From NCBI GenBank assembly GCA_963753285.1, contig CAVWBT010000001.1, forward strand, positions 115,194 through 179,193: a stretch of 64,000 nucleotides of DNA. The letters are read 5' to 3'. The notes under the pieces were generated by a model, which saw only the letters and a program-made list of their open reading frames with translations, ran no database searches and had not been told where the DNA came from. Numbering within the stretch: position 1 is the stretch's first letter; the number at the start of each line of letters is the position of its first letter. The position numbers were made by a program, and so were the translations under genes. This DNA is from an uncultured bacterium. GTDB taxonomy: Bacteria > Actinomycetota > Acidimicrobiia > Spongiisociales > ZC4RG35. Of this stretch, positions 1 through 64,000 are shown one piece after another.

Positions 1-677
1 TGCGAGCACCTTGACGAACCTGCGCATGTCATCCTCCTCCGTAATGCCCTCAACGCCACAGTCTCTCCCAATACCGGCGAGTCAAGGGTCTCAAGTCACA
101 CTGGTCTCAAGCCAGCATTCGAGCCGCTCACACACCCGGATTTCCTAAGGCAGCCAGCGAAGCAAGGCACTGTCGCCCAGCGTCAATCCGGTTTCTTGTT
201 TCAGTCGAGAACCCGAGATGCGAGCCGCTCCCCAGATCGATCTCTGGCAATTTCTGGCTTCAGCCTTTCCCCTGCTTGGATTGACCCTGTGAGCGATCGA
301 CCCACCCGACGATTGACCGGCCTCTACAAGCTGCCCGACATCGAGAACCCTGACGAGGAGACGATCAACGCTGTCGCCGATCTCATCCACCGGCAGATGG
401 TCGAGCGGTCTGAGCTACGAGCATCGACTGACCCCGACGGACGGACGTCGAGGTCAAGACGGACCGCCGACGCGGACCAGCACCCCGACGACTGACCTGC
501 CGTCACGCATGTCACGGGAGACTTCGAGATGTTGCTCACCTCATGCACCATCTGGAGTTGGCGAAACAATGCAGAGTCACCAGTGACAGCGAGTGACAGT
601 CGTCTCGTCACCGGACTGCGCTGCCGCCAGATCCTCCGTTCATCCAACCTGTCACACCCGTCCAATACGTTCTGTCG

Positions 678-866
678 ATGGACCTCCCCGACAGCCACAT
701 CGACACCCTGAAGGCGCTCGCCCGCCAACCTCCCGACCTCGACAACCTCGACCCCAAGGTGATCGCCGAGCTGCGGTCATGGGGGATGGTGATGCCCCAC
801 AGCTTCGAGTTGACCGGGATGGGTGCGAGGTATGCGGGGCTCGGTGAGCGGGGAGTGTTGAACTGA
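678..866 (+). CDS. Small conserved hypothetical protein (62 aa), family A copy 1; C-terminal motif WGMVMxHSxExTGMGARxAGxxERGVL
   Basis: ORF-track translation. Clear paralog of the 7556-7744 protein (MDLPDSHIDTLKAL.../MELPEPHLNVLKAL...). No recognised domain. Confidence 0.45.
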   Translation: MDLPDSHIDTLKALARQPPDLDNLDPKVIAELRSWGMVMPHSFELTGMGARYAGLGERGVLN

Positions 867-940
867 AGATCCGGTTTGGGCTGAAGATTCCGACAACCAG
901 TGCCGACGTTCAAAGAGAGCGGATACGAAAGGGATCGGGA

Positions 941-1057
941 TCATGGAAGACAGACAGCGTCGGAAGAGCGCTACGAATCGAGTCGCGGAGATCCTGTGGA
1001 TCATCTCTCTGGTCGTGACCGCGCTGGTAGCTGTCTACCTCTTGTTGGCTGCTTGAT
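941..1057 (+). CDS. Tiny single-TM peptide (38 aa), family B copy 1 (..RVAEILWIISLVVTALVAVYLLLAA)
   Basis: Hand translation, not in the ORF track. aaaggga RBS 6 nt upstream of the ATG. Locally lower GC. C-terminal hydrophobic helix similar to the 2277-2390 and 46174-46305 peptides. Confidence 0.35.
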
Positions 1058-1079
1058 TGCCTAAGTAAGAAAGGAAACT

Positions 1080-1241
1080 ATGGCGAACCTACCATCACCA
1101 CTCGACCTCGCAGTGATGCACCTGCGCCTGTTCTACGAATGGCTGGCGGAGAAGGGCATAGACCCCAAAGGCCTCAGCCAAGAGGAGTCGGTCAAGCTGG
1201 ATGCTGAGTTCACGCAGCACCTGATAGACGACTACGGGTGA
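1080..1241 (+). CDS. Small hypothetical protein (53 aa)
   Basis: Hand translation MANLPSPLDLAVMHLRLFYEWLAEKGIDPKGLSQEESVKLDAEFTQHLIDDYG. aaggaaa RBS. Lower GC than surroundings. Confidence 0.3.
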   Translation: MANLPSPLDLAVMHLRLFYEWLAEKGIDPKGLSQEESVKLDAEFTQHLIDDYG

Positions 1242-1435
1242 GAGTCCCCGGGGGTACTCACGTCAGGGTCCGACGGGTCACCCTTCCGGCGTCCGCCCCT
1301 AATCGGGATCCGCTCGAGCGGGTCGCCATGGCGTTGCACCCGGTAGTAGTGAGCGGTGCAGTAGCCCTTCGCCTTGTGCGCGCGGTCACACGACGGGACG
1401 GAGCAGATTCGCATCGACCCGACTCTCGTCGGCAC
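1232..1435 (-). CDS. CxxC..HY zinc-ribbon motif protein (67 aa), HNH-endonuclease-associated N-terminal type motif
   Basis: Motif CSVPSCDRAHKAKGYCTAHYYRVQRHGDP. Paralogous to the motifs in 7767-8114 and 8053-8550. Confidence 0.45.
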   Translation of the reverse strand: MPTRVGSMRICSVPSCDRAHKAKGYCTAHYYRVQRHGDPLERIPIRGGRRKGDPSDPDVSTPGDSHP

Positions 1436-1499
1436 CCCGCTTGAGGGCTGCGATACTGGCGTTTGGAAGCCCCGACGGCATAGACTCCCTCCGAAAGGA

Positions 1500-1605
1500 A
1501 GTCACGTCATCGGGGTCTTTCACTTGCTGTCACCACCCGACTCGCTCGCCGGTCACCCGACATCGACGGCCTCGACCCCGATGTGATCGCCGAGCTGCGC
1601 TCGTA
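1500..1605 (+). pseudogene. Truncated remnant of a family A small gene (..LARRSPDIDGLDPDVIAELRS*)
   Basis: In-frame translation matches LARQPPDLDNLDPKVIAELRSW of the 678-866 protein and then hits a stop. Flanking frames are noise. Confidence 0.35.
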
Positions 1606-1686
1606 GGGGATTTGGGCTGGCCGGGCGCTTGAGGCCCCGGTGTCGCCATGTGCGACACCGGGGCCTTTCGCCTTGCTGCGTGACTG

Positions 1687-2118
1687 CTACGGCTTCAGGT
1701 GGCACACCTCTGTCATCTTCCCGTCGGGTGTGAAGCGACGGACGCTGGTAGTCATTCCATCGGCCCAGTTGGCTGGCCAATTCGACTGCTCCCCGTAGTT
1801 CGCCCAGAGCCATCCGTAGTTGGCGAGACATCCTCCATCGTAGGTCTTGGGAGATCCAGCGGCGATGAACTCCTCCATGAACTCCTCGGGTATTTGGCCG
1901 TGCAGAATCAGATGAAATGCGCCATCCGGTGTCCGCACGTTGTGAACCGTGCAGGCTGGATCGTTGTAGGCGAACGGATCGCCTGGATCGAACCAGGCGA
2001 CCTGGCAGGGCAGCTCATCGAAGTGAGCCACCTCGGCCCCCTCACTTGAATCAGCGCTGCCCGGCACCGCCATCAGCGTTAGCGATGCGGCAATAGCCAA
2101 TACGAATAGCTTCCGCAT
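1687..2118 (-). CDS. Secreted hypothetical protein with N-terminal signal peptide
   Basis: Start MRKLFVLAIAASLTLMAV follows a gggaggaaggag RBS. Cys- and Trp-rich mature part. No recognised domain. Confidence 0.55.
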   Translation of the reverse strand: MRKLFVLAIAASLTLMAVPGSADSSEGAEVAHFDELPCQVAWFDPGDPFAYNDPACTVHNVRTPDGAFHLILHGQIPEEFMEEFIAAGSPKTYDGGCLANYGWLWANYGEQSNWPANWADGMTTSVRRFTPDGKMTEVCHLKP

Positions 2119-2276
2119 TGAGGCTCCTTCCTCCCTCAACCCCAAGCAGTACAACTACCGAAGCGTCACCTCAAGAGCAGGAAGTCACCTCGAAGCACCC
2201 GCCGAGACGAATGGTCGAGCTGAAGATCCTGACGAGCGGTGCCGAAGACAAAGAGGACAGACGAAGGACGGCAATC

Positions 2277-2390
2277 ATGGAACACGGACCGCAGGCAAAG
2301 GCATCTCAGGGTCGACTCGCAGAGGTCCTGGCAAACAGCGCTCTGGCAGTAGCTGCGCTCGTCACCGTCGTACACCTTCTCGGCGGGTGA
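2277..2390 (+). CDS. Tiny single-TM peptide (37 aa), family B copy 2 (..RLAEVLANSALAVAALVTVVHLLGG)
   Basis: ATG with aaggacgg RBS. C-terminus near-identical to the 46174-46305 peptide (..LVTVVHLLAG). Confidence 0.4.
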   Translation: MEHGPQAKASQGRLAEVLANSALAVAALVTVVHLLGG

Positions 2391-2501
2391 GTGTCGGAGC
2401 GTCTACCCCTGGGATCGTTGACCTCATCGCTGCCAGTGAGCAAGACGTAGCTCCTCGGCCGACACCGCCGACCGCCACACACCGGGCCGTATCGTGTCGC
2501 T

Positions 2502-3641
2502 ATGGCCGGACCGCCAGCCGATAGCGACACGCCTGATCGAGCCGACCTCTGCAACTACGGCTCGCTCGGAGTGCTCAACACCCGACCGGACGGACTCCAG
2601 TGCCACATCTGCGGTGAATGGTGGACGAGCCTGGCCGCCCACACTCAACGCACCCATGGCCTCTCCGCTGACGAGTACCGGGCGACGTTCGGGCTGATGA
2701 AAAAGACGAAGCTGGTTGCACCCGTCGTCAGGGAGGCTCAGTCCAAGAGGGCCACCGAACACCTTCGTCGGATTGGCGGTCCTCACCGTGAGACCGTGAA
2801 GACGCTTTCGACCGACGAGCGGCGCCAAAGGGCTCTGAAGGCTGAGCGGCGAGAAGAACACGAACTCAACTCGCCGGCACCGGAGCGGGCGAACCCGATG
2901 CTCGAAGCCCGATTCGGCCCCACCAAGCGTGTCCCAGATGACGTTCTCCAGGACGCCGTCAACGTATTCGTCGAGGAGCTGCCAGAGCGCTCCAGGGGAG
3001 TCTGGGTGCGCACCGGCGGGCGGTTGGGTGTCGAGTGGTCGACGGCCCGGATGCTCGTCTACACGGCGGCTGACAGGGGCATGATCGAACTCTCCGGGAC
3101 ACGCACCGACCTCACTGCCCGCCACCATGACGGCACCGAGATCGTCCCGCCCGATTCGTTCCCGGGTCGTCTCGCCACCCTGCAGAGGTATTCGGAGGCG
3201 ACGGGGTCGGCGGCGGTGCCTCGATCTGCCGTGTTCGAGGACGTGGCGATCGGGAAGTGGGTCGAGTCGGTGAAGAACCGATGGCGCAACGGCACTCTCA
3301 ACGACGAACAGAAGGAGGTGCTCGAAGTGCTGCCGGGATGGCGGTGGCCGGAGTCGGGACCGTACTCCGGCGGGTCGGTTCCCCCGTCGGACTCGGAGGT
3401 CGGCGTGAACGTGGCGATGTGGAACTCAGCCTTCGAGCGGCTGGGGCAGTTCGTCGAGGAGCACGGGCATGCCCGAGTTCCGGCTCGACATCGAGACGAC
3501 GACGGGTTCACGCTCGGAACATGGGTCGGAGCGCAGCGGTGGAAGCACAGGGACAGCGAGCTACATGGTGTTCTGGTTCAGCGCCTGGAGCGACTCCCGG
3601 GTTGGGTGTGGTCACCGCCGATTGGAGGACCTCACGAGTAG
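2502..3641 (+). CDS. MucR/Ros-type C2H2 zinc-finger fused to two helicase-associated (HA) domain repeats
   Basis: N-terminus LQCHICGEWWTSLAAHTQRTHGLSADEYRATFGL resembles the Ros/MucR zinc finger. C-terminal repeats W..FERLGQFVEEHGHARVP..H..DGFTLGTWV..QR match the HA-domain pattern. Confidence 0.55.
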   Translation: MAGPPADSDTPDRADLCNYGSLGVLNTRPDGLQCHICGEWWTSLAAHTQRTHGLSADEYRATFGLMKKTKLVAPVVREAQSKRATEHLRRIGGPHRETVKTLSTDERRQRALKAERREEHELNSPAPERANPMLEARFGPTKRVPDDVLQDAVNVFVEELPERSRGVWVRTGGRLGVEWSTARMLVYTAADRGMIELSGTRTDLTARHHDGTEIVPPDSFPGRLATLQRYSEATGSAAVPRSAVFEDVAIGKWVESVKNRWRNGTLNDEQKEVLEVLPGWRWPESGPYSGGSVPPSDSEVGVNVAMWNSAFERLGQFVEEHGHARVPARHRDDDGFTLGTWVGAQRWKHRDSELHGVLVQRLERLPGWVWSPPIGGPHE

Positions 3642-3669
3642 CTCCCGCAGGCTCAGCCCTATCGCGGAA

Positions 3670-4671
3670 TCAACGGGTGGGGATCCATACAACTGCGTGT
3701 TGTCCGTCTGGTGCCTGCAACGTTCCGACAGCGACTCCTTTGTTGTTCAGGTCGAGTCCGCGTCCGCTCCACCCTTCGGGTACCGGCAACTCCACCAGGG
3801 ATCCGTCGCTGCTCACAAGCACCGGCGTCGGCGGCTCACCTGTAGCGGTCGAACCGGCCATTACCCCATGGTCGTTGATCGCCGTAAGGCTCAACCCTTC
3901 ATACTCGGTGACGCCGTCTTTGGCGTCCCACAACACTCCGACGACGTTTATTGATGTCGTCGCAGACACGGTGTACACCACCTGCCCTCGATTGTTGATG
4001 TCCGGAACCCCCGGTGGTGGCCCCGTCATCTCGAAGTAGGCGACATGGGTGAGGCCGCCGTCTCGTTCCCGGATCACGAAATGAAGTCCGTCCGGGTACC
4101 CCCCCGGTACGAAGTGGCTGCTCGTGATCCCGAGTACTTGGCCGTGGTCATTGATTCGCACTGCATTCATCAGCCCATCTTCGGCGAGGCCGACTCGTCC
4201 GTCCTTGAGTGTCCAGAGGTAGGCATCGCCCATCTCGCCGCCCACCACGGCGCCGTGACGGTTGATGCCTCCGGGTGACGGCCAGACCGTAATCTCGATG
4301 GTTGAGACCTTGCCGGTGCGTCGATCCCAATCGACGTAGTACGTCTGGTTCTCCTCACAACAAGCCTGAGCGACGATCTCGCCGTGCTTGTTGATCCCAT
4401 AGGCACTGCTCCACGATTGCGACCCCCAGCCCGCTACAACATGAAGGTCGGTCATGGTCCCGTCCGGCTGCCACACGAAGGCATGCCCACTCGGTGACGG
4501 CTGACCATTGCCGACCACTTCGCCCCGATCGTTCACGGCCAGAGCGAATCCAGCGCCGAGATCGATCAGCTCGTACTCGTCGACGGCAGGATCCGCCCAG
4601 GCGATCGGCGTGAGAAACATCGATCCGACCACCAGGCAAAGCAACAGAATGAGATGGTTTCGATACCGCAT
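3670..4671 (-). CDS. Secreted HAF-family extracellular repeat protein
   Basis: Signal peptide. Repeated INxxGxVVG motifs and HAFVW, as in the HAF extracellular repeat family. Confidence 0.55.
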   Translation of the reverse strand: MRYRNHLILLLCLVVGSMFLTPIAWADPAVDEYELIDLGAGFALAVNDRGEVVGNGQPSPSGHAFVWQPDGTMTDLHVVAGWGSQSWSSAYGINKHGEIVAQACCEENQTYYVDWDRRTGKVSTIEITVWPSPGGINRHGAVVGGEMGDAYLWTLKDGRVGLAEDGLMNAVRINDHGQVLGITSSHFVPGGYPDGLHFVIRERDGGLTHVAYFEMTGPPPGVPDINNRGQVVYTVSATTSINVVGVLWDAKDGVTEYEGLSLTAINDHGVMAGSTATGEPPTPVLVSSDGSLVELPVPEGWSGRGLDLNNKGVAVGTLQAPDGQHAVVWIPTR

Positions 4672-4924
4672 CTCGACCTCCCTTCGAAGAGAAGACCGGG
4701 TATCTCATTCCAGTCTCCATCAGCGTCACACCAGGGGAAGGGTCGGACGCCCCCTTTCACTCGATTTCCCAACCGTTTTCCCAACCGCCCCCTGACCGTC
4801 GTCAACCCGATGACGCCCAGCGACTCACGAGAACTTGATCGTGAGTTGGACCTCAACAACGTCGCCAACCGCCAACCAATCGCTGGCAATTTCTGCGTTC
4901 GACCCAGGCGAGGCCCGACGTCAG

Positions 4925-5569
4925 CTAAATGCCGACGTCCCACTCCCGCCGCTGCATGGCGTCCACCACATCCTTCGGGGCCAGATGCGACAGGTACCGG
5001 TCCGTGGTCGCCAGTGAGGCATGCCCGAGTTGCCGTTGGATCACCGGCACCGGCACACCCTCCATCATTAACTCAAACGCCATCGTGTGCCGGAGGCCGT
5101 GAGGGTGGACCCGCTTCTCGATCCCGACCTTCCCGGCGAGCCGGGGCAGCAGCGTTCGCACATACGACGGCTTCAACGGCTTGCCCTTCAAGGTGCAGAA
5201 CAGAGGTGCCCGAGCAGACACCCCTAGCTCTTTCCGTCGGTCAACCCAACGCTGGACGATCGCCATCGCCCCGGGATCGAACCCGACCGTTCGACGGCGG
5301 TCACCCTTCCCATGGAGCACGGTGATGGTCGCCTGCCCGGCGTCGATGTCCTTGGGTTTGAGGGCGAGCGCCTCGCCGAGTCGAAGACCACCCCGGTAGA
5401 GGACGGTGATCAAGGCCCGGTTCCTGATGCCGGTCGGGGCCGTGTTCGAGCAGGCCCGGATCATCGACTTGACCTCATCGGGGGTGAGCACCTCGGCTGG
5501 GTAGGTCTGCCCTTTGTTGGGTGCGGTGCGGCCAGCGTGGTAACCGGGCTGGATGACTGGTGAATTCAT
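4925..5569 (-). CDS. Tyrosine recombinase / phage-type integrase, short catalytic-domain-only form
   Basis: Catalytic motifs HGLRHTMAFELMMEG..LGHASLATTDRYLSH (R..H..R/H..Y). Only 214 aa, no N-terminal SAM-like domain. Confidence 0.8.
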   Translation of the reverse strand: MNSPVIQPGYHAGRTAPNKGQTYPAEVLTPDEVKSMIRACSNTAPTGIRNRALITVLYRGGLRLGEALALKPKDIDAGQATITVLHGKGDRRRTVGFDPGAMAIVQRWVDRRKELGVSARAPLFCTLKGKPLKPSYVRTLLPRLAGKVGIEKRVHPHGLRHTMAFELMMEGVPVPVIQRQLGHASLATTDRYLSHLAPKDVVDAMQRREWDVGI

Positions 5570-5573
5570 GTTG

Positions 5574-5601
5574 AGTGATGCTTTTGACTCATAGCATCAC
5601 T
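5574..5601. promoter_or_regulatory. Perfect 9-bp inverted repeat (agtgatgct-N10-agcatcact) directly upstream of the integrase start, in an AT-richer intergenic stretch
   Basis: Read directly from the sequence. Candidate recombinase binding site, operator or att core. Confidence 0.3.
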
Positions 5602-5709
5602 GTATCTGAGCGGTGAGGGTTAGGACTAGTAGAAGCAACACTATTCGGGCTGAAAGCCCAACTGAGATTCTGTCCTGAATGCAGGATCTCGCCACGACTA
5701 GATGACTCG

Positions 5710-7410
5710 CTACGGCGTGCCTTGTGCACCAGCCGAGAGCATCTCGATGCGGGATCGAGGGTCTGGGACGAACCCTTCTCGATCCTGGCCCTCACTCGGT
5801 ACGGTGCCTTCGATCCACCCAGAGATCATCAGCTCTCGCCCGATGGTGAAGTCAGCGCCATACGGTCGATCCCAGGACCATTGGACCTCGTCACCGTACA
5901 CACGCTCCACGTCCGCCACAGACGAACCCACACCCAGCCCCTCGTCCGTCCGAAGCCGGATATCGCCGGGACCGAGAGACCAACCCACAAACGCTGGACG
6001 GTCACCGAAGCCGTGCAGATCCGAGAACACGAGCTGAACAGCCCCTCGCCCCCAGCTCACCGACCGGAAGTAGTCCTCGCACCCGAACCCCCCTGAAGCC
6101 GAGAAACATGACCCTCCCTGGCTCCAGGGTGGTACCGCTATCCAATCCGATTCCGGTGGTCCCAGAAGCTCGATGATCGTCCCCACGACGTCATCTACCG
6201 CGTCACCGAAGTCGACCACCCCGAGTCCGTCCGGCCGGAGCTGGATCGCCGCCACAGTCCGCGGTATGACGGGACCTCCGATGTCGATCGACGACTTTGC
6301 CAAGTGCGCGTGACCGGCGACAGGGATTGTGGTAGTCCTGGTTGGGTCGTCGACTGACACCACGATCACGGGCTTGCCATCGGCGACGAGTGCATGGGTG
6401 TCAGACAAGTCGATTAACCGACCATCGAGGACCAGCCGTTCCACACCCAACGCAGTATCGACGAACAACGTCCGCCCTCCCAGCGTGTATCCGAACAGCC
6501 CACCCGAGGGCGAGAGCGTGCAGATGTCCGGGCATCCGTTCCCCTCACACCCAGCCTCGATCCACGGGACCCACACCCATTCCGCCCACAACCCCCGAGC
6601 GGGACCCTCGGGAGGCTCGATGGCCGTCATCGGGTCAACGAGAGCACAGTCCTGACCGACCTGGTTGATGAACAGCGCCACCAACTGCCCGCCACCAGCG
6701 GAGATGCCACTGATCCCGGACTCGAAGACTCCCATCGCTTCCGCCTCAGTCACCGACTGTTGGTCAAGGTCATAGATGCGAAGCCGGTCGATCAGATCCT
6801 CATGTATGCCGTCGTACCAGGTTGGTACCTCGGGGCAGTCCCCGTAGTACGTACAGGCAAACCAGTCCCAGTATCCCGGAGGTGTATCAGATCGCACATA
6901 AACGACCTGAACACTGCCATCCTGGTCGGCAAAGGCGTCCGACAACGTCAGGTCTTGTCCCGTCCCCGGTGTCGGAACGATCAACACTTGTGCTTCACCT
7001 GCACCACGAGGAACCCACCACACCGTGGTGTCCAGATCCGCCAACCCTGACGTCGAGCTGCGGTCCGACCGCCCCCGCTCGACCTGGAACAACAACCCGC
7101 CCCCGGTGTCATCGATCGCATACGCCACCCGCCCCTTCACCAACTGGGTGATCTTCCCGGTCGAATCGATCAGGAACACACCGTCGTCGTTGGTGACCAA
7201 CACATCGACCGCAGGCCATGCGCCTTCGATCCCGGTCGTCGGTGTCTCCGGTGGGACCGTCGACGTCGACTCGACTACCTCGGAAGTCGCGATCGTCGGC
7301 CCACTGGTGGACGGTGTCGTGTCAGTCGACCCCACATCCTCTGAACCACCGGCACATGCCGCTGAGACAATCCCCAACACGACGAAGACCACGATCCAGC
7401 GACGCATCAT
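5710..7410 (-). CDS. Large secreted lipoprotein, hypothetical
   Basis: N-terminal MMRRWIVVFVVLGIVSAACAGG lipobox-like. Long coherent 566-aa ORF. Confidence 0.5.
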   Translation of the reverse strand: MMRRWIVVFVVLGIVSAACAGGSEDVGSTDTTPSTSGPTIATSEVVESTSTVPPETPTTGIEGAWPAVDVLVTNDDGVFLIDSTGKITQLVKGRVAYAIDDTGGGLLFQVERGRSDRSSTSGLADLDTTVWWVPRGAGEAQVLIVPTPGTGQDLTLSDAFADQDGSVQVVYVRSDTPPGYWDWFACTYYGDCPEVPTWYDGIHEDLIDRLRIYDLDQQSVTEAEAMGVFESGISGISAGGGQLVALFINQVGQDCALVDPMTAIEPPEGPARGLWAEWVWVPWIEAGCEGNGCPDICTLSPSGGLFGYTLGGRTLFVDTALGVERLVLDGRLIDLSDTHALVADGKPVIVVSVDDPTRTTTIPVAGHAHLAKSSIDIGGPVIPRTVAAIQLRPDGLGVVDFGDAVDDVVGTIIELLGPPESDWIAVPPWSQGGSCFSASGGFGCEDYFRSVSWGRGAVQLVFSDLHGFGDRPAFVGWSLGPGDIRLRTDEGLGVGSSVADVERVYGDEVQWSWDRPYGADFTIGRELMISGWIEGTVPSEGQDREGFVPDPRSRIEMLSAGAQGTP

Positions 7411-7555
7411 CCCGCCTCCACCACCAGCGTCCAGCCCAGGATGTGCGAGGTCAAGAGCACGATGTCATGGTCGGGTGTTTCCGAGAAGGCGCTCGGATAG
7501 CCGACGACCACCGACGTACTGAGCGAGTCGTTGCCGCTCGCAGTGGACCACCAGC

Positions 7556-7744
7556 TCAGTCCAGGACACCCCGCTCGGATACACCCGCGAACCTCGCACC
7601 CATTCCCGTCACCTCTAACGAGTGGGACATCACCATCCCCCAGACGCGCAGGCCGGCCAGCACGTCGGGATCGATTTCGACGGCATCGACCGATGCAGTC
7701 GTGAGTGCCTTCAGGACGTTGAGGTGAGGTTCGGGTAGCTCCAT
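7556..7744 (-). CDS. Small conserved hypothetical protein (62 aa), family A copy 2
   Basis: MELPEPHLNVLKAL..LRVWGMVMSHSLEVTGMGARFAGVSERGVLD, paralog of the 678-866 protein. Confidence 0.45.
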   Translation of the reverse strand: MELPEPHLNVLKALTTASVDAVEIDPDVLAGLRVWGMVMSHSLEVTGMGARFAGVSERGVLD

Positions 7745-7766
7745 CGATGGAACATACGAGGCGGGT

Positions 7767-8114
7767 GTGACACGCCTTCGTGGCAACATGACACCCATGC
7801 CGACTTCGCGCAGCGTCGAGTCCTGCGACCGACCCCACAAGGCCAATGGCTACTGCACACCCCACTACTACCGGGTTCGCCGCCACGGCGACCCGCAGGC
7901 GCACATCCCGATCGGGAAGGCCAAGCTCAAGGACCAGCAGCGGTGTGAAGTGAAGGCGTGCGACCGGAAGGCGATCGCCCGCGGGATGTGCGATGCCCAC
8001 TACCGGCGATGGCGCAAGGGTGATGGCAGACCCGAGGTTCCCATCGGTCGTCATGCTGCCGCTCCTTCGATTATCACGGTGGAACCGGTGGCTTGTTCGA
8101 TCGGGGGGCTGTGA
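7767..8114 (+). CDS. CxxC..HY zinc-ribbon repeat protein (two motif copies)
   Basis: CDRPHKANGYCTPHYYRVRRHGDP and CDRKAIARGMCDAHYRRWRKGDG. Divergent from the family A copy 2 gene. May be one frameshifted gene together with 8053-8550. Confidence 0.45.
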   Translation: MTRLRGNMTPMPTSRSVESCDRPHKANGYCTPHYYRVRRHGDPQAHIPIGKAKLKDQQRCEVKACDRKAIARGMCDAHYRRWRKGDGRPEVPIGRHAAAPSIITVEPVACSIGGL

Positions 8115-8550
8115 GCGGCCGTCCGAGGCGCGCGGGTGGTGTCGCGCCCACTACATGCGCTGGTTCGAAACCGGCAACGTGCGGGTTGATGAACCGCTGA
8201 GACGGACCGAGCGGGCGGTGTGTTCTGTGGAGGGGTGTGAGCGGCCGGTGACGGGGCGAGGGCTATGTCGGCGGCACTATCAGGCGTGGCGGCGCAGGCC
8301 ATACGGGGACAAGACGCCACAGGCCGAAGTAGGCATCAGACGCCGCGCCGACCACGGGTCGGATCGGTGCCCGGTTGCTCAGGGTCCTCGCCCCAAGCTG
8401 GCGCAGAGAGACGACATGACTGCCACGGTTGACGTTCGTATCAGTAACACCTGCGACGCTGACCCCGGCCTGGCGGTCAGAGGGACCAGCTTCGAGAGAT
8501 GGGGGTGCGACGGAAGTACGCGGGACCGATCGTGCGATCCACAAGCTTGA
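8053..8550 (+). CDS. CxxC..HY zinc-ribbon repeat protein continuation (two more motif copies), possibly frameshifted from 7767-8114
   Basis: CERPSEARGWCRAHYMRWFETG and CERPVTGRGLCRRHYQAWRRRPYGD in a different frame that overlaps the end of 7767-8114. C-terminal part of the ORF looks like noise. Confidence 0.35.
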   Translation: MLPLLRLSRWNRWLVRSGGCERPSEARGWCRAHYMRWFETGNVRVDEPLRRTERAVCSVEGCERPVTGRGLCRRHYQAWRRRPYGDKTPQAEVGIRRRADHGSDRCPVAQGPRPKLAQRDDMTATVDVRISNTCDADPGLAVRGTSFERWGCDGSTRDRSCDPQA

Positions 8551-8884
8551 TCGCCTTGACCTCGACGGTGGCTCCCGGACGCACCACGATCTCCGGTTCG
8601 GGAAGGTCGAAGCCTCCACGGAGGGAGTCGATCACAGACTCTTCGTGGACGATGTCCTTGGCATCGACCTCCGCCTCGACCACGACTCGAACCAGATCGC
8701 TGATGTACTCCCCGCTCGGCGCGTAGTTGGCATCGGCCAACTCAGTGGCGAACCACTCCGCCCAATCCTCATCCCACGTCCAATGGGAGTACCCCAAAGG
8801 ATTCGTGCCGAACACATCATCGGGCTTGGTCCCCTCCGAGAGCACGACCGCTCGCCACAGAGTGACTTTGTCAGTCTCCGCCAT
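8477..8884 (-). CDS. Acidic hypothetical protein (135 aa)
   Basis: Coherent ORF. No recognised domain. Confidence 0.35.
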   Translation of the reverse strand: MAETDKVTLWRAVVLSEGTKPDDVFGTNPLGYSHWTWDEDWAEWFATELADANYAPSGEYISDLVRVVVEAEVDAKDIVHEESVIDSLRGGFDLPEPEIVVRPGATVEVKAIKLVDRTIGPAYFRRTPISRSWSL

Positions 8885-8911
8885 AAGGCGAATCCTACGC
8901 CGTGCTCTCTT

Positions 8912-9301
8912 TCACCAGATGTGTGACTCCGAGAGAGTTGAAGGTGGTCGAGGTTCCAACAGCGATGGGAAGAACGCCCCCTCACGCACCTTCGGGATCC
9001 TGAGTTCCACATCGCCTGCCGGCGTCGACAACACCCTGGGGCGGGCGCCATCGCGTTGGTTGGTTCTCGTGTCGGTTCGTTCGTGCGGTTTGGCGCCGAT
9101 CGCCGCCGACAACTCGACGTCGATCAACTCCTGCAACGCTTTCTGGACCAGATCCCGGAACAGAAACCTGACATCATCACCACCAAGCTCTGTGACGAGC
9201 TCAGCCAATCGGGCATCATGGCTCTCGGCCATCGTGCATCTCCTCTCGAGTCCACGGTCAATGAACTCGCTGAGAGTTGCACGGTGGCCCCACCGCGTCA
9301 C
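8912..9301 (-). pseudogene. IS256-family (Mutator-type) transposase N-terminal fragment (~129 of ~400 aa)
   Basis: LSAAIGAKPHERTDTRTNQRDGARPRVLSTPAGDVELRIPKVREGAFFPSLLEPR matches the conserved IS256 transposase N-terminus. The gene is truncated. Confidence 0.6.
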
Positions 9302-9344
9302 GGACCCCCGGCCCTACTTACACCACTCCATGGGACGCTCCCCT

Positions 9345-9600
9345 CCGCCCTGAGATGGGGGTGACGGCAACGCAACTGATTACCGGGCCAACCAATGCTC
9401 GACCGGATCGACCAGTACCCGCTGTCAGAGGACTCGGCGCTGTGGGGCAAGACGGTCACCGACGAACGGCACGCCCTGGTCGATGACGAAGCCGTCGCGC
9501 ACTGATCAGCGAGTCGAGGACACGAACGCCCATTCCGTCGAGTGCTCGGGATCCGCACGTGTAGAGCGGCCCGGGGTGGTCGGACAAGCGTCGCCAGCGC
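9345..9600. repeat. 255-bp dispersed repeat, copy 1 (near-identical to 24078-24332), adjacent to the IS256 transposase fragment
   Basis: Direct comparison of the two regions shows a near-identical nucleotide stretch. One frame ends ..MLDRIDQYPLSEDSALWGKTVTDERHALVDDEAVAH*. Confidence 0.7.
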
Positions 9601-10178
9601 CACCTTTGCGTTTTCGTACCCCACTCATCCCAGTGTCACTGACCCCGTCCGCCCAATGTCAAACACCGTGCCACGAATTGTCGCATCCCCGGCCAGACCC
9701 TCACGGTGTCCCCGAATCCGCCCAGTGGTCATCCGGTTCCAGGGCCACCGACCACGCTGCGCGTTCTCCCAGTATCTGGGGATCACCGGCATAATGCCGG
9801 ATCTGCTCGGAACGACGGGTTCGATAACGCTCCGGGTGTCGGGTGATATGTGCGGCTGGTCGATCGGTCTCTTGAGCAAAGACTGAATGCCTGACCGAAT
9901 CGGGTCGTGGGGTTCTTAGAGTGCCGAGCAAGCGACAGCGAGAGCGCTCATTCCTGATGAGGTTCACGTGCGTTTCCAGTCCCTCCTCAAAGTCACCCGC
10001 ATTGTCCAAGGAGAGCGCCCGCCCGGCGTTCATCACATGACCACAGTTGATGGGGTCGCGAAAGCGATAGACGTGAGCAACACGAAGGTGCCGCGCCTTG
10101 GTTATGGCGGCTGCTGATCCCCGAGGCGTTGTCGGCGGCTGCGGTGGCGCTGCTAACGAGTCCAGCACCCCTGCCTCG

Positions 10179-10211
10179 TTGAGCCTCCGGGACCGGAGCC
10201 CAGAGGCTCAA
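10179..10211 (-). terminator. Stem-loop (9-bp stem ttgagcctc/gaggctcaa, 16-nt loop) just downstream of the NHL-repeat gene
   Basis: Read from the sequence. No U-tract, which is common for actinobacterial terminators. Confidence 0.35.
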
Positions 10212-10228
10212 CAACCAGTCGTGCTGCG

Positions 10229-11107
10229 CTAGTTGCAATTCCCCATGCTTCGGTACCAAGTGACCAAGTTGGTGAACTGATCGGTCACGTAGACATTGCC
10301 GCGGGCATCCGCGCCGACGCCATCGAGTCGGTCGAAATCGTCGTCGAACACTTGGGCAATGTAGGCACCCTGTAGCGAGAATTGTTGAACACGTCGCAGA
10401 TTGGTATCTGCGACATATATGAATCCACCTGCGACTTCGATACCACGTGGGTCGTCGAACTCGCCGTCACCGTCGCCATAGCTCCCGAAGCTCCGCAAGT
10501 AGTCGCCGTCGAGAGTAAACACGTCGATCTTGCCGGCGGGGTTGGTCACATAGGCCTTAGCTCCGTGGACAGACACAGCGGTCGCGCCTTCGCCGAACGT
10601 GGCGACCCACTCGCCGTTCGGGCTGAACTTCCGGACCTGACTGAGGATCCAGTCGGTGACGTAGATGAAACCGCGGGCGTCGACATCGATGAACAGCGGC
10701 AGCCCGAACGCCATCGGCGTCCCGTCTTCATCCCACTCACCCCACTCCAGAAGGAGGTTGCCGGCCTTGTCGAAGACTTGGACCTTGGACTCACCCCATG
10801 AGGCGTTGTAGACCTTTTGGTTGTCGACCGTGAGACCGTGCGGGCTCGCAGCCGGGAAGCTCCTCATGTAGTCACCCGAGGTCGTGAAGACGTGGATCAT
10901 TCCGTTACGTTCGTCACTTACGTAGACGTCTCCGCGAACGTCGATGCCCACGTCAATCGCTCCGGCAATGGTCTGCTCCTCTCCTGGAACTCCCCATTCT
11001 GACCACTGGCCCATTTCGGTCAGGTCGCAAGCACCCGTTCCTGCGGCCGGTCCGGCGATGGCCAACACTAAGCCAAACGACATCGTTACAACGAGAACCC
11101 TGCGCAT
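10229..11107 (-). CDS. Secreted NHL-repeat beta-propeller protein
   Basis: Signal peptide. Repeated YVxDxxNxRVxxF-type NHL motifs (IYVADTNLRRVQQF, VYVTDQFTNLV). Confidence 0.55.
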   Translation of the reverse strand: MRRVLVVTMSFGLVLAIAGPAAGTGACDLTEMGQWSEWGVPGEEQTIAGAIDVGIDVRGDVYVSDERNGMIHVFTTSGDYMRSFPAASPHGLTVDNQKVYNASWGESKVQVFDKAGNLLLEWGEWDEDGTPMAFGLPLFIDVDARGFIYVTDWILSQVRKFSPNGEWVATFGEGATAVSVHGAKAYVTNPAGKIDVFTLDGDYLRSFGSYGDGDGEFDDPRGIEVAGGFIYVADTNLRRVQQFSLQGAYIAQVFDDDFDRLDGVGADARGNVYVTDQFTNLVTWYRSMGNCN

Positions 11108-11287
11108 GTCACCTCCACCTCCACTTCACCCGGCTTCCTTCCTGTAACTACAGGAACACCCGCCACCGAAAGTCGCCAGAGGCGTGGGTCACAAATCTCT
11201 GTCGGGAATCTCCCATGGGCGTAGCTCGAAGGTCGCCCATAACGCCAGATATGGGCGATAACGCTCCGACCCACGAACCACGCCGAA

Positions 11288-11386
11288 CGGCACTTCCAGG
11301 GGCGCCCGCATCTTGTCGACCCAACACTGAGCGTGGTGTTCATGCATTGCCACGTTCAGTAGCCAGCGAAGTGCAACGAAGTGCCG
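11288..11386. ncRNA. 99-nt conserved structured intergenic element, copy A (closing stem cggcacttc...gaagtgccg)
   Basis: About 80% identical to 15648-15746. Terminal 9-bp complementary ends and an internal ggcgcc palindrome. Non-coding in all frames. Confidence 0.35.
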
Positions 11387-11557
11387 GTTCGAGGAAGGTA
11401 CCTTCCGGCCTTTTTGCGGCTGGGCTGCGCGTGATTATGGGCGCTGGCGACACGTGATCGGGGGCATCGGACTCTGGTGGCGGTTGTAGGTTTTTGCATA
11501 TGTTGTCATAGCAGTTGGTGTCGAGGCTCGCTCTTGGGATGAGGACTTGGAGACACC

Positions 11558-12055
11558 GTGACGCAGGAGAGGGTTCGCCAGGCGGCAGATGTTGAGAGCT
11601 TCACTGTGTTTGTGAAGAGGTATCAACCGATGCTGCGTAACGCCCTGATCGCAGTAGTGGGACCCGATCTTGCGGGGGACGCGGTGGATGAGGCATTGCT
11701 GTATTGCTGGCAGCGGTGGGATCAGTTTCGCGTTGTGGAGAATCCAGCCGGGTATCTGTGGTCGGTGGGGCGCAGCAAAGGTCGGGATCTAGTGCGCCAA
11801 CGCCGTCGTGGGGAGCGGGTGCGGCCGTTGTTACCGGTGGTTCCGTCGGCGAGTCCGCCGCTAGTCGAGCCTGGATTACCCGTGGCGATGATGCGCCTGC
11901 CGGAACGGCAACGGGTCGCTGTGTTTTTGATTCACGGGTATGGCTGGACTCACGCGGAGGTCGCCGGATTCCTTGGCCTCTCGGTACCGACGGTTCAGAA
12001 GCACGCTGATCGTGGGCTAGCCAAGCTGCGGCGGGGGCTAGGAGCGCGACCATGA
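11558..12055 (+). CDS. ECF-subfamily RNA polymerase sigma-70 factor
   Basis: Sigma region 2 and region 4 features (..LLYCWQRWDQF.., ..GYGWTHAEVAGFLGLSVPTVQKHADRGLAKLR). Confidence 0.7.
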   Translation: MTQERVRQAADVESFTVFVKRYQPMLRNALIAVVGPDLAGDAVDEALLYCWQRWDQFRVVENPAGYLWSVGRSKGRDLVRQRRRGERVRPLLPVVPSASPPLVEPGLPVAMMRLPERQRVAVFLIHGYGWTHAEVAGFLGLSVPTVQKHADRGLAKLRRGLGARP

Positions 12056-14283
12056 CGACCGACATAGCTGAGCAGGTCCGGGAGTACGCAGAGTATGTGG
12101 ATTCGATCGTCCCGGACTGGACTGTTGAGGGCGTCCTCACCAGTCCGGTCGCGGAGCCACAGTCTGAGGGTCCTCGACGCCGCTGGTATTCCACTTCGCA
12201 GCGAGGGGTCCTCGCTGCTTTGGGCGCGGCCATCGTTGTCCTGGTGGTCGTAACCACTCCCACAAGCCTGACCACCACCCTGCCCGATGGTCCCACCACC
12301 GTGAGGCAGTCCATCCCCTGGTACGGGCAGACCAACGTCCTTGACGTGGAGGTTGGAGCCGATGGGAGTCTCTGGGCGACTCTGGGCGACGGGGTAGTGC
12401 GCTGGACACCGGGTTCCGAGATTCCAGAGGTGTATATGAACCGGGAGACGCCAAATGTGGAGGCGTACCGTATCACCGTGGCACCGGATGGCGACGTGTG
12501 GGTGGGGAGCATGTGGCAAATGGCACGCTTCGATGGCTCGTGGACGACGTTCGGACCCCGCGATCCCGACGACGCTCTCATGCGAGTCCTGGAGCAGGAC
12601 GGACCCGAGGACCCGATTGCGGTGGACAACGACGGCGTGGTGTGGAGTGCCATGGGTAGGCACTACCTGGGCCGCCTCGACGGCTGGGAATACGAGTTCT
12701 TCAGTGCTCCAGTTCAGGACTCCTTCGGAGACCTTATGGGTTGGGCGACGTCGATCGACGTCGCCCCTGATGGAACGGTGTGGGTCGGCTCGGCCTGGTC
12801 CAACGCGGTGTTTGCCTTCGATGGTACCGACTGGACTACCTACACCGCGGCCGATGGTCTTCCCGGTGGGGTCGGATGGATTGTGGCGGTGGCGCCGGAT
12901 GGAACGGTGTGGGCGGGGGCGGGTGCCGACATCCCCGGCTCCGGTCGCATCGCCGCGACGATGGGCGTGGCCCGCTTCGATGGGTCGGAGTGGATGGTGT
13001 ATACGACAGCTGACGGGCTTCTCTCCAACGACGCTGCGGTTGAAATCGGCCCCGACGGAACCGTGTGGGCCATACAAGCGTCCGGTGTGTCCCACTTCGA
13101 GGACAACACATGGGTCTCGTACCCCGATGCGCCTGGGCTCGGTTTCCGAGCTGCAGTCGATGCCTCGGGCACATTGTGGAGGCCGGACACCGATGGACTG
13201 GTCGGTTTTGATGGCACCAATATCACCCGACACGTGCTTCCGATCGACGAGCCACCCACCTCGCCCATTCCCCCATCGGGAGCTTGGGACCCGATCCTGT
13301 CAACCACGTCGGCCAAGACGGCTCCGCCCGCAGCGACCTGCCCGGCCGGAACCGATCCGGCTGCTCCCGGTCCGGTCGATCAGGAACGCCCCGACCCACG
13401 CTGGGTTACCAACGTCGCCGCGGCTTTCGATCGGCATACCGGCCGAATCGTCTATGTCGACGTCCGCGGCGCGACATGGACGTTCGATGTGTGCACCAAC
13501 ACCTGGGAGTTCATGAATCCCGAGGGAGCGCCGTACGCCGATCGTTCGGACCTATTGGACGCGCGCGGCCAGGGATCCGGAGTGCTCGGCGATCTCGTAT
13601 ATGACGCCGATTCCGACCGGACCATCGCGTTCGGCAGTGTCCTGGCGGTCTACGATGCCAACACCAACACGTGGACCCAACCCCGCCCCGACCCAGCCAA
13701 CCTTGCAACGGGACGGGGGCCAGCCGTATACGACCCGGTCACCGGGTTGATCATCACGACCGGTGACGAGGGACTCTTGGCCTATGACGTCGACACCAAC
13801 ACCTGGACGGTGATCGGTCCCATCATTCACGAGGATCTCCTTGTCGGTGACTTCCTCGGGTACTCACCGGAGATCGATCGACTCATCTTCGTCCAGCCCG
13901 ACCACACGCGGCTGATCGATCCTCGCACGGGCGAATCGACGTTGGTCGTGACCGACAGCCCCTACATCAATCTGGTATGGCCCTCAGAGGTCCACGGATC
14001 GGCTGCGGACACTGTTTACGTAACCCAACATTGGGACGGCGACCTCATCAACTTCCGCATATGCGGCTTCGACACCGTCAACCTGGCCTGGACCTCATGT
14101 GTCGACGTCCCAGAGGACGTGGAAGGCCAACACTACGTGTTCTCAGCCATGGTTGGTGACCCGATCAACAACCGACTCGTCCTGATCAACGGCGGGTGGG
14201 GTAACTCCATCGACGACGTCTGGTCCGTCGACCTCGACACCGGGGAGTGGATCCAACTCGTCGCAGCGAGCAGAGGGGGATGA
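12052..14283 (+). CDS. Membrane anti-sigma-like protein with extracytoplasmic beta-propeller (two-component-regulator-propeller-like) and Kelch-like repeats
   Basis: ATGA overlap with the sigma factor gene. One TM segment. Repeated DG(S/T)(L/V)W..G motifs. Confidence 0.5.
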   Translation: MTTDIAEQVREYAEYVDSIVPDWTVEGVLTSPVAEPQSEGPRRRWYSTSQRGVLAALGAAIVVLVVVTTPTSLTTTLPDGPTTVRQSIPWYGQTNVLDVEVGADGSLWATLGDGVVRWTPGSEIPEVYMNRETPNVEAYRITVAPDGDVWVGSMWQMARFDGSWTTFGPRDPDDALMRVLEQDGPEDPIAVDNDGVVWSAMGRHYLGRLDGWEYEFFSAPVQDSFGDLMGWATSIDVAPDGTVWVGSAWSNAVFAFDGTDWTTYTAADGLPGGVGWIVAVAPDGTVWAGAGADIPGSGRIAATMGVARFDGSEWMVYTTADGLLSNDAAVEIGPDGTVWAIQASGVSHFEDNTWVSYPDAPGLGFRAAVDASGTLWRPDTDGLVGFDGTNITRHVLPIDEPPTSPIPPSGAWDPILSTTSAKTAPPAATCPAGTDPAAPGPVDQERPDPRWVTNVAAAFDRHTGRIVYVDVRGATWTFDVCTNTWEFMNPEGAPYADRSDLLDARGQGSGVLGDLVYDADSDRTIAFGSVLAVYDANTNTWTQPRPDPANLATGRGPAVYDPVTGLIITTGDEGLLAYDVDTNTWTVIGPIIHEDLLVGDFLGYSPEIDRLIFVQPDHTRLIDPRTGESTLVVTDSPYINLVWPSEVHGSAADTVYVTQHWDGDLINFRICGFDTVNLAWTSCVDVPEDVEGQHYVFSAMVGDPINNRLVLINGGWGNSIDDVWSVDLDTGEWIQLVAASRGG

Positions 14284-14324
14284 GATGACCCTACCTGTAC
14301 CGCCAAAGCGATTCGAGATCATGG

Positions 14325-15158
14325 TTGCGATTCTTGGAGTGGTTTGTGTCGGCATGTGTGAGCACGCCGGGCGCCGCACCAGCGACCACGATGCCAGCGG
14401 TCCAGGATGACACTACGGCAGTACCGGCACCGATTGCTGCGGCGTGGTCGTTCCTGGGCACGGTCGACGACTGGCTGACTGAGCCCGTGATTTTGAACGG
14501 TGAGTACTACGCCACCCGCAAGGGACTCGACGACGATGCACAGCCGAATCGGGACGGTCTCGTCGAAGGACACATCGAACGGGTCGGTGAGCTGTGGACA
14601 TCGCTGGACGGCGTGACCTGGATACCTGCCGTGGGAGGTGAACGGCCGCCGCCCGTGTCGCCCGAAGCGCCGATCGAAGGGGCTGCGGTTGTCGTGCGGC
14701 GCAATCCACTCGGAGATCTGTACGGCCAGCTCGTCGCCGAGGGTCTGTGGGCGACCAGCGACGGGACATCTTGGCGAGAGATCGCTGTGCGACCGTCGCA
14801 AGACAACTGGATACCGTGGGTGGAGACCGGCGGACTCGGCTGGGTCGTCTACTCACCGCCAGCGGAAGCGGCGGTCGAGGCCGACGCGAGCAGCTACTTC
14901 CAGGGTCCTCGGCACGGGAACCTGGGTTTGTGGTACACCCCCGACACCGAAGCCTGGTTCGAGGTGACCGACCTCGGACCACTCTCCGACACCATCCACA
15001 GCGTCGGAGAGGTGGGTGTCATCGACACCGCGATGATCGTCCGAGATACCGACATCCTCGTGTACGCCCACATCGCCAAGAACATCGGCTTCGGGTTCAT
15101 GGGCGATCCGCACACCGACATCTGGCAACTCGACCTATCGCCGGAAGAATCTGACTAA
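14325..15158 (+). CDS. Hypothetical (lipo)protein
   Basis: Coherent 277-aa ORF with N-terminal hydrophobic/Cys segment. No recognised domain. Confidence 0.35.
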   Translation: MRFLEWFVSACVSTPGAAPATTMPAVQDDTTAVPAPIAAAWSFLGTVDDWLTEPVILNGEYYATRKGLDDDAQPNRDGLVEGHIERVGELWTSLDGVTWIPAVGGERPPPVSPEAPIEGAAVVVRRNPLGDLYGQLVAEGLWATSDGTSWREIAVRPSQDNWIPWVETGGLGWVVYSPPAEAAVEADASSYFQGPRHGNLGLWYTPDTEAWFEVTDLGPLSDTIHSVGEVGVIDTAMIVRDTDILVYAHIAKNIGFGFMGDPHTDIWQLDLSPEESD

Positions 15159-15273
15159 GCGCACCGTGCTACTGGACATCGGTAACGGACACGCAGAACG
15201 ACTGATTTCGGATGAGTCCGGACGACGTCTCGTCTACTGGCCACGAGTCTGGGCCGCCCGAGCGCTGGCGTAA

Positions 15274-15573
15274 GTGGGTGATAGAGAGACGGGACCAGCG
15301 TTGCTGGCAGCACTCGACGACGAACATTGGCGTGTTCGCATGACAGCAACCCAGACCATTGGGCGGCTCGGTATCGAGGATGCGACGTCCCACCTCCTGC
15401 AAGGGCTGGGTGACCAACACCAACGGGTGAGATCGGCGTCGGTCCTGGCGCTGCAACGGGTTGGTACCGAGGACGCCGTCGAAAGGCTTCTCCAGCAGCC
15501 GGTGACCGGCATCGAGCGCAGTCGCACCGAACGGGCCGCCGCGATGATCCTTGATCGTTCGGCCAACGGATAG
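15274..15573 (+). CDS. HEAT/PBS-lyase-like repeat protein (99 aa)
   Basis: Repeats of the ..D..W.VR..A...LG..G...A...L...L.D....VR..A type. Confidence 0.4.
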   Translation: MGDRETGPALLAALDDEHWRVRMTATQTIGRLGIEDATSHLLQGLGDQHQRVRSASVLALQRVGTEDAVERLLQQPVTGIERSRTERAAAMILDRSANG

Positions 15574-15647
15574 CAGGCGACGCACGGCCAGCCACGCCGA
15601 TCACCAAATACGGCGCACGAACGCACCTCTCACCGAGTGTCCGGGAT

Positions 15648-15746
15648 CGGCACTTCGAGGGGCGCCTGCCTCTCGTCGGGTCGTCACTGAGCGTGGTGCT
15701 CATCCGTTGCCGCGGTCTGTAGCTAGCGAGTGCAGCAACATGCCGG
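15648..15746. ncRNA. 99-nt conserved structured intergenic element, copy B
   Basis: Aligns with 11288-11386 (cggcacttcgaggggcgcc...tgagcgtggtgctcat...gtagctagcgagtgcagcaacatgccgg). Confidence 0.35.
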
Positions 15747-15782
15747 TCATGGGCGGTCTGTCCGCTGAGCGTCGGCCGGGGT

Positions 15783-16478
15783 TCAGCCGGGATCGTGCTC
15801 GGTCTGGCCTGGGGGGGATTGTGGTGACCCGTGAGTGCTAGCGGTGTGGTCCCTGACGATGAGAACGGGACAAGCCACAATCAGCCAAAGGAATAGAGCG
15901 AGACCGCCAACCCCTAGACCAGTCGGGATCAGCGCCACGGTGGCCGCGACGAGTACGACGCCCACCCAGGCGAACGGCTTGGGCAGCAACCCCACGACGA
16001 ACGAGCTGACGCTCATCGTGGCGGCGACACCTAGCGCACCAATCATGAACAGGTCACTGATGTGTTCTTTGAGCATTGATAGCGGAAGCACCGCATCGGT
16101 AAGCATGTTCGGGTCGATCGGTGCGCTCGTCGCCATGCGATATGACGCATGAACGAAAGCGCCGATCGTCATGACAATCCCGAACGCATAGGCCACCAGA
16201 GCCAACATTTCACCTTTAGAGCCTTCCCGGGCGAGGCGCATCCGCAGCGAGGCAACAAACCCGACCAAGGCAAACGCTCCGACAATGCCGACCGTGCTTC
16301 CAGCGACGATTCTCGCCCTGTTGTCAGTGATCTCAGCCGCCAGCTCACTGACCGGACTGTCAGGCCCCAACCAACCACCATGGTCGATAACAAAGAACCC
16401 CGCGAACATCAATACCAATCCTGCCAGCCCCAACAACCACCCAATCAGGTCAAGTACATCCGAACGATCGGTCGACAT
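15783..16478 (-). CDS. Polytopic membrane protein, hypothetical
   Basis: Several hydrophobic helices. Confidence 0.45.
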   Translation of the reverse strand: MSTDRSDVLDLIGWLLGLAGLVLMFAGFFVIDHGGWLGPDSPVSELAAEITDNRARIVAGSTVGIVGAFALVGFVASLRMRLAREGSKGEMLALVAYAFGIVMTIGAFVHASYRMATSAPIDPNMLTDAVLPLSMLKEHISDLFMIGALGVAATMSVSSFVVGLLPKPFAWVGVVLVAATVALIPTGLGVGGLALFLWLIVACPVLIVRDHTASTHGSPQSPPGQTEHDPG

Positions 16479-17099
16479 GTTCCAGGTCCCCTCTTTCAAG
16501 TTCGCCATCGATCCCGCTACTCATACATGAGAACAGACGAACCAGACGGAAAAACGGGTGACACCAGCCCGTCGCAGCCAGCAAGTCCTCACTTGGGGCG
16601 CGTCCTGGCCCCGACGAGTAGTCACGCCATCAACACCAGCTCACCAACAAAAGTGAACATCGCACGTTCAGCGAGTAGTCGGCGAGGAACGTCCCGAAGG
16701 CGTCGATCGGGTAGCCGATCCCGGCGATCGCAGTGAGGGCAACGATCCCGAAGTCGCCGTTGCTGGCGGCGCTGACACAGGAGACCTAGGTCCCCACCGT
16801 CGCTGCGGGGTTGCAAACCTGGTCTGTCGAAGCGGCGGTGCCGCGGACGCTGACCAGGAGTACGAAACGCGGCGCCACCCTGGGACAGCGAACCGATCAC
16901 ACGCGCCCATCTTGATCAGTGGCACGCCGCCTTCCAAGCTCCCGATGCTGCAGAGCTCGCCTTGTTCGACTCTGTGAGCTGAATCGGAGTAGCCGCCGGC
17001 ACGGCCAACGGACAGAACGCCAGCAACGCAGATCTCCAGATCCCGGGCAGAAACGAGCACCTCGCAGAATGCCCTGGATCGAGGCCTGTTTGTTTGTCA

Positions 17100-18450
17100 A
17101 GGGGTGTTTTGGGCGCGGTGGACCGGCCCGGCGGTGCCGGGTAGTGGCGTAGGGTTAGGAGCGGCTCGGGGTGGCTGCGCTGAAGAGCCGGTGATCAGGA
17201 TGTAATCCGGTCACGCAAGCGACAGAGACGTTCCTGTTTGCCCCCCGGGCCTTATCTGGATTGGTCGGCGTTCAGCTGGCGATAGACGACGTCGGAGAGC
17301 CGGCGTTTCAACGCCCTGATGGCCTCTTTGTTGGTTTTGCCTTCTGCGAGTTTCCGCTCGTAGAACACTCGGCCCTTGGTGTCGGGTTGGCGGAGCTGGC
17401 AGATGGCGATCAGATGCAACGCATGGTTGAGCATCCGGTTGCCTTTCGGGTTGAGCCGATGCCGTTTCCTCCCACCGGAGGACGCTTCGATGGGTGCGGT
17501 CCCGTTGTAGGCGGCGTAGTGGTGTTTGGTCGGGAACCGGGTGATGTCTCCGGTGTATCCGATCAGTAGGCCGGCGACGACCGGGCCGACACCGTATATG
17601 TCGGTGAGGCCGGTGCCGGAGGCTTCCACCGCCACGGCGAGACGCTCTCGAGATGCCTTCTTCTCCTTCTCCAGGCGCCGCACTTCGGCGAGGTGTTGGT
17701 GGGCGATGCGTTTGCGTTCTGTCTCCACCATGGTCTTGGGTCGGATCCGCCGCAGCATCCGTGATGCTTTGTGAGACGAGAGCTCTCCGCTCATTCCCCC
17801 AGGTAGCAGCACCGCCAACACCGCATGCAGTCTCGACGCCGCCTGGGTCTTCAAACTGGAGAGCTGTTTGTGGCGTCCAGCGAGCATCCGGAGCACCGCA
17901 ACATGATCTTCGACGGTGACTTGCCGCAACCCGTTCTGGTGCAGTGCGACGATCGCCACCGAACGAGCATCATTGGCGTCGTTCTTCTGTGACCTCCTCG
18001 AGTCGAGGACACGAGCCCGAGAGGCCAGAGTCGAAGGCACGTCGACGACATGCTCTCCAGCAGCGACCAGCTGTTGGGCCAGCAGGTAGCCGTGGCCGTT
18101 CGCCGACTCGACCGCCCAGCGGCGTTCACCGAACCGTTCCGCCCAAGCCAACAACTCCGAGAGTTGGCGTTTACTTGCCCGGACCTCGATTTCGGCGACA
18201 GGCTGATCGTCTCCGTTCATAGCCGCAGCCGCATGAGAACCCTTGTGAGGGTCGATACCGATAACCACCGACATGATCCACCTCCAGTTCGCTCTTGGGG
18301 GTCGGTGTGAGGGTGGAGGGCACTCCTGATAAGGATCCGCGTGCTACGCCTGTTTCGAGCCACACCACCCACCAGAACCCCAGGCGGATACAGCAGCTCG
18401 TTCGAAAGCCAACCCGCAAAGGGTGGCAGGCACTTAGAGAGCCAGACCCG
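17100..18450 (-). mobile_element. IS110-family insertion sequence (approximate ends)
   Basis: Intact 340-aa transposase. IS110 elements lack terminal inverted repeats, so the ends are not defined from sequence. Confidence 0.5.
17252..18274 (-). CDS. IS110-family transposase (DEDD type)
   Basis: MSVVIGIDPHKGSHAAAAM.. N-terminus. Conserved IS110 middle and C-terminal blocks (YGVGPVVAGLLIGYTGDITRF, AIRALKRRLSDVVY). Confidence 0.85.
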   Translation of the reverse strand: MSVVIGIDPHKGSHAAAAMNGDDQPVAEIEVRASKRQLSELLAWAERFGERRWAVESANGHGYLLAQQLVAAGEHVVDVPSTLASRARVLDSRRSQKNDANDARSVAIVALHQNGLRQVTVEDHVAVLRMLAGRHKQLSSLKTQAASRLHAVLAVLLPGGMSGELSSHKASRMLRRIRPKTMVETERKRIAHQHLAEVRRLEKEKKASRERLAVAVEASGTGLTDIYGVGPVVAGLLIGYTGDITRFPTKHHYAAYNGTAPIEASSGGRKRHRLNPKGNRMLNHALHLIAICQLRQPDTKGRVFYERKLAEGKTNKEAIRALKRRLSDVVYRQLNADQSR

Positions 18451-18560
18451 ACCGGGGCTCTAGCAACGCTACGGAACCAACCTCCGCAGCACCCCCACAT
18501 CACTATCAGGCACCTATGCGGTCGTGCGCTTGACCCACTGCGACCACTGAAAGCGGTCGG

Positions 18561-20423
18561 CTATCTGGAACGCACCACCCGCCGTTGCCGGACCACAGCA
18601 CCGTTATACCCGACCACTTCCAACTGTTCTCCGAACCTTGGCAGCGGCAACGTCAGCGGCGCGTCGTCAGACACGGGCACGGTCCCTGCAACCGGACGCC
18701 CATCGGCGTACACGTCTACCGACGTCAAACCCTTCGACGCAATAACGATCGAACCGCCCGCGACGGCCACTGAAAGCGTTGTCTTCGGTGTGCCGGCGAG
18801 GAGCCGGCCGCACATGTCGAGCAGGTCGGCGTTGCCGTTGAGGAGGTCGTTACGGGTCAACGTGTAGCGGCGATGCCCGGCCACGCCAACATCCTCGATC
18901 GGCAGCCCGGCCGAGGCACCCACCCTTGTTGCCCGGCGGATCGACACGGTGAACCCAACACCGCCTGACAGAACCGGAACGTGGACGGGAGTGCCGACGG
19001 TCAACGCTGCCAGCGTCTCTGCGTTCCACACGTTCGCTCCCCCAGCGCCTGTCGCCTCACCGACAGTGATAAGGGTACCCACCTGGTTGTCGACGAACCC
19101 AGCTGCGAACAGGTCACCTGCCGAATACGTCGTCGAGTCGACCACGGCTATGACAGGGCCGCCGTAGGTCTGCCCGATGTCGTTGCAACGTTCCTCAGCG
19201 GTGATCGCCAACGCCTGCGAATACAGCTCACCGGTCGCCAACGCCGCCTGGAGGCTCGAGCTCCACCGGCCCAGGATGTTCTCGTTCTGACGTGCCTTCG
19301 CCATCGCCACGGTCATGTCGGTGGCCAGCAGCGAGAACCTGACCGGTTCGATCCGGTTCGGAGTGAACAGCTGCAGCAGGCGTTCCGCCGCCCAGATCAA
19401 CCCGCCCGGGTTGGCGCGAAGATCGACGACAAGCCCTTCGGTGGGAAGCTGGGCGACGATCGCAGCGACCTCGTCGACGAAAGCGTCATCGTCGTCGACG
19501 TCGAAACTCCACAACCGCAGGTATCCGATGTCGCCTGAGCTCGTCGTCCGGATGTGACCTGACACGCTGTCCGCGAACCGGCCGGTCACGTCCCCTCGCG
19601 CGTTGAGCCTGATGGGAACAGACGCGAGATCCGGTTCGGAACGCCACAAGGCCGAGTTGAACATGAGCTTTTTTGCCCGTCGGACAACCGCGGCGGTCGG
19701 GTTGACCGCCACCGCAGCGGCTGCCCCAGTCGCTGGGGTGACTGAAGTCGGACCGCTCAACGGGTCGATGACCGCCCACGGGATCCGCACCTCCCGTTCT
19801 GTGCCGTCGCCGGCCCAATATCCAACTGTTACCCACTGTTCGATTGGGGCTGGTTCGAACCGCAACGCCCGGAACGTGAGAGACTCGACGGCCCGTGCCT
19901 GGCCACTGTCAGGTCGGCCGGCGATCTCCAACCGGGCCCGTTCCCTGACAGCCGCAGCGATCGGTGCTCCGTTCCAGGACACCAACTCGACACCCGCAGT
20001 GAACTGCGGGTCGTCAACGAACCCTTCGGCAACCTTCGACACGACGAAGCGGGGCCGGTCATCCTGTCCGTATTGTTCGATGAGGAACGGCAGCCGAGCC
20101 ACCTTGCCTGCCAGTGACGACGGACCGATGTACAGGGTGTGGGCGTCGCGGAGGGACCGGACGATTTCGCCGAGTTCTCGTCGAAATGCGGCGTCGTCGA
20201 GGGATGGGAGCCGCTGGCCAAGCCGGCGGAGCTGTTGCACCGGGTCGATTCCGTACATGGCCCGTTTCAAAGGCATGTGGGCGTAGACACCCTCGAGCAG
20301 CCGGATGAACGTGTCAACGGTCCGCCCCGCATCCTCGATGTCGAAGGCGGGAGCTACGGCTGCAGCCGGGTCGGCTGTTTCGCCGGTACGGGCCTTGCGG
20401 GCTTCGACCTTGCTACGAGTCAT
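18561..20423 (-). CDS. S41-family (C-terminal processing / tricorn-like) peptidase
   Basis: GPVIAVVDSTTYSAGDLFAAGFVDNQVGTLITVGEATGAGGANVW matches the S41 catalytic-domain pattern. Confidence 0.6.
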   Translation of the reverse strand: MTRSKVEARKARTGETADPAAAVAPAFDIEDAGRTVDTFIRLLEGVYAHMPLKRAMYGIDPVQQLRRLGQRLPSLDDAAFRRELGEIVRSLRDAHTLYIGPSSLAGKVARLPFLIEQYGQDDRPRFVVSKVAEGFVDDPQFTAGVELVSWNGAPIAAAVRERARLEIAGRPDSGQARAVESLTFRALRFEPAPIEQWVTVGYWAGDGTEREVRIPWAVIDPLSGPTSVTPATGAAAAVAVNPTAAVVRRAKKLMFNSALWRSEPDLASVPIRLNARGDVTGRFADSVSGHIRTTSSGDIGYLRLWSFDVDDDDAFVDEVAAIVAQLPTEGLVVDLRANPGGLIWAAERLLQLFTPNRIEPVRFSLLATDMTVAMAKARQNENILGRWSSSLQAALATGELYSQALAITAEERCNDIGQTYGGPVIAVVDSTTYSAGDLFAAGFVDNQVGTLITVGEATGAGGANVWNAETLAALTVGTPVHVPVLSGGVGFTVSIRRATRVGASAGLPIEDVGVAGHRRYTLTRNDLLNGNADLLDMCGRLLAGTPKTTLSVAVAGGSIVIASKGLTSVDVYADGRPVAGTVPVSDDAPLTLPLPRFGEQLEVVGYNGAVVRQRRVVRSR

Positions 20424-22044
20424 CGTTGTCCTCGAACAGTCCCGCCGCCCGGGCAAGCACCCCACCGTCGAACCCGTCCGCCGGCAGAGACCGACGCCAC
20501 GACGAGTCATGGGTAAGAGATGGTGGTTTGGTCATCGTGAACTCAACTCCCGGGGGAGGTGGGCCTGCGGCGGCGTAGGCGCTTCCAGGCATGTCCGGTT
20601 CCAGCACGAGCATGGTTCGCAGGGTGCCGGACAGTCCATCGACGTCGTTGTCCCTGACAGCTTCGCTGAGCTCGAGATGAGCCTGGTCGATTGCCTTCCG
20701 TGGGTTGGCCACAACCGTGGTGAGCTCTTCGACGACCTTGGTCCACGTCCACCGTTTCCGTTCCGTCGGGTCGTCCTGGGTCGGCGGTTGCTGCAACGGC
20801 ACATGCCTGGATTCACCGGCGACCGCAACAGCGGTGGTGGATCCGACACCTGCCCGACGCATCAGGTCGCGAGTGCCGTACACGGCCCGGCCGTCGCAGA
20901 TGACCAGTTGGACGTCTGTTTCGCGGGCGAGGACCAGGTTGGTCCACGGATCCGCATGCCGGCGTGTGATCACGACCCCGTCGCCGGCTGCGGCCGGTTC
21001 GAGCCGGCCGACCTGAACTCCCCACGCCTCGGAAATGAGGTCCCCGGGCGCGGCTGTGACCATGACAGCCAGGTCACGATCGGTGAGACCAAGCCCTTCC
21101 TGACGGTTCCACACCCATGCCACTTTCAGTTCGCCGAGCAGGTTCTTCGACCCGGACGGCCCCCAATCCGAACCCAACGCAACCCTGATTCCGTGTGCGA
21201 GTGCGTCGACGACACGGGTGGTCTGCCCGTACAGCCACAGGTTCGAGAACGGTGACCACACAACCCCGCCCGGTGTGTCATTGTCCACCGCTGCTTCCGA
21301 AGCCCACCGGGCAAAGCCCTGCTCGTCGACTGCTGTGCAGTGGACGGCGATCAGCCTGCTTTGAAGACAGCCAGCCCCGGCGACGTCGTCGAACTCGCCT
21401 GAGACACGACTATCGAAGCGTCCTTCCGCCAAGTGGTAGATGAACGATGCTTTACCGTCACGCATGAGCGCGGCCCGTCGGGTGAGCTCGGCTGGGTCCA
21501 ATGTCATGACAGATGTCCTGACACGGTCAGCGCCAAAGTCGTCGTCGATGTTGCGGATCAGTTTGTTCACCGGGCTCCGGTTCCCTGCCGGCCAGCCCTG
21601 TATCGCCGTCGTACCACCGGCCAGGGCCCGTACCTGCACGTACGCCATCAACGCTTCCGGTGCCCCTTTCAGGTACGCGTACGCCGGCCAGCTCACCTGT
21701 TCCTTGTACGTGTCCGCCCCCGGCCACAGGTCGCGGTGCAGCCACGGTGTGGTTCGGGACTCGGACCGCCACAGCCCCAATGCGTTGTACCCCAGATGCG
21801 AATGGAGATCGACGAGGCCCGGGTAAATGTATGCGTCGCCAACGTCGACGTGGACGAAACCTGGTGTCGCCGGCGCCCTCCGCGCCTTCACATGCTCGAC
21901 AACGCCTCGAGGAACGCCAGCCGGTGCCACGGCTTCGTCATCGATCGAAAACCCGACCCGCCCTTCGAATACCCGGTCGGGGTCGTTACGTGCGACCGCT
22001 GCGACCCGGCCTGACAGCTCCAACATCACCTTGATCCGAGCCAT
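20413..22044 (-). CDS. Amidohydrolase-superfamily metallohydrolase
   Basis: YPGLVDLHSHLGYN HxH motif and overall amidohydrolase features. Confidence 0.6.
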   Translation of the reverse strand: MARIKVMLELSGRVAAVARNDPDRVFEGRVGFSIDDEAVAPAGVPRGVVEHVKARRAPATPGFVHVDVGDAYIYPGLVDLHSHLGYNALGLWRSESRTTPWLHRDLWPGADTYKEQVSWPAYAYLKGAPEALMAYVQVRALAGGTTAIQGWPAGNRSPVNKLIRNIDDDFGADRVRTSVMTLDPAELTRRAALMRDGKASFIYHLAEGRFDSRVSGEFDDVAGAGCLQSRLIAVHCTAVDEQGFARWASEAAVDNDTPGGVVWSPFSNLWLYGQTTRVVDALAHGIRVALGSDWGPSGSKNLLGELKVAWVWNRQEGLGLTDRDLAVMVTAAPGDLISEAWGVQVGRLEPAAAGDGVVITRRHADPWTNLVLARETDVQLVICDGRAVYGTRDLMRRAGVGSTTAVAVAGESRHVPLQQPPTQDDPTERKRWTWTKVVEELTTVVANPRKAIDQAHLELSEAVRDNDVDGLSGTLRTMLVLEPDMPGSAYAAAGPPPPGVEFTMTKPPSLTHDSSWRRSLPADGFDGGVLARAAGLFEDNDDS

Positions 22045-22069
22045 TCGTCCCAACCTGAAGCTGCCTTGG

Positions 22070-23947
22070 TCACAGTGAGCTCAACAGGTCCACTGCGGCC
22101 GTTTCAGCAGCGTTCAAGGGTTCGGGTTGAAGGTTTGAAGCCCAGCCCGGCATGCGGATCTTGAAGTAGTCGAAGGACACTTTCCCGTCGAGGTCAGCCT
22201 GGGCGGCCCGGTCTCCGCTGGTGGCCTGCCATCGGAGCGTCCCGAACGGCAGATCCTTGCGGGGAATCTGTTCTCGTTCCCCGTGGAAGTCAAAGGTCGG
22301 GTTGGTCACGTCCTTGTCGTAGGTCAACCCGGACAGAGTGTCGAGCGCTGCCCGCCAACTCGTCGCATACCCGGACTGGCGGGGTCCCTTCATCTCGACG
22401 ACTGGCACACCAGTAGGTGTCACATGGTCAGTCAGCCGGTGAGCGAGCGGACCGCACACGACCAGCACCGTCGGGTCGGCCCGGCGGATGATCTCCCGGT
22501 ACAGGGCTCGAACAGATGGATGGTCGACCACTGTTCGGACAGTCGCCTGGTCGTCTTCGAGGGTGTCGACCGGGAGCACCCGGATGATTGCGTACCGGTC
22601 GGTGACACCTGCAGCGGTGAGGAACGCCTGCAATCGTTGGCCGCCCTGGCCGGTCGCCGCCCGCATGATGAACAAGTCGTCATGGGATTCCTGGTCGGCG
22701 AGGACAAGCAGAGAGGGGTTGTTGAGCCGGCCCCGGTAGATCGGCCCGTACCCCAACGATGGTGCACACTTGAGGCCGAGGGTAGTGAAGTCGGGCCATG
22801 CGAACCCAGACGTGCCGCCGGACATGAGCCGTGCCATCGACGCTGTCGGCCCCTTGTCGAAATCTCTCCCGACCCGAGGTGGCTCCCAGGCCCGGTCCCC
22901 TTCAGGTGCGGAGTATCCGTCGATGGTGCCGGTGTTCGACCCCGAGTAAGACACGTTGTCGCCGTCGTTGTTGTACGACCCGTTGGCAGAGAACAGTTGG
23001 ATGGACAGTTGCCCGTCCCGCCGGTTTGACGAGGTGGCGCCCCGACCGAGCCGCCATGGCACTCCGAACGGAAAGTCACGGAACGGGATCGGCGTCGCCC
23101 CGTACGTGTACGAGCTCGCAGGCGCTCGGGTCATGCCAGGGTCGGGCGGTAGCCAACCCGGATGGTCGGCCGCCCAGGTTTCCACCTGTGCAATCGCCGC
23201 CATGAAGCTGGCTTTGATCTTCGTGACCGCCCCACCCTTGGTGGCACCGCCCGGATGAAGCACACCGACCATACGCAGGTTGGGCGAGATGACGGTTGCG
23301 TCGGCGTCGTCGAGATGGTCGGGGTCGGCGGTGCCGCCATGTGACTGCACCCACGACGCGAGTGACTCCTTGGCGGCCGCTCCAACGGCGACCGCCAGAT
23401 GGACATCGTTGCGGGCGGTCACGTAGTCGAACAGTTCTCTCCGGTGCCGGGCGATCGGCGACCCGGGATGCTGAGCGAGGGTTGGAAGGATCCCGTTGTA
23501 CTGACCGAAGATCGGATACACGAACGTGTTGAGAAACAGGTACGACCGATCGAACCCGAGATGAGCCAACAAGTGTTGCATCCGGGCACCAGTGCCGCCG
23601 GTGAACGACCGGTGACTCAACGACTCATCCTGGGCGCCTTCCTGGCCGACGACAAGCACCCGGACCTGATTGTCGCCGAGCCGTCCCCGGTAGAACATCG
23701 GGCCGAAATGCCACCGGTACTCTTCGTCACCGGTCAACGACAACCCCAGACCCCGATAGTTGGGCGCTTCTGCGAAGATCCTCAACCAGCTGCGGTTCTT
23801 TGGTGGGCCCGAGTCGAACTCCCATGGTGAACCGCGGTCCTGCCAGTACTCGTCCCACATCGTTTGATCCTCCTCGCAGGCCGGGACCATCCGGCCACCC
23901 ACGATGGGTGTAGCCGTCCTGACCCGAACGGCTGTGCTTGAGAGCAT
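22070..23947 (-). CDS. Protein with two tandem uracil-DNA-glycosylase-superfamily (family 4-like) domains, the second degenerate
   Basis: RVLVVGQEGAQDE..RSFTGGTGARMQHLL..GFDRSYLFLNTFVYP matches the UDG motif pattern VGEGPGEEE..RPFVGKAGQLL..YITNIVKCRP. A second copy of the pattern is at LLVLADQESHDD..RAATGQGGQRLQAFL..RYAIIRVLP. Confidence 0.4.
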   Translation of the reverse strand: MLSSTAVRVRTATPIVGGRMVPACEEDQTMWDEYWQDRGSPWEFDSGPPKNRSWLRIFAEAPNYRGLGLSLTGDEEYRWHFGPMFYRGRLGDNQVRVLVVGQEGAQDESLSHRSFTGGTGARMQHLLAHLGFDRSYLFLNTFVYPIFGQYNGILPTLAQHPGSPIARHRRELFDYVTARNDVHLAVAVGAAAKESLASWVQSHGGTADPDHLDDADATVISPNLRMVGVLHPGGATKGGAVTKIKASFMAAIAQVETWAADHPGWLPPDPGMTRAPASSYTYGATPIPFRDFPFGVPWRLGRGATSSNRRDGQLSIQLFSANGSYNNDGDNVSYSGSNTGTIDGYSAPEGDRAWEPPRVGRDFDKGPTASMARLMSGGTSGFAWPDFTTLGLKCAPSLGYGPIYRGRLNNPSLLVLADQESHDDLFIMRAATGQGGQRLQAFLTAAGVTDRYAIIRVLPVDTLEDDQATVRTVVDHPSVRALYREIIRRADPTVLVVCGPLAHRLTDHVTPTGVPVVEMKGPRQSGYATSWRAALDTLSGLTYDKDVTNPTFDFHGEREQIPRKDLPFGTLRWQATSGDRAAQADLDGKVSFDYFKIRMPGWASNLQPEPLNAAETAAVDLLSSL

Positions 23948-24077
23948 GCGGTCAACAACAGCATGATGTCAAGCATCGAGTGGTTGAAGACCAGTCGTCC
24001 GCAAAGCCGGGCTGCGCACCCGACCGTCGGCCAACCTGGCGCATCGGTGCACTGTTGATGCTGCCGCCGCTCCGCCC

Positions 24078-24332
24078 TGGGATGGGGGTGACGGCAACGC
24101 AACTGATTACCGGGCCAACCAATGCTCGACCGGATCGACCAGTACCCGCTGTCAGAGGACTCGGCGCTGTGGGGCAAGACGGTCACCGACGAACGGCACG
24201 CCCTGGTCGATGACGAAGCCGTCGCGCACTGATCAGCGAGTCGAGGACACGAACGCCCATTCCGTCGAGTGCTCGGGATCCGCACGTGTAGAGCGGCCCG
24301 GGGTGGTCGGACAAGCGTCGCCAGCACGACCT
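24078..24332. repeat. 255-bp dispersed repeat, copy 2, inserted in the 3' part of cpaF
   Basis: Near-identical to 9345-9600. Confidence 0.7.
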
Positions 24333-25131
24333 TCACGAGGTCGCGGAGCGTGATCGCCCCGGAGCCGTCGAGACCTGGGGGTCTCGCTTCGTAGTACGAA
24401 CCGTGGACGAGGGGCACGTGCAACTCGCGCACTTCCTCGCAGCAACGGATGCAGTGCGAGGTGGGGGCTGCGTTCATGAGCGCAGCCAGAAGCGACGTTT
24501 TTCCCGCCCCCGGCTGACCGGAGATCACGATGCTGGACGTGGTTTGCATCACGTGCTTGAGGAACGACGCAGCGGCCGACGAAATCGAGTCGAATTCGAC
24601 GAGCGACCCGAGGGTCTCTTTTCGAAGGGCATAGCGACGCACCGTCACGGACGTCTGGTCGGCGATCGGCGGGATGACCGCAGTCAGACGAGCAGAGTTG
24701 TCCAGAACGCGCGCCTGCACGATCGGGTTGGCAGCGTCCAGTCGGCGGTCTGATCGGGCGAGGAGGCGGTCGATGACGTGCTTGTTCTCTTCGGCCGTGG
24801 TCGGCTCGTCGAGGCTGCGCAGACGGCCGGTCCCGTCGATGTACGTGACTCTGGCGCCTTCGATGAAGATCTCCTCGATGTCGGGGCGCTGGAGCAGATC
24901 GGTCAACGGCCCGTACTCGGCGAGCGACCTGGTGACTCGAGCGATCATCTCGCCGGGGTTGCCGAGTGTTCGCTCGTCACCGATGTGGGCGCGGCGCTGG
25001 TACTCCTCCACCGATCTCGTGACCACCTGCCTGATCGAGTCGACATCGGCGTCGGCGTCGAGGCGCTGCTCCTCGACGAGTTGCAACGCCCGGCGGCGGA
25101 TGTCGAGATAGGCGTTGCCGCGCTCACTCAT
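24333..25131 (-). pseudogene. cpaF: CpaF/TadA-type pilus assembly ATPase, 3'-truncated (N-terminal ~266 aa only)
   Basis: Walker A VISGQPGAGKTSLLAALM, then IRCCEEVRELH and AITLRDLVKVVLA. Homology stops exactly at the repeat boundary. Asp and His boxes are missing. Confidence 0.6.
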
Positions 25132-26297
25132 GCTGCGACCTCGGGCACGAAGCGGTCGACCCACCGGTCGAGAGCCTTCCGGAATCGTCCCTTGCCGACC
25201 AGGGTGCCGTCCCATGCGGCCCGTTCGACGACATCGTCGCTCGGAATGAAGCCGAACGACGCGGGCTGGTAGGTGCGCGTGATCTCTTCGACCAGTTCGC
25301 CGCGACGAAACTGATCCCTCGGGGCTCGATTGATCAGCACGTCGATTGGCGCGCCACCGGTCAGCCGGTCTGCGTCGGCGAGCCATCGCAACGTGCGGGC
25401 CACCCCGACCGGTGATGGCAGTCCGACGGCGATGACACGGTCGGCGATCTCGACGAGCCGACGGGAAACGCCGAACCGTTCGTTCGATGCACCGAAGCCG
25501 AGGGTCTCGATGTGGCTTCCGACGTTGACCACGACATGATCGAACAGGCTCGACAACTCGGCGATCAGGTCGGCGACCTGGTTGGGCCGGACCTCTGACC
25601 AGTCGGTGACGTTCGGCAGCCCTGGAATCACAGCGATCGAGTCCACCAGGTGCATGACACCGGTGACCGGCCCGGTTCGATGCTCGAGGACGTCGATGGC
25701 CGTGCGGATGTTGGGGTGGATCGGAAGTCCAAGACGTTGTGCGATGCTCGGATTCGTCTCGTCGCCGTCGATGAGAACCACCCGTCTTCCGGCTTCGCCC
25801 AGTCGTGCCGCGATGCCGATCGCCACCTCGGTCGTCCCGGTACCGCCGGCAGGTCCACCGATGGCGAACACGGCTTGCATGCGGCGCTCGGGCACTTCCG
25901 GAACCGGCTCCTGTCGGACGGACTCGGCAAGCGTCGCGGTGACGACCGTCTGCGCGACTCGTCCGATCACCCTGAGGAACTCGTCGGGGTGCGCGCCGGC
26001 CTCCACCACATCTGCGACACCACACTCGAGCAGGCGATCCTTTCCGTCCGCGAACTCGGCCGGGTCGTAGACGCCGACGACCTCACGACCGCTGGCCTTG
26101 ATCAACTCGACGAGCCGAGGTGTGAGAAACGAGCAGATGTCGTCGATGAGCAGGACGTCGAATGTCTCGCCGAAGAGGTCCTCGGGGCCCATCGCGGTGA
26201 CCCGAACTCGAGCGCCTCCGTGATCGGCGAGGAATCGGTGCAGGTCATCGGACCAGCCCCTGGCGGAGAGCGCGAGCGCAAGCTCGGTTTCGGTCAT
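25128..26297 (-). CDS. cpaE: TadZ/CpaE-like pilus assembly protein (ParA/MinD-family ATPase with N-terminal receiver-like domain)
   Basis: AIGGPAGGTGTTEVAIGIAARL deviant Walker A. 4-nt ATGA overlap with the cpaF start. Confidence 0.6.
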   Translation of the reverse strand: MTETELALALSARGWSDDLHRFLADHGGARVRVTAMGPEDLFGETFDVLLIDDICSFLTPRLVELIKASGREVVGVYDPAEFADGKDRLLECGVADVVEAGAHPDEFLRVIGRVAQTVVTATLAESVRQEPVPEVPERRMQAVFAIGGPAGGTGTTEVAIGIAARLGEAGRRVVLIDGDETNPSIAQRLGLPIHPNIRTAIDVLEHRTGPVTGVMHLVDSIAVIPGLPNVTDWSEVRPNQVADLIAELSSLFDHVVVNVGSHIETLGFGASNERFGVSRRLVEIADRVIAVGLPSPVGVARTLRWLADADRLTGGAPIDVLINRAPRDQFRRGELVEEITRTYQPASFGFIPSDDVVERAAWDGTLVGKGRFRKALDRWVDRFVPEVAA

Positions 26298-27025
26298 GGC
26301 GCCGAGGCCGACTCGAGTTCGTCGGCGCCCGCTTCGTCGGAGGGCAAGCGGTCGGCAACAGGGGCATCCGCACCTGTCGAACGGACGACTTCGATCTGCC
26401 CCGAGTTCAGCGCCTCGGCCAGTTTGAGCGCTTGCACATCATCGACCGCGACGGTGATGGAGAATGCCTGAGAAGCGGAGAAGGCTCCACCGGTGCGCTC
26501 GTTGTTCGTCGTATCGATCACCTCGATACCCGTCACGACGTATCGGGCGACGTCATCGTCGACCCAGATCACATCGACCCGGTCACCGACGCTGATATCG
26601 CCTCCGACGGCATGATCTCGCCCGACTGCAAGGGCGATCGCTCGTTGATCGATCGGGTTGACCGATTCGACGAGATCGCTCTTCACGAACATCTCTCCGG
26701 CCTGCATCGGAGAGGAGAGGATGAACCCGGTGACGCCCTCGACTTCGTCGGCGGTGACGAGTGGAGCCAGCACATCGTCTGAGCCGTTGAGCTCGACGTA
26801 GTCCACGTGGGAAGCTTCTCGGATCGCCACGCCTGCGTTGATGTCGGTGGCTGCGACCGCGATCAGGACGACGTCGTCCCTCGCTCGGAGAATCGCGAGA
26901 TTGGCGATGAACGCGAGGATGCCTGCCACGATCATGAGGATCTGGGCGGCGGATGCTCGCGACCACCACGGCCGCTTCCCCACCGGGAGCGGTTCGACCA
27001 CTCCCTCGACGTCTTGTGCGACCAT
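26294..27025 (-). CDS. cpaB: CpaB/RcpC-like Flp pilus assembly protein (TM + SAF domain)
   Basis: N-terminal TM helix and SAF-like region. Overlaps the tadZ start. Confidence 0.55.
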   Translation of the reverse strand: MVAQDVEGVVEPLPVGKRPWWSRASAAQILMIVAGILAFIANLAILRARDDVVLIAVAATDINAGVAIREASHVDYVELNGSDDVLAPLVTADEVEGVTGFILSSPMQAGEMFVKSDLVESVNPIDQRAIALAVGRDHAVGGDISVGDRVDVIWVDDDVARYVVTGIEVIDTTNNERTGGAFSASQAFSITVAVDDVQALKLAEALNSGQIEVVRSTGADAPVADRLPSDEAGADELESASAP

Positions 27026-27151
27026 GCTCCCTCCCCAGCCTCAGGACTTCGGGTTGGAAGCCAGCGCTCCATCCCGTCCTGGGACACTCCGGTCGCCGGT
27101 CAGGGTATCCGTACAATCGGTGGCTGTGAACCCCCAAAGTCGGGATGGATG

Positions 27152-27700
27152 AGCATGGCCGACTGGCCGAACGACCCGCTGGAAGAGCTGGCCCGAGAGC
27201 TGCGTCAGACCGTGGGCGCCGAACTCCGCGCCGAGGCGGAGATCAGCGAACACGAGACCCACATCGGGCGGCTCCGCCGACTGGGCATGTCGGATGTCGG
27301 CCGTGCTGCGATGCACCGTGGCGATGTGGTCTCGCTGATCACCTCGACCCACACGATCACGGGAACCGTCGCATACGTCGGGAAGGACTACCTGGTCTGC
27401 CAGACGCCGACCGAGGTCGTCGACGCCCCCTTCGAGCGAATCGTGATCAGAGTGGAGCGACGCCCCCACGGTGGACACGACGCCAGGGGCGGATCGATCA
27501 CGTTCAAGGCCAGGCTCTCGGAGTTCGAGCACTCGGGCGAGATGGTGACGATGACCACCGCCGATGCAGCTCTCGAGGTGCACGGGCGCATCGCGGTCGT
27601 GGCGACCGATCACTGCATCGTCGAGGAGCCCGATGGGCCACGGCTCCACATCCCGATCAGCCAGATCACGCTGGTGATCCGGCAACGTTCGGATGTATGA
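27152..27700 (+). CDS. Hypothetical protein (182 aa), divergent from the tad genes
   Basis: Coherent ORF MSMADWPNDPLEELAREL... No recognised domain. Confidence 0.4.
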   Translation, partial: SMADWPNDPLEELARELRQTVGAELRAEAEISEHETHIGRLRRLGMSDVGRAAMHRGDVVSLITSTHTITGTVAYVGKDYLVCQTPTEVVDAPFERIVIRVERRPHGGHDARGGSITFKARLSEFEHSGEMVTMTTADAALEVHGRIAVVATDHCIVEEPDGPRLHIPISQITLVIRQRSDV

Positions 27701-27721
27701 GCGAGCGGCCGGCATGGTAGA

Positions 27722-27952
27722 TCAGGTCTGTTCGGCGTCGACGTCCTCTTCACTTTCTGCAGTGACCGGATGCGCTTTGAGGAACTCGTAGATCTCGTCC
27801 CGGAAGAATTTGAACGTCCTGCCGCCGGGCAACTTGTAGGCAGGCAGCCGCTCCTCTCGGGCGTAGCGGCGAACCATCTGGACGTTCATGCCCAGCAGTT
27901 CGGCCACCTGTGCCGCGTCGAGGATGGGGGGATAGTCGTCGGTTTCGGCCAT
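27722..27952 (-). CDS. Excisionase-family helix-turn-helix DNA-binding protein
   Basis: LDAAQVAELLGMNVQMVRRYAREERLPAYKLPGGRTFKFFRDEIYEFL. gagagg RBS. Confidence 0.55.
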   Translation of the reverse strand: MAETDDYPPILDAAQVAELLGMNVQMVRRYAREERLPAYKLPGGRTFKFFRDEIYEFLKAHPVTAESEEDVDAEQT

Positions 27953-28116
27953 TCGGGCATCACCTCTCGGTCGTTCGACCTGTCGTTCTCCTCGCAGCCG
28001 AGGAATAGGAATCGATCCGTGATCGATCGATGCGTTGTTCGACAGTAGCTTACGTTCCATTCGGAGCCATCGGAAGTGTTTCGGCTCCACACCGCAATCG
28101 TCCTAGGCTCTGAGCC

Positions 28117-28602
28117 ATGCAGGACGAACCCGCCAACGAGGAATCCACCCGGGCGATGACACCCCAGGTGATCGAACCGGAATCGGATGTCTCGGGTGAG
28201 GCGATCACCGAACCGACCAAGTTGATCCGTATCGCCTCGATGACTCGGGCGATGCTCGAGGAGGTCCGCCAGGCTCCGCTCGACGAGGACGGTCGCAAGC
28301 GGTTGAGCGAGATCCACCAGCAGTCGCTCGTGGAGCTGAGGGAGGTCCTCTCCCCCGAACTGGCGGAGGAGTTCGATGAGATCTTCCCTCCCTTCGACGA
28401 GGAGAGCACCCCGTCGGAGTCCCTGATCCGCGTCGCCCAAGCTCAGCTGATCGGCTGGCTCGAAGGGCTCTTCCACGGCATCCAGGCGACGTTGTTCAGC
28501 CAACAGATGGCAGCGCGCGCCCAGCTCGCCGAGATGCAACAACAGCAACCGAGGATCGCCCCGGGGCGGGAGACCGACCCGGCAACCGGCCTCTACCTCT
28601 GA
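28117..28602 (+). CDS. Bacterial proteasome activator Bpa (PafE)-like protein
   Basis: Size, helical composition and C-terminal GLYL tail resembling the GQYL proteasome-docking motif of Bpa. Confidence 0.45.
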   Translation: MQDEPANEESTRAMTPQVIEPESDVSGEAITEPTKLIRIASMTRAMLEEVRQAPLDEDGRKRLSEIHQQSLVELREVLSPELAEEFDEIFPPFDEESTPSESLIRVAQAQLIGWLEGLFHGIQATLFSQQMAARAQLAEMQQQQPRIAPGRETDPATGLYL

Positions 28603-28606
28603 ACGC

Positions 28607-28831
28607 TCACCGCTCCGCCCACGGGCAGTGCCGGCAACCTGTGTCACAGCACGATCCGCGTTCCCACAGCCCTTCGGCGGTCATGACCCACAGCCCGGTC
28701 ACCGGATCGGCATAGAGCACCTCACCGGAGGCCATCGCACGTCGATGGTGCAGGAGGATCAGGTCATAGTGGGGGTGGCTGGGGTCCAGCCGGCTCGGGG
28801 CGGGTGTGACCAGTGACTCGGGCAGACGCAC
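28607..28831 (-). CDS. Small Cys-rich hypothetical protein (74 aa)
   Basis: ..GSCCDTGCRHCPW.. cysteine cluster. Confidence 0.3.
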   Translation of the reverse strand: MRLPESLVTPAPSRLDPSHPHYDLILLHHRRAMASGEVLYADPVTGLWVMTAEGLWERGSCCDTGCRHCPWAER

Positions 28832-28883
28832 GACCCGATTCTCGCAGTTCTGATTCCGACCGACACGTCATACGCTCTACGAC

Positions 28884-29687
28884 ATGCAGCGTTTCACCGG
28901 CCTGCAGCGGATCTTCAATCCGCTGCGATATCGGACCCATCGGACGATCGCAGTCATCGGCGTCGCATCCGGAGCGCTGGCACTCGCCCTCGGCAACGAA
29001 CTGACCGAAGCCGTCTGGGCGGGGATCGCCGCCGGGATCGGGTGGGTCTTCGCCCGGGAGCTGCATCCCGACAACGAGTTCGCCGGTCTGGCGGCGGGCG
29101 TGATCGCCGGAGTCTTCCAGGCGCTGGTCGGCGGTGTCGGTCTCGGGGTCTGCTATCTCCTGATCGTCTTCCTGCGGATCATCATCAGAACCACGGGCGC
29201 AGCCCCGACCACGTTCGATCTGGTGCTCAACCTGGTCGTCGTGCTGTTCGTGTCGGACACGCTGCCCGGCTTCCTGGCGAGCATGGGAGTCGCGCTGGCG
29301 CTCTTCTTGTCGCCCGCCCTCCCGAATCCGTCACCGGGCCAGCACCGGCTCTGGGCGTTCGCGTTCGCCGCCGTCGCGCTCACGGGTTTGGCCTTCAGTC
29401 CCGCGCCCGAGGCTCCGGATCCATCGGGTGCCACCTGGCTCCTCTTCTCGGTCGCGATGCTCGCGTCGATCGGGCTCTTCCCGGCGACCCGCCCCACGTC
29501 CGTCGGGGACTTCGACAACGAGCCGCTCGATGGAGGACGGCTGCGGCTCGGGCGGATCGAACTCGTCGCGCTGTTGACCGTCGTGACCATCTCGACGCTC
29601 GGCTCGGGTGTCGCTCCGCTGGCGCCTGCATTCGCCGCCGTGCTCGCCACCGGGGCGTTCAGGATCAGAGAGCTCGTCTCATCCTGA
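28884..29687 (+). CDS. Polytopic membrane protein, hypothetical
   Basis: Multiple hydrophobic segments. Confidence 0.45.
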   Translation: MQRFTGLQRIFNPLRYRTHRTIAVIGVASGALALALGNELTEAVWAGIAAGIGWVFARELHPDNEFAGLAAGVIAGVFQALVGGVGLGVCYLLIVFLRIIIRTTGAAPTTFDLVLNLVVVLFVSDTLPGFLASMGVALALFLSPALPNPSPGQHRLWAFAFAAVALTGLAFSPAPEAPDPSGATWLLFSVAMLASIGLFPATRPTSVGDFDNEPLDGGRLRLGRIELVALLTVVTISTLGSGVAPLAPAFAAVLATGAFRIRELVSS

Positions 29688-30483
29688 CGTGCGGCCCGAT
29701 CCCGTCGACGTCGTACTCCGCTGAGGTCACCTCGAAGCCGAGCTTGGTGTAGAACCCGGCGGCGGAGGTCCGGGCCGACGCCCACACCGAGGTTCCGCCG
29801 TCCTCTCTGACGTGATCGCAGACGGCGTCGATCAGCATGCGTCCCAGCCCACTCCCCCGGATGGCCTCCGATGTCGCCATCGCCCTCAGGCGGTGCCGGC
29901 TGTCGTCCTCGGGGGAGCCCTCGAGAAAGACTCCGGCCGTGCCTTCGATCTCACCGTCGCAGATGACGCCGAACCAGGTGGCGTCGACATCGCCGTGCAT
30001 GGCCACGGCGGATCGGGGCATCCCGGCCCTGAGGAAACGGTGGCGAATGTCGACGGTGGAGGGCTCATCCACGCGCGCCACCACGAAGAGCTTCTCGGTG
30101 ATCGACGTGGCTCGCTCGAGCATGACCGAGACCGAACAGGTTCGTCTGGTCAACTCAACTGCCCGCTCCAGGCGATCGACGGGCGCCTCGGAACGGACGT
30201 GGTAGCGCAGATCGATGGTCGTCCAGACGCGCGGGGTCGAGGTGGCCCGCGTTGCGTCGACCGCCACCTCGAAGTCGGAGACCGGCAGGCGCATCTTGCC
30301 GACGATCGATTCCCAGGTCGCCGCGGTACAGGTGGCGAGCGAGGCGAGCAGCAGTTCCATCGGTGCGGGCCCGGGATCGGCGGCCGACTGCGATCCGGCG
30401 GTGACGACCAGGGCGTGCTTCGAGCTGGTCGTGACCTCGTAGGACGACGATCCGAGCTGTCGAGCCGTGATGATGCGCTCCAT
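29665..30483 (-). CDS. OsmC/Ohr-family domain fused to a C-terminal GNAT acetyltransferase domain
   Basis: N-terminal OsmC-like region (LLLASLATCTAATWES..). C-terminal GNAT motif IRGSGLGRMLIDAVCDHVRE..GFYTKLGFEV. Confidence 0.5.
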   Translation of the reverse strand: MERIITARQLGSSSYEVTTSSKHALVVTAGSQSAADPGPAPMELLLASLATCTAATWESIVGKMRLPVSDFEVAVDATRATSTPRVWTTIDLRYHVRSEAPVDRLERAVELTRRTCSVSVMLERATSITEKLFVVARVDEPSTVDIRHRFLRAGMPRSAVAMHGDVDATWFGVICDGEIEGTAGVFLEGSPEDDSRHRLRAMATSEAIRGSGLGRMLIDAVCDHVREDGGTSVWASARTSAAGFYTKLGFEVTSAEYDVDGIGPHVRMRRAL

Positions 30484-30949
30484 CGACGCCACGCTAGATG
30501 CAGCCCGCCCCGACCGCACCGGACCCTGTCGGGCCTTCCGTACCTTCACAAGAGTCGAGACGTCGGGTACGGTCAAAGAGCGGGCGAGCCACTCGACGGT
30601 TTCGTTGAACGGCTCGCTACGGAAAGGGGAGCGATGGACGCGCAGTCGAGACACGTCGAACACCACGTCGTCGGGCCGGTCCACGTGATCGAGCTCCACG
30701 AGGACGGTGCCGAGGACATCGCATCGGCGCTGACGAACGAACGGGACCACTGTGGCGCAGCACGCGTCATCATCGACATCACCGGGTTCGAGGGGGCACT
30801 CGACATCGTGCTCGAAGGCGCCGAGAGGAGCGGCTGGGATCACGACATCATGATTCGCACCGCCGATCAGCGACATCTCACGCTCGACGAGTTGAGAGGC
30901 GATACGAGCGCCTCCTCATCCTGAGGGATCGGCGCGGAGGAACTCCGGA

Positions 30950-31282
30950 TCAGTCCTCGTCGACACGCCCCTCATCGGGGCTCATCTGTGGCGCGTGGTG
31001 CGGATGTTCCGCCTGAGCCTCCTCGGAAGGAGTTGCCGGCTCGGCCTGGGCTTCCCACTTCTCCTTCGCCGCAGCGACACCTTGGTCGATCGCCTCGCCC
31101 AGCTGTTGCGCCGCCTTCTTCGCTGACTCGAGCGCATTCAGGCGGGCACCCCGGCTCGCCTCCCACGCCTCACGGAGGGCGTTGCCGACGCCTTCCAGCG
31201 CAGCCTCGGCTTCATTGGCCCAGTCGCTCCGCTGCTGGGTGGGCTCCTCGTTCGCTTCGGGCGCCTTGCCCTCGTCGGTCAT
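30950..31282 (-). CDS. Small acidic hypothetical protein
   Basis: MTDEGKAPEANEEP..., low-complexity acidic sequence. Confidence 0.35.
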   Translation of the reverse strand: MTDEGKAPEANEEPTQQRSDWANEAEAALEGVGNALREAWEASRGARLNALESAKKAAQQLGEAIDQGVAAAKEKWEAQAEPATPSEEAQAEHPHHAPQMSPDEGRVDED

Positions 31283-31353
31283 CGCGACCTCCTCTCGTCG
31301 ACCACATTCTGAGCCACCGGGCCGACCAACCCAAGAGGCAAACGTCACCGCGG

Positions 31354-31575
31354 TCAGTCGCGATCCGAGCCTTCGGCCTCACCGCCACGACGGCGTGGAC
31401 GCCGCCCTGCTCTTCGGGCGGCGTCCACGAGGACCGCCTCGATCTGTGCGTTGACCGATCGGAACTCGTCTGCCGCCCACGCCTCGTACACGGCATAGAG
31501 CTCGGGTGGGATCCTCAGGAGGAACTGCTTGCGATCTCGCGCCACGGAACGAAGCTCAGCGACTGAGCGTGCCAA
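31354..31575 (-). CDS. Arc/MetJ-type ribbon-helix-helix DNA-binding protein
   Basis: [32 protein letters not shown] resembles the Arc-family RHH fold. Confidence 0.5.
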
Positions 31576-32446
31576 CGTTGACGACCGGAGCCGTCGGGTT
31601 GTCGCTGGCGATGACGGTCATCAGGTTCGAGGCGAACGTCGCCTTCCGATCGTTGTCGAGCGGTATCGAATCGTGCCCGTCACCTCCGCGCTCCAGCGCT
31701 GCGATCGCCTCCTGAACCATGAGGACTGCGCCCTCGACGATCTTCATGCGAGCTGCGACGATGGCCGACGCCTGCTGGCGCCGCAACATCGCCTCGGCGA
31801 TCTCCGGTGCGTAGGCGAGGTCGGTGATTCTCGACTCGATGATCTCGACCCCTGCCTCCGAGGCCCGCTCCTGGAGCTCGATCATCAGAGCATCGTTGAC
31901 GTCGCTCGTATCGCCGATCAGCGTCGTGACGTCGTCGTCCTCGAAGTTGTCGTAGGGATAGGACCTGGCCAGCTGCCGCACCGCCGATTCGGATTGGGTC
32001 TCGACGTAGCTCGTGAAGTCGTCGACGCCGAACACCGCTCGGGCGGTGTCGGTGACACGCCAGACGACGACCGCAGCGATCTCGATCGGGTTTCCGTTCG
32101 AATCGTTGACCTTCGATGTCGCCGTCGTGAAGTTGCGGACACGTTCTGAGATCTTCTGCTTTCGATACAGCGGGTTGGCGAGCCGGAGACCGGGTCTCCG
32201 ATCCGTCCCCCGGTAGTCGCCGAACAGGGTCACGACTGCCGCCTGGTTGGGCTGCACCATGTAGAACCCGACTGCGATGATGACGATCGGGACGGCGATG
32301 ACCGCTGAGGCGATCACCATCCAGATCTCCTGATTCACGAGCCCCACGATCAGCAGCGCAAGCGCTCCGAGCGCAGCGACGACCTCGGCGATCAGCCAGG
32401 GGACGCCGGACCTGGTGCTGGCCTGGGATTCCGACAACACGTTCAC
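31556..32446 (-). CDS. SPFH/band-7 (stomatin/prohibitin-like) membrane protein
   Basis: N-terminal TM followed by an SPFH domain pattern (..[24 protein letters not shown]..). Confidence 0.65.
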
Positions 32447-32591
32447 TGGGGCCTCCTTGTGCCTTCGACTCCCGCCGATATCATCATGCTATCACATTGA
32501 TTCCACGCTTGGGAGAGCGCGATCGAGACGTGACGTGTGGCACTTGCCCCCGGTGACTCCAATTCGGATCATCGGAACGAAAGGAGGATGT

Positions 32592-33233
32592 GTGACCACC
32601 GCACTCCAACGGAACACTCTGCTGCTCGACGAGTATCTGCCGGACTTCGACCAGACCCGCATCGAACACCTGGTGATCGACGCTCCCACGGACGTCGTCT
32701 ACGAAACGATGCGCACGGTCGACTTCCTGATGGTGCACTCGCCCATCACCGACCTGGCGATGTTCGTTCGCGGGCTGCCGGAGAAGATCGGTCGGTTCCG
32801 GCGTCACAACGAGCCGCCACCGCCGCCGCTCCCATCGATGAAGCTGTCTGGTTTGTTCGACCGCGAAGGATTCGAGCGCCAAGAGACATTGGATGGCTGG
32901 GTCGGGCTCGCCGAGGAGCGCGGTCGCGAGATCGCGTTCGGGGCCGTCGGGAAACCGTGGCTGGCCGAGATCGAATGGAAGACGGTGCCGTCCGAGGACT
33001 TCGCCGGGTTCGACGAGGCGGGATGGGCGAAGATCGCCGCCTCACTGTCGGTGCGCGAGTACGGCGCCAAGCGATCGATCCTCACGTACGAGGCGCGGAC
33101 GGGGATGACCGACGACGAGAGTCGCGACCGGTTCAACCGCTACTGGACGGTCGTCTCGCCATTCGTCGGAACGATCATGCGGGCGTTGTTGCGAACGGTC
33201 GCCGACAGCGTGGCAGAGTCTCCCGAAACCTGA
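32592..33233 (+). CDS. Conserved hypothetical protein, tandem paralog 1
   Basis: GTG start after an aaggagg RBS. About 45% identical to the 33456-34112 protein (..FLMVHSPITDLAMFVR.. versus ..CLMIHSPITDLAVFVR..). Confidence 0.45.
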   Translation: MTTALQRNTLLLDEYLPDFDQTRIEHLVIDAPTDVVYETMRTVDFLMVHSPITDLAMFVRGLPEKIGRFRRHNEPPPPPLPSMKLSGLFDREGFERQETLDGWVGLAEERGREIAFGAVGKPWLAEIEWKTVPSEDFAGFDEAGWAKIAASLSVREYGAKRSILTYEARTGMTDDESRDRFNRYWTVVSPFVGTIMRALLRTVADSVAESPET

Positions 33234-33455
33234 ACCGCGCGCCGACAGCCGAACGCCACTCGGGGCCGGCGAGCCCATCGGCGCGAAACCGAGGCGTGAT
33301 GCCGGCCTCGGTCCCACCATGCCCGAGACGGCTGACGTCGTGTCGATCTGATGGCGTTCGAGGCAGGAAATATGACCACCGGACGGCCGGTCAGGACATG
33401 CGGCCCTACCGCTCCGGGCAGCCCCGGTGCAGGGTGAGGCACGAAGGAGCCCCCC

Positions 33456-34112
33456 TTGACCACCTCCACCGGCCCGGACACTCGTTTCATCGATTCGTTC
33501 ATGCCTGCCTACGACTTCGTACGGATCGAGCAACGGGTCATCGAGGCGCCCGCCGCCGACGTCTACAAGGTGATCCGCGACCTCGATTGCCTCATGATCC
33601 ACTCGCCGATCACGGACTTGGCCGTGTTCGTCCGGCATCTGCCCAGCCGGCTGGTGCCGGCGGAGCCGGGACAGGTCTCGAAGACACCACCGATGCCGCG
33701 ATTCAGGCTGTCCGCGCTCTTCGAGGAGCGGAGTCCCGAGCAGGAACGCTCCATCGGCGCGTGGGTCGGCATCGCCGAGCAACCGGGTCGTTCGTTGGTG
33801 TTCGGCGCCGTAGGAAAACCCTGGAAGGCTCGAGTCGAATGGAGGTCGGTCCAGCCGGGAGAGGTGGCGACGTTCAGTGAACCTGGCTGGGCGAAGATCA
33901 TCGCATCGCTCTCCGTGCAGGCGCTCGACGATCGACGTTCGCTGCTGATCTACGAGGCCCGAAGCACCGCAACGGACAGAGACAGTCGCGAGCGATTTCA
34001 TCGGTATTGGTTGGCGATCTCGCCATTCGTCGCAGCGATCATGCGGGCGATGCTGCGCGCCGTCGAAGAACAGATGACCGAGGAGTCAGCGACCGATTCG
34101 CCGACGGACTGA
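33456..34112 (+). CDS. Conserved hypothetical protein, tandem paralog 2
   Basis: Paralog of 32592-33233. Confidence 0.45.
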   Translation: MTTSTGPDTRFIDSFMPAYDFVRIEQRVIEAPAADVYKVIRDLDCLMIHSPITDLAVFVRHLPSRLVPAEPGQVSKTPPMPRFRLSALFEERSPEQERSIGAWVGIAEQPGRSLVFGAVGKPWKARVEWRSVQPGEVATFSEPGWAKIIASLSVQALDDRRSLLIYEARSTATDRDSRERFHRYWLAISPFVAAIMRAMLRAVEEQMTEESATDSPTD

Positions 34113-34150
34113 AGCACCTGCTCGTCGCCGCCGAGCGGCGTGGCTGAGGA

Positions 34151-34468
34151 TCAACCGCCCCCCAACGATGGCGACTCCGACACCGGCCGCGCCATGGCGT
34201 CGAGCAACTCCCCAACGGTGTGGCCTGCCTCGACTCGATGACGCATCGAGCCATCTCGGACGATGCTGTAGTGATTGCGACGACCTTCTCGCCGCTTCGT
34301 GATGAAGCCGGCGACCTCGAGATCGTTGACGATCCCTTGCACTGCTCGCTCGGTGATGCCGACCGCATCGGCGAGATCTCGCAAACGCAGGTCAGGATCG
34401 CGAGCCAGACAGATCAGGACGTGACTGTGATTGGTGAGGAAGGTCCAGCCTTCCTCGGTCGTGTTCTG
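34151..34468 (-). CDS. Winged-helix (MarR/ArsR-like) transcriptional regulator
   Basis: LICLARDPDLRLRDLADAVGITERAVQGIVNDLEVAGFITKRREGRRNHY. Confidence 0.45.
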   Translation of the reverse strand, partial: QNTTEEGWTFLTNHSHVLICLARDPDLRLRDLADAVGITERAVQGIVNDLEVAGFITKRREGRRNHYSIVRDGSMRHRVEAGHTVGELLDAMARPVSESPSLGGG

Positions 34469-34500
34469 TGGTGCTGTCACACGTTCACCCGTTCGGCCGC

Positions 34501-36022
34501 TCACTCCCCTTGACCCAGCGAGTATGACTGCTCGCCATCGAAGGTGTAGAGATGCTCGGTCTTGATGACGTCGTAACCCGCCGCATCGAGCGATCCGAGC
34601 AGTTCGAGGACACCTGAGAAGTCGGCGGCTCCGCCGTCGGAACGGACGAACCGGCACCGCCAGTGATCGGTGCAAAAGGTCTCGGGCAGCCCGTCGGGGA
34701 ACACCTTCACGCCGCGGTTGGTGATCATCTTCAACTCCCACCCGGCCGGCGCCGCCCCCTGGAGCCCCGAGCCGAGGGTGTTGGGGTTGCGGTCATCCGC
34801 CGCCCAGTCCACGAAAGCATCGACACCCTGCAGCTGCTTGACACGCTGCGGCCGCGGCTTGGGGGTGACGTGAATCCCACCCGGTCGATACTGGACCGGA
34901 GCGAGCTGGCGGGGACGCTCGCCGAGGCGCTCGATGACGGCGTTGGTGAACTCCTGGGTGCCGACTTCGCGCCGGCTCAGCCCCTCCCGGTAGATGTCTG
35001 CGGTGTGGATGCCGCTCTCGAGGGTGGAGAGCCAGGCGTTCTTGATCCGCTCGGCGATCTCGGCCTCTCCGATGTGGACCAACAGCTGGGTGGCGGCGAG
35101 CAGCAGGCCCGAGGGATTTGCGACATCCTTGCCGGCGATGTCCGGCGCCGAGCCGTGAACGGCCTCGAACATGGCTACCTCATCACCGATGTTCGCCGAG
35201 CCGGCCAGGCCCACCGAACCGGAGACCTGGGAGGCGATATCGGAGAGGATGTCTCCGTAGAGGTTGAGCGTGACAATGACGTCGAACGTCTCCGGCTGGG
35301 CGGCGAGACGAGCGGCGCCGATGTCGATGATCTGGTGTTCGGACTCGAGGTCGGGATATTCGGCGGCGACCTCTTCGAACACCCGATGGAACAGGCCGTC
35401 GGTCAACTTCATGATGTTGTCCTTGGTCATGCAGGTGACCTTGCGGCGTCCGTAGGCCCGGGCGTACTCGAAGGCGTAGCGGATGATGCGCTCCGACCCC
35501 GGGCGCGTGACGAGCTTGAGGACCTGGGCGACCTCGTCGGTCTGTTGATGCTCGATGCCGGCGTACAGGTCCTCCTCGTTCTCGCGGACGACGACGAGAT
35601 TGATACCCGGGTGAGTGGATGCGACGAACGGCGCGTACGACTTGGAGGGCCGAACGTTTGCGAACAAATTGAGCGTCTTGCGGATCGTGACGTTGAGGCT
35701 CTTGTAGCCGCCACCGAGTGGTGTCGTGATCGGAGCCTTCAGAAGGACCTTGTTCCGCCGGATCGTCTCCCATGCCTCCGGAGCGATACCTGACGTGTGA
35801 CCCTGGAGATAGAGGTCGCCTGCCGATCTCGATCGTGTCGTAGCGGAGCGGAGCGCCGGCGGCGTCGAGCACGCGCAGCGTGGCGTCCATGATCTCTGGT
35901 CCGATGCCGTCACCCTTGGCCACGGTGATCGGCACGGGCGTCTTGCGCCGAACGGCCTCCACCCGGTTGGAAGGGTCGATGATTGCGGTTCCGTCGGCCA
36001 TGCCATCTCCTGAGTCGTTCAC
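34501..36022 (-). CDS. icd: NADP-dependent isocitrate dehydrogenase (E. coli-like, IMDH type), frameshifted near 35820, with ~125-aa C-terminal extension
   Basis: N-terminus (IDPSNRV..VAKGDGIGPEIMDATLRVLDAAGAPLRYDTIEIG) is in one frame and the rest (..NLYGDILSDIASQVSGSVGLAGSANIG.., GTQEFTNAVIERL) in another. The shift is a 1-nt insertion or 2-nt deletion at ~35815-35830. Confidence 0.6.
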
Positions 36023-36108
36023 CTCTCGATCACATTAGAACATGAATACATGAATTGCAATTCATGTAGTTGCGTTCTTCTGCCCTGGATCTCGGAGCTG
36101 AGCGCGCC

Positions 36109-37404
36109 ATGCGAATTCGGTGTCCGGCCGGCGCCGCATCTGTCACACTCGCGCTCGTGAAGTTCACCCCGCTCGTCCGCGTCGTCGCAGCGCGCTTTGT
36201 TTCCCGCACCGGGAGCGAGGCTGCCTTCTTCGTGGGCATCTGGGGCAAGCTCGCCTATGAGCTCGAGGGAGATGCGGTGGACATCGCCTTCGTGCTCGGC
36301 GTCGCAGGCGTGGCAGCCTTGATCGGCTCGGCGATCGCAGGGACACTCGTCGATCGATTCGGGCCCAAACGGGTTCTCATCACTGCAGAGATCCTCTTCG
36401 TGCCGTCCGTGCTCTCCGCGCTGTTGGTCGACACGGTTCCCCAGTTCGCTCTCGTCGTGGGCCTGTTCGGGCTCACGTCCGCTCCAGCATTCACGGCGAT
36501 CGCCTCCCTCCCCCCGTTCCTCACGACCGACCAACATCAGTTGGGCCGCATGAACGCACTCGTCGAGGGGGCTGGAATGGCTGCGCTGATCACCGGGTCG
36601 GCGAGCGGCGCCGCGCTTGCATCACTTGTGTCACTGAACTCGATCTTCGTCTTCGATGCGCTGACGTCGATCGTCGCCGTCGCCATGCTGGTCACCCTCC
36701 CGCTGGTGACCCACGACGCCGCGACACCGAGGCCATCCGGATCGAGCTGGTTCGAGCTCAGGGCGGGACTCGCCTGCTCGTGGTCCAACCGGCGGCTCCG
36801 CTTCTACCTGGGCATGGGTGCGTCGGTTTGGCTCATCTTCGGGCTGTTCACCGCCCTCGAACCCCTGTTCTTCCGCGACGTCCTCGAGAAGGGACCGGAG
36901 ACGATCGGGTGGGTCAACTCCCTGTTCGGATTCGGCCTCGTCGGAGGGACCATCCTCGCAAATCGATTCACCGATCGCCTTCGGTCGGCGCGCAGCGTGC
37001 TCGTGCTGCTGGCCCTCAACGGCGTCGGAACGTTGATCTATGTCGGGACGTCCACCCTGACCGTCGTTGCCATGGGCGGGATCGTCTGGGGGTCTGTGAT
37101 CGGACTCTTCGCACCTGCAGTCCGGACGATGCTCCACGTCAACTCCCCACGAACGATGGTCGGTCGCGTGATGGGGACCAGCCAGTCGCTCGCCGAGATC
37201 GCCAAGCTCGGACCTCTGGTCGCCGCCCCTGCCCTGGCGAACCTCTTCGGCGTCCAGGAGACGCTCGCCACGTCCGGGATCGTGTTGATCGTCATCGGAG
37301 CGCTCTCCTGGAGGTTCGGCACCCACCTCGACGAGACCCGAACAATCATCGACCGACCCGACGAAGTCGTTGCGGGAATGGCTCCTCCGGCCACCGCGGA
37401 CTGA
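36109..37404 (+). CDS. MFS transporter (12-TMS type)
   Basis: Hydrophobicity pattern and MFS-like loop motifs (GTLVDRFGPKR). Confidence 0.6.
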   Translation: MRIRCPAGAASVTLALVKFTPLVRVVAARFVSRTGSEAAFFVGIWGKLAYELEGDAVDIAFVLGVAGVAALIGSAIAGTLVDRFGPKRVLITAEILFVPSVLSALLVDTVPQFALVVGLFGLTSAPAFTAIASLPPFLTTDQHQLGRMNALVEGAGMAALITGSASGAALASLVSLNSIFVFDALTSIVAVAMLVTLPLVTHDAATPRPSGSSWFELRAGLACSWSNRRLRFYLGMGASVWLIFGLFTALEPLFFRDVLEKGPETIGWVNSLFGFGLVGGTILANRFTDRLRSARSVLVLLALNGVGTLIYVGTSTLTVVAMGGIVWGSVIGLFAPAVRTMLHVNSPRTMVGRVMGTSQSLAEIAKLGPLVAAPALANLFGVQETLATSGIVLIVIGALSWRFGTHLDETRTIIDRPDEVVAGMAPPATAD

Positions 37405-37444
37405 CCGGTTTCCGTCGCCGACAAACCCTCGATAGCGTGATCGC

Positions 37445-38908
37445 GTGACCCAGAAGACAAACCCCGGACCGCCGGCCGGCGTCGACTACGACCAGAAGTG
37501 GCGAGTGATGGCGACGGTCGCCACCGGCGTGATCCTGGCAACGATCGACGGCTCGATCGTGAACGTCGCACTCCCCACCCTCGTCGAGTTCTTCGACACG
37601 TCGTTCGCGACCATCCAGTGGGTTGCGCTCGGCTACCTGCTGACGCTGGCGACGCTCACGCTCCTCGTCGGCCGAATCGGCGACATCGTCGGGAAGCGCA
37701 AGATCTACAACGCCGGGTTCATCGCCTTCACCGCCGCCTCGGTGCTCTGCGCCTTTGCACCGACCGTCGGCTTCCTCATCGCCTTCCGCGTGATCCAGGC
37801 GCTTGGCGCAACGATGGTGCTCGCCCTCGGCATCTCCATCCTGACGGAGGCGTTCCCGCCGACCGAACGCGGCAAGGCGCTCGGCTACATCGGGACCGCC
37901 GTCTCGCTCGGCATCGTGACCGGCCCGGTCGTCGGGGGCGTACTGATCGAGGCGTTCGACTGGCGGTCGATCTTCCTGGTGAACCTGCCGGTCGGCATCG
38001 TCGGCACGATCCTGGCCTTCAGATACGTCCCCGACGTGCCTCCGGTGCCTGGACAGACGATGGACTTCTGGGGTGCCGGACTGCTCAGCTCTGGCCTGCT
38101 GTCGCTGTCGCTGGCGCTCACGCTGGGCCAGGAGCGCGGATTCGGCGACGGGCTGATCCTGTCGCTGTTCGCAGCTTTCGCCGTGCTGGCCGCGCTCTTC
38201 GTCCGCGTCGAACTCTCGACAGAGAGTCCGATGATCCAGCTCAGGCTGTTCCGGAACCCGCTGCTGTCGGTCTCCGTCGTTTCCGGCTTCCTGGTCTTCG
38301 CCGCGCTGTCGGCGACGTTCTTCCTGCTGCCGTTCTATCTCGAAGGGGTGCTCGGCTTCGAGGTCGGCCAGGTCGGGTTGCTGCTGGGGGCGGGACCGCT
38401 CGTGCTCGGCGTCGTCGCCCCCATCTCCGGCACCCTGTCGGACCGCTGGGGCATCCGATCCCTCACTCTGGGCGGACTGTTCGTCCTCACGGCGGTCTAT
38501 CTGGCGATCCAGCTGCTCTCGACCGAGACGCAATGGTGGGAGTACGTGCTGATCGCCGTGCCGCTCGGCGCGGGTGTCGGGATCTTCCAGTCACCCAACA
38601 ACAGCGCCATCATGGGTTCGATCCCCCGCGAATACTCCGGCGTCGGAGGCGGGCTGCTCAACCTGACGAGGCTGTTGGGGCAGATCACCGGAATCGCCGT
38701 TCTGGGCTCGGTCTGGGCGAGCCGAGTGCTCGCCGTCTCGACAGACCCGGTGCCGGGCAACAACGCCTCGGCCGCGAGCGGCGCGGCCCAGGTCGAGGGA
38801 CTCCACTTCACCTTCGCCATTGCCGCTGCGTTGATCGGATCGGCTGCGGTCATCGGCCTCTGGGCACTGCGAAAGGAACGCGCGACCCGGCCCGTCGCAG
38901 CGCAATGA
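37445..38908 (+). CDS. MFS transporter, DHA2 (EmrB/QacA) drug:H+ antiporter family, 14 TMS
   Basis: LPTL..F..S....QWV..GYLL, GR.GD..GKRK and other DHA2 signatures. Confidence 0.7.
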   Translation: MTQKTNPGPPAGVDYDQKWRVMATVATGVILATIDGSIVNVALPTLVEFFDTSFATIQWVALGYLLTLATLTLLVGRIGDIVGKRKIYNAGFIAFTAASVLCAFAPTVGFLIAFRVIQALGATMVLALGISILTEAFPPTERGKALGYIGTAVSLGIVTGPVVGGVLIEAFDWRSIFLVNLPVGIVGTILAFRYVPDVPPVPGQTMDFWGAGLLSSGLLSLSLALTLGQERGFGDGLILSLFAAFAVLAALFVRVELSTESPMIQLRLFRNPLLSVSVVSGFLVFAALSATFFLLPFYLEGVLGFEVGQVGLLLGAGPLVLGVVAPISGTLSDRWGIRSLTLGGLFVLTAVYLAIQLLSTETQWWEYVLIAVPLGAGVGIFQSPNNSAIMGSIPREYSGVGGGLLNLTRLLGQITGIAVLGSVWASRVLAVSTDPVPGNNASAASGAAQVEGLHFTFAIAAALIGSAAVIGLWALRKERATRPVAAQ

Positions 38909-38909
38909 A

Positions 38910-40052
38910 TCAGACCCAGTAGCCGTCCATGCGGGCCAGCACCTGGAGCATCGTCTCGTCCGAGCCCCCGCCGATGGCACCGAGCCGCTGGTCGCGGAAG
39001 AAGATCGACGTCCATGTCTCCTCCATGTATCCGATTCCGCCGTGGAACTGGAGACACCAGTCGGCCACCTCGCGACCGAGACGCCCGGCTTTCAACTTGG
39101 CGATCGTCGCCATCCGGGTCACGTCCTCGCCGCGCACGTGCTTGGCGGCGATCGTGTAGTTGTAGTTCTTGAGCAGATCCACCTCGGCGGCCAGCTCCGC
39201 CAGCCGGTACTGGAGGTACTGGTTCTTCAGCAAGGGCTTGCCGAAGGCGTGCCGCTCACGCAGATAGTCACGGGTGAGGTGGAGCGCTTTCTCGAACCCG
39301 GCCGCCGCCGAGTACGCCGCCCACATCCGTTCGATCACGAATTGCGCCATCTGCTGTTGGAACCCGGCGCCGATCGTCCCGATGGTGTTCTCGACGGGGA
39401 CTCTCATGTCGGTGAACGACAACAGGCCGGTGTCCGACGCCCGCATCCCGAGCTTGTCGAGTTTCTTCGACACCTCGAACCCGGGGCTGTCCGTCGGCAC
39501 GACGATCTGGCTCATCCCGGCGTAGCCGCCCTCGTCCGAGGTCCTGGCCAGCAGGCACAGCCAGTCGGCCTGCAGCGAGTTGGTGATATACATCTTCGAT
39601 CCGTTGATCACCCATTCGTCACCGTCCTGGACGGCCTTGGTGCGGATCGCGGCCACGTCCGACCCGGCGTCCGGTTCGGTGACGGCGACCGCCGCCACCA
39701 TCTCGCCGCGGATCGCCGGCGCCAGATACTTCTGTTTGAGCTCTTCGGTGCCGAACCGATTGAGTGACGGCGTCGCCATGTCGGTCTGGACGCCCAGCGC
39801 CATCCCGATCGAGCCGTGGGCGGCCTTCCCGAACTCCTCGGCGAGCACGACGGTGAACAGGTGGTCGGCATCGCCTCCCCCGTACTCCGACGAGTACTCG
39901 AGGCCGAGCATGCCGAGCGAGCCCATCTTCCCGAAGATGTCGTGGAGCGGCATCATCCCCTCGGCCTCCCACTCCTGGACGTTCGGGTTGATCTCGTTCT
40001 CGACGAACTCTGCGACCACCTTGCGGAACTGACGGTGCTCTTCGGTGAACAA
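38910..40052 (-). CDS. Acyl-CoA dehydrogenase
   Basis: TTG start after an aggagagg RBS (MFTEEHRQFRKVVAEF..). Internal TEPDAGSD..GSKMYITNS and GGIGYMEE ACAD motifs. Confidence 0.7.
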   Translation of the reverse strand: MFTEEHRQFRKVVAEFVENEINPNVQEWEAEGMMPLHDIFGKMGSLGMLGLEYSSEYGGGDADHLFTVVLAEEFGKAAHGSIGMALGVQTDMATPSLNRFGTEELKQKYLAPAIRGEMVAAVAVTEPDAGSDVAAIRTKAVQDGDEWVINGSKMYITNSLQADWLCLLARTSDEGGYAGMSQIVVPTDSPGFEVSKKLDKLGMRASDTGLLSFTDMRVPVENTIGTIGAGFQQQMAQFVIERMWAAYSAAAGFEKALHLTRDYLRERHAFGKPLLKNQYLQYRLAELAAEVDLLKNYNYTIAAKHVRGEDVTRMATIAKLKAGRLGREVADWCLQFHGGIGYMEETWTSIFFRDQRLGAIGGGSDETMLQVLARMDGYWV

Positions 40053-40164
40053 GTGCCACTCCTCTCCTGTCGGAACGAACTCTACGGCCGGCCGATCGTT
40101 TAGGAACGGACAGCCGCGGGAAGGTTCGGGACCTGAAACCAAACAAGACCAGGAAGTGATCAGC

Positions 40165-40689
40165 ATGCCAAGCCTGACCGGAGTCCACCAAGGCATCCAT
40201 CAGATATCGACGCTCGACGGAACGACCGCAGCGAGTTCAACCGCCGACATCCGTACTGCGCTCGCCGATGCCGACACCGATGTCAACGATGTCATCGAGA
40301 CGTTGATCGACGGTGTTCGCGGGTTCTCGGCTGCGGCCGCCCGAGCGGACAGCCCGATGCAGCAACAGTTCATGGCGATGGGCGCACGTCGCCGCAAGAC
40401 AGCCGGAGACATCATCCGTATCGCCGCCGACGAGCAGATGTCGCCGCTCACCCTCGACGACAACGGCACCGCAGCTGGAGCACTCCACCGCTCCTGGCTC
40501 AGCGTTCGGGAGGCGATTCAGGGCGATGCCGGACTCGCAGCAGCAGCGCTCACCGGCGAACAACACGCCAGGAAGAAGCTCATCGAACGCCTCGACGCGG
40601 GACTCCCCCCGTCCGTCGCCAAAGCCACTCGACGCGCGCTCAAAGAACTGGATGCCAACATCGCGAAGCTGGAGTCCATTTCGAGCTGA
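40165..40689 (+). CDS. Ferritin-like DUF2383 (PA2169-family) protein, paralog 1
   Basis: NDVIETLIDGVRGF..AAA..RIAADE..HRSWLSVREA pattern. Confidence 0.5.
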   Translation: MPSLTGVHQGIHQISTLDGTTAASSTADIRTALADADTDVNDVIETLIDGVRGFSAAAARADSPMQQQFMAMGARRRKTAGDIIRIAADEQMSPLTLDDNGTAAGALHRSWLSVREAIQGDAGLAAAALTGEQHARKKLIERLDAGLPPSVAKATRRALKELDANIAKLESISS

Positions 40690-40972
40690 CCGCCTCGGCA
40701 GAATCGCGTCGAGGCTCCAGGCATCGAGGCCCCGACCGCGGGTTTCCACGCTCTGCCCGCCGGTGATGCCGCCCGACCGAACCGAGACTGCGAGCAGCTA
40801 CCGGCGCCCGACGCATGCCGTCGGATGCCGAAGAACGGATCGTGCCAATCGGTGAGCTTGCGCCGGTCCTCGCCTGCCTCCACCGACGCTCAGGCTCGAG
40901 ACTCGTTTAGGACCGCACGGTCACGGGAAAACTCTCAACGAACGCTACGAGACACCCAGGAGTGATCCAGGT

Positions 40973-41488
40973 ATGCCAAACCTGACTGGAGTCCATCAAG
41001 GAGTACATCAGATGAGCACCCCATACAGCGCAACCACGACACCCGATCTCACCGACGAGAAGGCCGAGTTCGAGTTGGCAGTCAATGACGTCATCGAGAC
41101 GATGATCGATGGCGTGCACGGCTTCGAAGCCGCTGCGGAAAGGGCCGACGGAGACCTCGAACAGCAGCTCACTTCGATGGGGACTCAGCGTCGCGACACC
41201 ACCGAAGACCTCATCCGGATCGCAGCCGATGAGGACATGAATCCTGTCATGCTCGACGACCAGGGAACGCCCTCCGGTGTCCTGCACCGCTCGTGGATCA
41301 GCATCCGTGATGCCGTCCAGGGCGATTCGGGAGTGGCTGCCGCCGCACTCAACGGCGAACAGCACGCCAAGGAGGAAGTCGAGCAGGCACTCGACGCGGG
41401 CCTCCCGGAGCCCATCGCCACGGTCGCACAGCGAGCCCTCGGCGAGATCGAGGCCAACATCTCGAATCTCGAACCGCTGACCAGCTGA
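40973..41488 (+). CDS. Ferritin-like DUF2383 (PA2169-family) protein, paralog 2
   Basis: MPNLTGVHQGVHQ.. N-terminus shared with paralog 1. Same motifs. Confidence 0.5.
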   Translation: MPNLTGVHQGVHQMSTPYSATTTPDLTDEKAEFELAVNDVIETMIDGVHGFEAAAERADGDLEQQLTSMGTQRRDTTEDLIRIAADEDMNPVMLDDQGTPSGVLHRSWISIRDAVQGDSGVAAAALNGEQHAKEEVEQALDAGLPEPIATVAQRALGEIEANISNLEPLTS

Positions 41489-41567
41489 CACAGAGCGATC
41501 GAACACCAGGGCCGTGGTTCCCGCAAGCGGTGACCCTGGCGCGGCCTCATCGCCCTAGCCTTGCGCC

Positions 41568-41948
41568 ATGTCCGAATCACCGATGCTGGGGCGACCCGTG
41601 AGCCCCGACGAGTACGGGCGCCTCGACACTTTCGAGGTGGATGCGCCGATTCGCGTCGAGTTCGTCACCGACGAGCTCCAAGCACTCTGCCCGGCCGTGG
41701 ATGGCGTCCAACCCGACGTCTACCGGGCGACGATCAGCTACGTGGCTCGCACACATGCCATCGAGTCGAAATCGCTCAAGCTGTGGCTGGTGACGTACCG
41801 GGATCGGCGGATCTTCGCAGAGCACCTGGTGAAGGAGCTACACGACCACATCGCCGCACTCGGAGACAAGGTGTCGGGCATCTCGGTCTCACTGAGCCAG
41901 AACGTCCGCGGCGGCATCGCCACGAGCGTCACCTATCCGGCGGACTGA
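41568..41948 (+). CDS. queF: NADPH-dependent 7-cyano-7-deazaguanine (preQ0) reductase, unimodular YkvM type
   Basis: LCPAVDGVQPD and ESKSLKLWLVTYRD match the QueF catalytic Cys/QPD motif and the E(S/L)KSLKLY motif. Confidence 0.8.
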   Translation: MSESPMLGRPVSPDEYGRLDTFEVDAPIRVEFVTDELQALCPAVDGVQPDVYRATISYVARTHAIESKSLKLWLVTYRDRRIFAEHLVKELHDHIAALGDKVSGISVSLSQNVRGGIATSVTYPAD

Positions 41949-41965
41949 TCGAGGCCGCAACCGGC

Positions 41966-42355
41966 TCAGGTCAGCTCGTCGACTTCAATCTCGAGTCGCA
42001 ACTCGACGTCGAGGAACTTCACCGAGCAGGTCGCCACGGCCGACGGATCGGAGACCCGCACGTAGTAGGTGCCTCGCAACCGAAAGATGCGACCGCCGAC
42101 ACTGTTGATCTTGCCTCTCAGACACGGAATGCTCGCTTCACGATCGCCTTCAGTGACCGTCATCCGTGGCAGATCCTCTTCGAGGCCCGTCGGGCCTGGA
42201 CGGTGCTCGACGAGCTTCATCGCTTCGAACCCGATGGCCACGCCCTCGTCATGGAGTCCCTGGAGCCAGATCACTGCACCCTGGCCGTCCTCCCGAACCC
42301 ACCGATCATGCAGCCCGAGCGGCCTGATGAGGTCGTTCGGATCGAAGAACCTCAC
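41966..42355 (-). CDS. Hypothetical protein (129 aa)
   Basis: Coherent ORF. No recognised domain. Confidence 0.3.
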   Translation of the reverse strand: MRFFDPNDLIRPLGLHDRWVREDGQGAVIWLQGLHDEGVAIGFEAMKLVEHRPGPTGLEEDLPRMTVTEGDREASIPCLRGKINSVGGRIFRLRGTYYVRVSDPSAVATCSVKFLDVELRLEIEVDELT

Positions 42356-43410
42356 GACCGGTGGACAGGCGCAATCGAGTAGTCGTTGAGGTCGGCGTCC
42401 CAGTTCAGATCGAGCAGCCCCCGGGTCTGCGCCGCCTTCACGAACTGGAGGAAACTCCCGTAGCCGAACTTCTTCTCCGAGAAGTCGGAAATCTGCTTGC
42501 GAAGCTGATTCTTGAGACCCGAGAGCACGATCGTGCCGTTCGACTGGTCGAGCTTGGAGACGACATCGCCGAGCACCCGGAACGCTTCGCTCTCCTCGGG
42601 GTTGGAGGCCATCTCGATGAGCGGGTCACCCTTGGCGGGCCCTTCGGAGACTTCGATCACCGACTTGGCGACGAGGTGGGCCAACAACTCCCCGAACGCC
42701 CGGAATCCGTAGTCGGCTTCGGTGAACGTCGGGTCTTTGCGCAGCAGCGCGCGCTTCAGCGACGAGGCGAGCACGGCGCCCTGTCCGGTCCGCTGGAGAC
42801 CTGAGATCGTGGTCGCGATGAGGCGGTCGAGGTCCTCGAGTGAGTTCAATGCGCTCGACTTGTCGGATGACTCCTCGGTGTCTCCGTTGCGTGATCGACG
42901 CTCGCGGGTTTCCGGGGCGCGCACCTCGACGCCATCGAGGTTCTCGTAGAAGAGGAACTCATCGCATGCCGGAGGGAGCAGCGCCGACGTGGATGCCTTG
43001 ACCCCGACTCCGATGACCCGTTTGTTCAACTCCCGCAGTTTGTACACGAGCGGCGTGAAGTCCGAGTCCCCGGTGCCGATGACGAACGTGGTGATGTAGT
43101 CACGCTCGAATGCCAGTTCCATGGCGTCGACGGCCATTTTGATGTCGGCGGCGTTCTTGCGGACCGCACCCATCCGCTGGGGGATCTCGATGAGCTCGAC
43201 GTGGCTCCGCGTGAGCATCCGACGGTCCTCGTCGAAGTAGGTCCAGTCGGCATATGCCTTGCGGGTCACCACCCGCCCGCGCTCGGCGAGGGCGTCAGCA
43301 ACCGGCTTGAGATCGAACTGCATCCCGGACAGCTGTTCCCGCGTGCCAATGGCGAGATTCTCGTAGTCGAGGAAGAGGGCGATTCGTTCGTCATCAGGAG
43401 TTGTACTCAT
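42352..43410 (-). CDS. NYN-domain (LabA-like) protein with two C-terminal OST-HTH/LOTUS domains
   Basis: N-terminal IALFLDYENL..VIGTGDSDFTPLV (NYN). Two repeats of LK..L....P.F.E..YGF..F..L (OST-HTH). Confidence 0.55.
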   Translation of the reverse strand: MSTTPDDERIALFLDYENLAIGTREQLSGMQFDLKPVADALAERGRVVTRKAYADWTYFDEDRRMLTRSHVELIEIPQRMGAVRKNAADIKMAVDAMELAFERDYITTFVIGTGDSDFTPLVYKLRELNKRVIGVGVKASTSALLPPACDEFLFYENLDGVEVRAPETRERRSRNGDTEESSDKSSALNSLEDLDRLIATTISGLQRTGQGAVLASSLKRALLRKDPTFTEADYGFRAFGELLAHLVAKSVIEVSEGPAKGDPLIEMASNPEESEAFRVLGDVVSKLDQSNGTIVLSGLKNQLRKQISDFSEKKFGYGSFLQFVKAAQTRGLLDLNWDADLNDYSIAPVHRS

Positions 43411-43846
43411 GGCTTCACCCTACCGACGTCTCGGATCTCTTCTCGCTTCCGGCCGCGCGCACCTGAGCATCGCTGTTGAACCCCGACGGGAGGTGTCATG
43501 CCGTATCAACGAGAGGCCTGCTTCCCGCCGATGCAGCGGATCGCCTGGCTGCTGGATGCGTGGGTCTGCTCTTCGGCCCCTTCACAGGAAGATGTGCTGG
43601 TTCCGCCGTTCATCCCGTTGGTCGCTCTCGTCTGGATCGGTCACGACTGGCTCAAACGTGGACCCGTCGAGGACTGGAAGGATTCGCTGCCGCACTTCCG
43701 CCGACCGGGACAGACACCTTCGCCTCGTGATCAGCCAAGCCGACGCCATGTCCGTCTCGGAGGGCTAGTCACGTCGGGCTTCTGTGAATGGTCCTCCAGT
43801 TTTCTCGCGTGTCACGCCGATGGGAGGAAAGGCGCCGAAGAGTGGG

Positions 43847-45757
43847 ATGGCAGGAATGCGGATAGGAATCAATTGGGATCACAGGACCGGTAGACCCACG
43901 GCGATCCTCGCGATCCTCGCGATGATCTCGACGTTGTTCGCAGCCTCTGGGACCGCCGCCAGCACCGAATCCACCGGGACGATCGACGTCATCGTGCGCG
44001 AGGCGGCTCCACTCACCGATGCCGCCGAGTCCCTCGTGGAACGCCTCGGGGGCACGGTCCGTGACAATCTCGGCATCATCGGTGGATTCACCGCCACCGT
44101 CCCCGCCGACGCCATCGGGTTGCTCACCACCAGCCCCGACATCGAAGCGGCAACCCCTGACGGCACGGTCCAGTTCGCAGCGGCCGGATGGGATGATGCG
44201 ACAGCGCTCGGCGACATCGACTTCCGCAGCTACTCCGGATCGCTCTATCAGATCACCCGGACGACCAAGGCCGTCAATGCCTGGGGCAAGGGATACACCG
44301 GATACGGCGTGGACGTTGCCCTGATCGACACAGGCGTGGCTCCATTGCGATCGCTCCCGGCGTCGAGAGTCGTCAACGGGCCCGATCTCTCCTTCGAATC
44401 CCAGAACCCCGATCTCCAGTACCTGGACTCGAACGGGCACGGCACCCACCTGGCCGGCATCATCGCCGGGACCGACGTGTCGCTCGACTTCACGAGCCCG
44501 GGTGACAGCAGTGTCTTCATCGGCATGGCACCGGGCTCGCGGATCATCAGCCTCAAAGTCGGCGCCCACGACGGCTCTGTCGATGTGTCGCAGGTCATCG
44601 CCGCCATCGACTGGGTCGTGCAACATCGCAACGACCCGGGCTTCAACATCAGGGTCCTCAACCTGGCGTTCGGGACCGATGCGACCCAGTCGTATGTCCT
44701 CGACCCCCTCTCGTACGCCGTCGAGCAGGCATGGAAGAACGACATCGTCGTGGTCGTGGCTGCCGGAAACGATGGAAACCAGTCCCCGCTTCGGAACCCG
44801 GCGATCGATCCCTTCGTCATCGCAGTCGGATCCGGATTCGCCAGCGACTTCAGAGCCGACAACAACACGAGGGTCGTCTATGACTCGCTGTCGGACTTCT
44901 CCAACTGTGGGACGTCGGAGCGCGGAGTCGACATCCTGGCCCCTGGCAAATCCATCACCAGCCTCAGGACACCCGGCTCGTACGCCGACGTGAACAACCC
45001 CAAGGCGCGAGTCGGCGCCGACTACTTCCTGGGTTCGGGCACCAGCCAGGCCGCTGCGATCGTGTCCGGCGCAGCAGCGCTCATCATCGACGCATGGCCC
45101 GACATGTCTGCCGACGAGGTGAAGTACCTCCTGACGGCCAATGCCACGCCGGTCAACGGGGCCTCGGCGACCTGCCAGGGCGCCGGAATGATCGCTCTGG
45201 ACTTCCTGGCCAGCAACACCAAGAAGGCCCCGAACACCAGGGGAGCGACCCAGACGTTCGTGCCATCGGTTGGCGACGGAACCCTCGAGGACGCTCGCGG
45301 CACACATCACGTCGAGATGCAGAACGCCGAGGGAAAGAACGTCGTCCTCCGCGGCGAGCAGGACATCATGGGAAGCCCCTGGGTCGGCTTCAACACCACG
45401 ACCACCGTGTGCGCCAAGGAGGGGAAGGGCAAGAACGCCGTGATCGCCTGTACCGACGTGCTCGAACCCGTCGAGACGCTGTGGGACGGCGGCAGCTGGA
45501 ACGGTCGGAGCTGGTCGGGGACCTCGTGGTCCGGAGACACGTGGTCCGGTCTCAGCTGGTCCGGGACCTCGTGGTTCGGCTTGAGCTGGTCCGGCCTGAG
45601 CTGGTCCGGTCTGTCCTGGTCCGATCAATCCTGGTCCGGGCTGTCCTGGTCGGGTAGGTCGTGGTCGGGTAGCTCGTGGTCGGGCGCCTCGTGGTCCGGT
45701 CTGTCCTGGTCCAGCGGCGGCACCGCAATTTCCGACCAGGGTGTGCGCTGGAGCTGA
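43847..45757 (+). CDS. Secreted subtilisin-like S8 serine peptidase with I9 propeptide and C-terminal (SWSGx)n repeat tail
   Basis: Catalytic triad contexts VALIDTGV, HGTHLAGIIAG, GTSQAAAIVSGAAALI. Signal peptide. The 3' end encodes about 18 SWSGx pentapeptide repeats. Confidence 0.75.
   Translation: MAGMRIGINWDHRTGRPTAILAILAMISTLFAASGTAASTESTGTIDVIVREAAPLTDAAESLVERLGGTVRDNLGIIGGFTATVPADAIGLLTTSPDIEAATPDGTVQFAAAGWDDATALGDIDFRSYSGSLYQITRTTKAVNAWGKGYTGYGVDVALIDTGVAPLRSLPASRVVNGPDLSFESQNPDLQYLDSNGHGTHLAGIIAGTDVSLDFTSPGDSSVFIGMAPGSRIISLKVGAHDGSVDVSQVIAAIDWVVQHRNDPGFNIRVLNLAFGTDATQSYVLDPLSYAVEQAWKNDIVVVVAAGNDGNQSPLRNPAIDPFVIAVGSGFASDFRADNNTRVVYDSLSDFSNCGTSERGVDILAPGKSITSLRTPGSYADVNNPKARVGADYFLGSGTSQAAAIVSGAAALIIDAWPDMSADEVKYLLTANATPVNGASATCQGAGMIALDFLASNTKKAPNTRGATQTFVPSVGDGTLEDARGTHHVEMQNAEGKNVVLRGEQDIMGSPWVGFNTTTTVCAKEGKGKNAVIACTDVLEPVETLWDGGSWNGRSWSGTSWSGDTWSGLSWSGTSWFGLSWSGLSWSGLSWSDQSWSGLSWSGRSWSGSSWSGASWSGLSWSSGGTAISDQGVRWS
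45485..45722 (+). repeat. 15-nt tandem repeat (agctggtccggNctg)n inside the S8 protease CDS, encoding (SWSGL)n
   Basis: Read directly from the sequence. Confidence 0.7.
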
Positions 45758-46173
45758 ACTCCCCACACGAACCAGCCATTGGCCCTCGGCGCGCTCAACA
45801 GTGACGACTCCAGCCTGTCTGGCGGGTTGGTCGGATTCCCAGGACGATGGACTGGAATCAGCGCGATCGGGCCGTTTCGGCGGTTATCGGGGCCTCGAGT
45901 TGTTCGAGCACGACGATCAGCCCGTGCGTCGAGCACATGTACATGCCCCGGATCACCAGCGATGCATCGCGATCACAAGAGCTGCAGCGAATGACACGAA
46001 TGTGATTACTCATGTGTGATTCATCGGATGCGCACCTGTCGGCTTGAGGACTTCTTCGCAGGAACCCGGCAAGATGCCGCCCTGCTGAGCGATGACGACT
46101 TCGATGGAACCAGCACATGGAACGGTCCACTGCCGGCGCCGCCGCGAGTGGTCCAGCCGTGATGCTCCGTCGG

Positions 46174-46305
46174 TCAGCCAGCCAACAGGTGAACGACAGT
46201 CACGAGCCCCGCCACGGCAAGAGCGATGTCACCCAGGATCTCTGCGCGTCGATTCTCTGATTCGCCCGAATTCTGTTGGTCTTCCGTGATCTTCGTCTCT
46301 TTCAT
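46174..46305 (-). CDS. Tiny single-TM peptide (~44 aa), family B copy 3 (..RRAEILGDIALAVAGLVTVVHLLAG)
   Basis: gaggga RBS. C-terminus near-identical to the 2277-2390 peptide. Confidence 0.4.
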   Translation of the reverse strand: MKETKITEDQQNSGESENRRAEILGDIALAVAGLVTVVHLLAG

Positions 46306-46547
46306 GTCCATCCCTCTACCCGTCGGCACGACGAACGAGATCTTCAGGCCAAGCCGGACGCCGCTGGAGTGCGCGCCCCCGAACTGGATCAGGTGAGCGA
46401 GAGAGGTACGATTCCCCCCACCAGAGACATCAGTGCCGATGCTGTCGGGGTTGGATCCCGATTCGAGGCATCGGCGCTCGGTTCGGTGCGCGAGCCCCAG
46501 GACGGGACTCACGCCCACAATCGTCAATGATGACAGGCACAATCCCC

Positions 46548-46620
46548 GCCCGAGTAGCTCAGGGGATAGAGCAACTGCCTCCTAAGCAGTAGGTCGCAGG
46601 TTCGATTCCTGCCTCGGGCG
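46548..46620 (+). tRNA. tRNA-Arg (anticodon CCT)
   Basis: Cloverleaf by eye: acceptor stem GCCCGAG/CTCGGGC, D-arm AGCTCAGGGGATAGAGC, anticodon loop CTCCTAA, T-arm GCAGGTTCGATTCCTGC, discriminator G. Confidence 0.8.
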
Positions 46621-46635
46621 CAGTGCCTTTGCTGG

Positions 46636-47010
46636 CCGACTTCTGGACAAGGCCGCAACGGCTTCGGAGGGAATCACGAGTCCAGAACAGACGCCGGTCG
46701 GCCAGGGCTGCCGCACTCGACCCCCGCCTCCGATCCCGCACGCCAGACACCCGGCCGGCCGACTTCTGGACAAGGCCGCAACGGCTTCGAAGGGAATCAC
46801 GAGTCCAGAACAGACGCCGGTCGGCCACGGCTGCCGCACTCGACCCCCGCCTCCGATCCCGCACGCCAGACACCCGGCCGGCCGACTTCTGGACAAGGCC
46901 GCAACGGCTTCGAAGGGAATCACGAGTCCAGAACAGACGCCGGTCGGCCACGGCTGCCGCACCCCCGCCTCAGATCCCGCAGGCCAGAAGCCCGGCCGAC
47001 CGGCTTCTGG
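46636..47010. repeat. 123-bp tandem repeat, 3 copies plus a degenerate partial fourth, immediately 3' of tRNA-Arg; each unit has an imperfect hairpin (ggccgacttctggac...gtccagaa..ggtcggcc)
   Basis: Period measured as 46636 to 46759 to 46882 (123 nt each). Copies are more than 95% identical. Confidence 0.8.
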
Positions 47011-47096
47011 AAAGTGCCGCCCGACCGGCGAGGGAAACGATCGGACACCCCTCGACGCTCCGCTCCGTTCGATGAGCGCTCAGCCGGGAGCAGCGT

Positions 47097-48029
47097 TCAG
47101 TGGTGATCCTCGGGCGGCGGCACAACACCCCGCTGCTCGGCGATGCGCCAGTAGGCCTGTGGGATGCGGTACGTGTCGAAGTTGAAGAGCGTCTGCTTGT
47201 ACGAGTTGGTGAGATCGAGATCGACCCGAGCCACGATGACCTCGTCACCGGTGGTCACGGCCTGGGTGATGATCTGCCCCGACGGTGCAACGATCGCCGA
47301 GTGCGCCAGCGACTCGACGCCTTCCTCGAATCCGCCCTTGGCCACGCCCACCACGAATGTGCCGTTCTGATACGCCCCGGCCTGCATCACGAGGTGATTG
47401 TGAAAGGCCTGGAGCGAGTTCTGCGTCGGATCGGGTGCGTAGTGAAGCGGCGTGTTGTATCCGATGAGGATCACCTCCACTCCCTGGAGCCCCATCACCC
47501 GATAGGTCTCGGACCAGCGCCGATCGTTGCAGATGGCCATGCCGAAGAGCCCGCCGAAGGCACGCCACACCGGGAAGTCGTCGCCCGGCTCGAAATAGTG
47601 GCGTTCGGCGTGCTGGAAGTCTCGCCACTGCTCGTCTTCGGAGTGTCCGGGGATGTGGACCTTCTTGAACACCCCGATGGTCCGGCCATCCCGCTCGACC
47701 AGGTGGTAGACGTTGAATCGCCGTCCGTCCTCCTGCTTCAACGCGTAGCCGAGAGCGAACCCGACCCCGAGCCGACCGGCCTCGTCCCAGAGGGGCTTGG
47801 TGAATCGGTTCGGCATCTCCGTCTCGTAGTAATGGTCGGCCTCTTCGAGTGGGGCATGCCAGCGGGGAAAGAACGTGGTCAGAGCCAACTCGGGAAACGC
47901 CACGACACTCGCGCCTTGCTCCGCTGCGTCGCGCAGGAGGTGGATCAGTCGCTCGACGACGTCGTCCCGAGAGTGATCGCGCTGCACCGGCCCCATCTGG
48001 GCGGCGGCGAGGGTGAGGATACGGCTCAT
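47097..48029 (-). CDS. N-carbamoyl-D-amino-acid hydrolase (D-carbamoylase)-like nitrilase-superfamily enzyme
   Basis: Many blocks match Agrobacterium DCase from memory (VVFPELALTTFFPRWH, KKVHIPGH, FQHAERHYFEPGD, ICNDRRW, YRVMGLQGVE, GYNTP, MQAGAYQNG, IVAPSG). Confidence 0.75.
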   Translation of the reverse strand: MSRILTLAAAQMGPVQRDHSRDDVVERLIHLLRDAAEQGASVVAFPELALTTFFPRWHAPLEEADHYYETEMPNRFTKPLWDEAGRLGVGFALGYALKQEDGRRFNVYHLVERDGRTIGVFKKVHIPGHSEDEQWRDFQHAERHYFEPGDDFPVWRAFGGLFGMAICNDRRWSETYRVMGLQGVEVILIGYNTPLHYAPDPTQNSLQAFHNHLVMQAGAYQNGTFVVGVAKGGFEEGVESLAHSAIVAPSGQIITQAVTTGDEVIVARVDLDLTNSYKQTLFNFDTYRIPQAYWRIAEQRGVVPPPEDHH

Positions 48030-48237
48030 CGGTGGTCCACCTCCGGTGGGTTCGCCCGACCAGCGCGGCACCTCGGAGTCATTGCTACGTTTGCACATCC
48101 GGGGCCGCCGGACTGTGAGCCGCGAGTGGTCAGACTCGGTCAGCCCACATTGTGCAGAGCGCCGAACACGCAGTCAATTGGGCGAACCGGTTCCGGGAGC
48201 CGGCGCACTCCCCCTCGTGACACGACCCAGCTCGGCG

Positions 48238-49179
48238 TCAGGGCGTGATGTGGGTTCCGGCGTCGCCTGCGAGGGCAGCTTCGATGTTCCCGGGCGTAGT
48301 GATGATGGCACGCCGGCCCCCGCCCTCGAGGAAGTCGATCACGGCGGCGATCTTCGGCTTCATCGAGCCCGCCTTGAAGTGGCGTCCCTCTGCGAGGTAC
48401 CGCTTGGCGTCGCCGAGGCTCAGTTCACGAACGAACCGCTGATCCGGGGTCCCGAAGTCGAGTGCCACCTGCTCGATGGAGGTGGAGATCAACAACAGTT
48501 CGGCGCCGATGTCGTTCGCGAGGAGAGCCGAAGCGTGGTCCTTGTCGATGACCGCAGGCACGCCAGTGAGATCACCCGCTTCGTCGGCCACGACGGGGAT
48601 GCCACCGCCGCCCGCGGCGATCACCACGAACCCACCATCGAGGAGGTGTCGGATGGCATCGATCTCGACGATCCGGATGGGAGCGGGCGAGGCCACGACC
48701 CGACGCCATCCTCGATCAGCATCCTCGACCACGTCCCAGCCTTCACGTTCATGGCGATCGCGAGCCTCCGCCTCGGTGAGGAACGACCCGATGGGTTTGG
48801 TCGGCGTGGTGAACGCCGGGTCGTCCGGGGACACCTCCACCTGGGTCACCACGGTGGCGACCGACTTGTCGATGCTCAGGCTTCGGAAGTCCTTGAGGAT
48901 GTTCTGCTGCAGGAGGTAGCCGATCGCCCCCTGGGTGTCGGCCACGCACACCTCCAAGGGGACTTCGTGCAACTCGTGGCGGGCGAGGTCCGATCGGCGC
49001 AGGATGAATCCCACCTGGGGGCCGTTGCCATGCGTGATCACGACGTCCCATCCGCCGGCGACCATCGCCGCGATGTGATGATCCGTCTCGGCGGCTGCGA
49101 GGTACTGATCCTGGACGGTCTGATGTTGGGGGTCGGTGATGAGGCTGTTTCCGCCTATCGCCACCACAGCGCGTGGCAT
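48238..49179 (-). CDS. arcC: Carbamate kinase
   Basis: AVVAIGGNSL N-terminus, ITHGNGPQVG, and VVIAAGGGGIPVV amino-acid-kinase motifs. Confidence 0.8.
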   Translation of the reverse strand: MPRAVVAIGGNSLITDPQHQTVQDQYLAAAETDHHIAAMVAGGWDVVITHGNGPQVGFILRRSDLARHELHEVPLEVCVADTQGAIGYLLQQNILKDFRSLSIDKSVATVVTQVEVSPDDPAFTTPTKPIGSFLTEAEARDRHEREGWDVVEDADRGWRRVVASPAPIRIVEIDAIRHLLDGGFVVIAAGGGGIPVVADEAGDLTGVPAVIDKDHASALLANDIGAELLLISTSIEQVALDFGTPDQRFVRELSLGDAKRYLAEGRHFKAGSMKPKIAAVIDFLEGGGRRAIITTPGNIEAALAGDAGTHITP

Positions 49180-49221
49180 CGGTGTTCCTTTCCTGCCCGG
49201 TGCTCTCCAGTGGAGAGCCTG

Positions 49222-50196
49222 TCACATGGTGAGCGCCATGACCGCTTTCTGGACGTGGAGTCGGTTCTCGGCCTGGTCGTACACGGCGCTCTGGGGACCG
49301 TCGATCACGGCATCGGTCACCTCGATGTTGCGATCGGCCGGCAGCGGATGCATGTAGATCGCGTTGGAGCCGGCCAGCGCCATCCGGTCCTCGTCGACGA
49401 TCCAGTCCTGGTAGCGGGCGCCGATCGATGCCGATTCCCCTTCGTCGGTGGTGGTGAGCATCGCCCCCCACGACTTGGCATACACCACGTCGGCGCCGCG
49501 GATGCCATCCTCGAAGCTGTCGGTCACCTCGAACGAGCCGCCCGCCGACTCGGCATTGGCTCGGGCGTGAGCAACGACCTCCGGCATGAGGTCGAACTCG
49601 GGCGGACGGGCGAGGCGGACCTGCATGCCGAATCGAGTGGCGAGCAGAATGAGGCTCTGCGGGACCGAAAGCGGCTTCTGGTAGCTGGACGCGTAGGCGT
49701 AGCTCACGTCCAGCGTGACCTCCCTGGGGTCACCCTTCTTCTCGACGATCGTCAGAAGGTCGGCGAGCGCCTGGAACGGGTGATACCGGTCGCATTGCAT
49801 GTTGAGGACCGGAACACGCGAAGCCTCGGCGACATCTCGGATGTAGGAATTCCCCATCCCCCAGTCCACCTGGCGGATGGCGATACCGTCGTTGTACCGG
49901 CCCAGGATCACGCCGATCTCCTTGGCGGTGTCGCCGTGAGCGATCTGAGTGGACTTCGACTCGATGAACTGGGCGTGCCCGCCGAGCTGGGCCATACCCG
50001 CCTCGAAGCTGGCTCGGGTGCGAGTGGATGAGAAGAAGAACAGCATGGCCAGGACCTTGTCCCGCAGCATCGGATGTGGGGTGCCCAGCGCCCGGTCCAT
50101 CTTCAGGCGTTTGGCGACCTCGAGTACGGTCTCGAGCTCTTCGACGGTCCACTCCTGGGTCGTGATCATGTCACGGCCCCGCAGTCCGGTGATCAT
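49222..50196 (-). CDS. Ornithine-carbamoyltransferase-like transcarbamylase with atypical motifs (HPLP instead of HCLP, SWG instead of SMG)
   Basis: STRTR carbamoyl-phosphate motif and HPFQ. HPLPADR and KSWGAM replace the canonical OTC motifs. ATGA overlap with the upstream gene. Confidence 0.65.
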   Translation of the reverse strand: MITGLRGRDMITTQEWTVEELETVLEVAKRLKMDRALGTPHPMLRDKVLAMLFFFSSTRTRASFEAGMAQLGGHAQFIESKSTQIAHGDTAKEIGVILGRYNDGIAIRQVDWGMGNSYIRDVAEASRVPVLNMQCDRYHPFQALADLLTIVEKKGDPREVTLDVSYAYASSYQKPLSVPQSLILLATRFGMQVRLARPPEFDLMPEVVAHARANAESAGGSFEVTDSFEDGIRGADVVYAKSWGAMLTTTDEGESASIGARYQDWIVDEDRMALAGSNAIYMHPLPADRNIEVTDAVIDGPQSAVYDQAENRLHVQKAVMALTM

Positions 50197-51158
50197 TCTG
50201 CCGCTCCCAACACGAGGGCGAGCAAGGCCATCCGCATCACGACCCCGTAGTAGGCCTCCTGCCAGTACCGAGCGTGACGAGTCGCATCCACTGTCGGGGG
50301 CAGTTCGTCCATTCGGGGCAACGAGTGGATGACGATCGCGGACGACTTCGCGTCTGCGAGCACGTCGTTGTCGACGACGTAGTTGGCCGGCGTCGCGGCC
50401 ACCTCCCCGCCGCGCTCGTCCCTGCCCTTGGTGTAGTCGGGCTGTACGACCGGCTCGATGAACACGATGTCGGCCCGGCCGATCACCTGGTTCACGTGTT
50501 CGGCCCGCTCGATGTGGAGGCCACGGCCCCGAACCTCATCGATGAGGCCGTCGTCGGGCACGTACTCGTCGGGAGTGATGTAGATCAGCTCGGTGTCGAA
50601 CTGGGTGAGCGCGTAGGCAAGCGAGTGCATCGTGCGCATTCGCCAGTCGCCCACGGCCACGAAGGTCTTGCCGTCGACACTCCCCAGTTCCCGTGTGATG
50701 GTGTACAGATCCGTGAGGACCTGGGTGGGGTGCTCGCCCCAGCCATCTCCACCGTTGATGATGGGAATGGACGCCCACCGGGCCGCCTCGTGCGGCGCAC
50801 CCTTCTGAGGGTGGCGCATCACGATCACATCCCCGTAGTACTCGAGCATCCGAACGGTGTCCTTGATGCTCTCCTGGTAGAAGTCGCCGGCCCGTGTCAT
50901 CTTCGGGTCCGCGAACCCCGTCACGACGCCACCCAATCGCAACATCGCGGATTCGTGGGCGAGCCGCGTTCTCGTCGACGCCTGGAAGAAGGCGCTCACC
51001 AGAATCTTGTCGCTCAGCAGGTCGAGTCGGCGTCGCTCGCGGGGAACCGGCTCGAACCGGTCGGCAACCGCGAAAACCTGCTCGAACTCGGCGCGTTCGA
51101 ATCCGTTCAGCGACAGAATGTCGCGCCCCGCAAAACTTCGCATGCCAGCTCCTGTCAA
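50193..51158 (-). CDS. Aspartate-carbamoyltransferase-like (PyrB-like) transcarbamylase
   Basis: FFQASTRTRLAHESAMLRLGG matches PyrB FFEASTRTRLSFE. Also HPTQ and HSLPR. Confidence 0.65.
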   Translation of the reverse strand: MTGAGMRSFAGRDILSLNGFERAEFEQVFAVADRFEPVPRERRRLDLLSDKILVSAFFQASTRTRLAHESAMLRLGGVVTGFADPKMTRAGDFYQESIKDTVRMLEYYGDVIVMRHPQKGAPHEAARWASIPIINGGDGWGEHPTQVLTDLYTITRELGSVDGKTFVAVGDWRMRTMHSLAYALTQFDTELIYITPDEYVPDDGLIDEVRGRGLHIERAEHVNQVIGRADIVFIEPVVQPDYTKGRDERGGEVAATPANYVVDNDVLADAKSSAIVIHSLPRMDELPPTVDATRHARYWQEAYYGVVMRMALLALVLGAAE

Positions 51159-51248
51159 TGGACTTTCGACAGCTTGGGACGCCGACCCGGTCTTTCCTAG
51201 TGACGTTGGTCCCGATGCGGAGGGCGGCTTCGGCCGTGTTCCCCGGAG

Positions 51249-51985
51249 CTAGCGAGGACCGAAGAGATCGGAGAGGTCGGGCATCTGCTGTTTCGCCCCA
51301 CTGCTCTGGCCGGCCTGGCCCGCGAGTCCTCCGAGGATGTCCAGCAGGCCTCCGCCTGGGGAGGAGTCCCCACTCGACGGACCGCCGCCGAGCATCCCAC
51401 CCAGGATGTCACCGAGACCCCCGCCGGAAGATCCGGCGCCTGCCGCCGAGCTGCCGCCGAGCAGGCCACCGAGCAGATCGTCGAGACCGCCGCCACCCGA
51501 ACCCCCTCCCCCGAGCATCCCGCCCAGGATGTCGCCCAGCCCGCCCGACGATGACGGGCGCCTCGCCTCCGGCTCGACACCGCTCCTCCGAGCTTCTTCG
51601 AGAGCCACGCCATCACCATCGGCGCCAGCATCGGAAGCAGGTTCTCCATCAACGAGCTGCCACCCGTTTTGGCCCCGAGCCGATTGACCACGCCGTCGGT
51701 CCGATCGCCGAACACGTGACCGACGATCTTCTTGCCGTCCTCGGGATTCACCCGATCGACGACGTCTTCGGCATCGAGCACCGATCCGTCGTGGTCCTTG
51801 ATCAGAGCGCCGAGCAGCGAGGTCGCTTCGTCCTGTGAACGGTGGGCGTTGGCGTTCATTCCCTGCAGCAGCGCAGGCAGGGCGAGCTCGGTCGCTTGCT
51901 CGACTTCCTCACGGGTAGCGCCCAGACGGGCAGCGAGTTGGTCGAACGGGATCGTTTCGCGCAGCTCCTCGTTGATGTCTTCCAT
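51249..51985 (-). CDS. DUF937 (YidB-like) protein, frameshifted near 51590
   Basis: N-terminal helical part (MEDINEELRETIPFDQ..MVMAWLSKKLGG) is in one frame. C-terminal GGLGDILGGMLGG repeats are in the +1 frame. Confidence 0.5.
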
Positions 51986-52109
51986 CGAGTGCCTCCTCGT
52001 CGTGTGGGTCTTCGTCGAACCTACCCGTCTCTGGACCGCACTGTGACGTCGAACCCGGCAACCGGAGTGCACGCCGGGTTGACGATGCTCGAACGCCGGT
52101 AGTCTGGCG

Positions 52110-53538
52110 TTGATGGCCCAGACCTTCTACGAACCACTCTCCTATCTCGATTCATCGTTCCTCGCGCTCGAGACGCGCACGACACACATGCACGTGGCGT
52201 CGGTGGTGCTCTTCGAGGCAGGTCCGCTGACGAAATCGGACGGCGGGATCGACATCCAGCGGATCAAGGATCACATCGAGGCGAAGCTCCAGTACATCCC
52301 CCGGTATCGCCAGCGGCTGGCATTCGTGCCATACAACCGCGCCCCGGTGTGGATCGACGACGACGCCTTCAACTTCGACTTCCATGTTCGTCACACCAGC
52401 CTCCCGAGACCGGGAAACGAAGGGCAACTGAAGGCGCTGGCGGGACGCATCGTCTCCCAACAGCTGGACCGCAGCAAGCCGCTGTGGGAACTCTGGATCG
52501 TCGAGGGCCTCGAGGAGGGCAAGTTCGCCATCATCGCCAAGATCCATCACTGCATGATCGACGGGATCTCAGGAGTCGACCTGACGACCATCCTCCTCAA
52601 TGTTGTTCCCACCGAGGAGATCGAAGAGAAGGTGCCGTGGGAAGCCCGTCCGGCTCCGACGCCGGCCGAACTGGCCGTGTCCGAACTCGCTCGCTCGACG
52701 CGGAAGCTGATCGACGACCTGACCTCAATCACCGAGACGGCCAAGACCGGTATCGGGAAGATCGGAACCACAGCGGCGAAGCTGTCGGCCGCAGCCGACT
52801 CGCTGCGATCTGGATGGCTGTCTCAGTCGACGAGCACGCCGCTCAACCCCGACATCGGCCCGAATCGGCGGTTCGACTGGACCGAGATGCCGCTGGACGA
52901 GGTCAAGCACATCAAGAACGCCCTCGGGGGCACCGTCAACGATGTCGTGCTGGCGATCACGGCGGGCGCGATCCGCCATTTCCTCGAAGTCGAACGGGGA
53001 TTCTCGGCCGATGGCATCGAATTCCGGGCGATGGCACCAGTGTCGGTTCGCAGACCCGATCAGAAGGGATCGCTCGGCAACCAGGTCGCCATGTGGCTCG
53101 TCCACCTGCCGGTCGATGAGCCGGATGCGGTCAAGCGACTGCATGCGATCGCAGCCGAGACCGACCACCTCAAAGAAGTCGAACCAGGCGCTCGGAGCGG
53201 CGACGCTCGTCGACCTGAGCAGCGGGACCCCGCTCCCGTTGCTCAGCATCGCCAACCGCGTGGCCTCCAGCACCATCCGGCCGTTCAACATGACCGTCAC
53301 GAACGTGCCCGGCCCGCAGTTCCCCATGTATCTCATCGGGTCCAAGATGCTGGCCAACTACCCGATCGTGCCGCTCTGGGCCCAACACGGCGTCGGCCTC
53401 GCCCTCTTCTCCTACGACGGGCGCCTGCTGTGGGGAGTGCACGCCGACTACGACACGGTGCCCGACACCGAGGCGTTCGTCGGTTCACTCCATCACAGCT
53501 TCAAACTGCTGACGAATGCAGCCGACGCTTCAAGCTGA
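52110..53538 (+). CDS. Wax ester synthase/diacylglycerol acyltransferase (WS/DGAT), frameshifted near 53175
   Basis: HHCMIDGISG active-site motif. C-terminal third (..NQALGAATLVDLSSGTPLPLLSIANRV..NVPGPQFPMYL..) continues in another frame after AIAAETDHLK. Confidence 0.65.
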
Positions 53539-54428
53539 GGCGTCGACGACTCGATCACCAGCCTGGGCGGGTCTCATCGGTGCGGTCATCATCTCGTTCA
53601 GCGCGATCTTCTTCGAACTGTCCGGCGCCGATCCACTCACGGCGACCGGCTTCCGGATGGTGTATGCGCTGCCGGTCCTGCTGGCACTGTGGTGGCGGAT
53701 CAGGGACAGGGATTCGAGACCGACGAGCGACCGGATGATCGGACTCCTGTCGGGGGTGTTCCTGGCGATCGACGTCGTCGTCTGGCAGTCGTCGATGGCA
53801 TACATCGGGACCGGCCTCGCCACGTTGATCGCCAACAGCCAGGTCGTGATCGTGCCGCTCGCAGCCTGGCTGCTGCTCAGCGAGCGGCCCGGCCGAGCAG
53901 TGATCGTTGCGCTTCCGATCGTCCTGACCGGCCTGGCGCTCATCACCGGCCTTGGGAAGCCAATCCACCTTCGGCACGCGCCCGGTGCTCGGCGTCACCA
54001 TGGCGTTCAGCGCGGCGTTCCTCTATTCCGCCTTCCTCATGCTGTGGCGGCGAAGCAACATCCGGCTCGTCCCGACCGCCGGCCCGCTCCTCGATGCCGT
54101 GGCGGGCGCCGCCATCGTCACCGTCGCGTTCGCCCTCCTCACCGGGCGCGGCGACCTGACACCTTCGTGGCCGACCCACGGCTGGATCCTGGCGCTCGCG
54201 CTCGGACCACAGGTCGTCGGGTGGCTGTTCATCGGACACTCCATGCCGAGACTGCCCTCGGCCTACACGTCCTTCATCATCCTGCTCCAGCCGACCCTGA
54301 CCCTGCTGTGGGGTCGACTGATCTTCGATGAGACACCGTCAGCGCTGCAATACGCCGGGGTCGCGGTCGTGCTGGCGGGCATCGTGCTCGCCACCAGTTC
54401 GGCCGTGCGCATCCGTCCTCAGGCCTGA
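53516..54428 (+). CDS. EamA/DMT-family transporter, frameshifted near 53965
   Basis: First five TMS in one frame (..FRMVYALPVLL..). The remainder (..GVTMAFSAAFLYSAFLML..) is in another frame. Confidence 0.5.
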
Positions 54429-54826
54429 CGCATCGCATTCGCCTTGGCGGCACCCCACGTGAGATGGGCGTGCCACACCTTCTCGCCCAACGCCGACGAC
54501 GACGCCGGGGCGAGATCGAAGACGTCCCCGGGAATGGCTCGTTCCACCATCGGATCTCGCTCCGCCGGTTCGACACCGAGGTCGATCAGTGCTGCGGTCG
54601 GGAACCGCATCGCCTCTTGGAACAGCTCGAGCGGGCCCCGGCGCTGCACGTCGAACGGTTCGGACAGGAGCCGGTCGAGCTGGGCGTCGAGCCACTGTTC
54701 TCCTTCGTCGATCGCCGCGGCGATGGTCGGCCCGACCTCCCACCCGCGCGTCTCGAACAGATGCACCAGCCACGGTCGGTACACCCGTGACAGCGCCTCA
54801 CGCAGGGCTCGCGCCTCGGGGATCAT
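54419..54826 (-). CDS. Hypothetical protein (135 aa)
   Basis: Coherent ORF. No recognised domain. Confidence 0.35.
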   Translation of the reverse strand: MIPEARALREALSRVYRPWLVHLFETRGWEVGPTIAAAIDEGEQWLDAQLDRLLSEPFDVQRRGPLELFQEAMRFPTAALIDLGVEPAERDPMVERAIPGDVFDLAPASSSALGEKVWHAHLTWGAAKANAMRQA

Positions 54827-55791
54827 CCGCCGAACACCTGCACCACCATCAAGCCGTACGGACCGTCGATGGCTGCGACCCCGACCCGGTCGTACGACCG
54901 CTCCAGCATGTTGCGACGATGTGAATCGGATCGCAGGAACCCGTCGTGCACCGCTCGTGTCGAACTCGCCAACGCCAGGTTCTCGCCCACGATCGTCAAA
55001 CGGATGCCGGCACGTTCGACTCGGTCCCGGACCCCTCCTGAGGTCGGTGAGATGTGCGACACGTAGCCGTTCACGTACATGTCGAGGGCATGACCCCGTG
55101 CCACCTCCGAGAGTCCCTCCGAGGCCGCCAGCGGTGGCCGGCCGGCGGCGACCCGCTCCTCGTTCAGCAGCTCGAACGACTCCGTCGCCTCACCTGGAGA
55201 TTCCGACAGCTGATCCACCGACGACGGCGGCATCTCGAACACATCGTCGTCGTCGAGGATGACACGCTCGGCTCCGGCGATCGACTTCAGGGCGAGGAGC
55301 GATCCGATGACATCGTCACCCGCCACGGACTCCAGCATCTCACGAGGTGCCGACTCTGGGCCGGCGAGGGCTGTGAGCACGGTCGACTCTTCGATCGGCT
55401 GGGCGATGGCGTCGGGGACACGGACTGCCTCGAGGATCGAAACCAACACGAGGATGAGGAACACCCCCCACGCCACCGCGACCCCGGTGCCCAGCAGCCG
55501 ATTGGACAGGTTCAGCCCCGGCAGGCTCATGAAGCGCCCCAGCATCGACGCGAGAATCGAGAAGCCCACCCCGACCAGAACGAAGATGACGATCCCGGCG
55601 CCCAGCCGCGCCCACTCGGGGGTCACGTCGAACCGGTCTGCGAGGAAGTCGCCGATCGGGGCGCTCACCCTGAAGCCGACGAACACACCGACCACGAGAC
55701 CGGCGAGATCGAGGGCCTCTTTCACTGCGCCGCGTACCCAGCCGCGCACGGCGAGAGCGGCCAGATACAGGCCGAGGATGAAGTCCAGCAT
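54823..55791 (-). CDS. CvpA-family membrane domain fused to a C-terminal CAP/SCP (YkwD-like) domain
   Basis: Four N-terminal TM helices of CvpA type. C-terminal GHALDMYVNGYVSHISP..GENLA..HDGFLRSDSHRRNML CAP-domain pattern. Confidence 0.55.
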   Translation of the reverse strand: MLDFILGLYLAALAVRGWVRGAVKEALDLAGLVVGVFVGFRVSAPIGDFLADRFDVTPEWARLGAGIVIFVLVGVGFSILASMLGRFMSLPGLNLSNRLLGTGVAVAWGVFLILVLVSILEAVRVPDAIAQPIEESTVLTALAGPESAPREMLESVAGDDVIGSLLALKSIAGAERVILDDDDVFEMPPSSVDQLSESPGEATESFELLNEERVAAGRPPLAASEGLSEVARGHALDMYVNGYVSHISPTSGGVRDRVERAGIRLTIVGENLALASSTRAVHDGFLRSDSHRRNMLERSYDRVGVAAIDGPYGLMVVQVFGG

Positions 55792-56510
55792 CAGCGATCG
55801 CCGACGACGCGGATCCGCATCCGCTTGTTTGCCTTGCCTTTCGACTCCGTCTTCTCAACCGAGACCGTCCCGACCTCGAGCGTCGAGTGGACGTGTGTGC
55901 CACCGTCCGCCTGACGGTCGAGACCGACGATGTCGACCACCCGGATCTCCTGCACCCACTCGGGGATCAGGTTCACCTTGGTCCTGATGAGGTCCGGGTC
56001 GGCCAGCGCAGCCTCCCTCGCCATGATCTGGATCTCGGTCGGATAGCCCTTGACCAGTTCCTCGTTCAGCTTCCGCTCGACCATCGCCCCGAATTCCTGG
56101 GAGATCGAGTCGAGCTCGAAGTCCATCCGTGCCGTCCCGTCGTCCATGTTCCCGCCGGTGACCTTCGCTCCGAAGTCGCGGTACACGACACCGCTCAACG
56201 CATGCAACGCCGTGTGGGTGCGCATGATCCGGTAGCGACGGTCCCAGTCGATCACTCCCTCGACGGGCACCCCCGGCTCGGGACGATCCTCGGAGGAGAC
56301 CACGTGGATGATCTTGCCCGAGCGTCGGATCGTGTCGACGACATCGACACTCCCTCCGTTCCAGCTGATCGTCCCGACGTCCCCGGGCTGGCCACCACCA
56401 CGGGCATAGAACACCGTGCGATCGAGCACGATGCCATCGTCCAGCCATTCGGTGACGGTGCCCTCTGCGGTCCGAAGATAGGAGTCGCTCGCGGCGAGTT
56501 CCTCGGTCAT
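55791..56510 (-). CDS. Alanyl-tRNA editing protein AlaX-M-like (misacylated tRNA-Ala deacylase)
   Basis: HTALHAL and GGTHV zinc-binding motifs of the Ala/Thr-tRNA synthetase editing (second additional) domain. Confidence 0.6.
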   Translation of the reverse strand: MTEELAASDSYLRTAEGTVTEWLDDGIVLDRTVFYARGGGQPGDVGTISWNGGSVDVVDTIRRSGKIIHVVSSEDRPEPGVPVEGVIDWDRRYRIMRTHTALHALSGVVYRDFGAKVTGGNMDDGTARMDFELDSISQEFGAMVERKLNEELVKGYPTEIQIMAREAALADPDLIRTKVNLIPEWVQEIRVVDIVGLDRQADGGTHVHSTLEVGTVSVEKTESKGKANKRMRIRVVGDR

Positions 56511-57748
56511 CTCGGTTCCACCGCCTCGGCCGGGGCACTCGCCTCGAGTTCACTCAACTCGCCCGTGTCGAAGAGCCGCGGGTCGTCCCCATGCGGCCGG
56601 CGGCGGGTGGGGAGCTTGCGCTCGGGCCGATCGGTGATCTCGATCATCGCTTCGCTCGCCTCTTCCCAGGACTCACCCAGCACACGGGTTCGCCAGAGAT
56701 GTCCAGCGAGGATGCGGAGCGCGGCGAACGTCGGCACTGCGAGCACCACACCGAGCAGTCCGGCCAGCGAGCCCCCCATGAGGAGCGCGAGCACGATGAT
56801 GACCGGAGAGAGATGCACCCGAGCCCGCTGCACCATCGGCGTGATGACGTGATTGTCGAGCTGCTGGATGATGGTGAACGCCACGACAGCGATGACGGCA
56901 GTCGACAGGTGGCCATCGAGAAGCGAGACCGAGGCTGCCAGCACCGCCCCGAAGAACGGTCCCACGAGCGGGATCAGATTGAGGAACCCGGTCGCCATCC
57001 CGATGATCAGCCAGAACGGCACATCGAGAACGAACAGGACCGCCGACGACAGCACACCGACGAACAACGACACCAGGAGCTGGCCTCTCACGAAGCTCGA
57101 CAGCGCAGTCGAGAGCTGCCTGCTGACATGACTGACCTCGTCCCGGAGCCGCGGCGGTGTGAGCTCATACGCGAGACGCTGCGTCCTGGGGAGGTCGACG
57201 AGCAGATAGAAGGCGAGGATCGGCGCCAGCAGCACGACCACCCCGACCTCTGCGACGCCGGCCAGAAGCCGACCGGCACCCGAACCAAAGCCCCCGAGGA
57301 TCGTCTGGATCGCTTCTTGGTTGTTCGGATCCTGGATCCACTCCTGGATCGTCTGGGATGTCCAGACTGGACCGAGATCGAACCCGAGATCGTCGCCCGT
57401 CTCCTGTAGGAACTGGATCGTGTCGTCGTAGATCTCGGGCAACCGCTCACCGAACTCCGAGCTCTGGGTCTGGATCGTCGGCACGACGAGGAATCCGATC
57501 GCCGTGACGAACGCACCGAGTACGACGAAGGCGAAGAGGGTCGCAACCACCCGGGGGATCGCCACGCGGCTGAGCGCCTTGACGATCGGGTTGAGCAGGA
57601 TGACGAGACCGCCGGCGAAGGCCAGCGGGAGCCAGATGATCTTGACTTGCGACGCCAGCCAGATGAGGGCTGCGAGAAGGACTCCGAAGCCGACGATCGA
57701 CCAGATTCCGTAGGCGAGGCGCCGCAGACGTTCGGTGGTGCCCGTCAC
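56507..57748 (-). CDS. AI-2E family (PerM/UPF0118) transporter
   Basis: Topology and conserved ..VLSSAVLFVLDVPFWLIIGMATGFLNLIPLVGP.. block. Start (GTG 57748) is uncertain. Confidence 0.55.
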   Translation of the reverse strand: MTGTTERLRRLAYGIWSIVGFGVLLAALIWLASQVKIIWLPLAFAGGLVILLNPIVKALSRVAIPRVVATLFAFVVLGAFVTAIGFLVVPTIQTQSSEFGERLPEIYDDTIQFLQETGDDLGFDLGPVWTSQTIQEWIQDPNNQEAIQTILGGFGSGAGRLLAGVAEVGVVVLLAPILAFYLLVDLPRTQRLAYELTPPRLRDEVSHVSRQLSTALSSFVRGQLLVSLFVGVLSSAVLFVLDVPFWLIIGMATGFLNLIPLVGPFFGAVLAASVSLLDGHLSTAVIAVVAFTIIQQLDNHVITPMVQRARVHLSPVIIVLALLMGGSLAGLLGVVLAVPTFAALRILAGHLWRTRVLGESWEEASEAMIEITDRPERKLPTRRRPHGDDPRLFDTGELSELEASAPAEAVEPR

Positions 57749-57762
57749 GTCGAAGAGTGTAC

Positions 57763-58626
57763 TCAGGGGTCCCCGTAGCTCACGGTCACGCGAGAGTCCC
57801 CGGCGACGACGAGCGTCCACTGCGTGTCCCCCGGCGAAGCGAGCCCGCGCTCGGTGCGGGTCCAGTCGTTCGGCGTGGTCGCCTCCCCGTCCAGCACGAT
57901 CCCGACTCCACGCGGAACGGAGATGTCGAAGACGCCTGTGACGTCCAGGATGGACTCCCTCTGGACCGATGACAACGCGATCGAGCCGGCTCCGCTCGCC
58001 TGGATCGAGACTTGCTCGGCGCCGTCGGTGCTGATCTCCAGGCTGGTCGCCGCAAGATCGAGTTCCCACGACTCGACGTCACCGAGACTGAGCTGCCATC
58101 CTTCGAACTCGAAGAAGCCGGGGTCGTCCCGTTCGGTCAGCACGATCTCGGCGCGTCCGTCACCGACCAGTGGCGTGGCGATCGCCGGCGCGACACCGCC
58201 GCCTCGGCGGCGCATCGTGACCGAGGCGAGCGTGTCGCCTCCGTTGAAATCCACCACGAGGACGTCGATCGGGCCTGCCGTGAGCTTGGCGGTGCCGACC
58301 TCGCCCGGATCGACGTCGATCTCGACATCTCCCACCGCAGACGGGAGCACCGAGACCGCGTTGAGGTGCAGGGCGAGACCCGTCAGCAGCCAGGTCAGCA
58401 GGATCGCCGGCGGAATCCATCGCCAGACGCCCCGTCGCAGCAGCGCGATCGGGAGCACGACGAGTGCGAGTGCCACCGCGGGCCAGAGAGCCGACAGGTC
58501 AAGGACGAGGGTGGTGGAAAGCAGCTGCGCAACGACGGCGACCACGATCGCCACGGTCGCCATCGAGAAGAGCAGCCACAACGCGACCGGCCACGGTGAG
58601 GCGCCCGGGACCGGCTTGTCGCTCAC
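57763..58626 (-). CDS. Membrane protein, hypothetical (LiaF/toastrack-like C-terminal region possible)
   Basis: N-terminal TM helices, beta-rich C-terminus. Confidence 0.4.
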   Translation of the reverse strand: MSDKPVPGASPWPVALWLLFSMATVAIVVAVVAQLLSTTLVLDLSALWPAVALALVVLPIALLRRGVWRWIPPAILLTWLLTGLALHLNAVSVLPSAVGDVEIDVDPGEVGTAKLTAGPIDVLVVDFNGGDTLASVTMRRRGGGVAPAIATPLVGDGRAEIVLTERDDPGFFEFEGWQLSLGDVESWELDLAATSLEISTDGAEQVSIQASGAGSIALSSVQRESILDVTGVFDISVPRGVGIVLDGEATTPNDWTRTERGLASPGDTQWTLVVAGDSRVTVSYGDP

Positions 58627-59195
58627 TCGTCCTCGTAGCTCGCACCCAACAAGACGACGATGTCGGCCTCAGGTAGTCCATCGGGATTGAATTCGGTCAC
58701 GGCGTCGGGAAAGTTCGCCGCGAGGTCCTGAGCCTCCGGGCCGAAACCCTCCTTGTACCAGATGAGGGATTGGTCCAGCCGCGGCTCGAAGTTGTCGGGC
58801 TCGAGGGTGATGTAACCGAGCTCGTCGAGGAGATCGGTGACCCTGCCCGCCAGGCCGGCCGTGCCGACGCTGTTCAGGACAACGACCGTGACCTCTTCGG
58901 GCGGCCTGGCTTCGATGACCGGTACGGTCGTGGTCGTCGTCGTAGGAGCGTCCGTGGTCGTGGGGGCGGTCGTCGTCGTGGTCGGGGCCCGGGTCGTCGA
59001 GGTCGTGCTCGACTCGACGACCTGTGTCGTCTCCGAAGTCCCGGGAAGAGGATCAGGCGAGCGCCACGATTGGATGAGCCACAGGATCCCATACATCAGT
59101 GCGGCCACGATGACGATCCCCACGCCCATGATCGCTGCATCACGAGCGAACGCCGACTGACCGGACTTCGACGCGTGGCGACCGCGCGCCATCAC
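58623..59195 (-). CDS. LytR_C-domain protein (TM + Thr/Pro-rich linker + LytR C-terminal domain)
   Basis: VVVLNSVGTAGLAGRVTDLLDELGY matches the LytR_C pattern. Confidence 0.55.
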   Translation of the reverse strand: MMARGRHASKSGQSAFARDAAIMGVGIVIVAALMYGILWLIQSWRSPDPLPGTSETTQVVESSTTSTTRAPTTTTTAPTTTDAPTTTTTTVPVIEARPPEEVTVVVLNSVGTAGLAGRVTDLLDELGYITLEPDNFEPRLDQSLIWYKEGFGPEAQDLAANFPDAVTEFNPDGLPEADIVVLLGASYEDE

Positions 59196-59404
59196 GTGCC
59201 TCCGCTGATGAACCTGCGCAAGCGGCGGACGGTGAGCGGGTCGTAGCGGTCGGCTTCACCTGAGTCGAGCAACACGCGAAGCCTGGCGTAGTAGTCGGCC
59301 GGGTCCAGCCCGAGGACATCTGTGATGGTCAGATCCTTCGGGCCAGGAAGCAGCCACCAGGATCGCTCGAAGTCGATGATCTGTCTGTCGGTGGTCGTCA
59401 ACAT
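59192..59404 (-). CDS. DUF3263-domain small protein
   Basis: MLTTTDRQIIDFERSWW..YYARLRVLLDS, typical of the actinobacterial DUF3263 family. Confidence 0.5.
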   Translation of the reverse strand: MLTTTDRQIIDFERSWWLLPGPKDLTITDVLGLDPADYYARLRVLLDSGEADRYDPLTVRRLRRFISGGT

Positions 59405-59491
59405 GGGTCGCGAAAAGAGTATCGGTGGGCATTGGCAAACTGGCGGATTTGGACTCGGGTTTACCGGGCGCCGGTGCGACCATCCAGAGCC

Positions 59492-59869
59492 ATGGCACCA
59501 CTCCGCTCCTCGGTCGACATCGCTGCGCCGCCGGATATCGTCTGGGATCTGATCTCGAGATACGAGCATTGGCCCGCCTGGGGGGTGAGCATCACCGCCG
59601 TCGAGCCATCATCCGGGCGAGTCGGGGCCGGGGCGACGGGCCGCGTACGAACGGTCGTCGGCGTGTGGCTCCCGTTCGAGATCACCGAGGTCGCAGACGG
59701 TGAATCGTGGAGTTGGAAGGTTGCTGGCGTCTCTGCCACCGGGCATCGGGTGGATCCCACGGCGGCTGGGTGCCGGGTGACCTTCTCCGCTCCCGGCTGG
59801 GCGCCGTTCTATCTCCCCGTCCTCGCCAGGTCCCTTCAGCGGCTCGCACGGCGGTCCTCGGAGGCGTGA
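59492..59869 (+). CDS. SRPBCC (polyketide cyclase/dehydrase-like) family protein
   Basis: IAAPPDIVWDLISRYEHWPAW N-terminal signature. Confidence 0.5.
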   Translation: MAPLRSSVDIAAPPDIVWDLISRYEHWPAWGVSITAVEPSSGRVGAGATGRVRTVVGVWLPFEITEVADGESWSWKVAGVSATGHRVDPTAAGCRVTFSAPGWAPFYLPVLARSLQRLARRSSEA

Positions 59870-60000
59870 GCATCCTGGTGGGAAGGCACAGCAGGCGGTG
59901 GCGTCGCCGGTGACCCCTGGCGCCGCCGAAGGGGTCTAGTCCGTCCGGATCATTCCACAACAGTCCTCATCTCCGCCGGACAACCGCCGATAGAAACGGC

Positions 60001-60219
60001 ATGTGGGAATCAAACAATCGGCCTGGGAACATCGATGCCGGGGAGCGATGTGCTCGCTGCGGCAGGGTGACCACGGCCCGCGTCGCCCCCGGCCCTCGAT
60101 GCAATCGCTGCGTAGCAGATGCGATCGCCGCCGTTGCTCCTGTGCGAGAGGGATGGCTGCGCGAACGCACCGTCCGTCGCAAGTTCTCTCGAACCCCCCG
60201 GTACGGATTGCTCACCTGA
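60001..60219 (+). CDS. Small putative zinc-ribbon protein (72 aa)
   Basis: CARCG..(N15)..CNRC. Weak RBS. Confidence 0.25.
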   Translation: MWESNNRPGNIDAGERCARCGRVTTARVAPGPRCNRCVADAIAAVAPVREGWLRERTVRRKFSRTPRYGLLT

Positions 60220-60298
60220 GCAGAGACGGCGCCCCGACACTTCCCCGACGACCCTGCGATCATCGCCAGGTTTCGACACATCATGAACCCGTTGGGCT

Positions 60299-60790
60299 TC
60301 AGCGCACGGGCGTGACCGCCGGAACACCGCGAATCTGGATGCCGCCCATCACCGCCAGACAGTCGACGGTCAGCAGTGGCTCGCCGTGTGGATCACGGGA
60401 TCCGATCAGGTCGTTCGCCCCCATGAACGCCTTGCCGTCGAGCCGAACGTGCCAGTGGTCGGGGATGCGGACGTCGATTCCGCCCATCAACGTGGTGAGT
60501 CTGAGATGCGCTCCTTCGGGGGCGAGCGTTGCGCCGCGGAGATCCACCTCCACGCCGCCGGCGACCGTCACGATGGTGCCGGACTCGAGGTTCGGAGCCT
60601 CGCTCCGCCAATGCCTTCCCTGCATGAGACACACGATCTGGAAGTGATTGCTTCGTTCATCACCGTGCTCCGGAACCAACCGCTTCACGAGTTGGGCGAT
60701 CACCGGCACGGCAACCGCGCCGGCCAACATGATCTTCAGTACGAGCTGCCACATCCGTTTCACCAAATCACCTCCCCCCGAGTCTGTCAC
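60299..60790 (-). CDS. LiaF-like/toastrack-domain membrane-anchored protein
   Basis: N-terminal TM. Repetitive beta-rich C-terminus (..VEVDLRGATL..GGIDVRIPDHWHVRLDG..). Confidence 0.4.
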   Translation of the reverse strand: MTDSGGGDLVKRMWQLVLKIMLAGAVAVPVIAQLVKRLVPEHGDERSNHFQIVCLMQGRHWRSEAPNLESGTIVTVAGGVEVDLRGATLAPEGAHLRLTTLMGGIDVRIPDHWHVRLDGKAFMGANDLIGSRDPHGEPLLTVDCLAVMGGIQIRGVPAVTPVR

Positions 60791-60929
60791 ATCCCGTTCG
60801 AGGTTGTCGCCGAATGTCTCGGAGTCCTGCGTCGTGACGGGTCCGATGCCGGCGCTCGCCCGTCCGGACGAGCTCTCAAGACACCGATTGCACAGGACAT
60901 TCGGCCGATCAGACGGTTACCGTCATCCC

Positions 60930-62813
60930 ATGGGCTGGGGAGTCGGGTGGCAGGATCGACTGAGATATCGCTTCGACCGCCTGCTGGCGCGCGGGTCGGC
61001 GGCAACGATCATCTGGGTGGTCGGGTTGGCGATCTTCCTTGCGCTGATCGGTGGCGCCATCTTCTGGACCCTCGATCTGGAGTTCGACGGCCAGCGAGGC
61101 CCCGCTGAATCGTTCTGGCAGGCGTTCCTGATCGCCATCGGGAGCGGCGGCATCCTCGATGACGGGTGGGGGCCACGACTCGTGACCTTCACATTCGTCT
61201 TCGCCGGCGTCTTCCTGACCGGATCGCTGATCGGCGTGCTCGTCGCCGCCGTCAACAAGCGAGTCGACGAACTGCGCCGAGGTCGGGGCCGCGTGCTCGA
61301 ATCGGGCCACACGGTCGTGGCAGGCTGGTCGCCCAGACTCATGGCCGTGCTCGACGAGCTTCTCGAAGAGAACCCGGCCAAGAGGGGCGTCACGGTCGTC
61401 GTGCTCGCCGACCGGGACAAACAGGAGATGGAGGACGCCTTTCGGGCGCGCCATCGTGGCCCAGACCGGAACAGGGTCCTGTTCCGCAGCGGCGATCCGA
61501 CCAGCCGGGCGGATCTGGAATTGGTGGGTGTCGATCAGGCGAGGGCGGTCATCGTGCTCTCCGAAGGGAGCTTCGTCGATGCAACCGCGGTCCGGCGTTC
61601 GCTCGCCGCTCACACCGTCGAACCAGACGACGCCCACGTGGTGGTCGAGATCGGCAATCCACGAGTGGCACGCTCCCTCTCGGCGGCGACATCCGGCGAG
61701 ATCGCCGTGGTTTCGGTCGAAGACATCGTCGCCGACATGCTTGCCCAGTCGGTGCGTAGAGCACACCTCGCCGCCGTCTTCGATCAACTGCTCTCCTATG
61801 GAGGCAGCGAGTTGTACGTCGTGCCCCCCGGTGCGTTCGTCGGCATGAGATTCGGCGACGCGGTGGTACGTGCCGACGCGATGTCGGTCCTGGGTCTCAT
61901 CGGCGACGAAGGCGTACCGGTGCTGCTTCCAGATCCGAAGCGGGTGATCGGAAAACGGGACCGCCTCGTCGTCGTCGCTGCCGAACCCGGCCCTCCGACT
62001 CTCGCATCCCCGTCCTTCAACCTGTCTGACTGCGCTCCGGAGGTCCAGCGACCGCTGTGCGCACTGCTGATCGGGTGGAACGAGGCCGCCGGGGGCATGC
62101 TCGACCGCGTAGCGGACTATCTGCCGGTCGGATCGAGAATCGAGGTCCTCGCCGACACGACGCTCCTCGAGGACGGAACCCCTCGGTGGGCGTGGCCCTT
62201 CGCCGGATCGTTCACACACACCAAACACCAGCCCGAGCATGTGCTGGCAGAGATCGACCAACGTCGACCCGATGTGGTCGTGGTGCTCGGCTATTCGGAC
62301 GGCATGAACCACGCCGAAGCGGACGCGCTGACCCTGCTGACACTCATGACGCTCGACCAGGCCCGGCGTTCACACAGGGTCGACATCGACCGGGTCGTTG
62401 CTCAACTCTTCGATCGCGACCTCGCTCCGCTGGCGGCGAATCACGTAGCAGGCGGGGACTTCGTCATCACCGACGCGCTCGCCAGCCGGTTGCTGGTACA
62501 TGCCTCCCGGAATCCGGGGGTCTCGGCGGTGTATCGCGAGCTCTTCGACGCTTCTGGCCCCATCGTGGACCTGTTCGAGGTGTCCAGCGGCGACGTGACC
62601 TACGGTTCGGTCGTGTCCTCACTGTCGGCCGACGGCGTGGTGCCGATCGGTGCGATCCTCGACGGGAAGGTGCTGCTCACTCCACCGCTCGACTCGACGC
62701 TCCGCATGGGCCCCGACGATCGAATCGTGGCAGTCAGGCCGTCGGCGCTCAGAGAGATCCGAATCGTCATCGAACCGGCAGAGTCGATGGTCGATCGAAC
62801 CGCCGTCTCCTGA
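60930..62813 (+). CDS. Ion channel (two-TM pore, non-GYG filter GSGG) with tandem RCK/TrkA-like cytoplasmic domains, CASTOR/POLLUX-like architecture
   Basis: Pore region FWQAFLIAIGSGG between two TM helices. Two Rossmann-like RCK segments (GHTVVAGWSPR.., VVVLGYSDG..). Confidence 0.55.
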   Translation: MGWGVGWQDRLRYRFDRLLARGSAATIIWVVGLAIFLALIGGAIFWTLDLEFDGQRGPAESFWQAFLIAIGSGGILDDGWGPRLVTFTFVFAGVFLTGSLIGVLVAAVNKRVDELRRGRGRVLESGHTVVAGWSPRLMAVLDELLEENPAKRGVTVVVLADRDKQEMEDAFRARHRGPDRNRVLFRSGDPTSRADLELVGVDQARAVIVLSEGSFVDATAVRRSLAAHTVEPDDAHVVVEIGNPRVARSLSAATSGEIAVVSVEDIVADMLAQSVRRAHLAAVFDQLLSYGGSELYVVPPGAFVGMRFGDAVVRADAMSVLGLIGDEGVPVLLPDPKRVIGKRDRLVVVAAEPGPPTLASPSFNLSDCAPEVQRPLCALLIGWNEAAGGMLDRVADYLPVGSRIEVLADTTLLEDGTPRWAWPFAGSFTHTKHQPEHVLAEIDQRRPDVVVVLGYSDGMNHAEADALTLLTLMTLDQARRSHRVDIDRVVAQLFDRDLAPLAANHVAGGDFVITDALASRLLVHASRNPGVSAVYRELFDASGPIVDLFEVSSGDVTYGSVVSSLSADGVVPIGAILDGKVLLTPPLDSTLRMGPDDRIVAVRPSALREIRIVIEPAESMVDRTAVS

Positions 62814-62880
62814 GCGCTGCTCTCTGCGGTCGCGCACCTACGATCGCGTTGTTCATCCCATCCAGAAGAAAGGCTCCGCC

Positions 62881-63315
62881 GTGTCAGAACCCCTGTCCGA
62901 CGAAGCACTCGCGGAGATCTACCGGCTCACCGAGACGATCGCTGTCGTCGGCGCATCCGGCAACCCCGACAAGCCCGCCCACACCATCCCGGCGTATCTG
63001 CAGACGCAGGGCTTTCGAGTCATCCCCGTGAACCCAACGGCCGACGAGGTCCTTGGGGAGCGCACCGTCGTCTCGCTCGCAGACATCTCGGAGCCCGTAG
63101 ATGTGGTGAACGTCTTTCGCCCTGCCGCAGAGGCGCCGGGCATCGCCGAGCAGGCGGCCGAGCTCGGTGCCTCGACCCTGTGGCTTCAGTCCGGCATCGA
63201 ATCCACCGAGGCGCGAGAGGTCGCCACGGCTCGTGGCCTGACGGTCGTGATGGACACATGCATGGGTGCCACCCACCGACGCCTGATGAAAGCGGGGCTG
63301 CTCGGAAAGCGGTGA
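62881..63315 (+). CDS. CoA-binding domain protein (YccU-like)
   Basis: IAVVGASGNPDKPAHTIPAYLQTQGFRVIPVNP. GTG start after a gaaagg RBS. Confidence 0.6.
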   Translation: MSEPLSDEALAEIYRLTETIAVVGASGNPDKPAHTIPAYLQTQGFRVIPVNPTADEVLGERTVVSLADISEPVDVVNVFRPAAEAPGIAEQAAELGASTLWLQSGIESTEAREVATARGLTVVMDTCMGATHRRLMKAGLLGKR

Positions 63316-63403
63316 GCGACGGCGCGCGACCGCGGCGTGGTGCCGACCACAACGAGAAACGCCCCGAGCGTTGTGCTCGGGGCGTTTTGCAGATCGCGTG
63401 GAT

Positions 63404-63670
63404 CTACGAGTTGGGTCCGCCCTGCTTGACCGAACGCACGTACTCCGCCCAACCACCGAGCCCAGTGGCATACGGGTCTCCGTCGTGGAATTCGAGGGCT
63501 GGGACGCCCTTCGCCTTGAAGCCCGACTGCACGTAGCCCCAGTGGCCGGCGTGGAGTTGGGGGTCGTCGAAGGTGTTGCTGCCCGGCTGTGCAGGCTGCG
63601 CGAGTGCAGCAGTACCCATGGACATGACCAGAGCGAATGTGGCTCCGAGCGTGATGGTCTTCTTCCTCAT
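63404..63670 (-). CDS. Small secreted hypothetical protein
   Basis: Signal peptide MRKKTITLGATFALVMSMGTAALA. Confidence 0.4.
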   Translation of the reverse strand: MRKKTITLGATFALVMSMGTAALAQPAQPGSNTFDDPQLHAGHWGYVQSGFKAKGVPALEFHDGDPYATGLGGWAEYVRSVKQGGPNS

Positions 63671-64000
63671 GTATTGCCCTTTCATCCCTCGCTGCGGGTG
63701 CAGCTCGGAGGGCGTATACCCGACGGGTCGGCGGACAAACCTCGAAGGTCGAAGCCACGGCCTCTATGTGCGCTGCGGTCTCGCCAAAGCCCTGCGGGGC
63801 TCAGCGCTAGTCAGGCAGGGGAAGCGGCTGCGCTGCGTCGGGTCCGACGACCGTGGTCCACTCTCGTACCTGCCAGTTTGTCACGAGCCCCTGCAGAACG
63901 TAGGGGTCCGCCTCGGCGAACCGCTCGGCCGCTTCCGGCCCGTCGGATCGGAAGAGCAGAGCCGCTCCGTCTGCCGGATTGGCGAACGCGCCACCGAGGA

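Follow-up and report, generated by a model that had tools for sequence, protein, structure and literature searches.

The window examined here, a stretch of DNA of 64,000 nucleotides, carries three paralogous genes, p1, p2 and p3, that on sequence grounds belong to a family of small membrane proteins not described before. Judging by the databases, this family is confined to uncultured members of the Acidimicrobiia (Actinomycetota). We propose that synthesis of these small membrane proteins is turned on by an alternative sigma factor, the likeliest candidate being one of the sigma-28 family (FliA/WhiG). We put the probability of this reading at roughly 0.55.

Three homologous small genes

Three ORFs of about 40 amino acids (aa) had been predicted in the window, and all three were located. 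On the forward strand, p1 (943-1056) and p2 (2277-2390) each encode 37 aa, MEDRQRRKSATNRVAEILWIISLVVTALVAVYLLLAA and MEHGPQAKASQGRLAEVLANSALAVAALVTVVHLLGG, respectively; p3 lies on the reverse strand at 46174-46305, or to 46311 with an MDM start, and encodes (MD)MKETKITEDQQNSGESENRRAEILGDIALAVAGLVTVVHLLAG. When all stop-to-stop segments from the six reading frames of the window were searched with a profile built from the three peptides, p1, p2 and p3 were the sole matches (E values of 3e-25 to 9e-24), and a profile of 22 family members again found only these three. Across both profiles, E values at p1, p2 and p3 ranged from 1e-19 to 1e-25, while the next-best match had an E value of 0.4. The window thus contains exactly three homologous small ORFs, and the similarity between them is far above chance.

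Two of the ORFs are hidden inside longer ones, as originally predicted: p2 is embedded in a 90-aa ORF that starts at TTG (2118-2390) and p3 in a 122-aa ORF (46174-46542), both of them evidently spurious. The plausible ribosome-binding sites claimed for each gene were also recovered, as a Shine-Dalgarno sequence within a conserved leader upstream of the ATG. Database entries already exist for some of these genes. The p1 product is identical to protein P0002, whereas P0003 is the p2 gene called from an upstream start; P0004, encoded on contig L002, is orthologue-like to p2 and 81% identical to it.

The family consensus is MEDRPNxxxSENRLAEILGxxALAIAALVTVx(Y/H)LLGx. Members are 35-38 aa long, and those in the window have 37 aa, apart from the 43-45 aa of p3 when it is read from an upstream ATG. 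Each begins with a polar N-terminal region of 14-16 residues, which contains a conserved (S)ENR-x-AE-I-L motif and has a net charge of -3 to +2, mostly negative. The C-terminal hydrophobic segment that follows spans 20-23 residues (21 in 20 of the 22 members), is uncharged in 18 of 22, and has a mean Kyte-Doolittle hydropathy of 1.9-2.9. AlphaFold2, given the family alignment, predicted one helix covering residues 6-36 with a mean pLDDT of 84. The hydrophobic helix, ALxIAALVTVx(Y/H)LLGx, reaches the C terminus of the protein; because the helix ends the protein, we regard these peptides as predicted tail-anchored, single-helix small membrane proteins.

Extent of the family and evidence for coding

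We collected about 22 distinct family sequences, all of them metagenomic. An exhaustive search of 1.84 billion cluster representatives returned 18 matches, about 15 of them small homologues, and a second, word-based profile search returned 21 clusters at 90% identity; the first, word-indexed search had yielded nothing beyond the proteins of the window itself and two close variants. There was no significant match to the family in Pfam, NCBIfam, PHROGs, PADLOC or PDB sequences, where the best E values were at least 0.04 and involved single members, and a scan of viral contigs found no family member. Back-translated scans of genome and metagenome contigs gave false positives only. These were a transmembrane segment of a 307-aa Oryzobacter protein (L007) and two out-of-frame matches within a larger ORF (L008 and L009).

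Thirteen DNA copies were available for comparison: the three in the window and those on L001-L003, L006 and L010-L015. Only one of the six frames, the proposed one, is free of stop codons in all 13. Summed column entropies at codon positions 1, 2 and 3 were 24.8, 20.6 and 38.6, so that third positions are about twice as variable as second positions. The median pairwise dN/dS was 0.43, a value that is noisy for sequences so short. A small family and short contigs limit the divergence available. ORF length is held at 35-38 codons, and the position of the stop codon is conserved as well. Taken together, the roughly 22 homologues, the single open frame and the third-position variation bear out the original prediction of a real small-membrane-protein family as opposed to chance ORFs. 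The test of frame conservation that was set alongside that prediction also favours coding, as the frame is kept and the similarity is not frame-free.

A promoter-like element and leader precede every copy

Conservation at the DNA level is not confined to the ORF. Conservation had been taken to coincide exactly with the coding frame; this does not hold, since an equally conserved non-coding promoter-like element and leader precede every copy, and conservation reaches about 75 nt upstream of the ORF, beyond the coding sequence. All 13 copies share the arrangement CTGAAG-N14/15-(T)GCCGA(C), followed by a GGACGGACACGAAAG leader with a Shine-Dalgarno sequence and then the ATG. The fuller layout is CTGAAG(A)(T/A), a spacer of variable sequence, (G/C)TGCCGA(C), a purine-rich block, and (A)TC-ATG. 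CTGAAG and TGCCGA are invariant (13/13): a T precedes GCCGA in every copy, and a C follows it in 10 of the 13. The distance between CTGAAG and GCCGA is also tightly kept, at 14 nt in 10 of the copies and 15 nt in the other 3, while the sequence of this spacer varies. The purine-rich block, which contains the Shine-Dalgarno sequence, starts about 9-10 nt past GCCGA, and the ATG begins 31-36 nt beyond the end of GCCGA.

In the window, the promoter-like element of p1 is at 881-907 on the forward strand, where CTGAAGAT-N-GTGCCGAC matches the pattern exactly; the predicted short leader (908-942), for which the transcription start is inferred, comprises the conserved purine-rich block and the Shine-Dalgarno sequence GGATACGAAAGGG. 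For p2, the element CTGAAGAT-N-GTGCCGAA lies at 2220-2246 on the same strand, followed by a predicted leader at 2247-2276 with the Shine-Dalgarno sequence GACGAAGGACGG. The element of p3 (CTGAAGAT-N-GTGCCGAC; 46322-46347, reverse strand) is kept in the syntenic orthologues on L001 and L006. The window has exactly three occurrences of the strict motif CTGAAGAT-N-TGCCGA, where 0.00 would be expected, and all three precede the peptides. Sites that match a relaxed version of the motif (34109, 30929, 6926, 59966 and others) occur at chance level and have no similar ORF after them.

The upstream region does not behave as coding sequence. Differences of 1 nt in the spacing of the blocks shift the frame, as seen in LKIPTTSAD in p1 versus LKISFVVPT in p3, and the upstream conservation is therefore not protein-coding. 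A translated N-terminal extension was ruled out, because the frame differs between copies and they share no upstream start. The region does not appear to be a structured RNA either: RNAalifold gave no consensus structure and predicted no pairs for it, and Rfam, at its gathering threshold, identified the tRNA alone in the window, while eight family loci gave no match at E values up to 1. Conservation ends a few bases 5' of CTGAAG on one side and at the stop codon on the other. As flanking genes vary between loci, the element therefore travels with the ORF. Each gene is, as judged from these alignments, a portable unit made up of a promoter-like element, a predicted short leader and an ORF.

Genomic surroundings of the three genes

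The accessory context originally ascribed to the genes applies to p1 and p2, which lie among an integrase, transposases and a MucR-like gene, and does not apply to p3, which occupies a conserved syntenic position. Near p1 and p2 is a MucR/HA protein gene (2502-3641), and the reverse strand carries an integrase of the short tyrosine recombinase type (4925-5569), a fragment of a Mutator-family transposase (8912-9301) and an IS110-family transposase (17252-18274). Mobile elements are abundant throughout the first ~18 kb of the window. A 53-aa ORF (1080-1241, forward strand) begins 24 nt after the p1 stop codon with its own Shine-Dalgarno sequence and is possibly co-transcribed with p1. It is not a family member, has no Pfam match, and has no homologue beside other family members. 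More generally, an all-against-all comparison of neighbouring ORFs revealed no partner gene conserved across loci, except for Zn-ribbon (CxxC...CxxH) ORFs next to p1 and on L002.

There were also some observations on this end of the window that concern genes other than the family. A 62-aa ORF upstream of p1 and a 67-aa Zn-ribbon ORF downstream of it each have a diverged paralogue in inverted orientation some 7 kb away, with 74-79% complementarity (650-866 versus 7556-7772 and 1302-1400 versus 7814-7912), and the 3' end of the 62-aa ORF has a direct partial copy at 82% (717-787 versus 1541-1611). Further along, at 11558-14283 on the forward strand, a gene for a 165-aa sigma factor of the ECF type overlaps the start of a gene for a 743-aa Kelch-repeat protein. 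The two could form a sigma/anti-sigma pair with an unusual Kelch sensor domain.

At the p3 locus, the order of genes is CN-hydrolase, tRNA-Arg(CCT) divergent from p3, a 90-aa ORF and an NYN gene. The gene is syntenic in L001 and L006, where it is likewise divergent from tRNA-Arg(CCT) and neighbouring proteins are 90-96% identical. The 90-aa ORF is Cys-rich, lies 44 nt downstream of p3 on the reverse strand (45858-46130), and is possibly co-transcribed with it. It is kept beside p3 in both relatives (100% in L001 and 90% in L006). It matches no Pfam family and does not resemble the 67-aa ORF next to p1.

The start of p3 differs from that of its relatives. The 37-codon family core corresponds to 46174-46287, and the homologous start codon is an ACG at 46285-46287, where the orthologues in L001 and L006 have ATG. 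Translation from the first ATG (46311) would give a peptide of 45 aa, and from that at 46305 one of 43 aa. Members of the p3 subfamily have ACATGAAAG in place of the leader block ACACGAAAG, and the MKETKI extension of p3 arises because this ACG-to-ATG change in the leader makes an in-frame upstream ATG. Judging by its sequence, translation of p3 in the window must use an upstream ATG, near the predicted 5' end, or a non-canonical start.

Several features around p3 and elsewhere in the window are also worth recording. The tRNA-Arg(CCT) gene is directly followed by 3.2 tandem units of 123 bp with 94% matches (46548-47020, forward strand), and the same holds in the close relative L001. In the ~200-nt spacer between the tRNA-Arg gene and the p3 promoter-like element (46348-46547), conservation between the window and L006 about equals that of coding regions; the spacer may hold the tRNA promoter or another element. 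A gene for a secreted subtilase (Peptidase_S8) at 43784-45757 on the forward strand has long C-terminal repeats of the (S/T)WSG type (...SWSGTSWSGDTWSGLSWSG...), and is present in L001 and absent from the otherwise syntenic L006. On the reverse strand, 49222-51158 encodes two adjacent OTCase-like carbamoyltransferase paralogues of 324 and 321 aa beside an amino-acid kinase gene, and homologues of the first in JGI data are named N-acetylornithine carbamoyltransferase. Actinobacterial markers in the window include Bpa, DUF3263, LytR_C and WS/DGAT.

Which sigma factor reads the element

A housekeeping promoter was considered and rejected: there is no TANNNT between GCCGA and the ATG, and a scan for sigma-70 promoters found none there. 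Two invariant blocks about 16 nt apart therefore fit an alternative sigma factor. Target promoters of the sigma-28 family (FliA/SigD/WhiG) in Actinomycetota have been defined in several studies (PMC12871210, PMC8325347, PMC7005675). The actinobacterial consensus is T(A/C)AA-N16-GCCGATAA for WhiG2 and CTCA-N16-17-GCCGAACT for WhiG1, with the central CGA best conserved and the final three positions variable (PMC12871210). For classical flagellar promoters it is TAAA / GCCGATAA (PMC8325347).

The family motif may be read as CTGA-N16/17-GCCGA or, equivalently, as TGAA-N15/16-GCCGA. Like sigma-28 promoters, it is bipartite, with an invariant GCCGA as its -10 core, including the central CGA, in all 13 copies. 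Its spacing, TGAA-N15 in 10 copies and N16 in 3, falls within the 15-17 nt rule, and it lies near the start codon, within 200 bp. It departs from them in the -35 block, which is TGAA and not T(A/C)AA, or CTGA and not CTCA, in 13/13 copies. This is one mismatch to either consensus, which falls outside the exact-match rule of PMC12871210. The bases after GCCGA also differ, being usually C-N-N instead of TAA or ACT. Because the strict, exact -35 rule fails, we call the element sigma-28-like and not a demonstrated WhiG promoter.

It is also important to consider whether such a regulator would be expected in this class. The window comes from an Acidimicrobiia MAG: its N-acetylornithine/ornithine carbamoyltransferase shares 95% identity with proteins that bear the name 'Acidimicrobiia bacterium'. 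RsiG, the anti-sigma factor specific to WhiG, has been reported in three of four Acidimicrobiales species (PMC8325347), and flagella and type IV pili are encoded by some sediment Acidimicrobiia (PMC12008989). These reports make a sigma-28 regulator plausible in the class. No sigma-28 (fliA/whiG), flagellar or pilus genes were found among the Pfam-scanned ORFs of the 64-kb window, which is part of a 761-kb contig.

Alternatively, the same protein family could be governed by a different alternative sigma factor, with an ECF factor (group 4) as the obvious candidate, in which case the peptides would be induced by envelope stress. Read as TGAAGA-N15/16-CGAC, the element shares its geometry with ECF promoters. 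One example of these is TGAAAC-N16-CGTA, recognized by Bacillus sigma-W, and the hallmarks of the class are an AAC core at -35 and a CGT core at -10, with the motif usually also preceding the sigma gene. The family element lacks both cores, showing AAG for AAC and CGA for CGT in 13/13 copies. Moreover, at 7 nt its invariant TGCCGAC exceeds the usual length of an ECF -10 element, and it contains the full sigma-28 GCCGA core. The ECF-type sigma gene at 11558-12055 (Sigma70_r2 and r4_2) is ~9 kb from p1 and p2, and the 743-aa Kelch-repeat protein encoded after it may be its anti-sigma factor. However, the motif is absent upstream of this sigma gene, and the usual signature of autoregulation is therefore absent. 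Weighing these points, we regard control by an ECF factor as rather unlikely, even though it comes closest to competing with a sigma-28-type factor as the reader of the element.

Toxin, regulatory and non-coding readings

The original prediction also raised a likeness to type I toxins, small hydrophobic membrane-damaging peptides whose translation is held off by antisense RNA; the family would then be a multi-copy toxin partly carried on mobile elements. Several features would suit such a role. The peptides are small (35-38 aa, under the 60-aa criterion) and end in a hydrophobic stretch of 20-23 residues; the 64 kb contain three copies; p1 and p2 are surrounded by integrase, transposase and Zn-ribbon genes; and the loss of the p3 start codon (ATG to ACG) could reflect counter-selection. 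The antisense component, however, did not appear. Near the genes, scans of either strand with the sigma-70 consensus revealed neither a sigma-70-like nor any other conserved antisense promoter, and no terminator was found there; past the stop codon, nothing is conserved that could encode an antitoxin RNA. The 13 predicted mRNAs have no extra structure (minimum free energy z of -0.1 to +2.1 versus dinucleotide shuffles), and the Shine-Dalgarno sequence is not consistently sequestered in them.

The genes themselves also point away from a toxin. They are under purifying selection, p3 is retained in diverged relatives at one syntenic, vertically inherited site by tRNA-Arg, and neither PADLOC nor PHROGs gave a match. 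The polar N termini are net acidic in most members. The known type I toxin peptides Hok, TisB, Fst, Ldr and Ibs resemble the family in size, in having a single hydrophobic helix, in occurring as several copies per genome and in their sometimes mobile surroundings. The family differs from them in having acidic and not basic polar ends, an alternative-sigma-like promoter and no structured mRNA. Since these scans gave no antisense signals, the mRNAs lack extra structure and most N termini are acidic, the toxin-like part of the prediction is unsupported, and we consider it improbable.

Some of the small ORFs lie just ahead of a gene on the same strand, at distances of 24 nt for p1, 44 nt for p3, 111 nt for p2, 93 nt for L014 and 140 nt for L013, as would suit a regulatory leader or uORF whose translation controls the downstream gene. 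The downstream genes are nevertheless unrelated to one another, the next gene is convergent in L011 and L015, and no attenuator or terminator structure was found. What is conserved is the amino acid sequence of the transmembrane helix, and not just a few regulatory codons, which leaves a leader function very improbable. That the whole unit codes for no protein, and is a DNA or RNA repeat, either promoter cassette or small RNA, in which the open frame is incidental, is scarcely credible: the non-coding upstream part is indeed conserved as well as the ORF, but one of six frames is open in 13/13 copies, third positions vary in excess, length (35-38 codons) and stop are fixed, and neither an RNA structure nor an Rfam family was found.

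Proposed role and comparison with known systems

Returning to the reading that we prefer, small membrane proteins under a sigma-28-like promoter, an alternative sigma factor, most probably FliA/WhiG, would recognize the element, and the peptides would be made only upon its release. What holds WhiG in Actinomycetota is the anti-sigma factor RsiG, armed by c-di-GMP. Once made, the peptide would insert in the cytoplasmic membrane, presumably with its N terminus inside. It is possible, though speculative, that there it has an accessory or modulating part in some membrane process controlled by the sigma factor, for example motility, pili or a change of lifestyle. As no neighbouring gene is conserved across loci to suggest a partner, this membrane function is a conjecture.

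More tentatively, these tail-anchored, multi-copy proteins could be the dedicated output at the membrane of a switch of the WhiG/sigma-28 type in Acidimicrobiia, perhaps one under c-di-GMP control. Each gene would be tied to the sigma factor by a lineage-specific CTGAAG variant of the -35 element, and the proteins would remodel a membrane process during a motile-sessile or developmental transition. This fuller scheme is doubtful as a whole, but it would, if true, add a new class of targets to the WhiG regulon along with a new promoter variant. If a sigma factor of the WhiG/FliA type reads the signal, the functional diversification of this switch would extend to the Acidimicrobiia and to small membrane proteins; otherwise, we have one more lineage-restricted family of small proteins without an assigned function. 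Small membrane proteins are systematically overlooked in annotation, and here two of the three genes sit inside spurious ORFs. The clean promoter-plus-leader signature can also be used as a search handle for the regulon in an uncultured actinobacterial class.

Among known systems, the Flp/Tad prepilins (PF04964) share several traits with the family: they are short, with a polar leader followed by a helix rich in A, L, I and V and a Glu near the helix start. Pili are among the targets of WhiG in Rubrobacter (PMC8325347). Unlike prepilins, the family has neither the G/XXXXEY cleavage motif nor a Gly before the helix, and its proteins end at the helix; no match to PF04964 or any other Pfam family was obtained, even at E values up to 1-10.

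The family is new, in that it has no entry in curated libraries, but its kind is familiar. The bacterial small membrane proteins AcrZ, MgtS, KdpF and CydX modulate larger membrane complexes. The family has no sequence similarity to these proteins (the best Pfam matches, KdpF included, had E values above 0.04 and involved one member), and it also differs in having its helix at the extreme C terminus, no conserved partner gene nearby and multiple copies. What it does share with them is a length of under 50 aa, one transmembrane helix, a condition-specific promoter of its own, here a predicted one, and the ease with which such genes are missed by gene callers.

Follow-up and report, generated by a model that had tools for sequence, protein, structure and literature searches.

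Copies A and B, the two imperfect palindromes considered here, are a real repeat in the 64-kb stretch of DNA that we analyzed (hereafter the window), and they are neither a recognizable RNA nor a protein-coding piece. Their host is an uncultured bacterium, Acidimicrobiia-like to judge by the names of its homologs, and in a variable island of its genome they probably have to do with site-specific recombination. The short box on which both copies end is a strain-level breakpoint in gene order and the insertion point of an IS110-family element, and modules carrying the same end motifs are found in different contexts. Our reading, which is tentative and to which we would give somewhat less than an even chance, is that the two copies are palindromic DNA junction pieces of an array of gene modules shuffled by a site-specific recombinase.

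The first-pass annotation had described two non-coding segments of 99 nt that were about 80% identical. Both lie where it placed them, and local alignment widened them to 104 and 103 nt, which are 78.8% identical across 104 columns that include one 1-nt indel (blastn E = 1e-19):

11285-11388, no strand assigned: copy A, a 104-nt imperfect palindrome that reads GAACCGGCAC...GAAGTGCCGTTC on the minus strand

15645-15747, no strand assigned: copy B, 103 nt, which reads GACCGGCAT...GAAGTGCCGATC on the minus strand

The perfectly complementary 9-nt ends reported for copy A (CGGCACTTC at 11288-11296 and GAAGTGCCG at 11378-11386), its GGCGCC palindrome and the core CACTGAGCGTGGTG(T/C)TCAT common to both copies all hold, and GGCGCC is present in copy B as well. 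The terminal inverted repeat of copy A extends to 13 nt with one bulge, while only CGGCA/TGCCG and three outer pairs are left of the terminal stem in copy B. Homology between the copies ends abruptly and exactly at these short terminal inverted repeats, and alignment of the flanks, 3 kb on either side, detected no other similarity at the nucleotide or translated level. No target-site duplication was found at either copy, the flanks being ...CACGCC|...|GAGGAA for copy A and ...TCCGG|...|ATGGGC for copy B. The copies lie 4.36 kb apart in direct orientation and bracket one block of genes.

Repeat finding, scans with a 14-mer and a 19-mer, and a covariance model detected no third copy in the 64-kb window. 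The 19-mer CGGCACTTCNAGGGGCGCC, allowing up to 3 mismatches, matched copies A and B only, with 0.19 matches expected by chance in the window, and the two copies were likewise the sole matches of the conserved 14-mer. The covariance model built from the pair scored 136 and 131 bits on the copies and 19.8 bits on the next best site in the window, and it found no additional copy at 12 loci. In the sequence collections, the core 19-mer CACTGAGCGTGGTGNTCAT occurred at 23 places in genome contigs, 32 in metagenome contigs and 3 in viral contigs, and GGCACTTCNAGGGGCGCC at 3 places in viral contigs; all 19-mer matches in the genome, metagenome and viral collections were of seed length only, indicating chance rather than a true copy. 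One match in an Acidimicrobiia MAG (L020) was rejected as the start of an unrelated gene. A third A/B-like copy on L062 was rejected too, since the 16 visible bases fit a short perfect hairpin better, GCACCTCGA-A-TCGAGGTGC, of which the box described below is a part. The resemblance of copies A and B is much greater than chance would give, and the copy count proposed in the first-pass annotation came to two in the window, with seed-length matches in the collections scanned.

The genes around the two copies are unrelated in predicted function:

10229-11107, minus strand: gene for a secreted NHL-repeat protein, the next module after copy A and its R2-like repeat when read in minus orientation

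11558-15573, plus strand: block of four ORFs (ECF sigma factor, 743-aa Kelch/propeller protein, 277-aa protein, HEAT-repeat ORF with an in-frame stop)

11558-12055, plus strand: ECF sigma factor gene, right of copy A

15166-15573, plus strand: HEAT-repeat ORF (Pfam E = 1e-13; in-frame stop at 15271-15273)

15783-16508, minus strand: membrane-protein gene, right of copy B, in a module that ends in the first bases of copy B (CCCATGACCGGCAT)

The sigma factor gene is followed by the gene for the 743-aa Kelch/propeller protein and then by that for the 277-aa protein, and the block as a whole is bracketed by the copies, with copy A 170 nt upstream and copy B 72 nt downstream. The HEAT-repeat ORF is a pseudogene or else a gene whose start codon is GTG 15274. 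A minus-strand ORF of 138 amino acids beside copy B (15169-15585) was rejected as a gene, since it is the antisense shadow of the HEAT-repeat ORF; its G+C frame pattern is gene-like, yet its sole match among 1.8 billion representative proteins is itself junk-like. The left part of the window (1-27000) has about 62% G+C and a third-position G+C of 0.71-0.77, against 65-66% and 0.80-0.89 in the right part (28000-64000). The left 27 kb or so are probably a horizontally acquired or flexible island, which their low G+C and low third-position G+C fit.

Several other repeats were observed in the window or its relatives. Three segments in inverted-repeat relation, within 650-1400 and 7556-7912, are 74-79% complementary and are probably diverged paralogous genes in opposite orientation. 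Repeats with periods of 15 and 45 nt (CTGGTCCGG...) at 45481-45712 lie in a long ORF (43784-45757) and would encode a repetitive peptide. A tRNA gene at 46548-46620 is immediately followed at 46634-47020 by a tandem array in which a 123-nt unit occurs 3.2 times (94% matches). In a relative (the Logan contig of P0003), two pairs of sigma factor and Kelch/propeller protein genes stand in tandem, indicating that the pair duplicates locally.

Each copy adjoins a member of a second repeat family. This repeat, R2, is an intergenic sequence of about 60 nt, first recognized on a related contig (L066), that opens with an invariant box, GTGCCG(A/T)TC (GTGCCGATC). Five repeats were located in the window:

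15594-15653, minus strand: R2 after copy B (nhmmer E = 3e-17); its box, GTGCCGATC at 15653-15645, is the last 9 nt of copy B

11234-11293, minus strand: degenerate R2-like repeat after copy A, aligned by eye and with MAFFT, not significant in nhmmer; box GTGCCGTTC at 11293-11285

17026-17085, minus strand: R2 upstream of the membrane-protein gene (nhmmer E = 5e-13), with its box interrupted by the IS110-family element

9499-9558, minus strand: R2 with the box variant GTGCGGATC (nhmmer E = 4e-9), inside a duplicated segment of 267 nt

24228-24285, minus strand: twin of the R2 at 9499-9558 (nhmmer E = 4e-9)

Read in minus orientation, copies A and B each finish in the 9-nt box that starts an R2, with the repeat on the same side of each copy and in identical orientation, so that the contexts, which had been called unrelated intergenic ones, in fact share the element that abuts both copies. 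All five repeats in the window lie on the minus strand, and all seven on L066 lie on the plus strand (2989, 4140, 5764, 7229, 8257, 9677 and 10909, spaced 1.0-1.6 kb apart), whatever the orientation of the flanking genes. R2 is conserved as a sequence, with a nearly invariant box, and its consensus gave no secondary structure or hairpin, for which reason an attC-like hairpin was rejected as its identity. A role as promoter or terminator was rejected because R2 is positioned inconsistently relative to gene starts and ends and consensus scans were at chance level, and so was an origin as a tRNA-derived att repeat, since R2 has only 7-8 nt in common with the tRNA 3′ end in L067. That contig, a relative without copy B, carries a tRNA gene in reverse orientation at about 10880-10955, some 150 nt downstream of the membrane-protein gene. 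The 267-nt segment mentioned above is a direct repeat (9340-9606 and 24067-24333, 99% identical and 14.7 kb apart) that brackets most of the array, each of its copies holding an R2 and the start of an ORF.

A third contig of the same sample, L072, has eight box repeats on the plus strand (166, 1416, 2084, 2956, 4799, 5211, 8015 and 8563), all co-oriented, all intergenic and with different flanks. These carry a different conserved left arm, ...CGAGCGCCGAG|GTGCCGATC|TCGCGCAG..., which suggests a wider box family.

Comparison with L066 places a strain-level break on the box. A segment of 1.49 kb (window 15593-17081) is 97% identical between the two, with 99.3% identity in the membrane-protein coding sequence and 95.9% in the non-coding stretch upstream of it. 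Copy B is included (9582-9685 on L066), with 0 differences in 103 nt; about 4 would be expected from the 4% divergence of the nearby non-coding DNA, which is weak evidence for its conservation. Right after the box, in the 52 nt to the left of copy B, identity falls to 69%, and farther out the genes are unrelated, so that the break in identity falls exactly at the end of the copy-B box. The other end of the shared segment is the box of the R2 at 17085, which carries the IS110 insertion in the window. Clean box breakpoints between strains therefore number only one, because the second coincides with the insertion.

More distant relatives locate the ends of the module. The membrane-protein gene has many homologs at 75-99% identity, and its segment was seen in five other contexts, each ending at the motif with which copy B starts. 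In five relatives with 87-91% nucleotide identity (L067-L071), this segment is all that is common with the window, and copy B and R2 are absent downstream of the gene in all five, an absence whose weight is reduced by the fact that intergenic DNA at 85-90% identity may have diverged past alignment. When L067, L068 and L071 were compared pairwise, homology began exactly at GTGCCGTTA(T/C)G and stopped at CATAACCGG(C/T)AT between unrelated flanks, that is, with GTGCCG at the start and AACCGGCAT at the finish. The module is thus bounded by GTGCCGTTATG...CATAACCGGCAT in three genomes, its two ends are imperfect inverted repeats of one another, and copies A and B start with its right-end motif. In the window and L066, the right end, CCCAT(G/A)ACCGGCAT, forms the opening bases of copy B, and copy A opens with GAACCGGCAC.

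On the minus strand, the order is accordingly a box and R2, the membrane-protein gene, ...CCGGCAT and about 85 nt of inner copy B; then a box and R2, the sigma block in reverse, ...CCGGCAC and about 85 nt of inner copy A; and then a box and R2-like repeat followed by the NHL gene. We take the copies to be junction pieces because each has the end motif of one module at one edge and the start motif of the following module at the other. Shorter junctions are built of the same half-motifs elsewhere, CCGCAC-GCATCA-GTGCCG in L066 and the hairpin GCACCTCGA-A-TCGAGGTGC in L062. In another genome, where the NHL gene is 84% identical at the nucleotide level, no element lies beside it. None was found at three distant sigma/propeller loci (L063-L065, homologs at 50% identity or less), so a tie between the repeat and the sigma/anti-sigma-like pair was rejected.

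The same box is also a landing site:

17082-18512 (ends approximate), minus strand: IS110-family element, with its transposase at 17252-18274 (Pfam and NCBIfam IS110 matches)

This element splits an R2 box, with GTGCC on one side of it and CGATCC on the other. The interrupted box reads GGTGCC, then about 1.43 kb of insertion sequence, then CGATCCAGGG, and the intact copy on L066 reads GTGCCGATCCAGGG. IS110-family elements target repeated intergenic sequences (PMC11208160; bioRxiv 10.64898/2026.03.19.712850), and other insertion sequences target pdif recombination sites (PMC10132070). The 5′ non-coding region of the element (18275-18512) contains two GTGCC-bearing stretches, possible guide loops of a bridge RNA for the box target.

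The arrangement suggests how the copies may work. Copies A and B would be two versions of one imperfect-palindromic junction of about 104 bp between adjacent modules of the variable island. On the minus strand, each would open with the end motif of the preceding module, (G)A(A)CCGGCA(C/T), and close with the box GTGCCG(A/T)TC, which would in turn open the R2, acting as the leader repeat of about 60 nt of the next module. We infer that crossover takes place at the box, where a site-specific recombinase would insert modules, excise them or exchange one for another. The inverted ends CCGGCAC and GTGCCGG, with the roughly 85 bp between them, could be a mini-module devoid of an ORF or a hairpin-forming accessory part of the site, and the two copies could reflect the same junction type used twice or a duplication. 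The element would act as DNA and not as a transcript. Candidates for the recombinase are a Xer-type tyrosine recombinase of the host or a relative of a truncated gene in the window:

4925-5569, minus strand: Xer-like tyrosine recombinase fragment, 214 aa, catalytic domain only, 4 kb away from the array

What leads us to this reading is the contact of both copies with the box and R2, alike in side and orientation, the co-oriented intergenic arrays, the breakpoints on the box and the lack of copy B in relatives. Against it, the 214-aa fragment is the only tyrosine recombinase in the window and falls below every NCBIfam cut-off (77 bits in two split stretches against the integron integrase model TIGR02249, with a cut-off of 265); it comes directly after two genes that could not be annotated (5710-7410 and 7407-8054), and the gene tables of L066 and L072 contain no call of a tyrosine recombinase. 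The spacer of 85 bp between the half-sites is also too long for a simple core site of such an enzyme, the canonical AAC...GTT of attC is missing, matches to a predicted Frankia dif are at background level, and R2 has no hairpin.

The first-pass annotation had offered a small RNA, a cis-regulatory structure or a miniature mobile element, and the first two of these would require the repeat to act as RNA. Copy A could then serve the ECF sigma operon as a 5′ leader or riboswitch-like element, or be an sRNA ended by a hairpin just to its right, and copy B a paralogous sRNA or 3′-UTR element, all on the plus strand. The hairpin in question is the following:

11393-11416, plus strand: terminator-like palindrome, GGAAGGTACCTTCC then GGCCTTTTT, just right of copy A

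We consider this improbable, even though the sigma gene starts 170 nt downstream of copy A, a hairpin and T-run come after this copy, G-U pairs favor the plus strand, and copy A folds better than shuffled sequences (-46.8 kcal/mol, z = -2.0, with a terminal stem and a perfect inner hairpin of 13 bp). Copy B, with a shorter terminal stem and a different perfect hairpin of 8 bp, folds no better than its shuffles (-50.0 kcal/mol, z = -0.2) and has no plus-strand gene or terminator downstream. Covariation had been proposed as a check, and in the three stable stems P1-P3 it gave 0 compensatory pairs, with 10 of 64 cells unpaired in the pairwise alignment, though a test on two diverged sequences has low power; each stem is preserved in one copy and disrupted in the other, and all variable pairs but one are broken in one copy. 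An RNAalifold consensus hairpin on the plus strand showed two double changes and none broken, with a column-shuffle p of about 0.05 (0.4 on the minus strand), but it has nearly zero pair probability in both single-sequence ensembles and, at -28 kcal/mol against -47 for copy A and -50 for copy B, is 19-26 kcal/mol worse than the minimum-free-energy folds. Rfam returned only the tRNA at 46548-46620 for the whole window at gathering thresholds, nothing overlapping either copy at E ≤ 10, and nothing at the copy-B homolog on L066 at E ≤ 1, so that the copies were rejected as a known RNA family. Promoter- and terminator-like matches near the copies, the hairpin above included, occur at the frequency expected in shuffled sequence, and the element is missing at the distant sigma/propeller loci. 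The idea of a small RNA or cis-regulatory structure consequently lost its support. The same annotation had attributed the similar translations over the two copies to nucleotide identity alone and considered the segments non-coding, which was borne out: the overlapping plus-strand ORFs (11215-11457 and 15551-15841) have no Pfam match and, by our own count, a third-position G+C of about 38-60%, against 71-89% in real genes, and the other frames contain stops, so that a small protein on either strand was rejected.

Mobile DNA is the closest of the three earlier options, and two explanations of the repeat as DNA compete with junction pieces. The copies could be a selfish, non-autonomous MITE- or REP-like repeat that lodges by the box and has no role in moving genes, with the breaks in synteny due to insertion sequences or recombination between repeats. 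We regard this as unlikely, though worth keeping in view. The terminal inverted repeats of 13 nt at which homology stops exactly, the stems that have decayed in one copy but are still perfect in the other, as in neutrally aging palindromes, the absence of copy B in five relatives, and an IS110 element that targets the adjacent box, as such elements do REP sequences (PMC11208160), would all be expected of it. It would, however, have to account for a count of just two copies in 64 kb and a single ortholog, the seed-only matches in the genome, metagenome and viral scans, the lack of a target-site duplication, ends that are common with neighboring units and not its own, the clustering in one island, and a strict co-orientation of box repeats in three arrays that is unusual for random insertion. 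The miniature mobile element proposed earlier is therefore retained in part: the terminal inverted repeats, the absence in relatives and the location on a synteny breakpoint agree with it, while the copy number, the missing target-site duplication and the nature of the copies as module junctions rather than self-contained units do not. Alternatively, the repeat could be a simple relic, a junction segment copied once by local duplication or rearrangement and now drifting, with an inherited palindromy that serves no function. Two direct copies 4.36 kb apart bracketing one gene block, a divergence of 21% with no compensatory pattern, and the tandem sigma and propeller pairs in relatives, which show that local duplications occur in this gene family, are consistent with such a history. 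We think it doubtful, as no other part of the flanks is duplicated, the boundaries fall on recurrent motifs and not on arbitrary points, and copy B is identical in two strains, the last being the weak argument from 0 against about 4 expected differences.

If the box repeats are recombination sites, as the reading of the copies as junction pieces has it, they would explain the swapping of accessory genes (sigma/sensor pairs, secreted propeller proteins and small membrane proteins) in abundant uncultured Acidimicrobiia of water and sediment, and they would provide a simple sequence marker for a flexible gene pool in metagenomes. If they are only selfish or relic sequences, the case is an ordinary one, and its main value is the caution that a tidy hairpin pair is no RNA gene. 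Most known cassette systems that shuffle genes with no transposase of their own, integrons and dif modules among them, come from Proteobacteria, and to our knowledge integrons are essentially unreported in Actinobacteria; a search of full-text literature found no paper that brings together integrons, attC and Acidimicrobiia. A bolder possibility, and in our view an unlikely one, is that the box and R2 arrays are an undescribed cassette platform of Acidimicrobiia with a 9-bp core, GTGCCG(A/T)TC, and a recombinase other than IntI, in which copies A and B would be long recombination sites able to form hairpins, analogous in function to attC but of independent origin.

Among known systems, the array resembles an integron in its co-oriented repeats at nearly every gene junction, in modules of one to few genes of unrelated function, and in the occurrence of the same module in different arrays with a break inside a short invariant core. 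Copies A and B, at 104 and 103 nt, are imperfect palindromes within the 57-141 nt range of attC, with CCGGCAC in the place of the inverse core and GTGCCGG in that of the core. Insertion sequences of the IS110/IS1111 group target attC sites, and here an IS110-family element has hit the box. The differences are nonetheless considerable. The RYYYAAC (R'') and GTTRRRY (R') boxes are absent, the ends of the copies being (G)AACCGGCAC and GTGCCG(A/T)TC; the strain break lies at the box GTGCCGATC and not at a conserved GTT inside R2; and most junctions consist of the hairpin-less R2 of 60 nt, which is conserved in sequence, whereas attC is conserved in structure and not in sequence. At 14-30 nt, the short junctions seen elsewhere are below the attC range, about half of the genes in the array are in reverse orientation, and the window has no integron integrase, the fragment at 4925-5569 being far below the TIGR02249 cut-off. 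The array is not a canonical integron, and a link to Xer/dif is only a candidate.

The dif or pdif modules of Acinetobacter plasmids, together with the IMEX elements that integrate at dif, also consist of modules that lack their own recombinase and have short sites at every junction. As in pdif modules, the site motifs switch polarity from one to the next along the array (GTGCCG..., ...CCGGCAC, GTGCCG...), and the same module occurs in different contexts with breaks at the sites (the window against L066, and L067, L068 and L071 among themselves). Mini-modules without an ORF are known in the dif-module system (PMC13141974), and insertion sequences specifically target pdif sites (PMC10132070). 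One junction, CACGCATAA-GTGCCG-TTATGTACC in L067, has the ATAA-N6-TTATGT look of a dif site, a 28-bp sequence in which a 6-bp spacer separates an 11-bp XerC arm from an 11-bp XerD arm. Most junctions, in contrast, have no recognizable XerC and XerD arms. Against the predicted Frankia dif, CACGCCGATAATGCACATTATGTCAAGT (PMC3025954), the best of all the junctions scored matched at 13-14 of 22 arm positions, which equals the shuffled background and lends no support to dif-likeness by this reference, which is from Frankia and not from Acidimicrobiia. The array is also chromosomal and in an actinobacterial lineage, and no GC-skew switch marks a replication terminus in the window, so a terminus location of the array was rejected.

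REP, BIME, REPIN and MITE sequences resemble the copies in being intergenic and palindromic, with terminal inverted repeats and decaying stems, and REP sequences likewise serve as landing sites of IS110-family elements (PMC11208160). Copies A and B differ from them in being clustered in one island, strictly co-oriented, of very low copy number in the window and free of target-site duplications, and no RAYT (IS200/IS605-type Y1) or matching transposase was found in the ORFs scanned at 1-28 kb or in the gene tables of L066 and L072. Although membership appears to fail or to be unproven in both cases, the architecture of the array would work like that of integron cassettes or of the dif modules of Acinetobacter.

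Follow-up and report, generated by a model that had tools for sequence, protein, structure and literature searches.

The tandem array that follows the tRNA-Arg(CCT) gene in the 64,000-nucleotide stretch of DNA analysed here (the window) is probably a lineage-specific tandem amplification, of the minisatellite or VNTR type, of an intergenic spacer carrying a low-copy palindromic element. The amplification would have originated by slippage or recombination, and the element may serve a transcript-end role or persist as a REP/MITE-like sequence. The element belongs to a small, low-copy palindromic family that lies beside gene 3' ends in related Acidimicrobiia and is previously undescribed: neither the arm sequences nor any Acidimicrobiia repeat family turned up in the literature searched.

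The sequence-only reading of the locus, a tRNA-Arg(CCT) gene followed by three 123-bp tandem units, was borne out by ARAGORN, Rfam, and Tandem Repeats Finder (Table 1). The tRNA gene, which ends at 46621 (or 46620) by the ARAGORN and Rfam calls, is the sole tRNA gene in the window, lacks an encoded CCA, and is identical in sequence across the relatives, being invariant in the locus alignment. That the array adjoins it immediately also held, although the gap measures 9-12 nt and not the 16 nt first given. Tandem Repeats Finder reported a repeat at 46634-47020 (period 123, 3.2 copies, 94% matches, score 667), and a repeat search resolved head-to-tail units at 46631-46753, 46754-46876, and 46877-46999, with the 26-nt start of a fourth copy at 46995-47020 (77% identity). 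The decayed fourth unit was thus rightly recognized over its first ~26-40 nt, but it gives no match on the plus strand to R1, a covariance model built from the element copies and run over the window with filters off.

Units 1 and 2 match at 120 of 123 positions (three differences). Units 2 and 3 match at 114 positions and are identical over their first 86 nt, after which unit 3 shows a 5-nt deletion and four substitutions (inter-unit identities of 98% and 93-97%). A 33-nt unit probe matched the window three times, with none expected. The array lies between the tRNA gene and a convergent gene whose closest homologues, 92-98% identical, are named N-carbamoyl-D-amino-acid hydrolase in Acidimicrobiia MAGs; the PF00795 assignment is carried by the 98%-identical homologues. 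This hydrolase gene is the last of an OTCase-OTCase-carbamate kinase-hydrolase cluster.

Table 1. Coordinates of the features at the tRNA-Arg(CCT) locus, in positions of the window.
Feature	Position	Strand	Basis
Probable eroded remnant (~17 codons), 5' end of Xer-like tyrosine integrase gene	46360..46420	-	DNA alignment
tRNA-Arg, anticodon CCT	46548..46621	+	ARAGORN; Rfam RF00005 (72.2 bits)
Hairpin element, copy 1	46629..46720	+	Covariance model R1, 106.5 bits; fold -33.1 kcal/mol, z -3.7
Tandem array, units of 123/123/118 bp plus first ~26 nt of decayed fourth	46631..47020	+	Tandem Repeats Finder; repeat search; unit pairwise identities
C-rich linker of unit 1, repeated in units 2 and 3	46706..46753	+	Locus alignment with relatives
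Hairpin element, copy 2	46752..46843	+	R1, 98.8 bits
Hairpin element, copy 3, linker with 5-nt deletion	46875..46966	+	R1, 94.1 bits
Decayed fourth copy and rest of spacer to the stop codon of the convergent gene	46995..47096	+	Repeat search; no R1 match on +
Convergent gene, N-carbamoyl-D-amino-acid hydrolase-like (CN_hydrolase)	47097..48029	-	Homologues with PF00795

As had been read from the letters, each unit contains the inverted repeat GGCCGAC-TTCTGGAC ... GTCCAGAA-(9-nt CAGACGCCG)-GTCGGCC around an interior with a small stem. The outer stem is (C)(T/C)GGCCGAC/GTCGGCC(A)(G) in every unit, the inner stem TTCTGGAC/GTCCAGAA is parted from it by the 9-nt bulge CAGACGCCG on the 3' side only, and the two stems close an interior of ~30-31 nt that holds the small GCCG-CAA-CGGC stem. 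In copy 1, the parts are the stem CTGGCCGAC/GTCGGCCAG, the stem TTCTGGAC/GTCCAGAA, the 9-nt 3' bulge, a 31-nt interior, and the tail GGGCTGCCGC. Folding, which had been proposed as a check, gave -33.1 kcal/mol for the 73-nt hairpin on the plus strand (z = -3.7 vs shuffles) and -28.2 kcal/mol on the minus strand (z = -1.8), and the folding energy of whole 123-nt units was not exceptional.

Across the family, the element is ~90 nt long and consists of a 15-nt 5' arm (GGCCGACTTCTGGAC), a variable interior of 29-33 nt, a 28-nt 3' arm (ACGAGTCCAGAACAGACGCCGGTCGGCC) that includes the 9-nt bulge, and the short conserved tail GCTnCCGCC. The arms (15-17 nt) constitute terminal inverted repeats of the kind used to define MITEs. 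Stem cells are paired in 89% of cases across nine copies, vs 22-49% for slid-partner controls, and three stem pairs show compensatory changes. This pairing and compensatory evidence for the stems is modest and does not tell the strands apart; counts of G-U vs A-C likewise favour neither strand. About 43 contiguous nt are near-perfectly conserved, the unpaired bulge and the tail included. Since a near-invariant bulge and tail exceed the needs of a mere hairpin, sequence-specific recognition by some protein is suggested.

The same locus was compared in relatives (L001-L004 and L006-L010), which are contigs from metagenome assemblies found via hydrolase homologues, the nearest being 89-94% identical to the window at the DNA level. 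The tRNA-Arg(CCT) gene converges on the hydrolase gene in L001-L004 (96% amino acid identity), L008 and L009 (98%), and L006 and L007 (93%), and the spacer between the two genes is ~240-250 nt in the relatives vs 475 nt in the window. L008 and L001-L004 carry one element copy each (R1 scores of 93 and 73 bits, respectively), L009 has two, one good (104.8 bits) and one decayed (37.9 bits), and only the outer stem, bulge, and tail are left in L006 and L007 (27.6 bits). Copy number at the orthologous locus is thus directly observed to differ (partial, one, two, and three or more), which indicates a lineage-specific amplification of the VNTR type and agrees with the earlier suggestion of a minisatellite. 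The 97-98% identity among units shows that the expansion in the lineage of the window is recent.

The flanking DNA points to how the repeat unit was assembled. In the alignment, the C-rich linker of the window corresponds to what comes after the single hairpin in L008, L009, and L001. Because the linker is ancestral local flank in the relatives, the repeat unit combines the hairpin with local DNA, the outcome expected of tandem duplication. In addition, the octamer GGCCGGCC occurs twice in the single-copy L008, 119 nt apart, and brackets the segment that is repeated in the window; such paired octamers are a classic substrate for a first duplication by slippage or illegitimate recombination. 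The amplified 123-bp segment comprises one ~90-nt palindromic element with ~35-50 nt of local flank. We infer that the 8-nt GGCCGGCC direct repeats gave rise to the first duplication, through slippage or illegitimate recombination between them, and that later expansion proceeded by unequal homologous recombination or replication slippage, helped by the long hairpin.

The element also occurs at loci unrelated to the tRNA gene. Metagenome contigs and all GTDB representatives were scanned for exact matches to 22 bases of the 3' arm, a search biased to conserved 3' arms. Beyond the orthologous contig, the scan found L012 (a metagenome contig), L013 (MAG Ww501), and L014 (MAG Ww195); among the GTDB representatives, two genomes had one exact 22-mer match each. 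In L012 and L013, the element begins 8 nt past the stop codon of an ORF: that of an EAL/HDOD gene in L012, where it faces a gene for a YkuD L,D-transpeptidase, and that of a hydrophobic ORF of 25 codons in L013, where the gene it faces encodes an alpha/beta-hydrolase. The L014 element is antisense to both of its neighbours, lying between a DUF480 gene (at its 3' end) and the promoter of a glutamine synthetase gene. No tRNA gene is near the element in any of the three within the 3.3-8 kb examined. The 5' arm is identical at 15 of 15 positions in all three loci, though it lies outside the search pattern, and the rest of the 3' arm and the tail GCTnCCGCC are likewise conserved. The interiors resemble one another across loci no more than shuffled sequences do (44-64% identity vs 49 +/- 5), and the linkers are not conserved between loci.

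Overall, four non-homologous loci, in four or more genomes, carry the element. Tandem second copies recur independently in L009, in L013 (71.8 bits), and as a relic in L014, where the interiors of copies a and b are 79% identical. With R1, no further copies were found in the 64-kb window (filters off) or in ~150 kb of related loci. The family looks low-copy because each MAG gave a single exact match, with one locus seen per genome sampled. A possible fifth member in L005 (8588-8611; five mismatches) was not backed by the covariance model. Searches of plasmids, phages, and viral contigs with the unit or the arms returned nothing relevant.

An empty site was directly observed for one of these loci. 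Using homologues of the L014 DUF480 protein (~80% amino acid identity), we collected 18 Acidimicrobiia loci with DUF480-glutamine synthetase synteny, and none of the 18 contains the element. Their spacers are 177-260 nt long vs 350 nt in L014, and the region upstream of the glutamine synthetase gene is conserved in the alignment. The position just before this region is filled differently from lineage to lineage: by microsatellites, by a simple GC hairpin (GCTTCGC-NNN-GCGAAGC), or by the element in the case of L014. These varied occupants suggest that the element fills a "gene-end hairpin slot" and comes and goes, which favours insertion or replacement over a vertically conserved gene-specific regulator. 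The element may therefore be gained at spacers sporadically, by insertion or replacement, rather than conserved by vertical descent. What would suggest mobility is its patchy distribution alone: no parent transposase or high copy number was seen, and no target-site duplication was visible at four loci.

As to what the element does, it is probably a transcript-end hairpin, a role that fits because it is positioned at gene ends, mostly between converging genes, and is stable on both strands. A stable hairpin of this type might block transcription or protect RNA 3' ends between converging units. At the locus in the window, a strongly transcribed tRNA gene would fire antisense into the 3' end of the hydrolase operon, and more copies could mean a stronger barrier. 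Alternatively, the element might be a selfish REP/MITE-like palindrome that is tolerated at gene ends. The evidence is against canonical intrinsic termination: there is no U-tract after the hairpin on either strand, and the scan of 45700-47400 for promoter-like and terminator-like consensus sites was empty on both strands. The invariant bulge and tail likewise speak against a plain terminator.

It is also possible, though unlikely, that the element is a functional structured or protein-binding RNA, such as a tRNA 3'-trailer sRNA or a 3'-UTR element, that was multiplied for dosage, with the C-rich linkers (CCCCC, CCUCC, UCCC) acting as anti-Shine-Dalgarno seeds. Arms, bulge, and tail that are conserved at unrelated loci around a varying apex resemble many protein-bound RNA stems; some of the pairs are compensatory, the plus strand folds better by z-score, and a co-oriented gene or tRNA precedes the element in three of the four contexts, twice with a spacing of only 8 nt from the stop (L012 and L013). 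However, with Rfam 15 only the tRNA reached gathering score, and a scan of 46600-47100 gave zero matches at E<=10, which also rules out a known ribozyme or riboswitch, and no promoter-like site was found within or ahead of the units. The antisense orientation of the L014 element to both neighbours, the linkers that vary between loci, the strand-neutral G-U vs A-C counts, and the patchy presence at syntenic loci, unlike a gene-specific regulator, all count against this explanation as well. A pseudoknot between bulge and interior was considered and rejected, as partial complementarity is present in some copies and is not maintained.

Rather unlikely, in our judgement, is that the hairpin is the recognition site of a dedicated protein, either a recombinase or transposase acting on folded single-stranded DNA or an RNA-binding or processing factor, and that the independently arisen tandem copies at three loci are the product of this protein and not of passive slippage. 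With a recombinase or transposase, the element would be a small mobile hairpin of a new type, with a preference for duplicating beside itself. The conservation of bulge and tail described above is the feature that such recognition would account for.

A related explanation, which we consider improbable, is that the hairpins are DNA recombination sites, of the attC type that folds as single-stranded DNA, or mark the boundary of an integrative element with a Xer-like integrase, so that the array would record repeated site-specific recombination. The layout is attC-like, with an outer 7-9-bp box, an unpaired spacer, an inner 8-bp box, and a variable terminal structure. An integrase is also found beside the tRNA in relatives. 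In L001 and L002, a 300-amino-acid Xer-like tyrosine integrase gene starts ~140 nt from the 5' end of the tRNA and diverges from it, and the genes beyond it have weak phage-family matches, replication-initiator-like and major-head-protein-like. L010 has an integrase pseudogene beside the tRNA, L008 a remnant of 63 codons, and the window and L009 an eroded trace of ~50 nt, which in the window is too decayed for tblastn. In the same stretch, positions 46404-46415 match the tRNA T-arm weakly over 12 nt, no more than chance would give in this region. Homology between L010 and the window stops at the tRNA 3' end, where the array begins, and in L010 the four-gene carbamoyltransferase/carbamate kinase/hydrolase block is found on the other side of the integrase-tRNA pair. 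This is clearly a region prone to recombination. The expectation that the tRNA locus is an integration hotspot therefore stands for the locus, but not for its 3' side, since the integrase features are all 5' of the tRNA.

Several observations speak against the hairpins as sites for this enzyme. The R''/R' consensus RYYYAAC/GTTRRRY is absent, and there are no ORF cassettes between sites. The integrase of the relatives scores 71 bits against TIGR02249, for which the integron-integrase cut-off is 265; it resembles a generic phage Xer-like integrase rather than an integron integrase. In L010, integrase and tRNA occur with no hairpin, and in L012-L014 the hairpin is present and no integrase was found; because the two occur apart, we do not link them. 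Tandem duplication, and not insertion, predicts what is seen between the hairpins, namely a linker of ancestral local DNA. The proposal that the array is a scar of integration and excision likewise found no backing: the best local alignment of tRNA and unit is no better than shuffled controls, a second copy of the tRNA 3' end is absent from the window with up to three mismatches allowed, no integrase lies downstream (3') of the tRNA, and the window's one other integrase-like ORF lies at a distance of 41 kb. The first two of these results rule out an att-type duplication.

The copy number itself might be an artefact, with the true locus holding one or two units if the repeat is longer than the reads. 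The count may be mis-assembled if the window comes from a short-read assembly, given the near-identical units; the related contigs are metagenome assemblies, and units 2 and 3 are identical over a long initial stretch. However, substitutions and an indel tell the units apart in a consistent gradient, which assemblers rarely invent, and L009 and L013 independently show tandem copies. We therefore regard an assembly artefact as very improbable. The idea that the array encodes a repetitive protein, for which one could cite long ORFs spanning it on both strands and a period divisible by three (123 nt being 41 codons), is refuted for practical purposes, because five of the six frames are open (unsurprising at ~65% GC), the three listed ORFs over the array have no Pfam match, concatenated unit translations in five frames matched nothing at E<=10 in a database of 5.8 billion protein sequences, a 5-nt indel sets units apart, one of the ORFs would share sequence with the tRNA gene, and the spacers of the relatives have non-triplet indels and no gene called. 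The overlapping ORFs had already been dismissed as artefacts in the sequence-only reading, which named a conserved coding gene containing the unit in relatives as the finding that would overturn it; no gene is called in this spacer in the relatives.

Other assignments were also considered. As the earlier reading stated, the array is not a CRISPR, since the units abut one another and the linker recurs with them. A dif/terminus-type single-copy site does not apply, as GC skew shows no switch here and the element does not correspond to a 28-bp Xer site. A tRNA-like or pseudo-tRNA interpretation of the 7-bp outer stem was rejected because ARAGORN finds none, the next 8 bp stack coaxially and form no cloverleaf, and there is no similarity to tRNA. 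A type III toxin-antitoxin system with ToxI-like repeats was rejected because the next gene is convergent and encodes a CN_hydrolase, not a co-oriented toxin.

Taken alone, the array is a routine case of a spacer duplicated in tandem, of practical value mainly as a copy-number marker for this Acidimicrobiia lineage; it also cautions annotators against the spurious ORFs that cross it. Of greater use is the definition, in an uncultured actinobacterial class with no described repeat families, of a low-copy palindromic element that is conserved in sequence and comes with clear boundaries, the covariance model R1, and a comparison at one empty site. The dispersed family, the single-copy orthologous versions, and the integrase features on the 5' side were all absent from the sequence-only reading. 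Should the element act as a terminator or insulator, high-GC bacteria would offer an example of a transcript-end signal with no U-tract; if a protein recognizes it, it would be a pointer to a new mobile hairpin or RNA-protein system.

Families of the REP/BIME type typically have tens to hundreds of copies per genome. REP sequences, ~35 nt long, fall within a class of 20-40-nt palindromes that have a GTAG-type head and go with a RAYT (Y1 transposase) gene, and their orientation alternates in BIMEs. A REP/RAYT system was therefore rejected here: the element is ~90 nt long, has no GTAG head, and is low-copy, and no link to a RAYT or other transposase was found. Bacterial stem-loop repeat families, including REP/BIME, ERIC/IRU, Correia/NEMIS, RUP, and SMAG, have been surveyed (Cozzuto et al., 2008; PMC2267715). 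The element shares with REP/BIME, ERIC, Correia, and SMAG repeats its nature as a non-coding imperfect palindrome in spacers at gene 3' ends or between convergent genes, often clustered and patchy in distribution. Repeats of the REP/BIME type are thought to act as RNA hairpins in transcript-end protection or termination, the same role as considered above for the element. By contrast with REP/BIME, the element has a free 30-nt interior, forms direct repeats, and was seen at one locus per genome.

The MIRU-VNTR loci of Mycobacterium are similar in being head-to-tail intergenic repeats of 40-120 bp with lineage-variable copy number in a high-GC actinobacterium. MIRUs are located within operons, where they overlap stop and start codons with small ORFs, and no long hairpin underlies them, whereas the unit of the array described here is a hairpin plus linker between convergent genes, and the variation seen is between lineages. 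Integron attC sites and CALINs are comparable as bulged hairpins with two conserved boxes and a variable terminal structure, located just past stop codons in same-orientation series. The element differs from them in its base, GGCCGAC/GTCGGCC (matching 5/7 consensus positions in each box), in the absence of an integron integrase and cassettes, and in having its 9-nt bulge on one strand only.

Intrinsic terminators, including the hairpins with no U-tract that are predicted in Actinobacteria, are also stable GC-rich hairpins a few nt past a tRNA or stop codon, between convergent genes. Terminator sequences are not conserved across unrelated loci, whereas the element, which lacks a U-tract, is much longer, bulged, and conserved in sequence across unrelated loci. 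The RNAs of tRNA 3' external transcribed spacers, such as 3'ETS-leuZ of E. coli, which is released by 3' processing, resemble the array as structured sequence directly downstream of a tRNA; the element differs in occurring also away from any tRNA. In kind, the array and its element are a bacterial intergenic palindromic repeat and minisatellite.

At the orthologous locus in two relatives, L006 and L007, in which tRNA-Arg(CCT) likewise converges on the CN_hydrolase gene, the hairpin element occurs in a reduced form that keeps the outer stem, the bulge and the tail. The inner hairpin (~55 nt, TTCTGGAC…GTCCAGAACA) is absent precisely between two GAC triplets, and this form looks like a derivative of the hairpin element that arose by palindrome-mediated deletion.

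A Xer-like tyrosine integrase gene lies ~140 nt off the 5′ end of tRNA-Arg(CCT), in divergent orientation, and is found in states from intact to an eroded trace (see table). The integrative element at this tRNA sits on its 5′ side, an unusual placement among tRNA-targeted elements. In the relatives with the intact gene, L001 and L002, genes near the integrase match phage replication-initiator and major-head-protein families. The window also holds, 41 kb from the tRNA, an integrase-like ORF of 214 aa, which has the catalytic Phage_integrase domain alone (135 bits), with the N-terminal SAM-like domain missing, and shares 27% identity with the integrase of L001.

Two OTCase-like genes, a carbamate kinase gene and the CN_hydrolase gene form a four-gene block that retains 82-93% DNA identity while its neighbours differ from relative to relative. 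It is flanked by the tRNA and DUF937 in the window and in L001 and L006, lies on the opposite side of the integrase-tRNA pair in L010, and in L005 has PALP genes to one side, an HTH_22 gene to the other and no tRNA. The block behaves like a movable cassette.

Positions of features in the window and in related contigs
Feature	Position	Strand
Reduced hairpin element	L006 7057-7100; L007 3583-3626	
Region of the Xer-like integrase, gene intact	L001 7386-10009; L002 4172-8985	
Xer-like integrase pseudogene	L010 1439-2275	
Integrase remnant, 63 codons	L008 5302-5486	
Integrase trace, eroded (probable)	window ~46360-46420; L009	
Integrase-like ORF, 214 aa	window 4925-5569	-
Four-gene block	window 47092-51218; L010 2800-6938; L005 2779-5800	
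Peptidase_S8 gene	window 43784-45757	+
15/45-nt coding tandem repeat within it	window 45482-45712	
Conserved region upstream of glutamine synthetase	L014 ~1195-1320; L015 ~3790-3853; L025 and L032, equivalent	
Short microsatellites	L012 1176-1215; L015 ~3700-3790; L025 ~3540-3620	
Small-protein gene just upstream of tRNA-Arg(CCT)	window 46177-46377	-
Its two paralogues, near window start	window 2211-2387; 922-1017	+; +
Strongly hydrophobic ORF, 25 codons, MKKALKILVLVAIIGVIGKIIIDNA	L013 4975-5052	-

Upstream of the tRNA, the C-terminus of the subtilase (Peptidase_S8) carries ~14 copies of a W-S-G-x-S pentapeptide, encoded by the 15/45-nt repeat; 30/45-nt repeats occupy the same region of the gene in L006 and L007 and of a partial gene in L008.

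In the Acidimicrobiia contigs L012, L015 and L025, short A/G-rich or CA-rich microsatellites, such as (CCAAGAG)n, (CCAAGGG/CCAAAGG)n, (CACAGTT)n and (GTCATCT)n, occur in the same type of gene-3′-end spacer as the hairpin element. Relatives share a strongly conserved region upstream of their type-II-like glutamine synthetase gene; it starts with GAAAC-N6-GTTCAC, which resembles an actinobacterial GlnR box.

The small protein (~65-80 aa) encoded just upstream of the tRNA has a hydrophobic C-terminal helix (…ILGDIALAVAGLVTVVHLLAG) and shares 75% identity with an 81-aa gene call in L009 (2340-2585). In L013, where the hairpin element stands at a non-homologous locus, the 25-codon hydrophobic ORF ends 8 nt before the element, and its product, if made, would resemble small membrane peptides or the toxins of type I systems.

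Follow-up and report, generated by a model that had tools for sequence, protein, structure and literature searches.

A putative ureido-cleaving, energy-conserving gene cluster of reductive purine degradation with an ATCase-derived second transcarbamylase

Introduction

The ygeW cluster of E. coli takes urate via 2,8-dioxopurine to 2,3-diureidopropionate, with ATP formed by YgeW and YqeA (10.1101/2025.04.24.650524; PMC12507026). According to the same papers, both from 2025, phosphorolysis by YgeW releases carbamoyl phosphate from one of the ureido groups and YqeA uses it to make ATP; the remaining ureido group is removed hydrolytically by YgeY, and YgeX converts 2,3-diaminopropionate to pyruvate and ammonia, the intermediates having the R configuration. 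As early as 2013 a pseudo-ATCase and a ygeW homologue were noted beside xdh genes in Nocardioides sp. JS614; this subgroup 2 of the pseudo-ATCases comprised a single genome and no function was proposed for it (PMC4016543).

Here we analyse four genes, A to D, within a 64-kb window, meaning the whole stretch of DNA under study. A preliminary description had pointed to the E. coli ygeW cluster as the closest analogue, which holds, and had called that cluster uncharacterised, which the two papers on the pathway contradict.

Results and Discussion

All four genes lie on the minus strand: A (50193..51143, 316 aa) is an ATCase-like 'pseudo-ATCase' carbamoyltransferase, B (49222..50196, 324 aa) a short-form YgeW-type carbamoyltransferase, C (48238..49179, 313 aa) a carbamate kinase and D (47097..48029, 310 aa) a homologue of N-carbamoyl-D-amino-acid hydrolase (D-carbamoylase). 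Each is an intact and clearly coding ORF (GC3 0.82-0.86 against GC2 0.43-0.45), with homology E-values from 1e-64 to 1e-110. Two starts were corrected. For A, ATG 51143 replaces TTG 51158 because an AGGAG ribosome-binding site precedes it (51153-49) and homologues are 316-318 aa long; for D, ATG 48029, with GGAGG at 48044-40, replaces 48098, as D-carbamoylase homology starts there. Genes A, B and C are tightly spaced. Direct reading of the minus strand places the stop codon of A and the start codon of B in an ATGA overlap at 50193..50196, as previously described, and a 42-nt gap follows between B and C. The overlap is not kept in relatives, for example locus L083, where the gap is 7 nt. The C-D spacer is 208 nt here and only 55-83 nt in relatives L041, L043 and L064. 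Moreover, it contains a promoter-like minus-strand site, TTGACT-17-CACAAT, at 48149..48177, identified by consensus scan only (one site found, 0.4 expected), a result that does not by itself speak for a function. Judging from this gap and site, gene D may have its own promoter, and A, B and C may form a three-gene operon with D standing apart. The four genes are co-directional as first reported, whilst membership of a single operon is less certain for D.

Gene A has the Pfam domains OTCace_N and OTCace, and its closest solved relative is the P. abyssi ATCase 1ml4 (E=5e-73). Its site for carbamoyl phosphate is preserved, with STRTR, R105, HPTQ and R167 retained, and all residues binding carbamoyl phosphate are invariant across the family; in ATCase, R167 binds the alpha-carboxylate. 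The aspartate-binding residues K84, R229 and Q231 are absent, and in their place stand the family-invariant KMTRAGDFYQES and EPVxQxDY. At the HP[LG]P motif position A has HSLP, and the invariant motifs peculiar to its family include the acidic residues D87, E91, E230 and D236. Since the carbamoyl-phosphate site is kept and K84, R229 and Q231 are gone, A is by sequence a 'pseudo-ATCase' in the sense of Barba 2013 (PMC4016543), with a second-substrate site that appears to have been rebuilt relative to ATCase. Ureidosuccinate, put forward earlier, is an unlikely substrate, since A no longer has the residues by which the beta-carboxylate of aspartate is bound.

Gene B falls under every NCBIfam cut-off for OTC, AOTC, PTC and YgeW, scoring 183-195 bits on the YgeW models against cut-offs of 453-500. 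Its identity and score are nevertheless higher with E. coli YgeW (35%, 188 bits) than with ArgI (31%, 153 bits); it shares SYxKPLSVPQ, NMQCD and YAKSW with YgeW, and groups with it in a neighbour-joining (NJ) tree (81% bootstrap), never with OTCs and with AOTC in 1% of replicates. The 80s loop is OTC-like (TQIAHGDT), the YgeW insertions are lacking and HPLP occurs where YgeW has H[AVC]LP. All the motifs quoted in the preliminary description were found, namely FFQASTRTR and HSLPR in A and HPLP and KSWG in B. On the C. botulinum plasmid pC2C203U28, a transcarbamylase of 327 aa, with 50% identity to B and 36% to YgeW, accompanies dpaL (54% to YgeX), hydA (56% to HyuA) and YgeY (71.5%); a B-type enzyme therefore occupies the YgeW slot of a canonical urate cluster. 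From phylogeny, motifs and gene context we infer B to be a shorter relative of YgeW with the same function.

Databases name A and B ATCase and OTC/AOTC, and their closest solved relatives are the Pyrococcus ATCase and OTCase. This would suit an anabolic pair, A being PyrB and B being ArgF or ArgF', with carbamoyl phosphate supplied, as in Pyrococcus, by a synthetase of the carbamate-kinase type, and A does narrowly pass TIGR00670 (240.4 bits against a cut-off of 236.95). However, A falls below the NF002032 cut-off (216 bits against 263), is placed outside the pair of genuine ATCases (94.5% NJ bootstrap) and lacks the aspartate-binding residues named above, whilst B has neither the ornithine motifs DxxxSMG and HCLP nor the AOTC residue K302 and the E92 loop. 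Furthermore, none of 80 neighbourhoods (see below) contained pyr or arg genes and no pyrC, pyrI, carAB or arginine genes were linked to the cluster, whereas a purine catabolic context and a GntR regulator are consistent features. Biosynthesis is therefore a very improbable role, and the earlier view of a catabolic cluster in which neither transcarbamylase is plain PyrB or ArgF is upheld.

Gene C scores 382 bits on NCBIfam NF009007 (cut-off 266) and is 46% identical to E. coli YqeA. Gene D is a Pfam CN_hydrolase with the conserved motifs FPELAL, K-HxPGH and ICNDRRW, and its best PDB matches are 6le2 (E=7e-110) and 1fo6 (E=5e-95). In agreement with its first description as D-carbamoylase-like, D is a true D-carbamoylase homologue.

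The neighbourhoods comprised 80 species-level loci, each centred on B. A was present in 62/80 and carbamate kinase likewise in 62/80, a linkage that points, as previously argued, to ATP from carbamoyl phosphate. D accompanied A-B-C in 12/80 and directly followed C in L001, L041, L043 and L064. Conserved neighbours were homologues of E. coli XdhD (43% identity), YgfK (37%), SsnA (38%), HyuA (42%), YgeY (43%) and YqeA (52%), together with a MocA-like nucleotidyltransferase (MobA-like NTP-transferase domain), a urate-forming 8-oxoguanine deaminase, adenine and adenosine deaminases, other amidohydrolases, a PnrA-type nucleoside ABC transporter, the GntR regulator and two PLP (PALP-fold) enzymes. 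Two further loci were found via A homologues: L087 reads XDH - A - B - kinase - PALP - PALP - XDH in a single direction, and in L083 an F420 luciferase-like gene and then A - B - kinase lie between two XDH sets. Within the 64-kb window there are no XDH, YgfK, SsnA, HyuA or PALP genes; the link to purines rests on relatives whose proteins are 75-95% identical.

Over the 80 loci A and YgeY were mutually exclusive (A only in 62, YgeY only in 11, both in 0, neither in 7; p=3e-9 by Fisher's test, uncorrected for phylogeny). Moreover, the gene directly upstream of B is YgeY in YgeY-type loci and A in the 37 loci with co-directional A and B. YgeY-type loci cluster within a single Chloroflexota region of the B tree, and no more than one to three events may lie behind the switch. 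Of the 62 loci with A, 24 have divergent transcription of A and B, and there the kinase is co-transcribed with A, not B, which argues that A makes carbamoyl phosphate. The preliminary description had also entertained a heteromeric transcarbamylase; in this reading A and B would form one enzyme, or A would be a non-catalytic partner of B. Although the ATGA overlap in the window suggests translational coupling, it is not conserved, the two proteins are only ~25% identical, 18 loci have B but no A, and the genes are divergent in the 24 loci just named. The invariant carbamoyl-phosphate-binding residues of A, for their part, argue for a catalytic enzyme. We give such a complex very little credence.

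Taken together, we consider it probable that these genes carry out the last steps, ureido cleavage and energy conservation, of a reductive (2,8-dioxopurine-type) uric-acid/purine degradation, a prediction from sequence and gene context in which A is a second transcarbamylase in place of YgeY. B, in the YgeW role, and A would each phosphorolyse one of the ureido groups carried by 2,3-diureidopropionate. Given its genomic place, A would most likely phosphorolyse rather than hydrolyse the second group, its probable target being 3-amino-2-ureidopropanoate at its alpha-ureido group; this compound corresponds to carbamoyl-aspartate in which an amine replaces the beta-carboxylate. C would make ATP from both carbamoyl phosphates. 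D might offer an irreversible hydrolytic alternative, analogous to YgeY or UacY, for an R (D)-configured N-carbamoyl-alpha-amino-acid intermediate. If this is true, up to 2 ATP would be gained per purine, against 1 in the E. coli route.

Within the same purine context A might instead act at a different step, on the free ureido group of the cyclic ureidomethyl-hydantoin or 5-ureido-dihydrouracil, or on another ureido compound of a modified pathway, with no one-for-one replacement of YgeY. No YgeX orthologues occur in the 80 loci and HyuA orthologues in only 4/80, so the upstream chemistry may differ; the two other PALP enzymes and further amidohydrolases are conserved, and intermediates may therefore differ from those of E. 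coli. On the other hand, the exclusion of A and YgeY and their positional swap immediately upstream of B speak against this account, and the retained R167 fits a hydantoin less well than an alpha-ureido acid with an open chain. We regard it as rather unlikely.

The oxidative purine route offers another assignment, with A a ureidoglycine carbamoyltransferase phosphorolysing allantoate, B cleaving ureidoglycolate or oxalurate as the second ureido compound and C yielding ATP. Its precedent is Rubrobacter Rxyl_2847, a pseudo-ATCase that has a carbamate kinase as neighbour within a purine cluster and that phosphorolyses allantoate in vitro (PMC4016543), and allantoate, like 2,3-diureidopropionate, has two ureido groups. 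Yet A has HSLP where the Rxyl_2847 subgroup has HPLA, and uricase, HIU hydrolase, OHCU decarboxylase, allantoinase and allantoicase were found neither among the named neighbour clusters nor in the 25 commonest of 109 Pfam families matched by other neighbours. The neighbours are instead typical of the reductive route (YgfK or F420 reductase, SsnA-like, HyuA-like, YgeY and PLP enzymes), and B-type enzymes are found in canonical ygeX-hyuA-ygeY clusters. These observations leave the oxidative assignment a low probability.

Two observations concern the stereochemistry and economy of the reductive reading. ATCases use L-aspartate, whereas the intermediate proposed for A is R (D), which speaks against that role. 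Likewise, with A and B both phosphorolytic, the need for D has no account beyond that of an alternative route.

Comparison with known systems

Catabolic OTC or PTC with carbamate kinase, in the arginine deiminase and agmatine deiminase pathways, follows the same logic of ureido compound plus phosphate to carbamoyl phosphate to ATP, but here there are two transcarbamylases, no deiminase and no ornithine or putrescine motifs. Rxyl_2847 of R. xylanophilus, of pseudo-ATCase subgroup 1, resembles A in being an ATCase-derived catabolic enzyme encoded next to a carbamate kinase among purine genes and, as proposed for A, it phosphorolyses a single ureido group of an acid that carries two; its HPLA motif, uricase and allantoinase context and allantoate substrate set it apart. 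Nearer to A, by published motif, is subgroup 2 from Nocardioides sp. JS614 (PMC4016543), in which STRT and HPTQ are kept, H[ST]LP replaces HP[LG]P, RxQ is lost and a YgeW-type gene and xanthine dehydrogenase genes are adjacent (in JS614 a ygeW homologue, xdhABC and hyuA); the RxQ position is Gx[SC] there and PVV/VQx here, according to how the sequences are aligned.

For D, the D-hydantoinase/D-carbamoylase pair (1fo6, 6le2) supplies the close homologue. UacY of C. difficile is a hydrolytic YgeW substitute acting on a D-configured ureido acid; it has an amidohydrolase fold, unlike the CN-hydrolase fold of D.

The ygeW-ygeX-ygeY-hyuA-yqeA / ygfK-ssnA-ygfM-xdhD cluster of E. coli shares with this locus a transcarbamylase and carbamate kinase that would draw ATP from a purine-derived ureido intermediate, a YgeW-like B and, in relatives, the homologous accessory genes with the MocA-like nucleotidyltransferase. 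It differs in that B is a short form failing the YgeW models, two other PLP enzymes stand in place of YgeX, a D-carbamoylase homologue has been added in this sub-lineage, the module is separated from the upstream genes in the window, and an ATCase-derived second transcarbamylase occupies the place of YgeY.

Gene organisation and genomic surroundings

The cluster comprises four minus-strand genes: A (ATCase-like, 50193-51143), B (a YgeW-like transcarbamylase, 49222-50196), C (carbamate kinase, 48238-49179) and D (a D-carbamoylase homologue, 47097-48029). All four ORFs are strongly coding (GC3 0.82-0.86 vs GC2 0.43-0.45), confirming the preliminary description of them as real genes, although two start coordinates had to be corrected: A begins at the ATG at 51143, with AGGAG upstream and homologues that are all 316-318 aa, and D at the ATG at 48029, with GGAGG upstream. 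The ATGA overlap reported for A and B was read from the sequence at 50196-50193 (4 nt). B and C are separated by 42 nt, and C and D by a 208-nt spacer containing one promoter-like match. The proposed four-gene operon may thus be a tightly packed three-gene operon, A-B-C, with D as a separate gene. An Rfam scan of 45800-52600 returned the tRNA only and no riboswitch, and an inverted-repeat scan gave nothing informative.

A and B carry the same two aspartate/ornithine carbamoyltransferase domains. The closest solved relative of A is the Pyrococcus abyssi ATCase (1ml4, E=5e-73) and that of B is the P. furiosus OTCase (E=3e-64), with N-acetylornithine transcarbamylase and YgeW next in rank. D is a close homologue of N-carbamoyl-D-amino-acid hydrolase (solved structure 6le2, E=7e-110). 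C is a carbamate kinase by the curated NCBIfam model NF009007 (382 bits vs a cut-off of 266); it falls just under the cut-off of TIGR00746 (352.3 vs 358.25) and is 46% identical to E. coli YqeA.

The cluster is flanked by tRNA-Arg(CCT) (46548-46621), a tandem repeat, a subtilase, DUF937 and WS/DGAT genes, MFS transporters and others. The repeat (46634-47020; a 123-bp unit, 3.2 copies, 94% matches) immediately follows the tRNA gene, a short distance before the stop codon of D, and gives spurious translation in several frames. Three genes near A look frameshifted, at 51197-52072 (-), 52110-53738 (+) with 52942-53538 (+), and 53516-54428 (+): the DUF937 gene runs on as a Gly-rich ORF (51249-51608) in another frame, the true C-terminus of the WS/DGAT protein is encoded in a second frame and an EamA-like transporter is split across two. 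Indel errors of long-read sequencing or pseudogenes could account for this; A-D are all intact. The S8 subtilase (43784-45757 (+)) ends in a long run of SWSG/LSWSG repeats. Elsewhere in the window are an IS110-family transposase (17252-18274 (-); domains DEDD_Tnp_IS110 and Transposase_20) and tandem paralogues of ~170-214 aa with similar sequences (MP.LTGVHQG.HQ...) at 40045-40689 (+) and 40973-41488 (+).

Gene neighbourhoods in related genomes

A search of GTDB genomes with B gave 506 species-level matches, the best 80 of which (73-95% identical) were examined and came from Acidimicrobiia, Nitriliruptoraceae, several Chloroflexota classes and a few other bins; the window's own source is an Acidimicrobiia-like MAG. 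Gene-neighbourhood conservation had been put forward as a check on the cluster, and of these 80 loci 62 contain A and 62 contain the kinase. Two arrangements occur: A-B-C are co-directional in 37 loci, whilst in 24 C-A faces a divergent GntR-B. The second arrangement led us to reject the heteromeric A-B enzyme that had been considered. Moreover, the operon partner of the kinase in divergent loci is A, not B, which argues for A as a generator of carbamoyl phosphate.

The genes that surround B in these relatives are those found together in the ygeW-xdhD region of E. coli. Xanthine-dehydrogenase subunits are closest to E. coli XdhD (43% identity over 792 aa), and are accompanied either by an F420 luciferase-like reductase or by a homologue of YgfK (37% over 1050 aa), and by amidohydrolases of the SsnA-like and 8-oxoguanine-deaminase types. 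A HyuA homologue (42%) occurs in 4 of the best 80 loci. Recurrent neighbours include a MocA-like nucleotidyltransferase, adenine and adenosine deaminases, PnrA-type nucleoside ABC transporters, a GntR/UTRA regulator and two PALP-fold PLP enzymes, one ThrC-like and the other of 487 aa. The named clusters of neighbours contained no uricase, allantoinase or allantoicase, and neither did the 25 commonest Pfam families (of 109 matched by the remaining neighbours). In some relatives (L083/L084) the F420-type luciferase-like oxidoreductase (8870-9874) immediately precedes A-B-kinase, with a complete XDH gene set on either side; it matches the alternative 2,8-dioxopurine reductase suggested for Chloroflexota (PMC12507026).

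Two 2025 studies showed that the E. coli region reduces urate to 2,8-dioxopurine, which YgfK dearomatises before SsnA and HyuA open both rings to give (R)-2,3-diureidopropionate (10.1101/2025.04.24.650524; PMC12507026). YgeW then phosphorolyses one ureido group, with YqeA converting carbamoyl phosphate to ATP, whilst YgeY hydrolyses the other ureido group and YgeX converts diaminopropionate to pyruvate (10.1101/2025.04.24.650524; PMC12507026). The same two papers conflict on which ureido group YgeW attacks.

In the best 80 of the 506 loci, A and YgeY exclude one another: 62 have A without YgeY, 11 YgeY without A, none both and seven neither (Fisher p=3e-9, uncorrected for phylogeny). At least four of these seven extend hardly at all beyond B on its upstream side. 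YgeY-type loci are ordered GntR-YgeY-B-(kinase)-PALP-PALP, and in co-directional A-type loci A lies immediately upstream of B, the position of YgeY. In the B tree the YgeY-type loci fall into what is essentially a single group of Chloroflexota, near others of the A type, so that independent switches between A and YgeY are few. The purine link of the module in the window comes from homology to these relatives; here the module is detached, with no upstream pathway genes within the 64 kb.

Gene B as a probable short YgeW-type enzyme

B falls below every curated NCBIfam cut-off. It would not be an ornithine carbamoyltransferase, as TDVWASMG of the OTC motif DxxxSMG aligns with AKSWGAML, HCLP is replaced by HPLP, and the OTC models score 265.7 vs 306 and 254.8 vs 280.85. 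N-acetylornithine carbamoyltransferases are marked by an extended 80s loop with Glu92, plus Lys302 (PMC4581275). B is predicted to lie outside this class too: it is without the extended loop, RRNVKATD aligns with ADRNIEVTD (Lys replaced by Glu), and it scores 257.4 against a cut-off of 288 on NF003384. Nor does it reach the cut-offs of the curated YgeW models (TIGR03316, 182.6 vs 500; NF005538, 194.9 vs 453); it has HPLP where the YgeW motif is H[AVC]LP and is missing four YgeW insertions or extensions, including the C-terminal extension.

Nevertheless, B and E. coli YgeW have in common SYxKPLSVPQ (SYQKPLSVPQ in B), N[ML]QCD, YAKSW and a VDWGxGN insertion. The 80s loop of B is OTC-like with a Gln (TQIAHGDT), as in YgeW, and goes with a C-terminal domain of AOTC-like character; BLASTP places YgeW (35% identity, 188 bits) ahead of ArgI (31%, 153 bits). 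In a neighbour-joining tree (200 bootstrap replicates; a simple distance method with few references; supports given as bipartition frequencies) the B family grouped with YgeW in 81% of replicates, with the OTCs in 0% and with AOTC alone in 1%.

A B-type enzyme also occurs in a complete cluster. C. botulinum plasmid pC2C203U28 (NC_012219.1, 60457-85428) holds a full reductive urate cluster. Two sets of XDH genes, a MocA-like gene and xdhC precede dpaL (54% to YgeX), hydA (56% to HyuA), YgeY (71.5%) and the gene for a transcarbamylase of 327 aa, which shares 50% identity with B and 36% with YgeW. The short B-type enzyme beside dpaL-hydA-YgeY therefore fills the YgeW slot of the canonical cluster. 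No carbamate kinase is annotated in the 25 kb viewed of this plasmid. The same 50%-identical match was also seen on two further plasmids of C. botulinum and on one of C. novyi. Taken together, tree grouping, motifs, the adjoining kinase and the C. botulinum urate cluster place B with the YgeW-type enzymes, the urate genes not being adjacent to B in the window itself. An agmatine (AguB/PTC) route was also considered and rejected: a deiminase is lacking, the PTC model gives 230 against a cut-off of 500 and D scores 101 vs 410 on the AguB model.

Gene A as a pseudo-ATCase

Every motif quoted in the preliminary description was found in A and B. STRTR, MRH and EHPTQ are invariant across 34 members of the A family, and the predicted carbamoyl-phosphate site is kept: S52-T55 (STRT), R105 and H134/Q137 (HPTQ). 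R167, the alpha-carboxylate ligand in ATCases, is also kept, whilst the beta-carboxylate ligands are lost. At the positions of K84 and R229-x-Q231, A has the family-invariant motifs KMTRAGDFYQES and EPVxQxDY instead, with TRIQKER of the P. abyssi ATCase aligning with EPVVQPD and KKGE with FYQE; the RxQ region is aligned differently by HMMER and MAFFT. The HP[LG]P motif reads HSLP. R229-x-Q231, K84 and HP[LG]P are the criteria for an aspartate site in Table 1 of PMC4016543, and by these A is predicted to lack one.

A scores above TIGR00670 by ~3 bits (240.4 vs 236.95) and below NF002032 (215.6 vs 263). In the neighbour-joining tree the A family groups with ATCases in 100% of replicates, yet the E. 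coli and P. abyssi ATCases pair to the exclusion of A in 94.5%. No pyrI, pyrC or carAB was found in the window or in the best 80 of the 506 related loci, and the view that A is something other than a plain PyrB was therefore upheld. Retention of STRT/HPTQ, HSLP, loss of RxQ, a position outside the E. coli-P. abyssi ATCase pair and the purine context all agree with the pseudo-ATCases of Barba et al. 2013. Searched against plasmids, A matched nothing but genuine pyrB genes (~37% identity). AlphaFold2 models from 34-sequence alignments were poor (mean pLDDT 68.8 for A and 65.1 for B; N-terminal domains <50).

The acidic residues D87, E91, E230 and D236 are invariant in the A family. With the alpha-carboxylate ligand kept, the beta-carboxylate ligands lost and acidic residues gained, the chemistry of A fits a YgeY-replacing role. 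We infer from these residues that the site would suit 3-amino-2-ureidopropanoate, which is carbamoyl-aspartate with an ammonium group replacing the beta-carboxylate. Ureidosuccinate, an earlier candidate substrate, was rejected as A is without beta-carboxylate ligands. An anabolic PyrB/ArgF reading was likewise rejected, given that A is without the aspartate site and B without DxxxSMG and HCLP.

Gene D as a putative D-carbamoylase

The Glu-Lys-Cys catalytic motifs (FPELAL, KVHIPGH, ICNDRRW) are conserved when D is aligned with solved D-carbamoylases; together with homology and the CNDRRW substrate-binding motif they identify D as a putative N-carbamoyl-D-amino-acid hydrolase. D accompanies A-B-C in 12 of the best 80 of the 506 loci. 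It directly follows C in loci L001, L041, L043 and L064, lying in L064 between kinase and XDH. The proposed R configuration makes the pathway intermediates D-configured N-carbamoyl-alpha-amino acids (10.1101/2025.04.24.650524), and C. difficile has a D-aminoacylase-type hydrolase in place of YgeW (PMC12507026). On these grounds the simplest role for D would be that of an irreversible, hydrolytic alternative at the alpha-ureido step. D-carrying relatives (L003, L041, L043, L064 and others) hold a second CN-hydrolase resembling AguB or beta-ureidopropionase, which is below the AguB model cut-off (244 bits vs 410) and might act likewise on the beta-ureido group. The same relatives have a 375-aa PALP gene and an adenosine deaminase beside A-B-C; none of these three genes is in the window.

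Proposed pathway and comparison with known systems

The preliminary interpretation, a catabolic carbamoyl operon with two transcarbamylases, is thus supported in part. We are confident, short of certainty, that the module serves the breakdown of purines/urate and forms ATP by way of carbamoyl phosphate. In the proposed scheme B would be a short YgeW equivalent and A a second transcarbamylase taking the place of YgeY and yielding carbamoyl phosphate; with a transcarbamylase in the role of YgeY, the ATP yield would double. That B and A between them phosphorolyse both ureido groups of 2,3-diureidopropionate, minor variants counted in, is a somewhat better than even prospect. More tentatively, and with the balance slightly against it, A may be a hitherto uncharacterised, ATCase-derived kind of transcarbamylase that phosphorolyses the alpha-ureido group of R (D)-3-amino-2-ureidopropanoate, so that with B the reductive breakdown of purines gives 2 ATP per ring by substrate-level phosphorylation. 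If true, this two-ATP variant would be common among Actinomycetota and Chloroflexota of the environment (506 species-level B matches), beyond gut anaerobes.

The reductive uric-acid pathway was solved only in 2025 and is under exploration for urate-lowering probiotics. A commentary names the order of ureido cleavage, with the target group of YgeW, and the stereochemistry of the intermediates as open questions (PMC12990295). The cluster could inform both, as it offers one transcarbamylase candidate per ureido group plus a D-specific carbamoylase homologue. A, B and D are separate enzymes with which regiochemistry, D configuration and maximal ATP yield can be tested. Moreover, thousands of Acidimicrobiia and Chloroflexota entries named 'aspartate carbamoyltransferase' or 'ornithine/N-acetylornithine carbamoyltransferase' are probably misnamed catabolic enzymes.

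A full-text literature search found no paper on a reductive urate pathway with two transcarbamylases. The components and logic of the module are known already; the proposed exchange of YgeY for a second transcarbamylase, the shortened YgeW and the extra D-carbamoylase are not known to have been described. Barba et al. 2013 defined pseudo-ATCases, among which the Rubrobacter enzyme phosphorolyses allantoate (PMC4016543). In a single genome, Nocardioides JS614, they recorded a pseudo-ATCase adjoining a ygeW homologue, xdhABC and hyuA and proposed no function (PMC4016543); A-B and the JS614 locus are alike in having a pseudo-ATCase beside a ygeW homologue.
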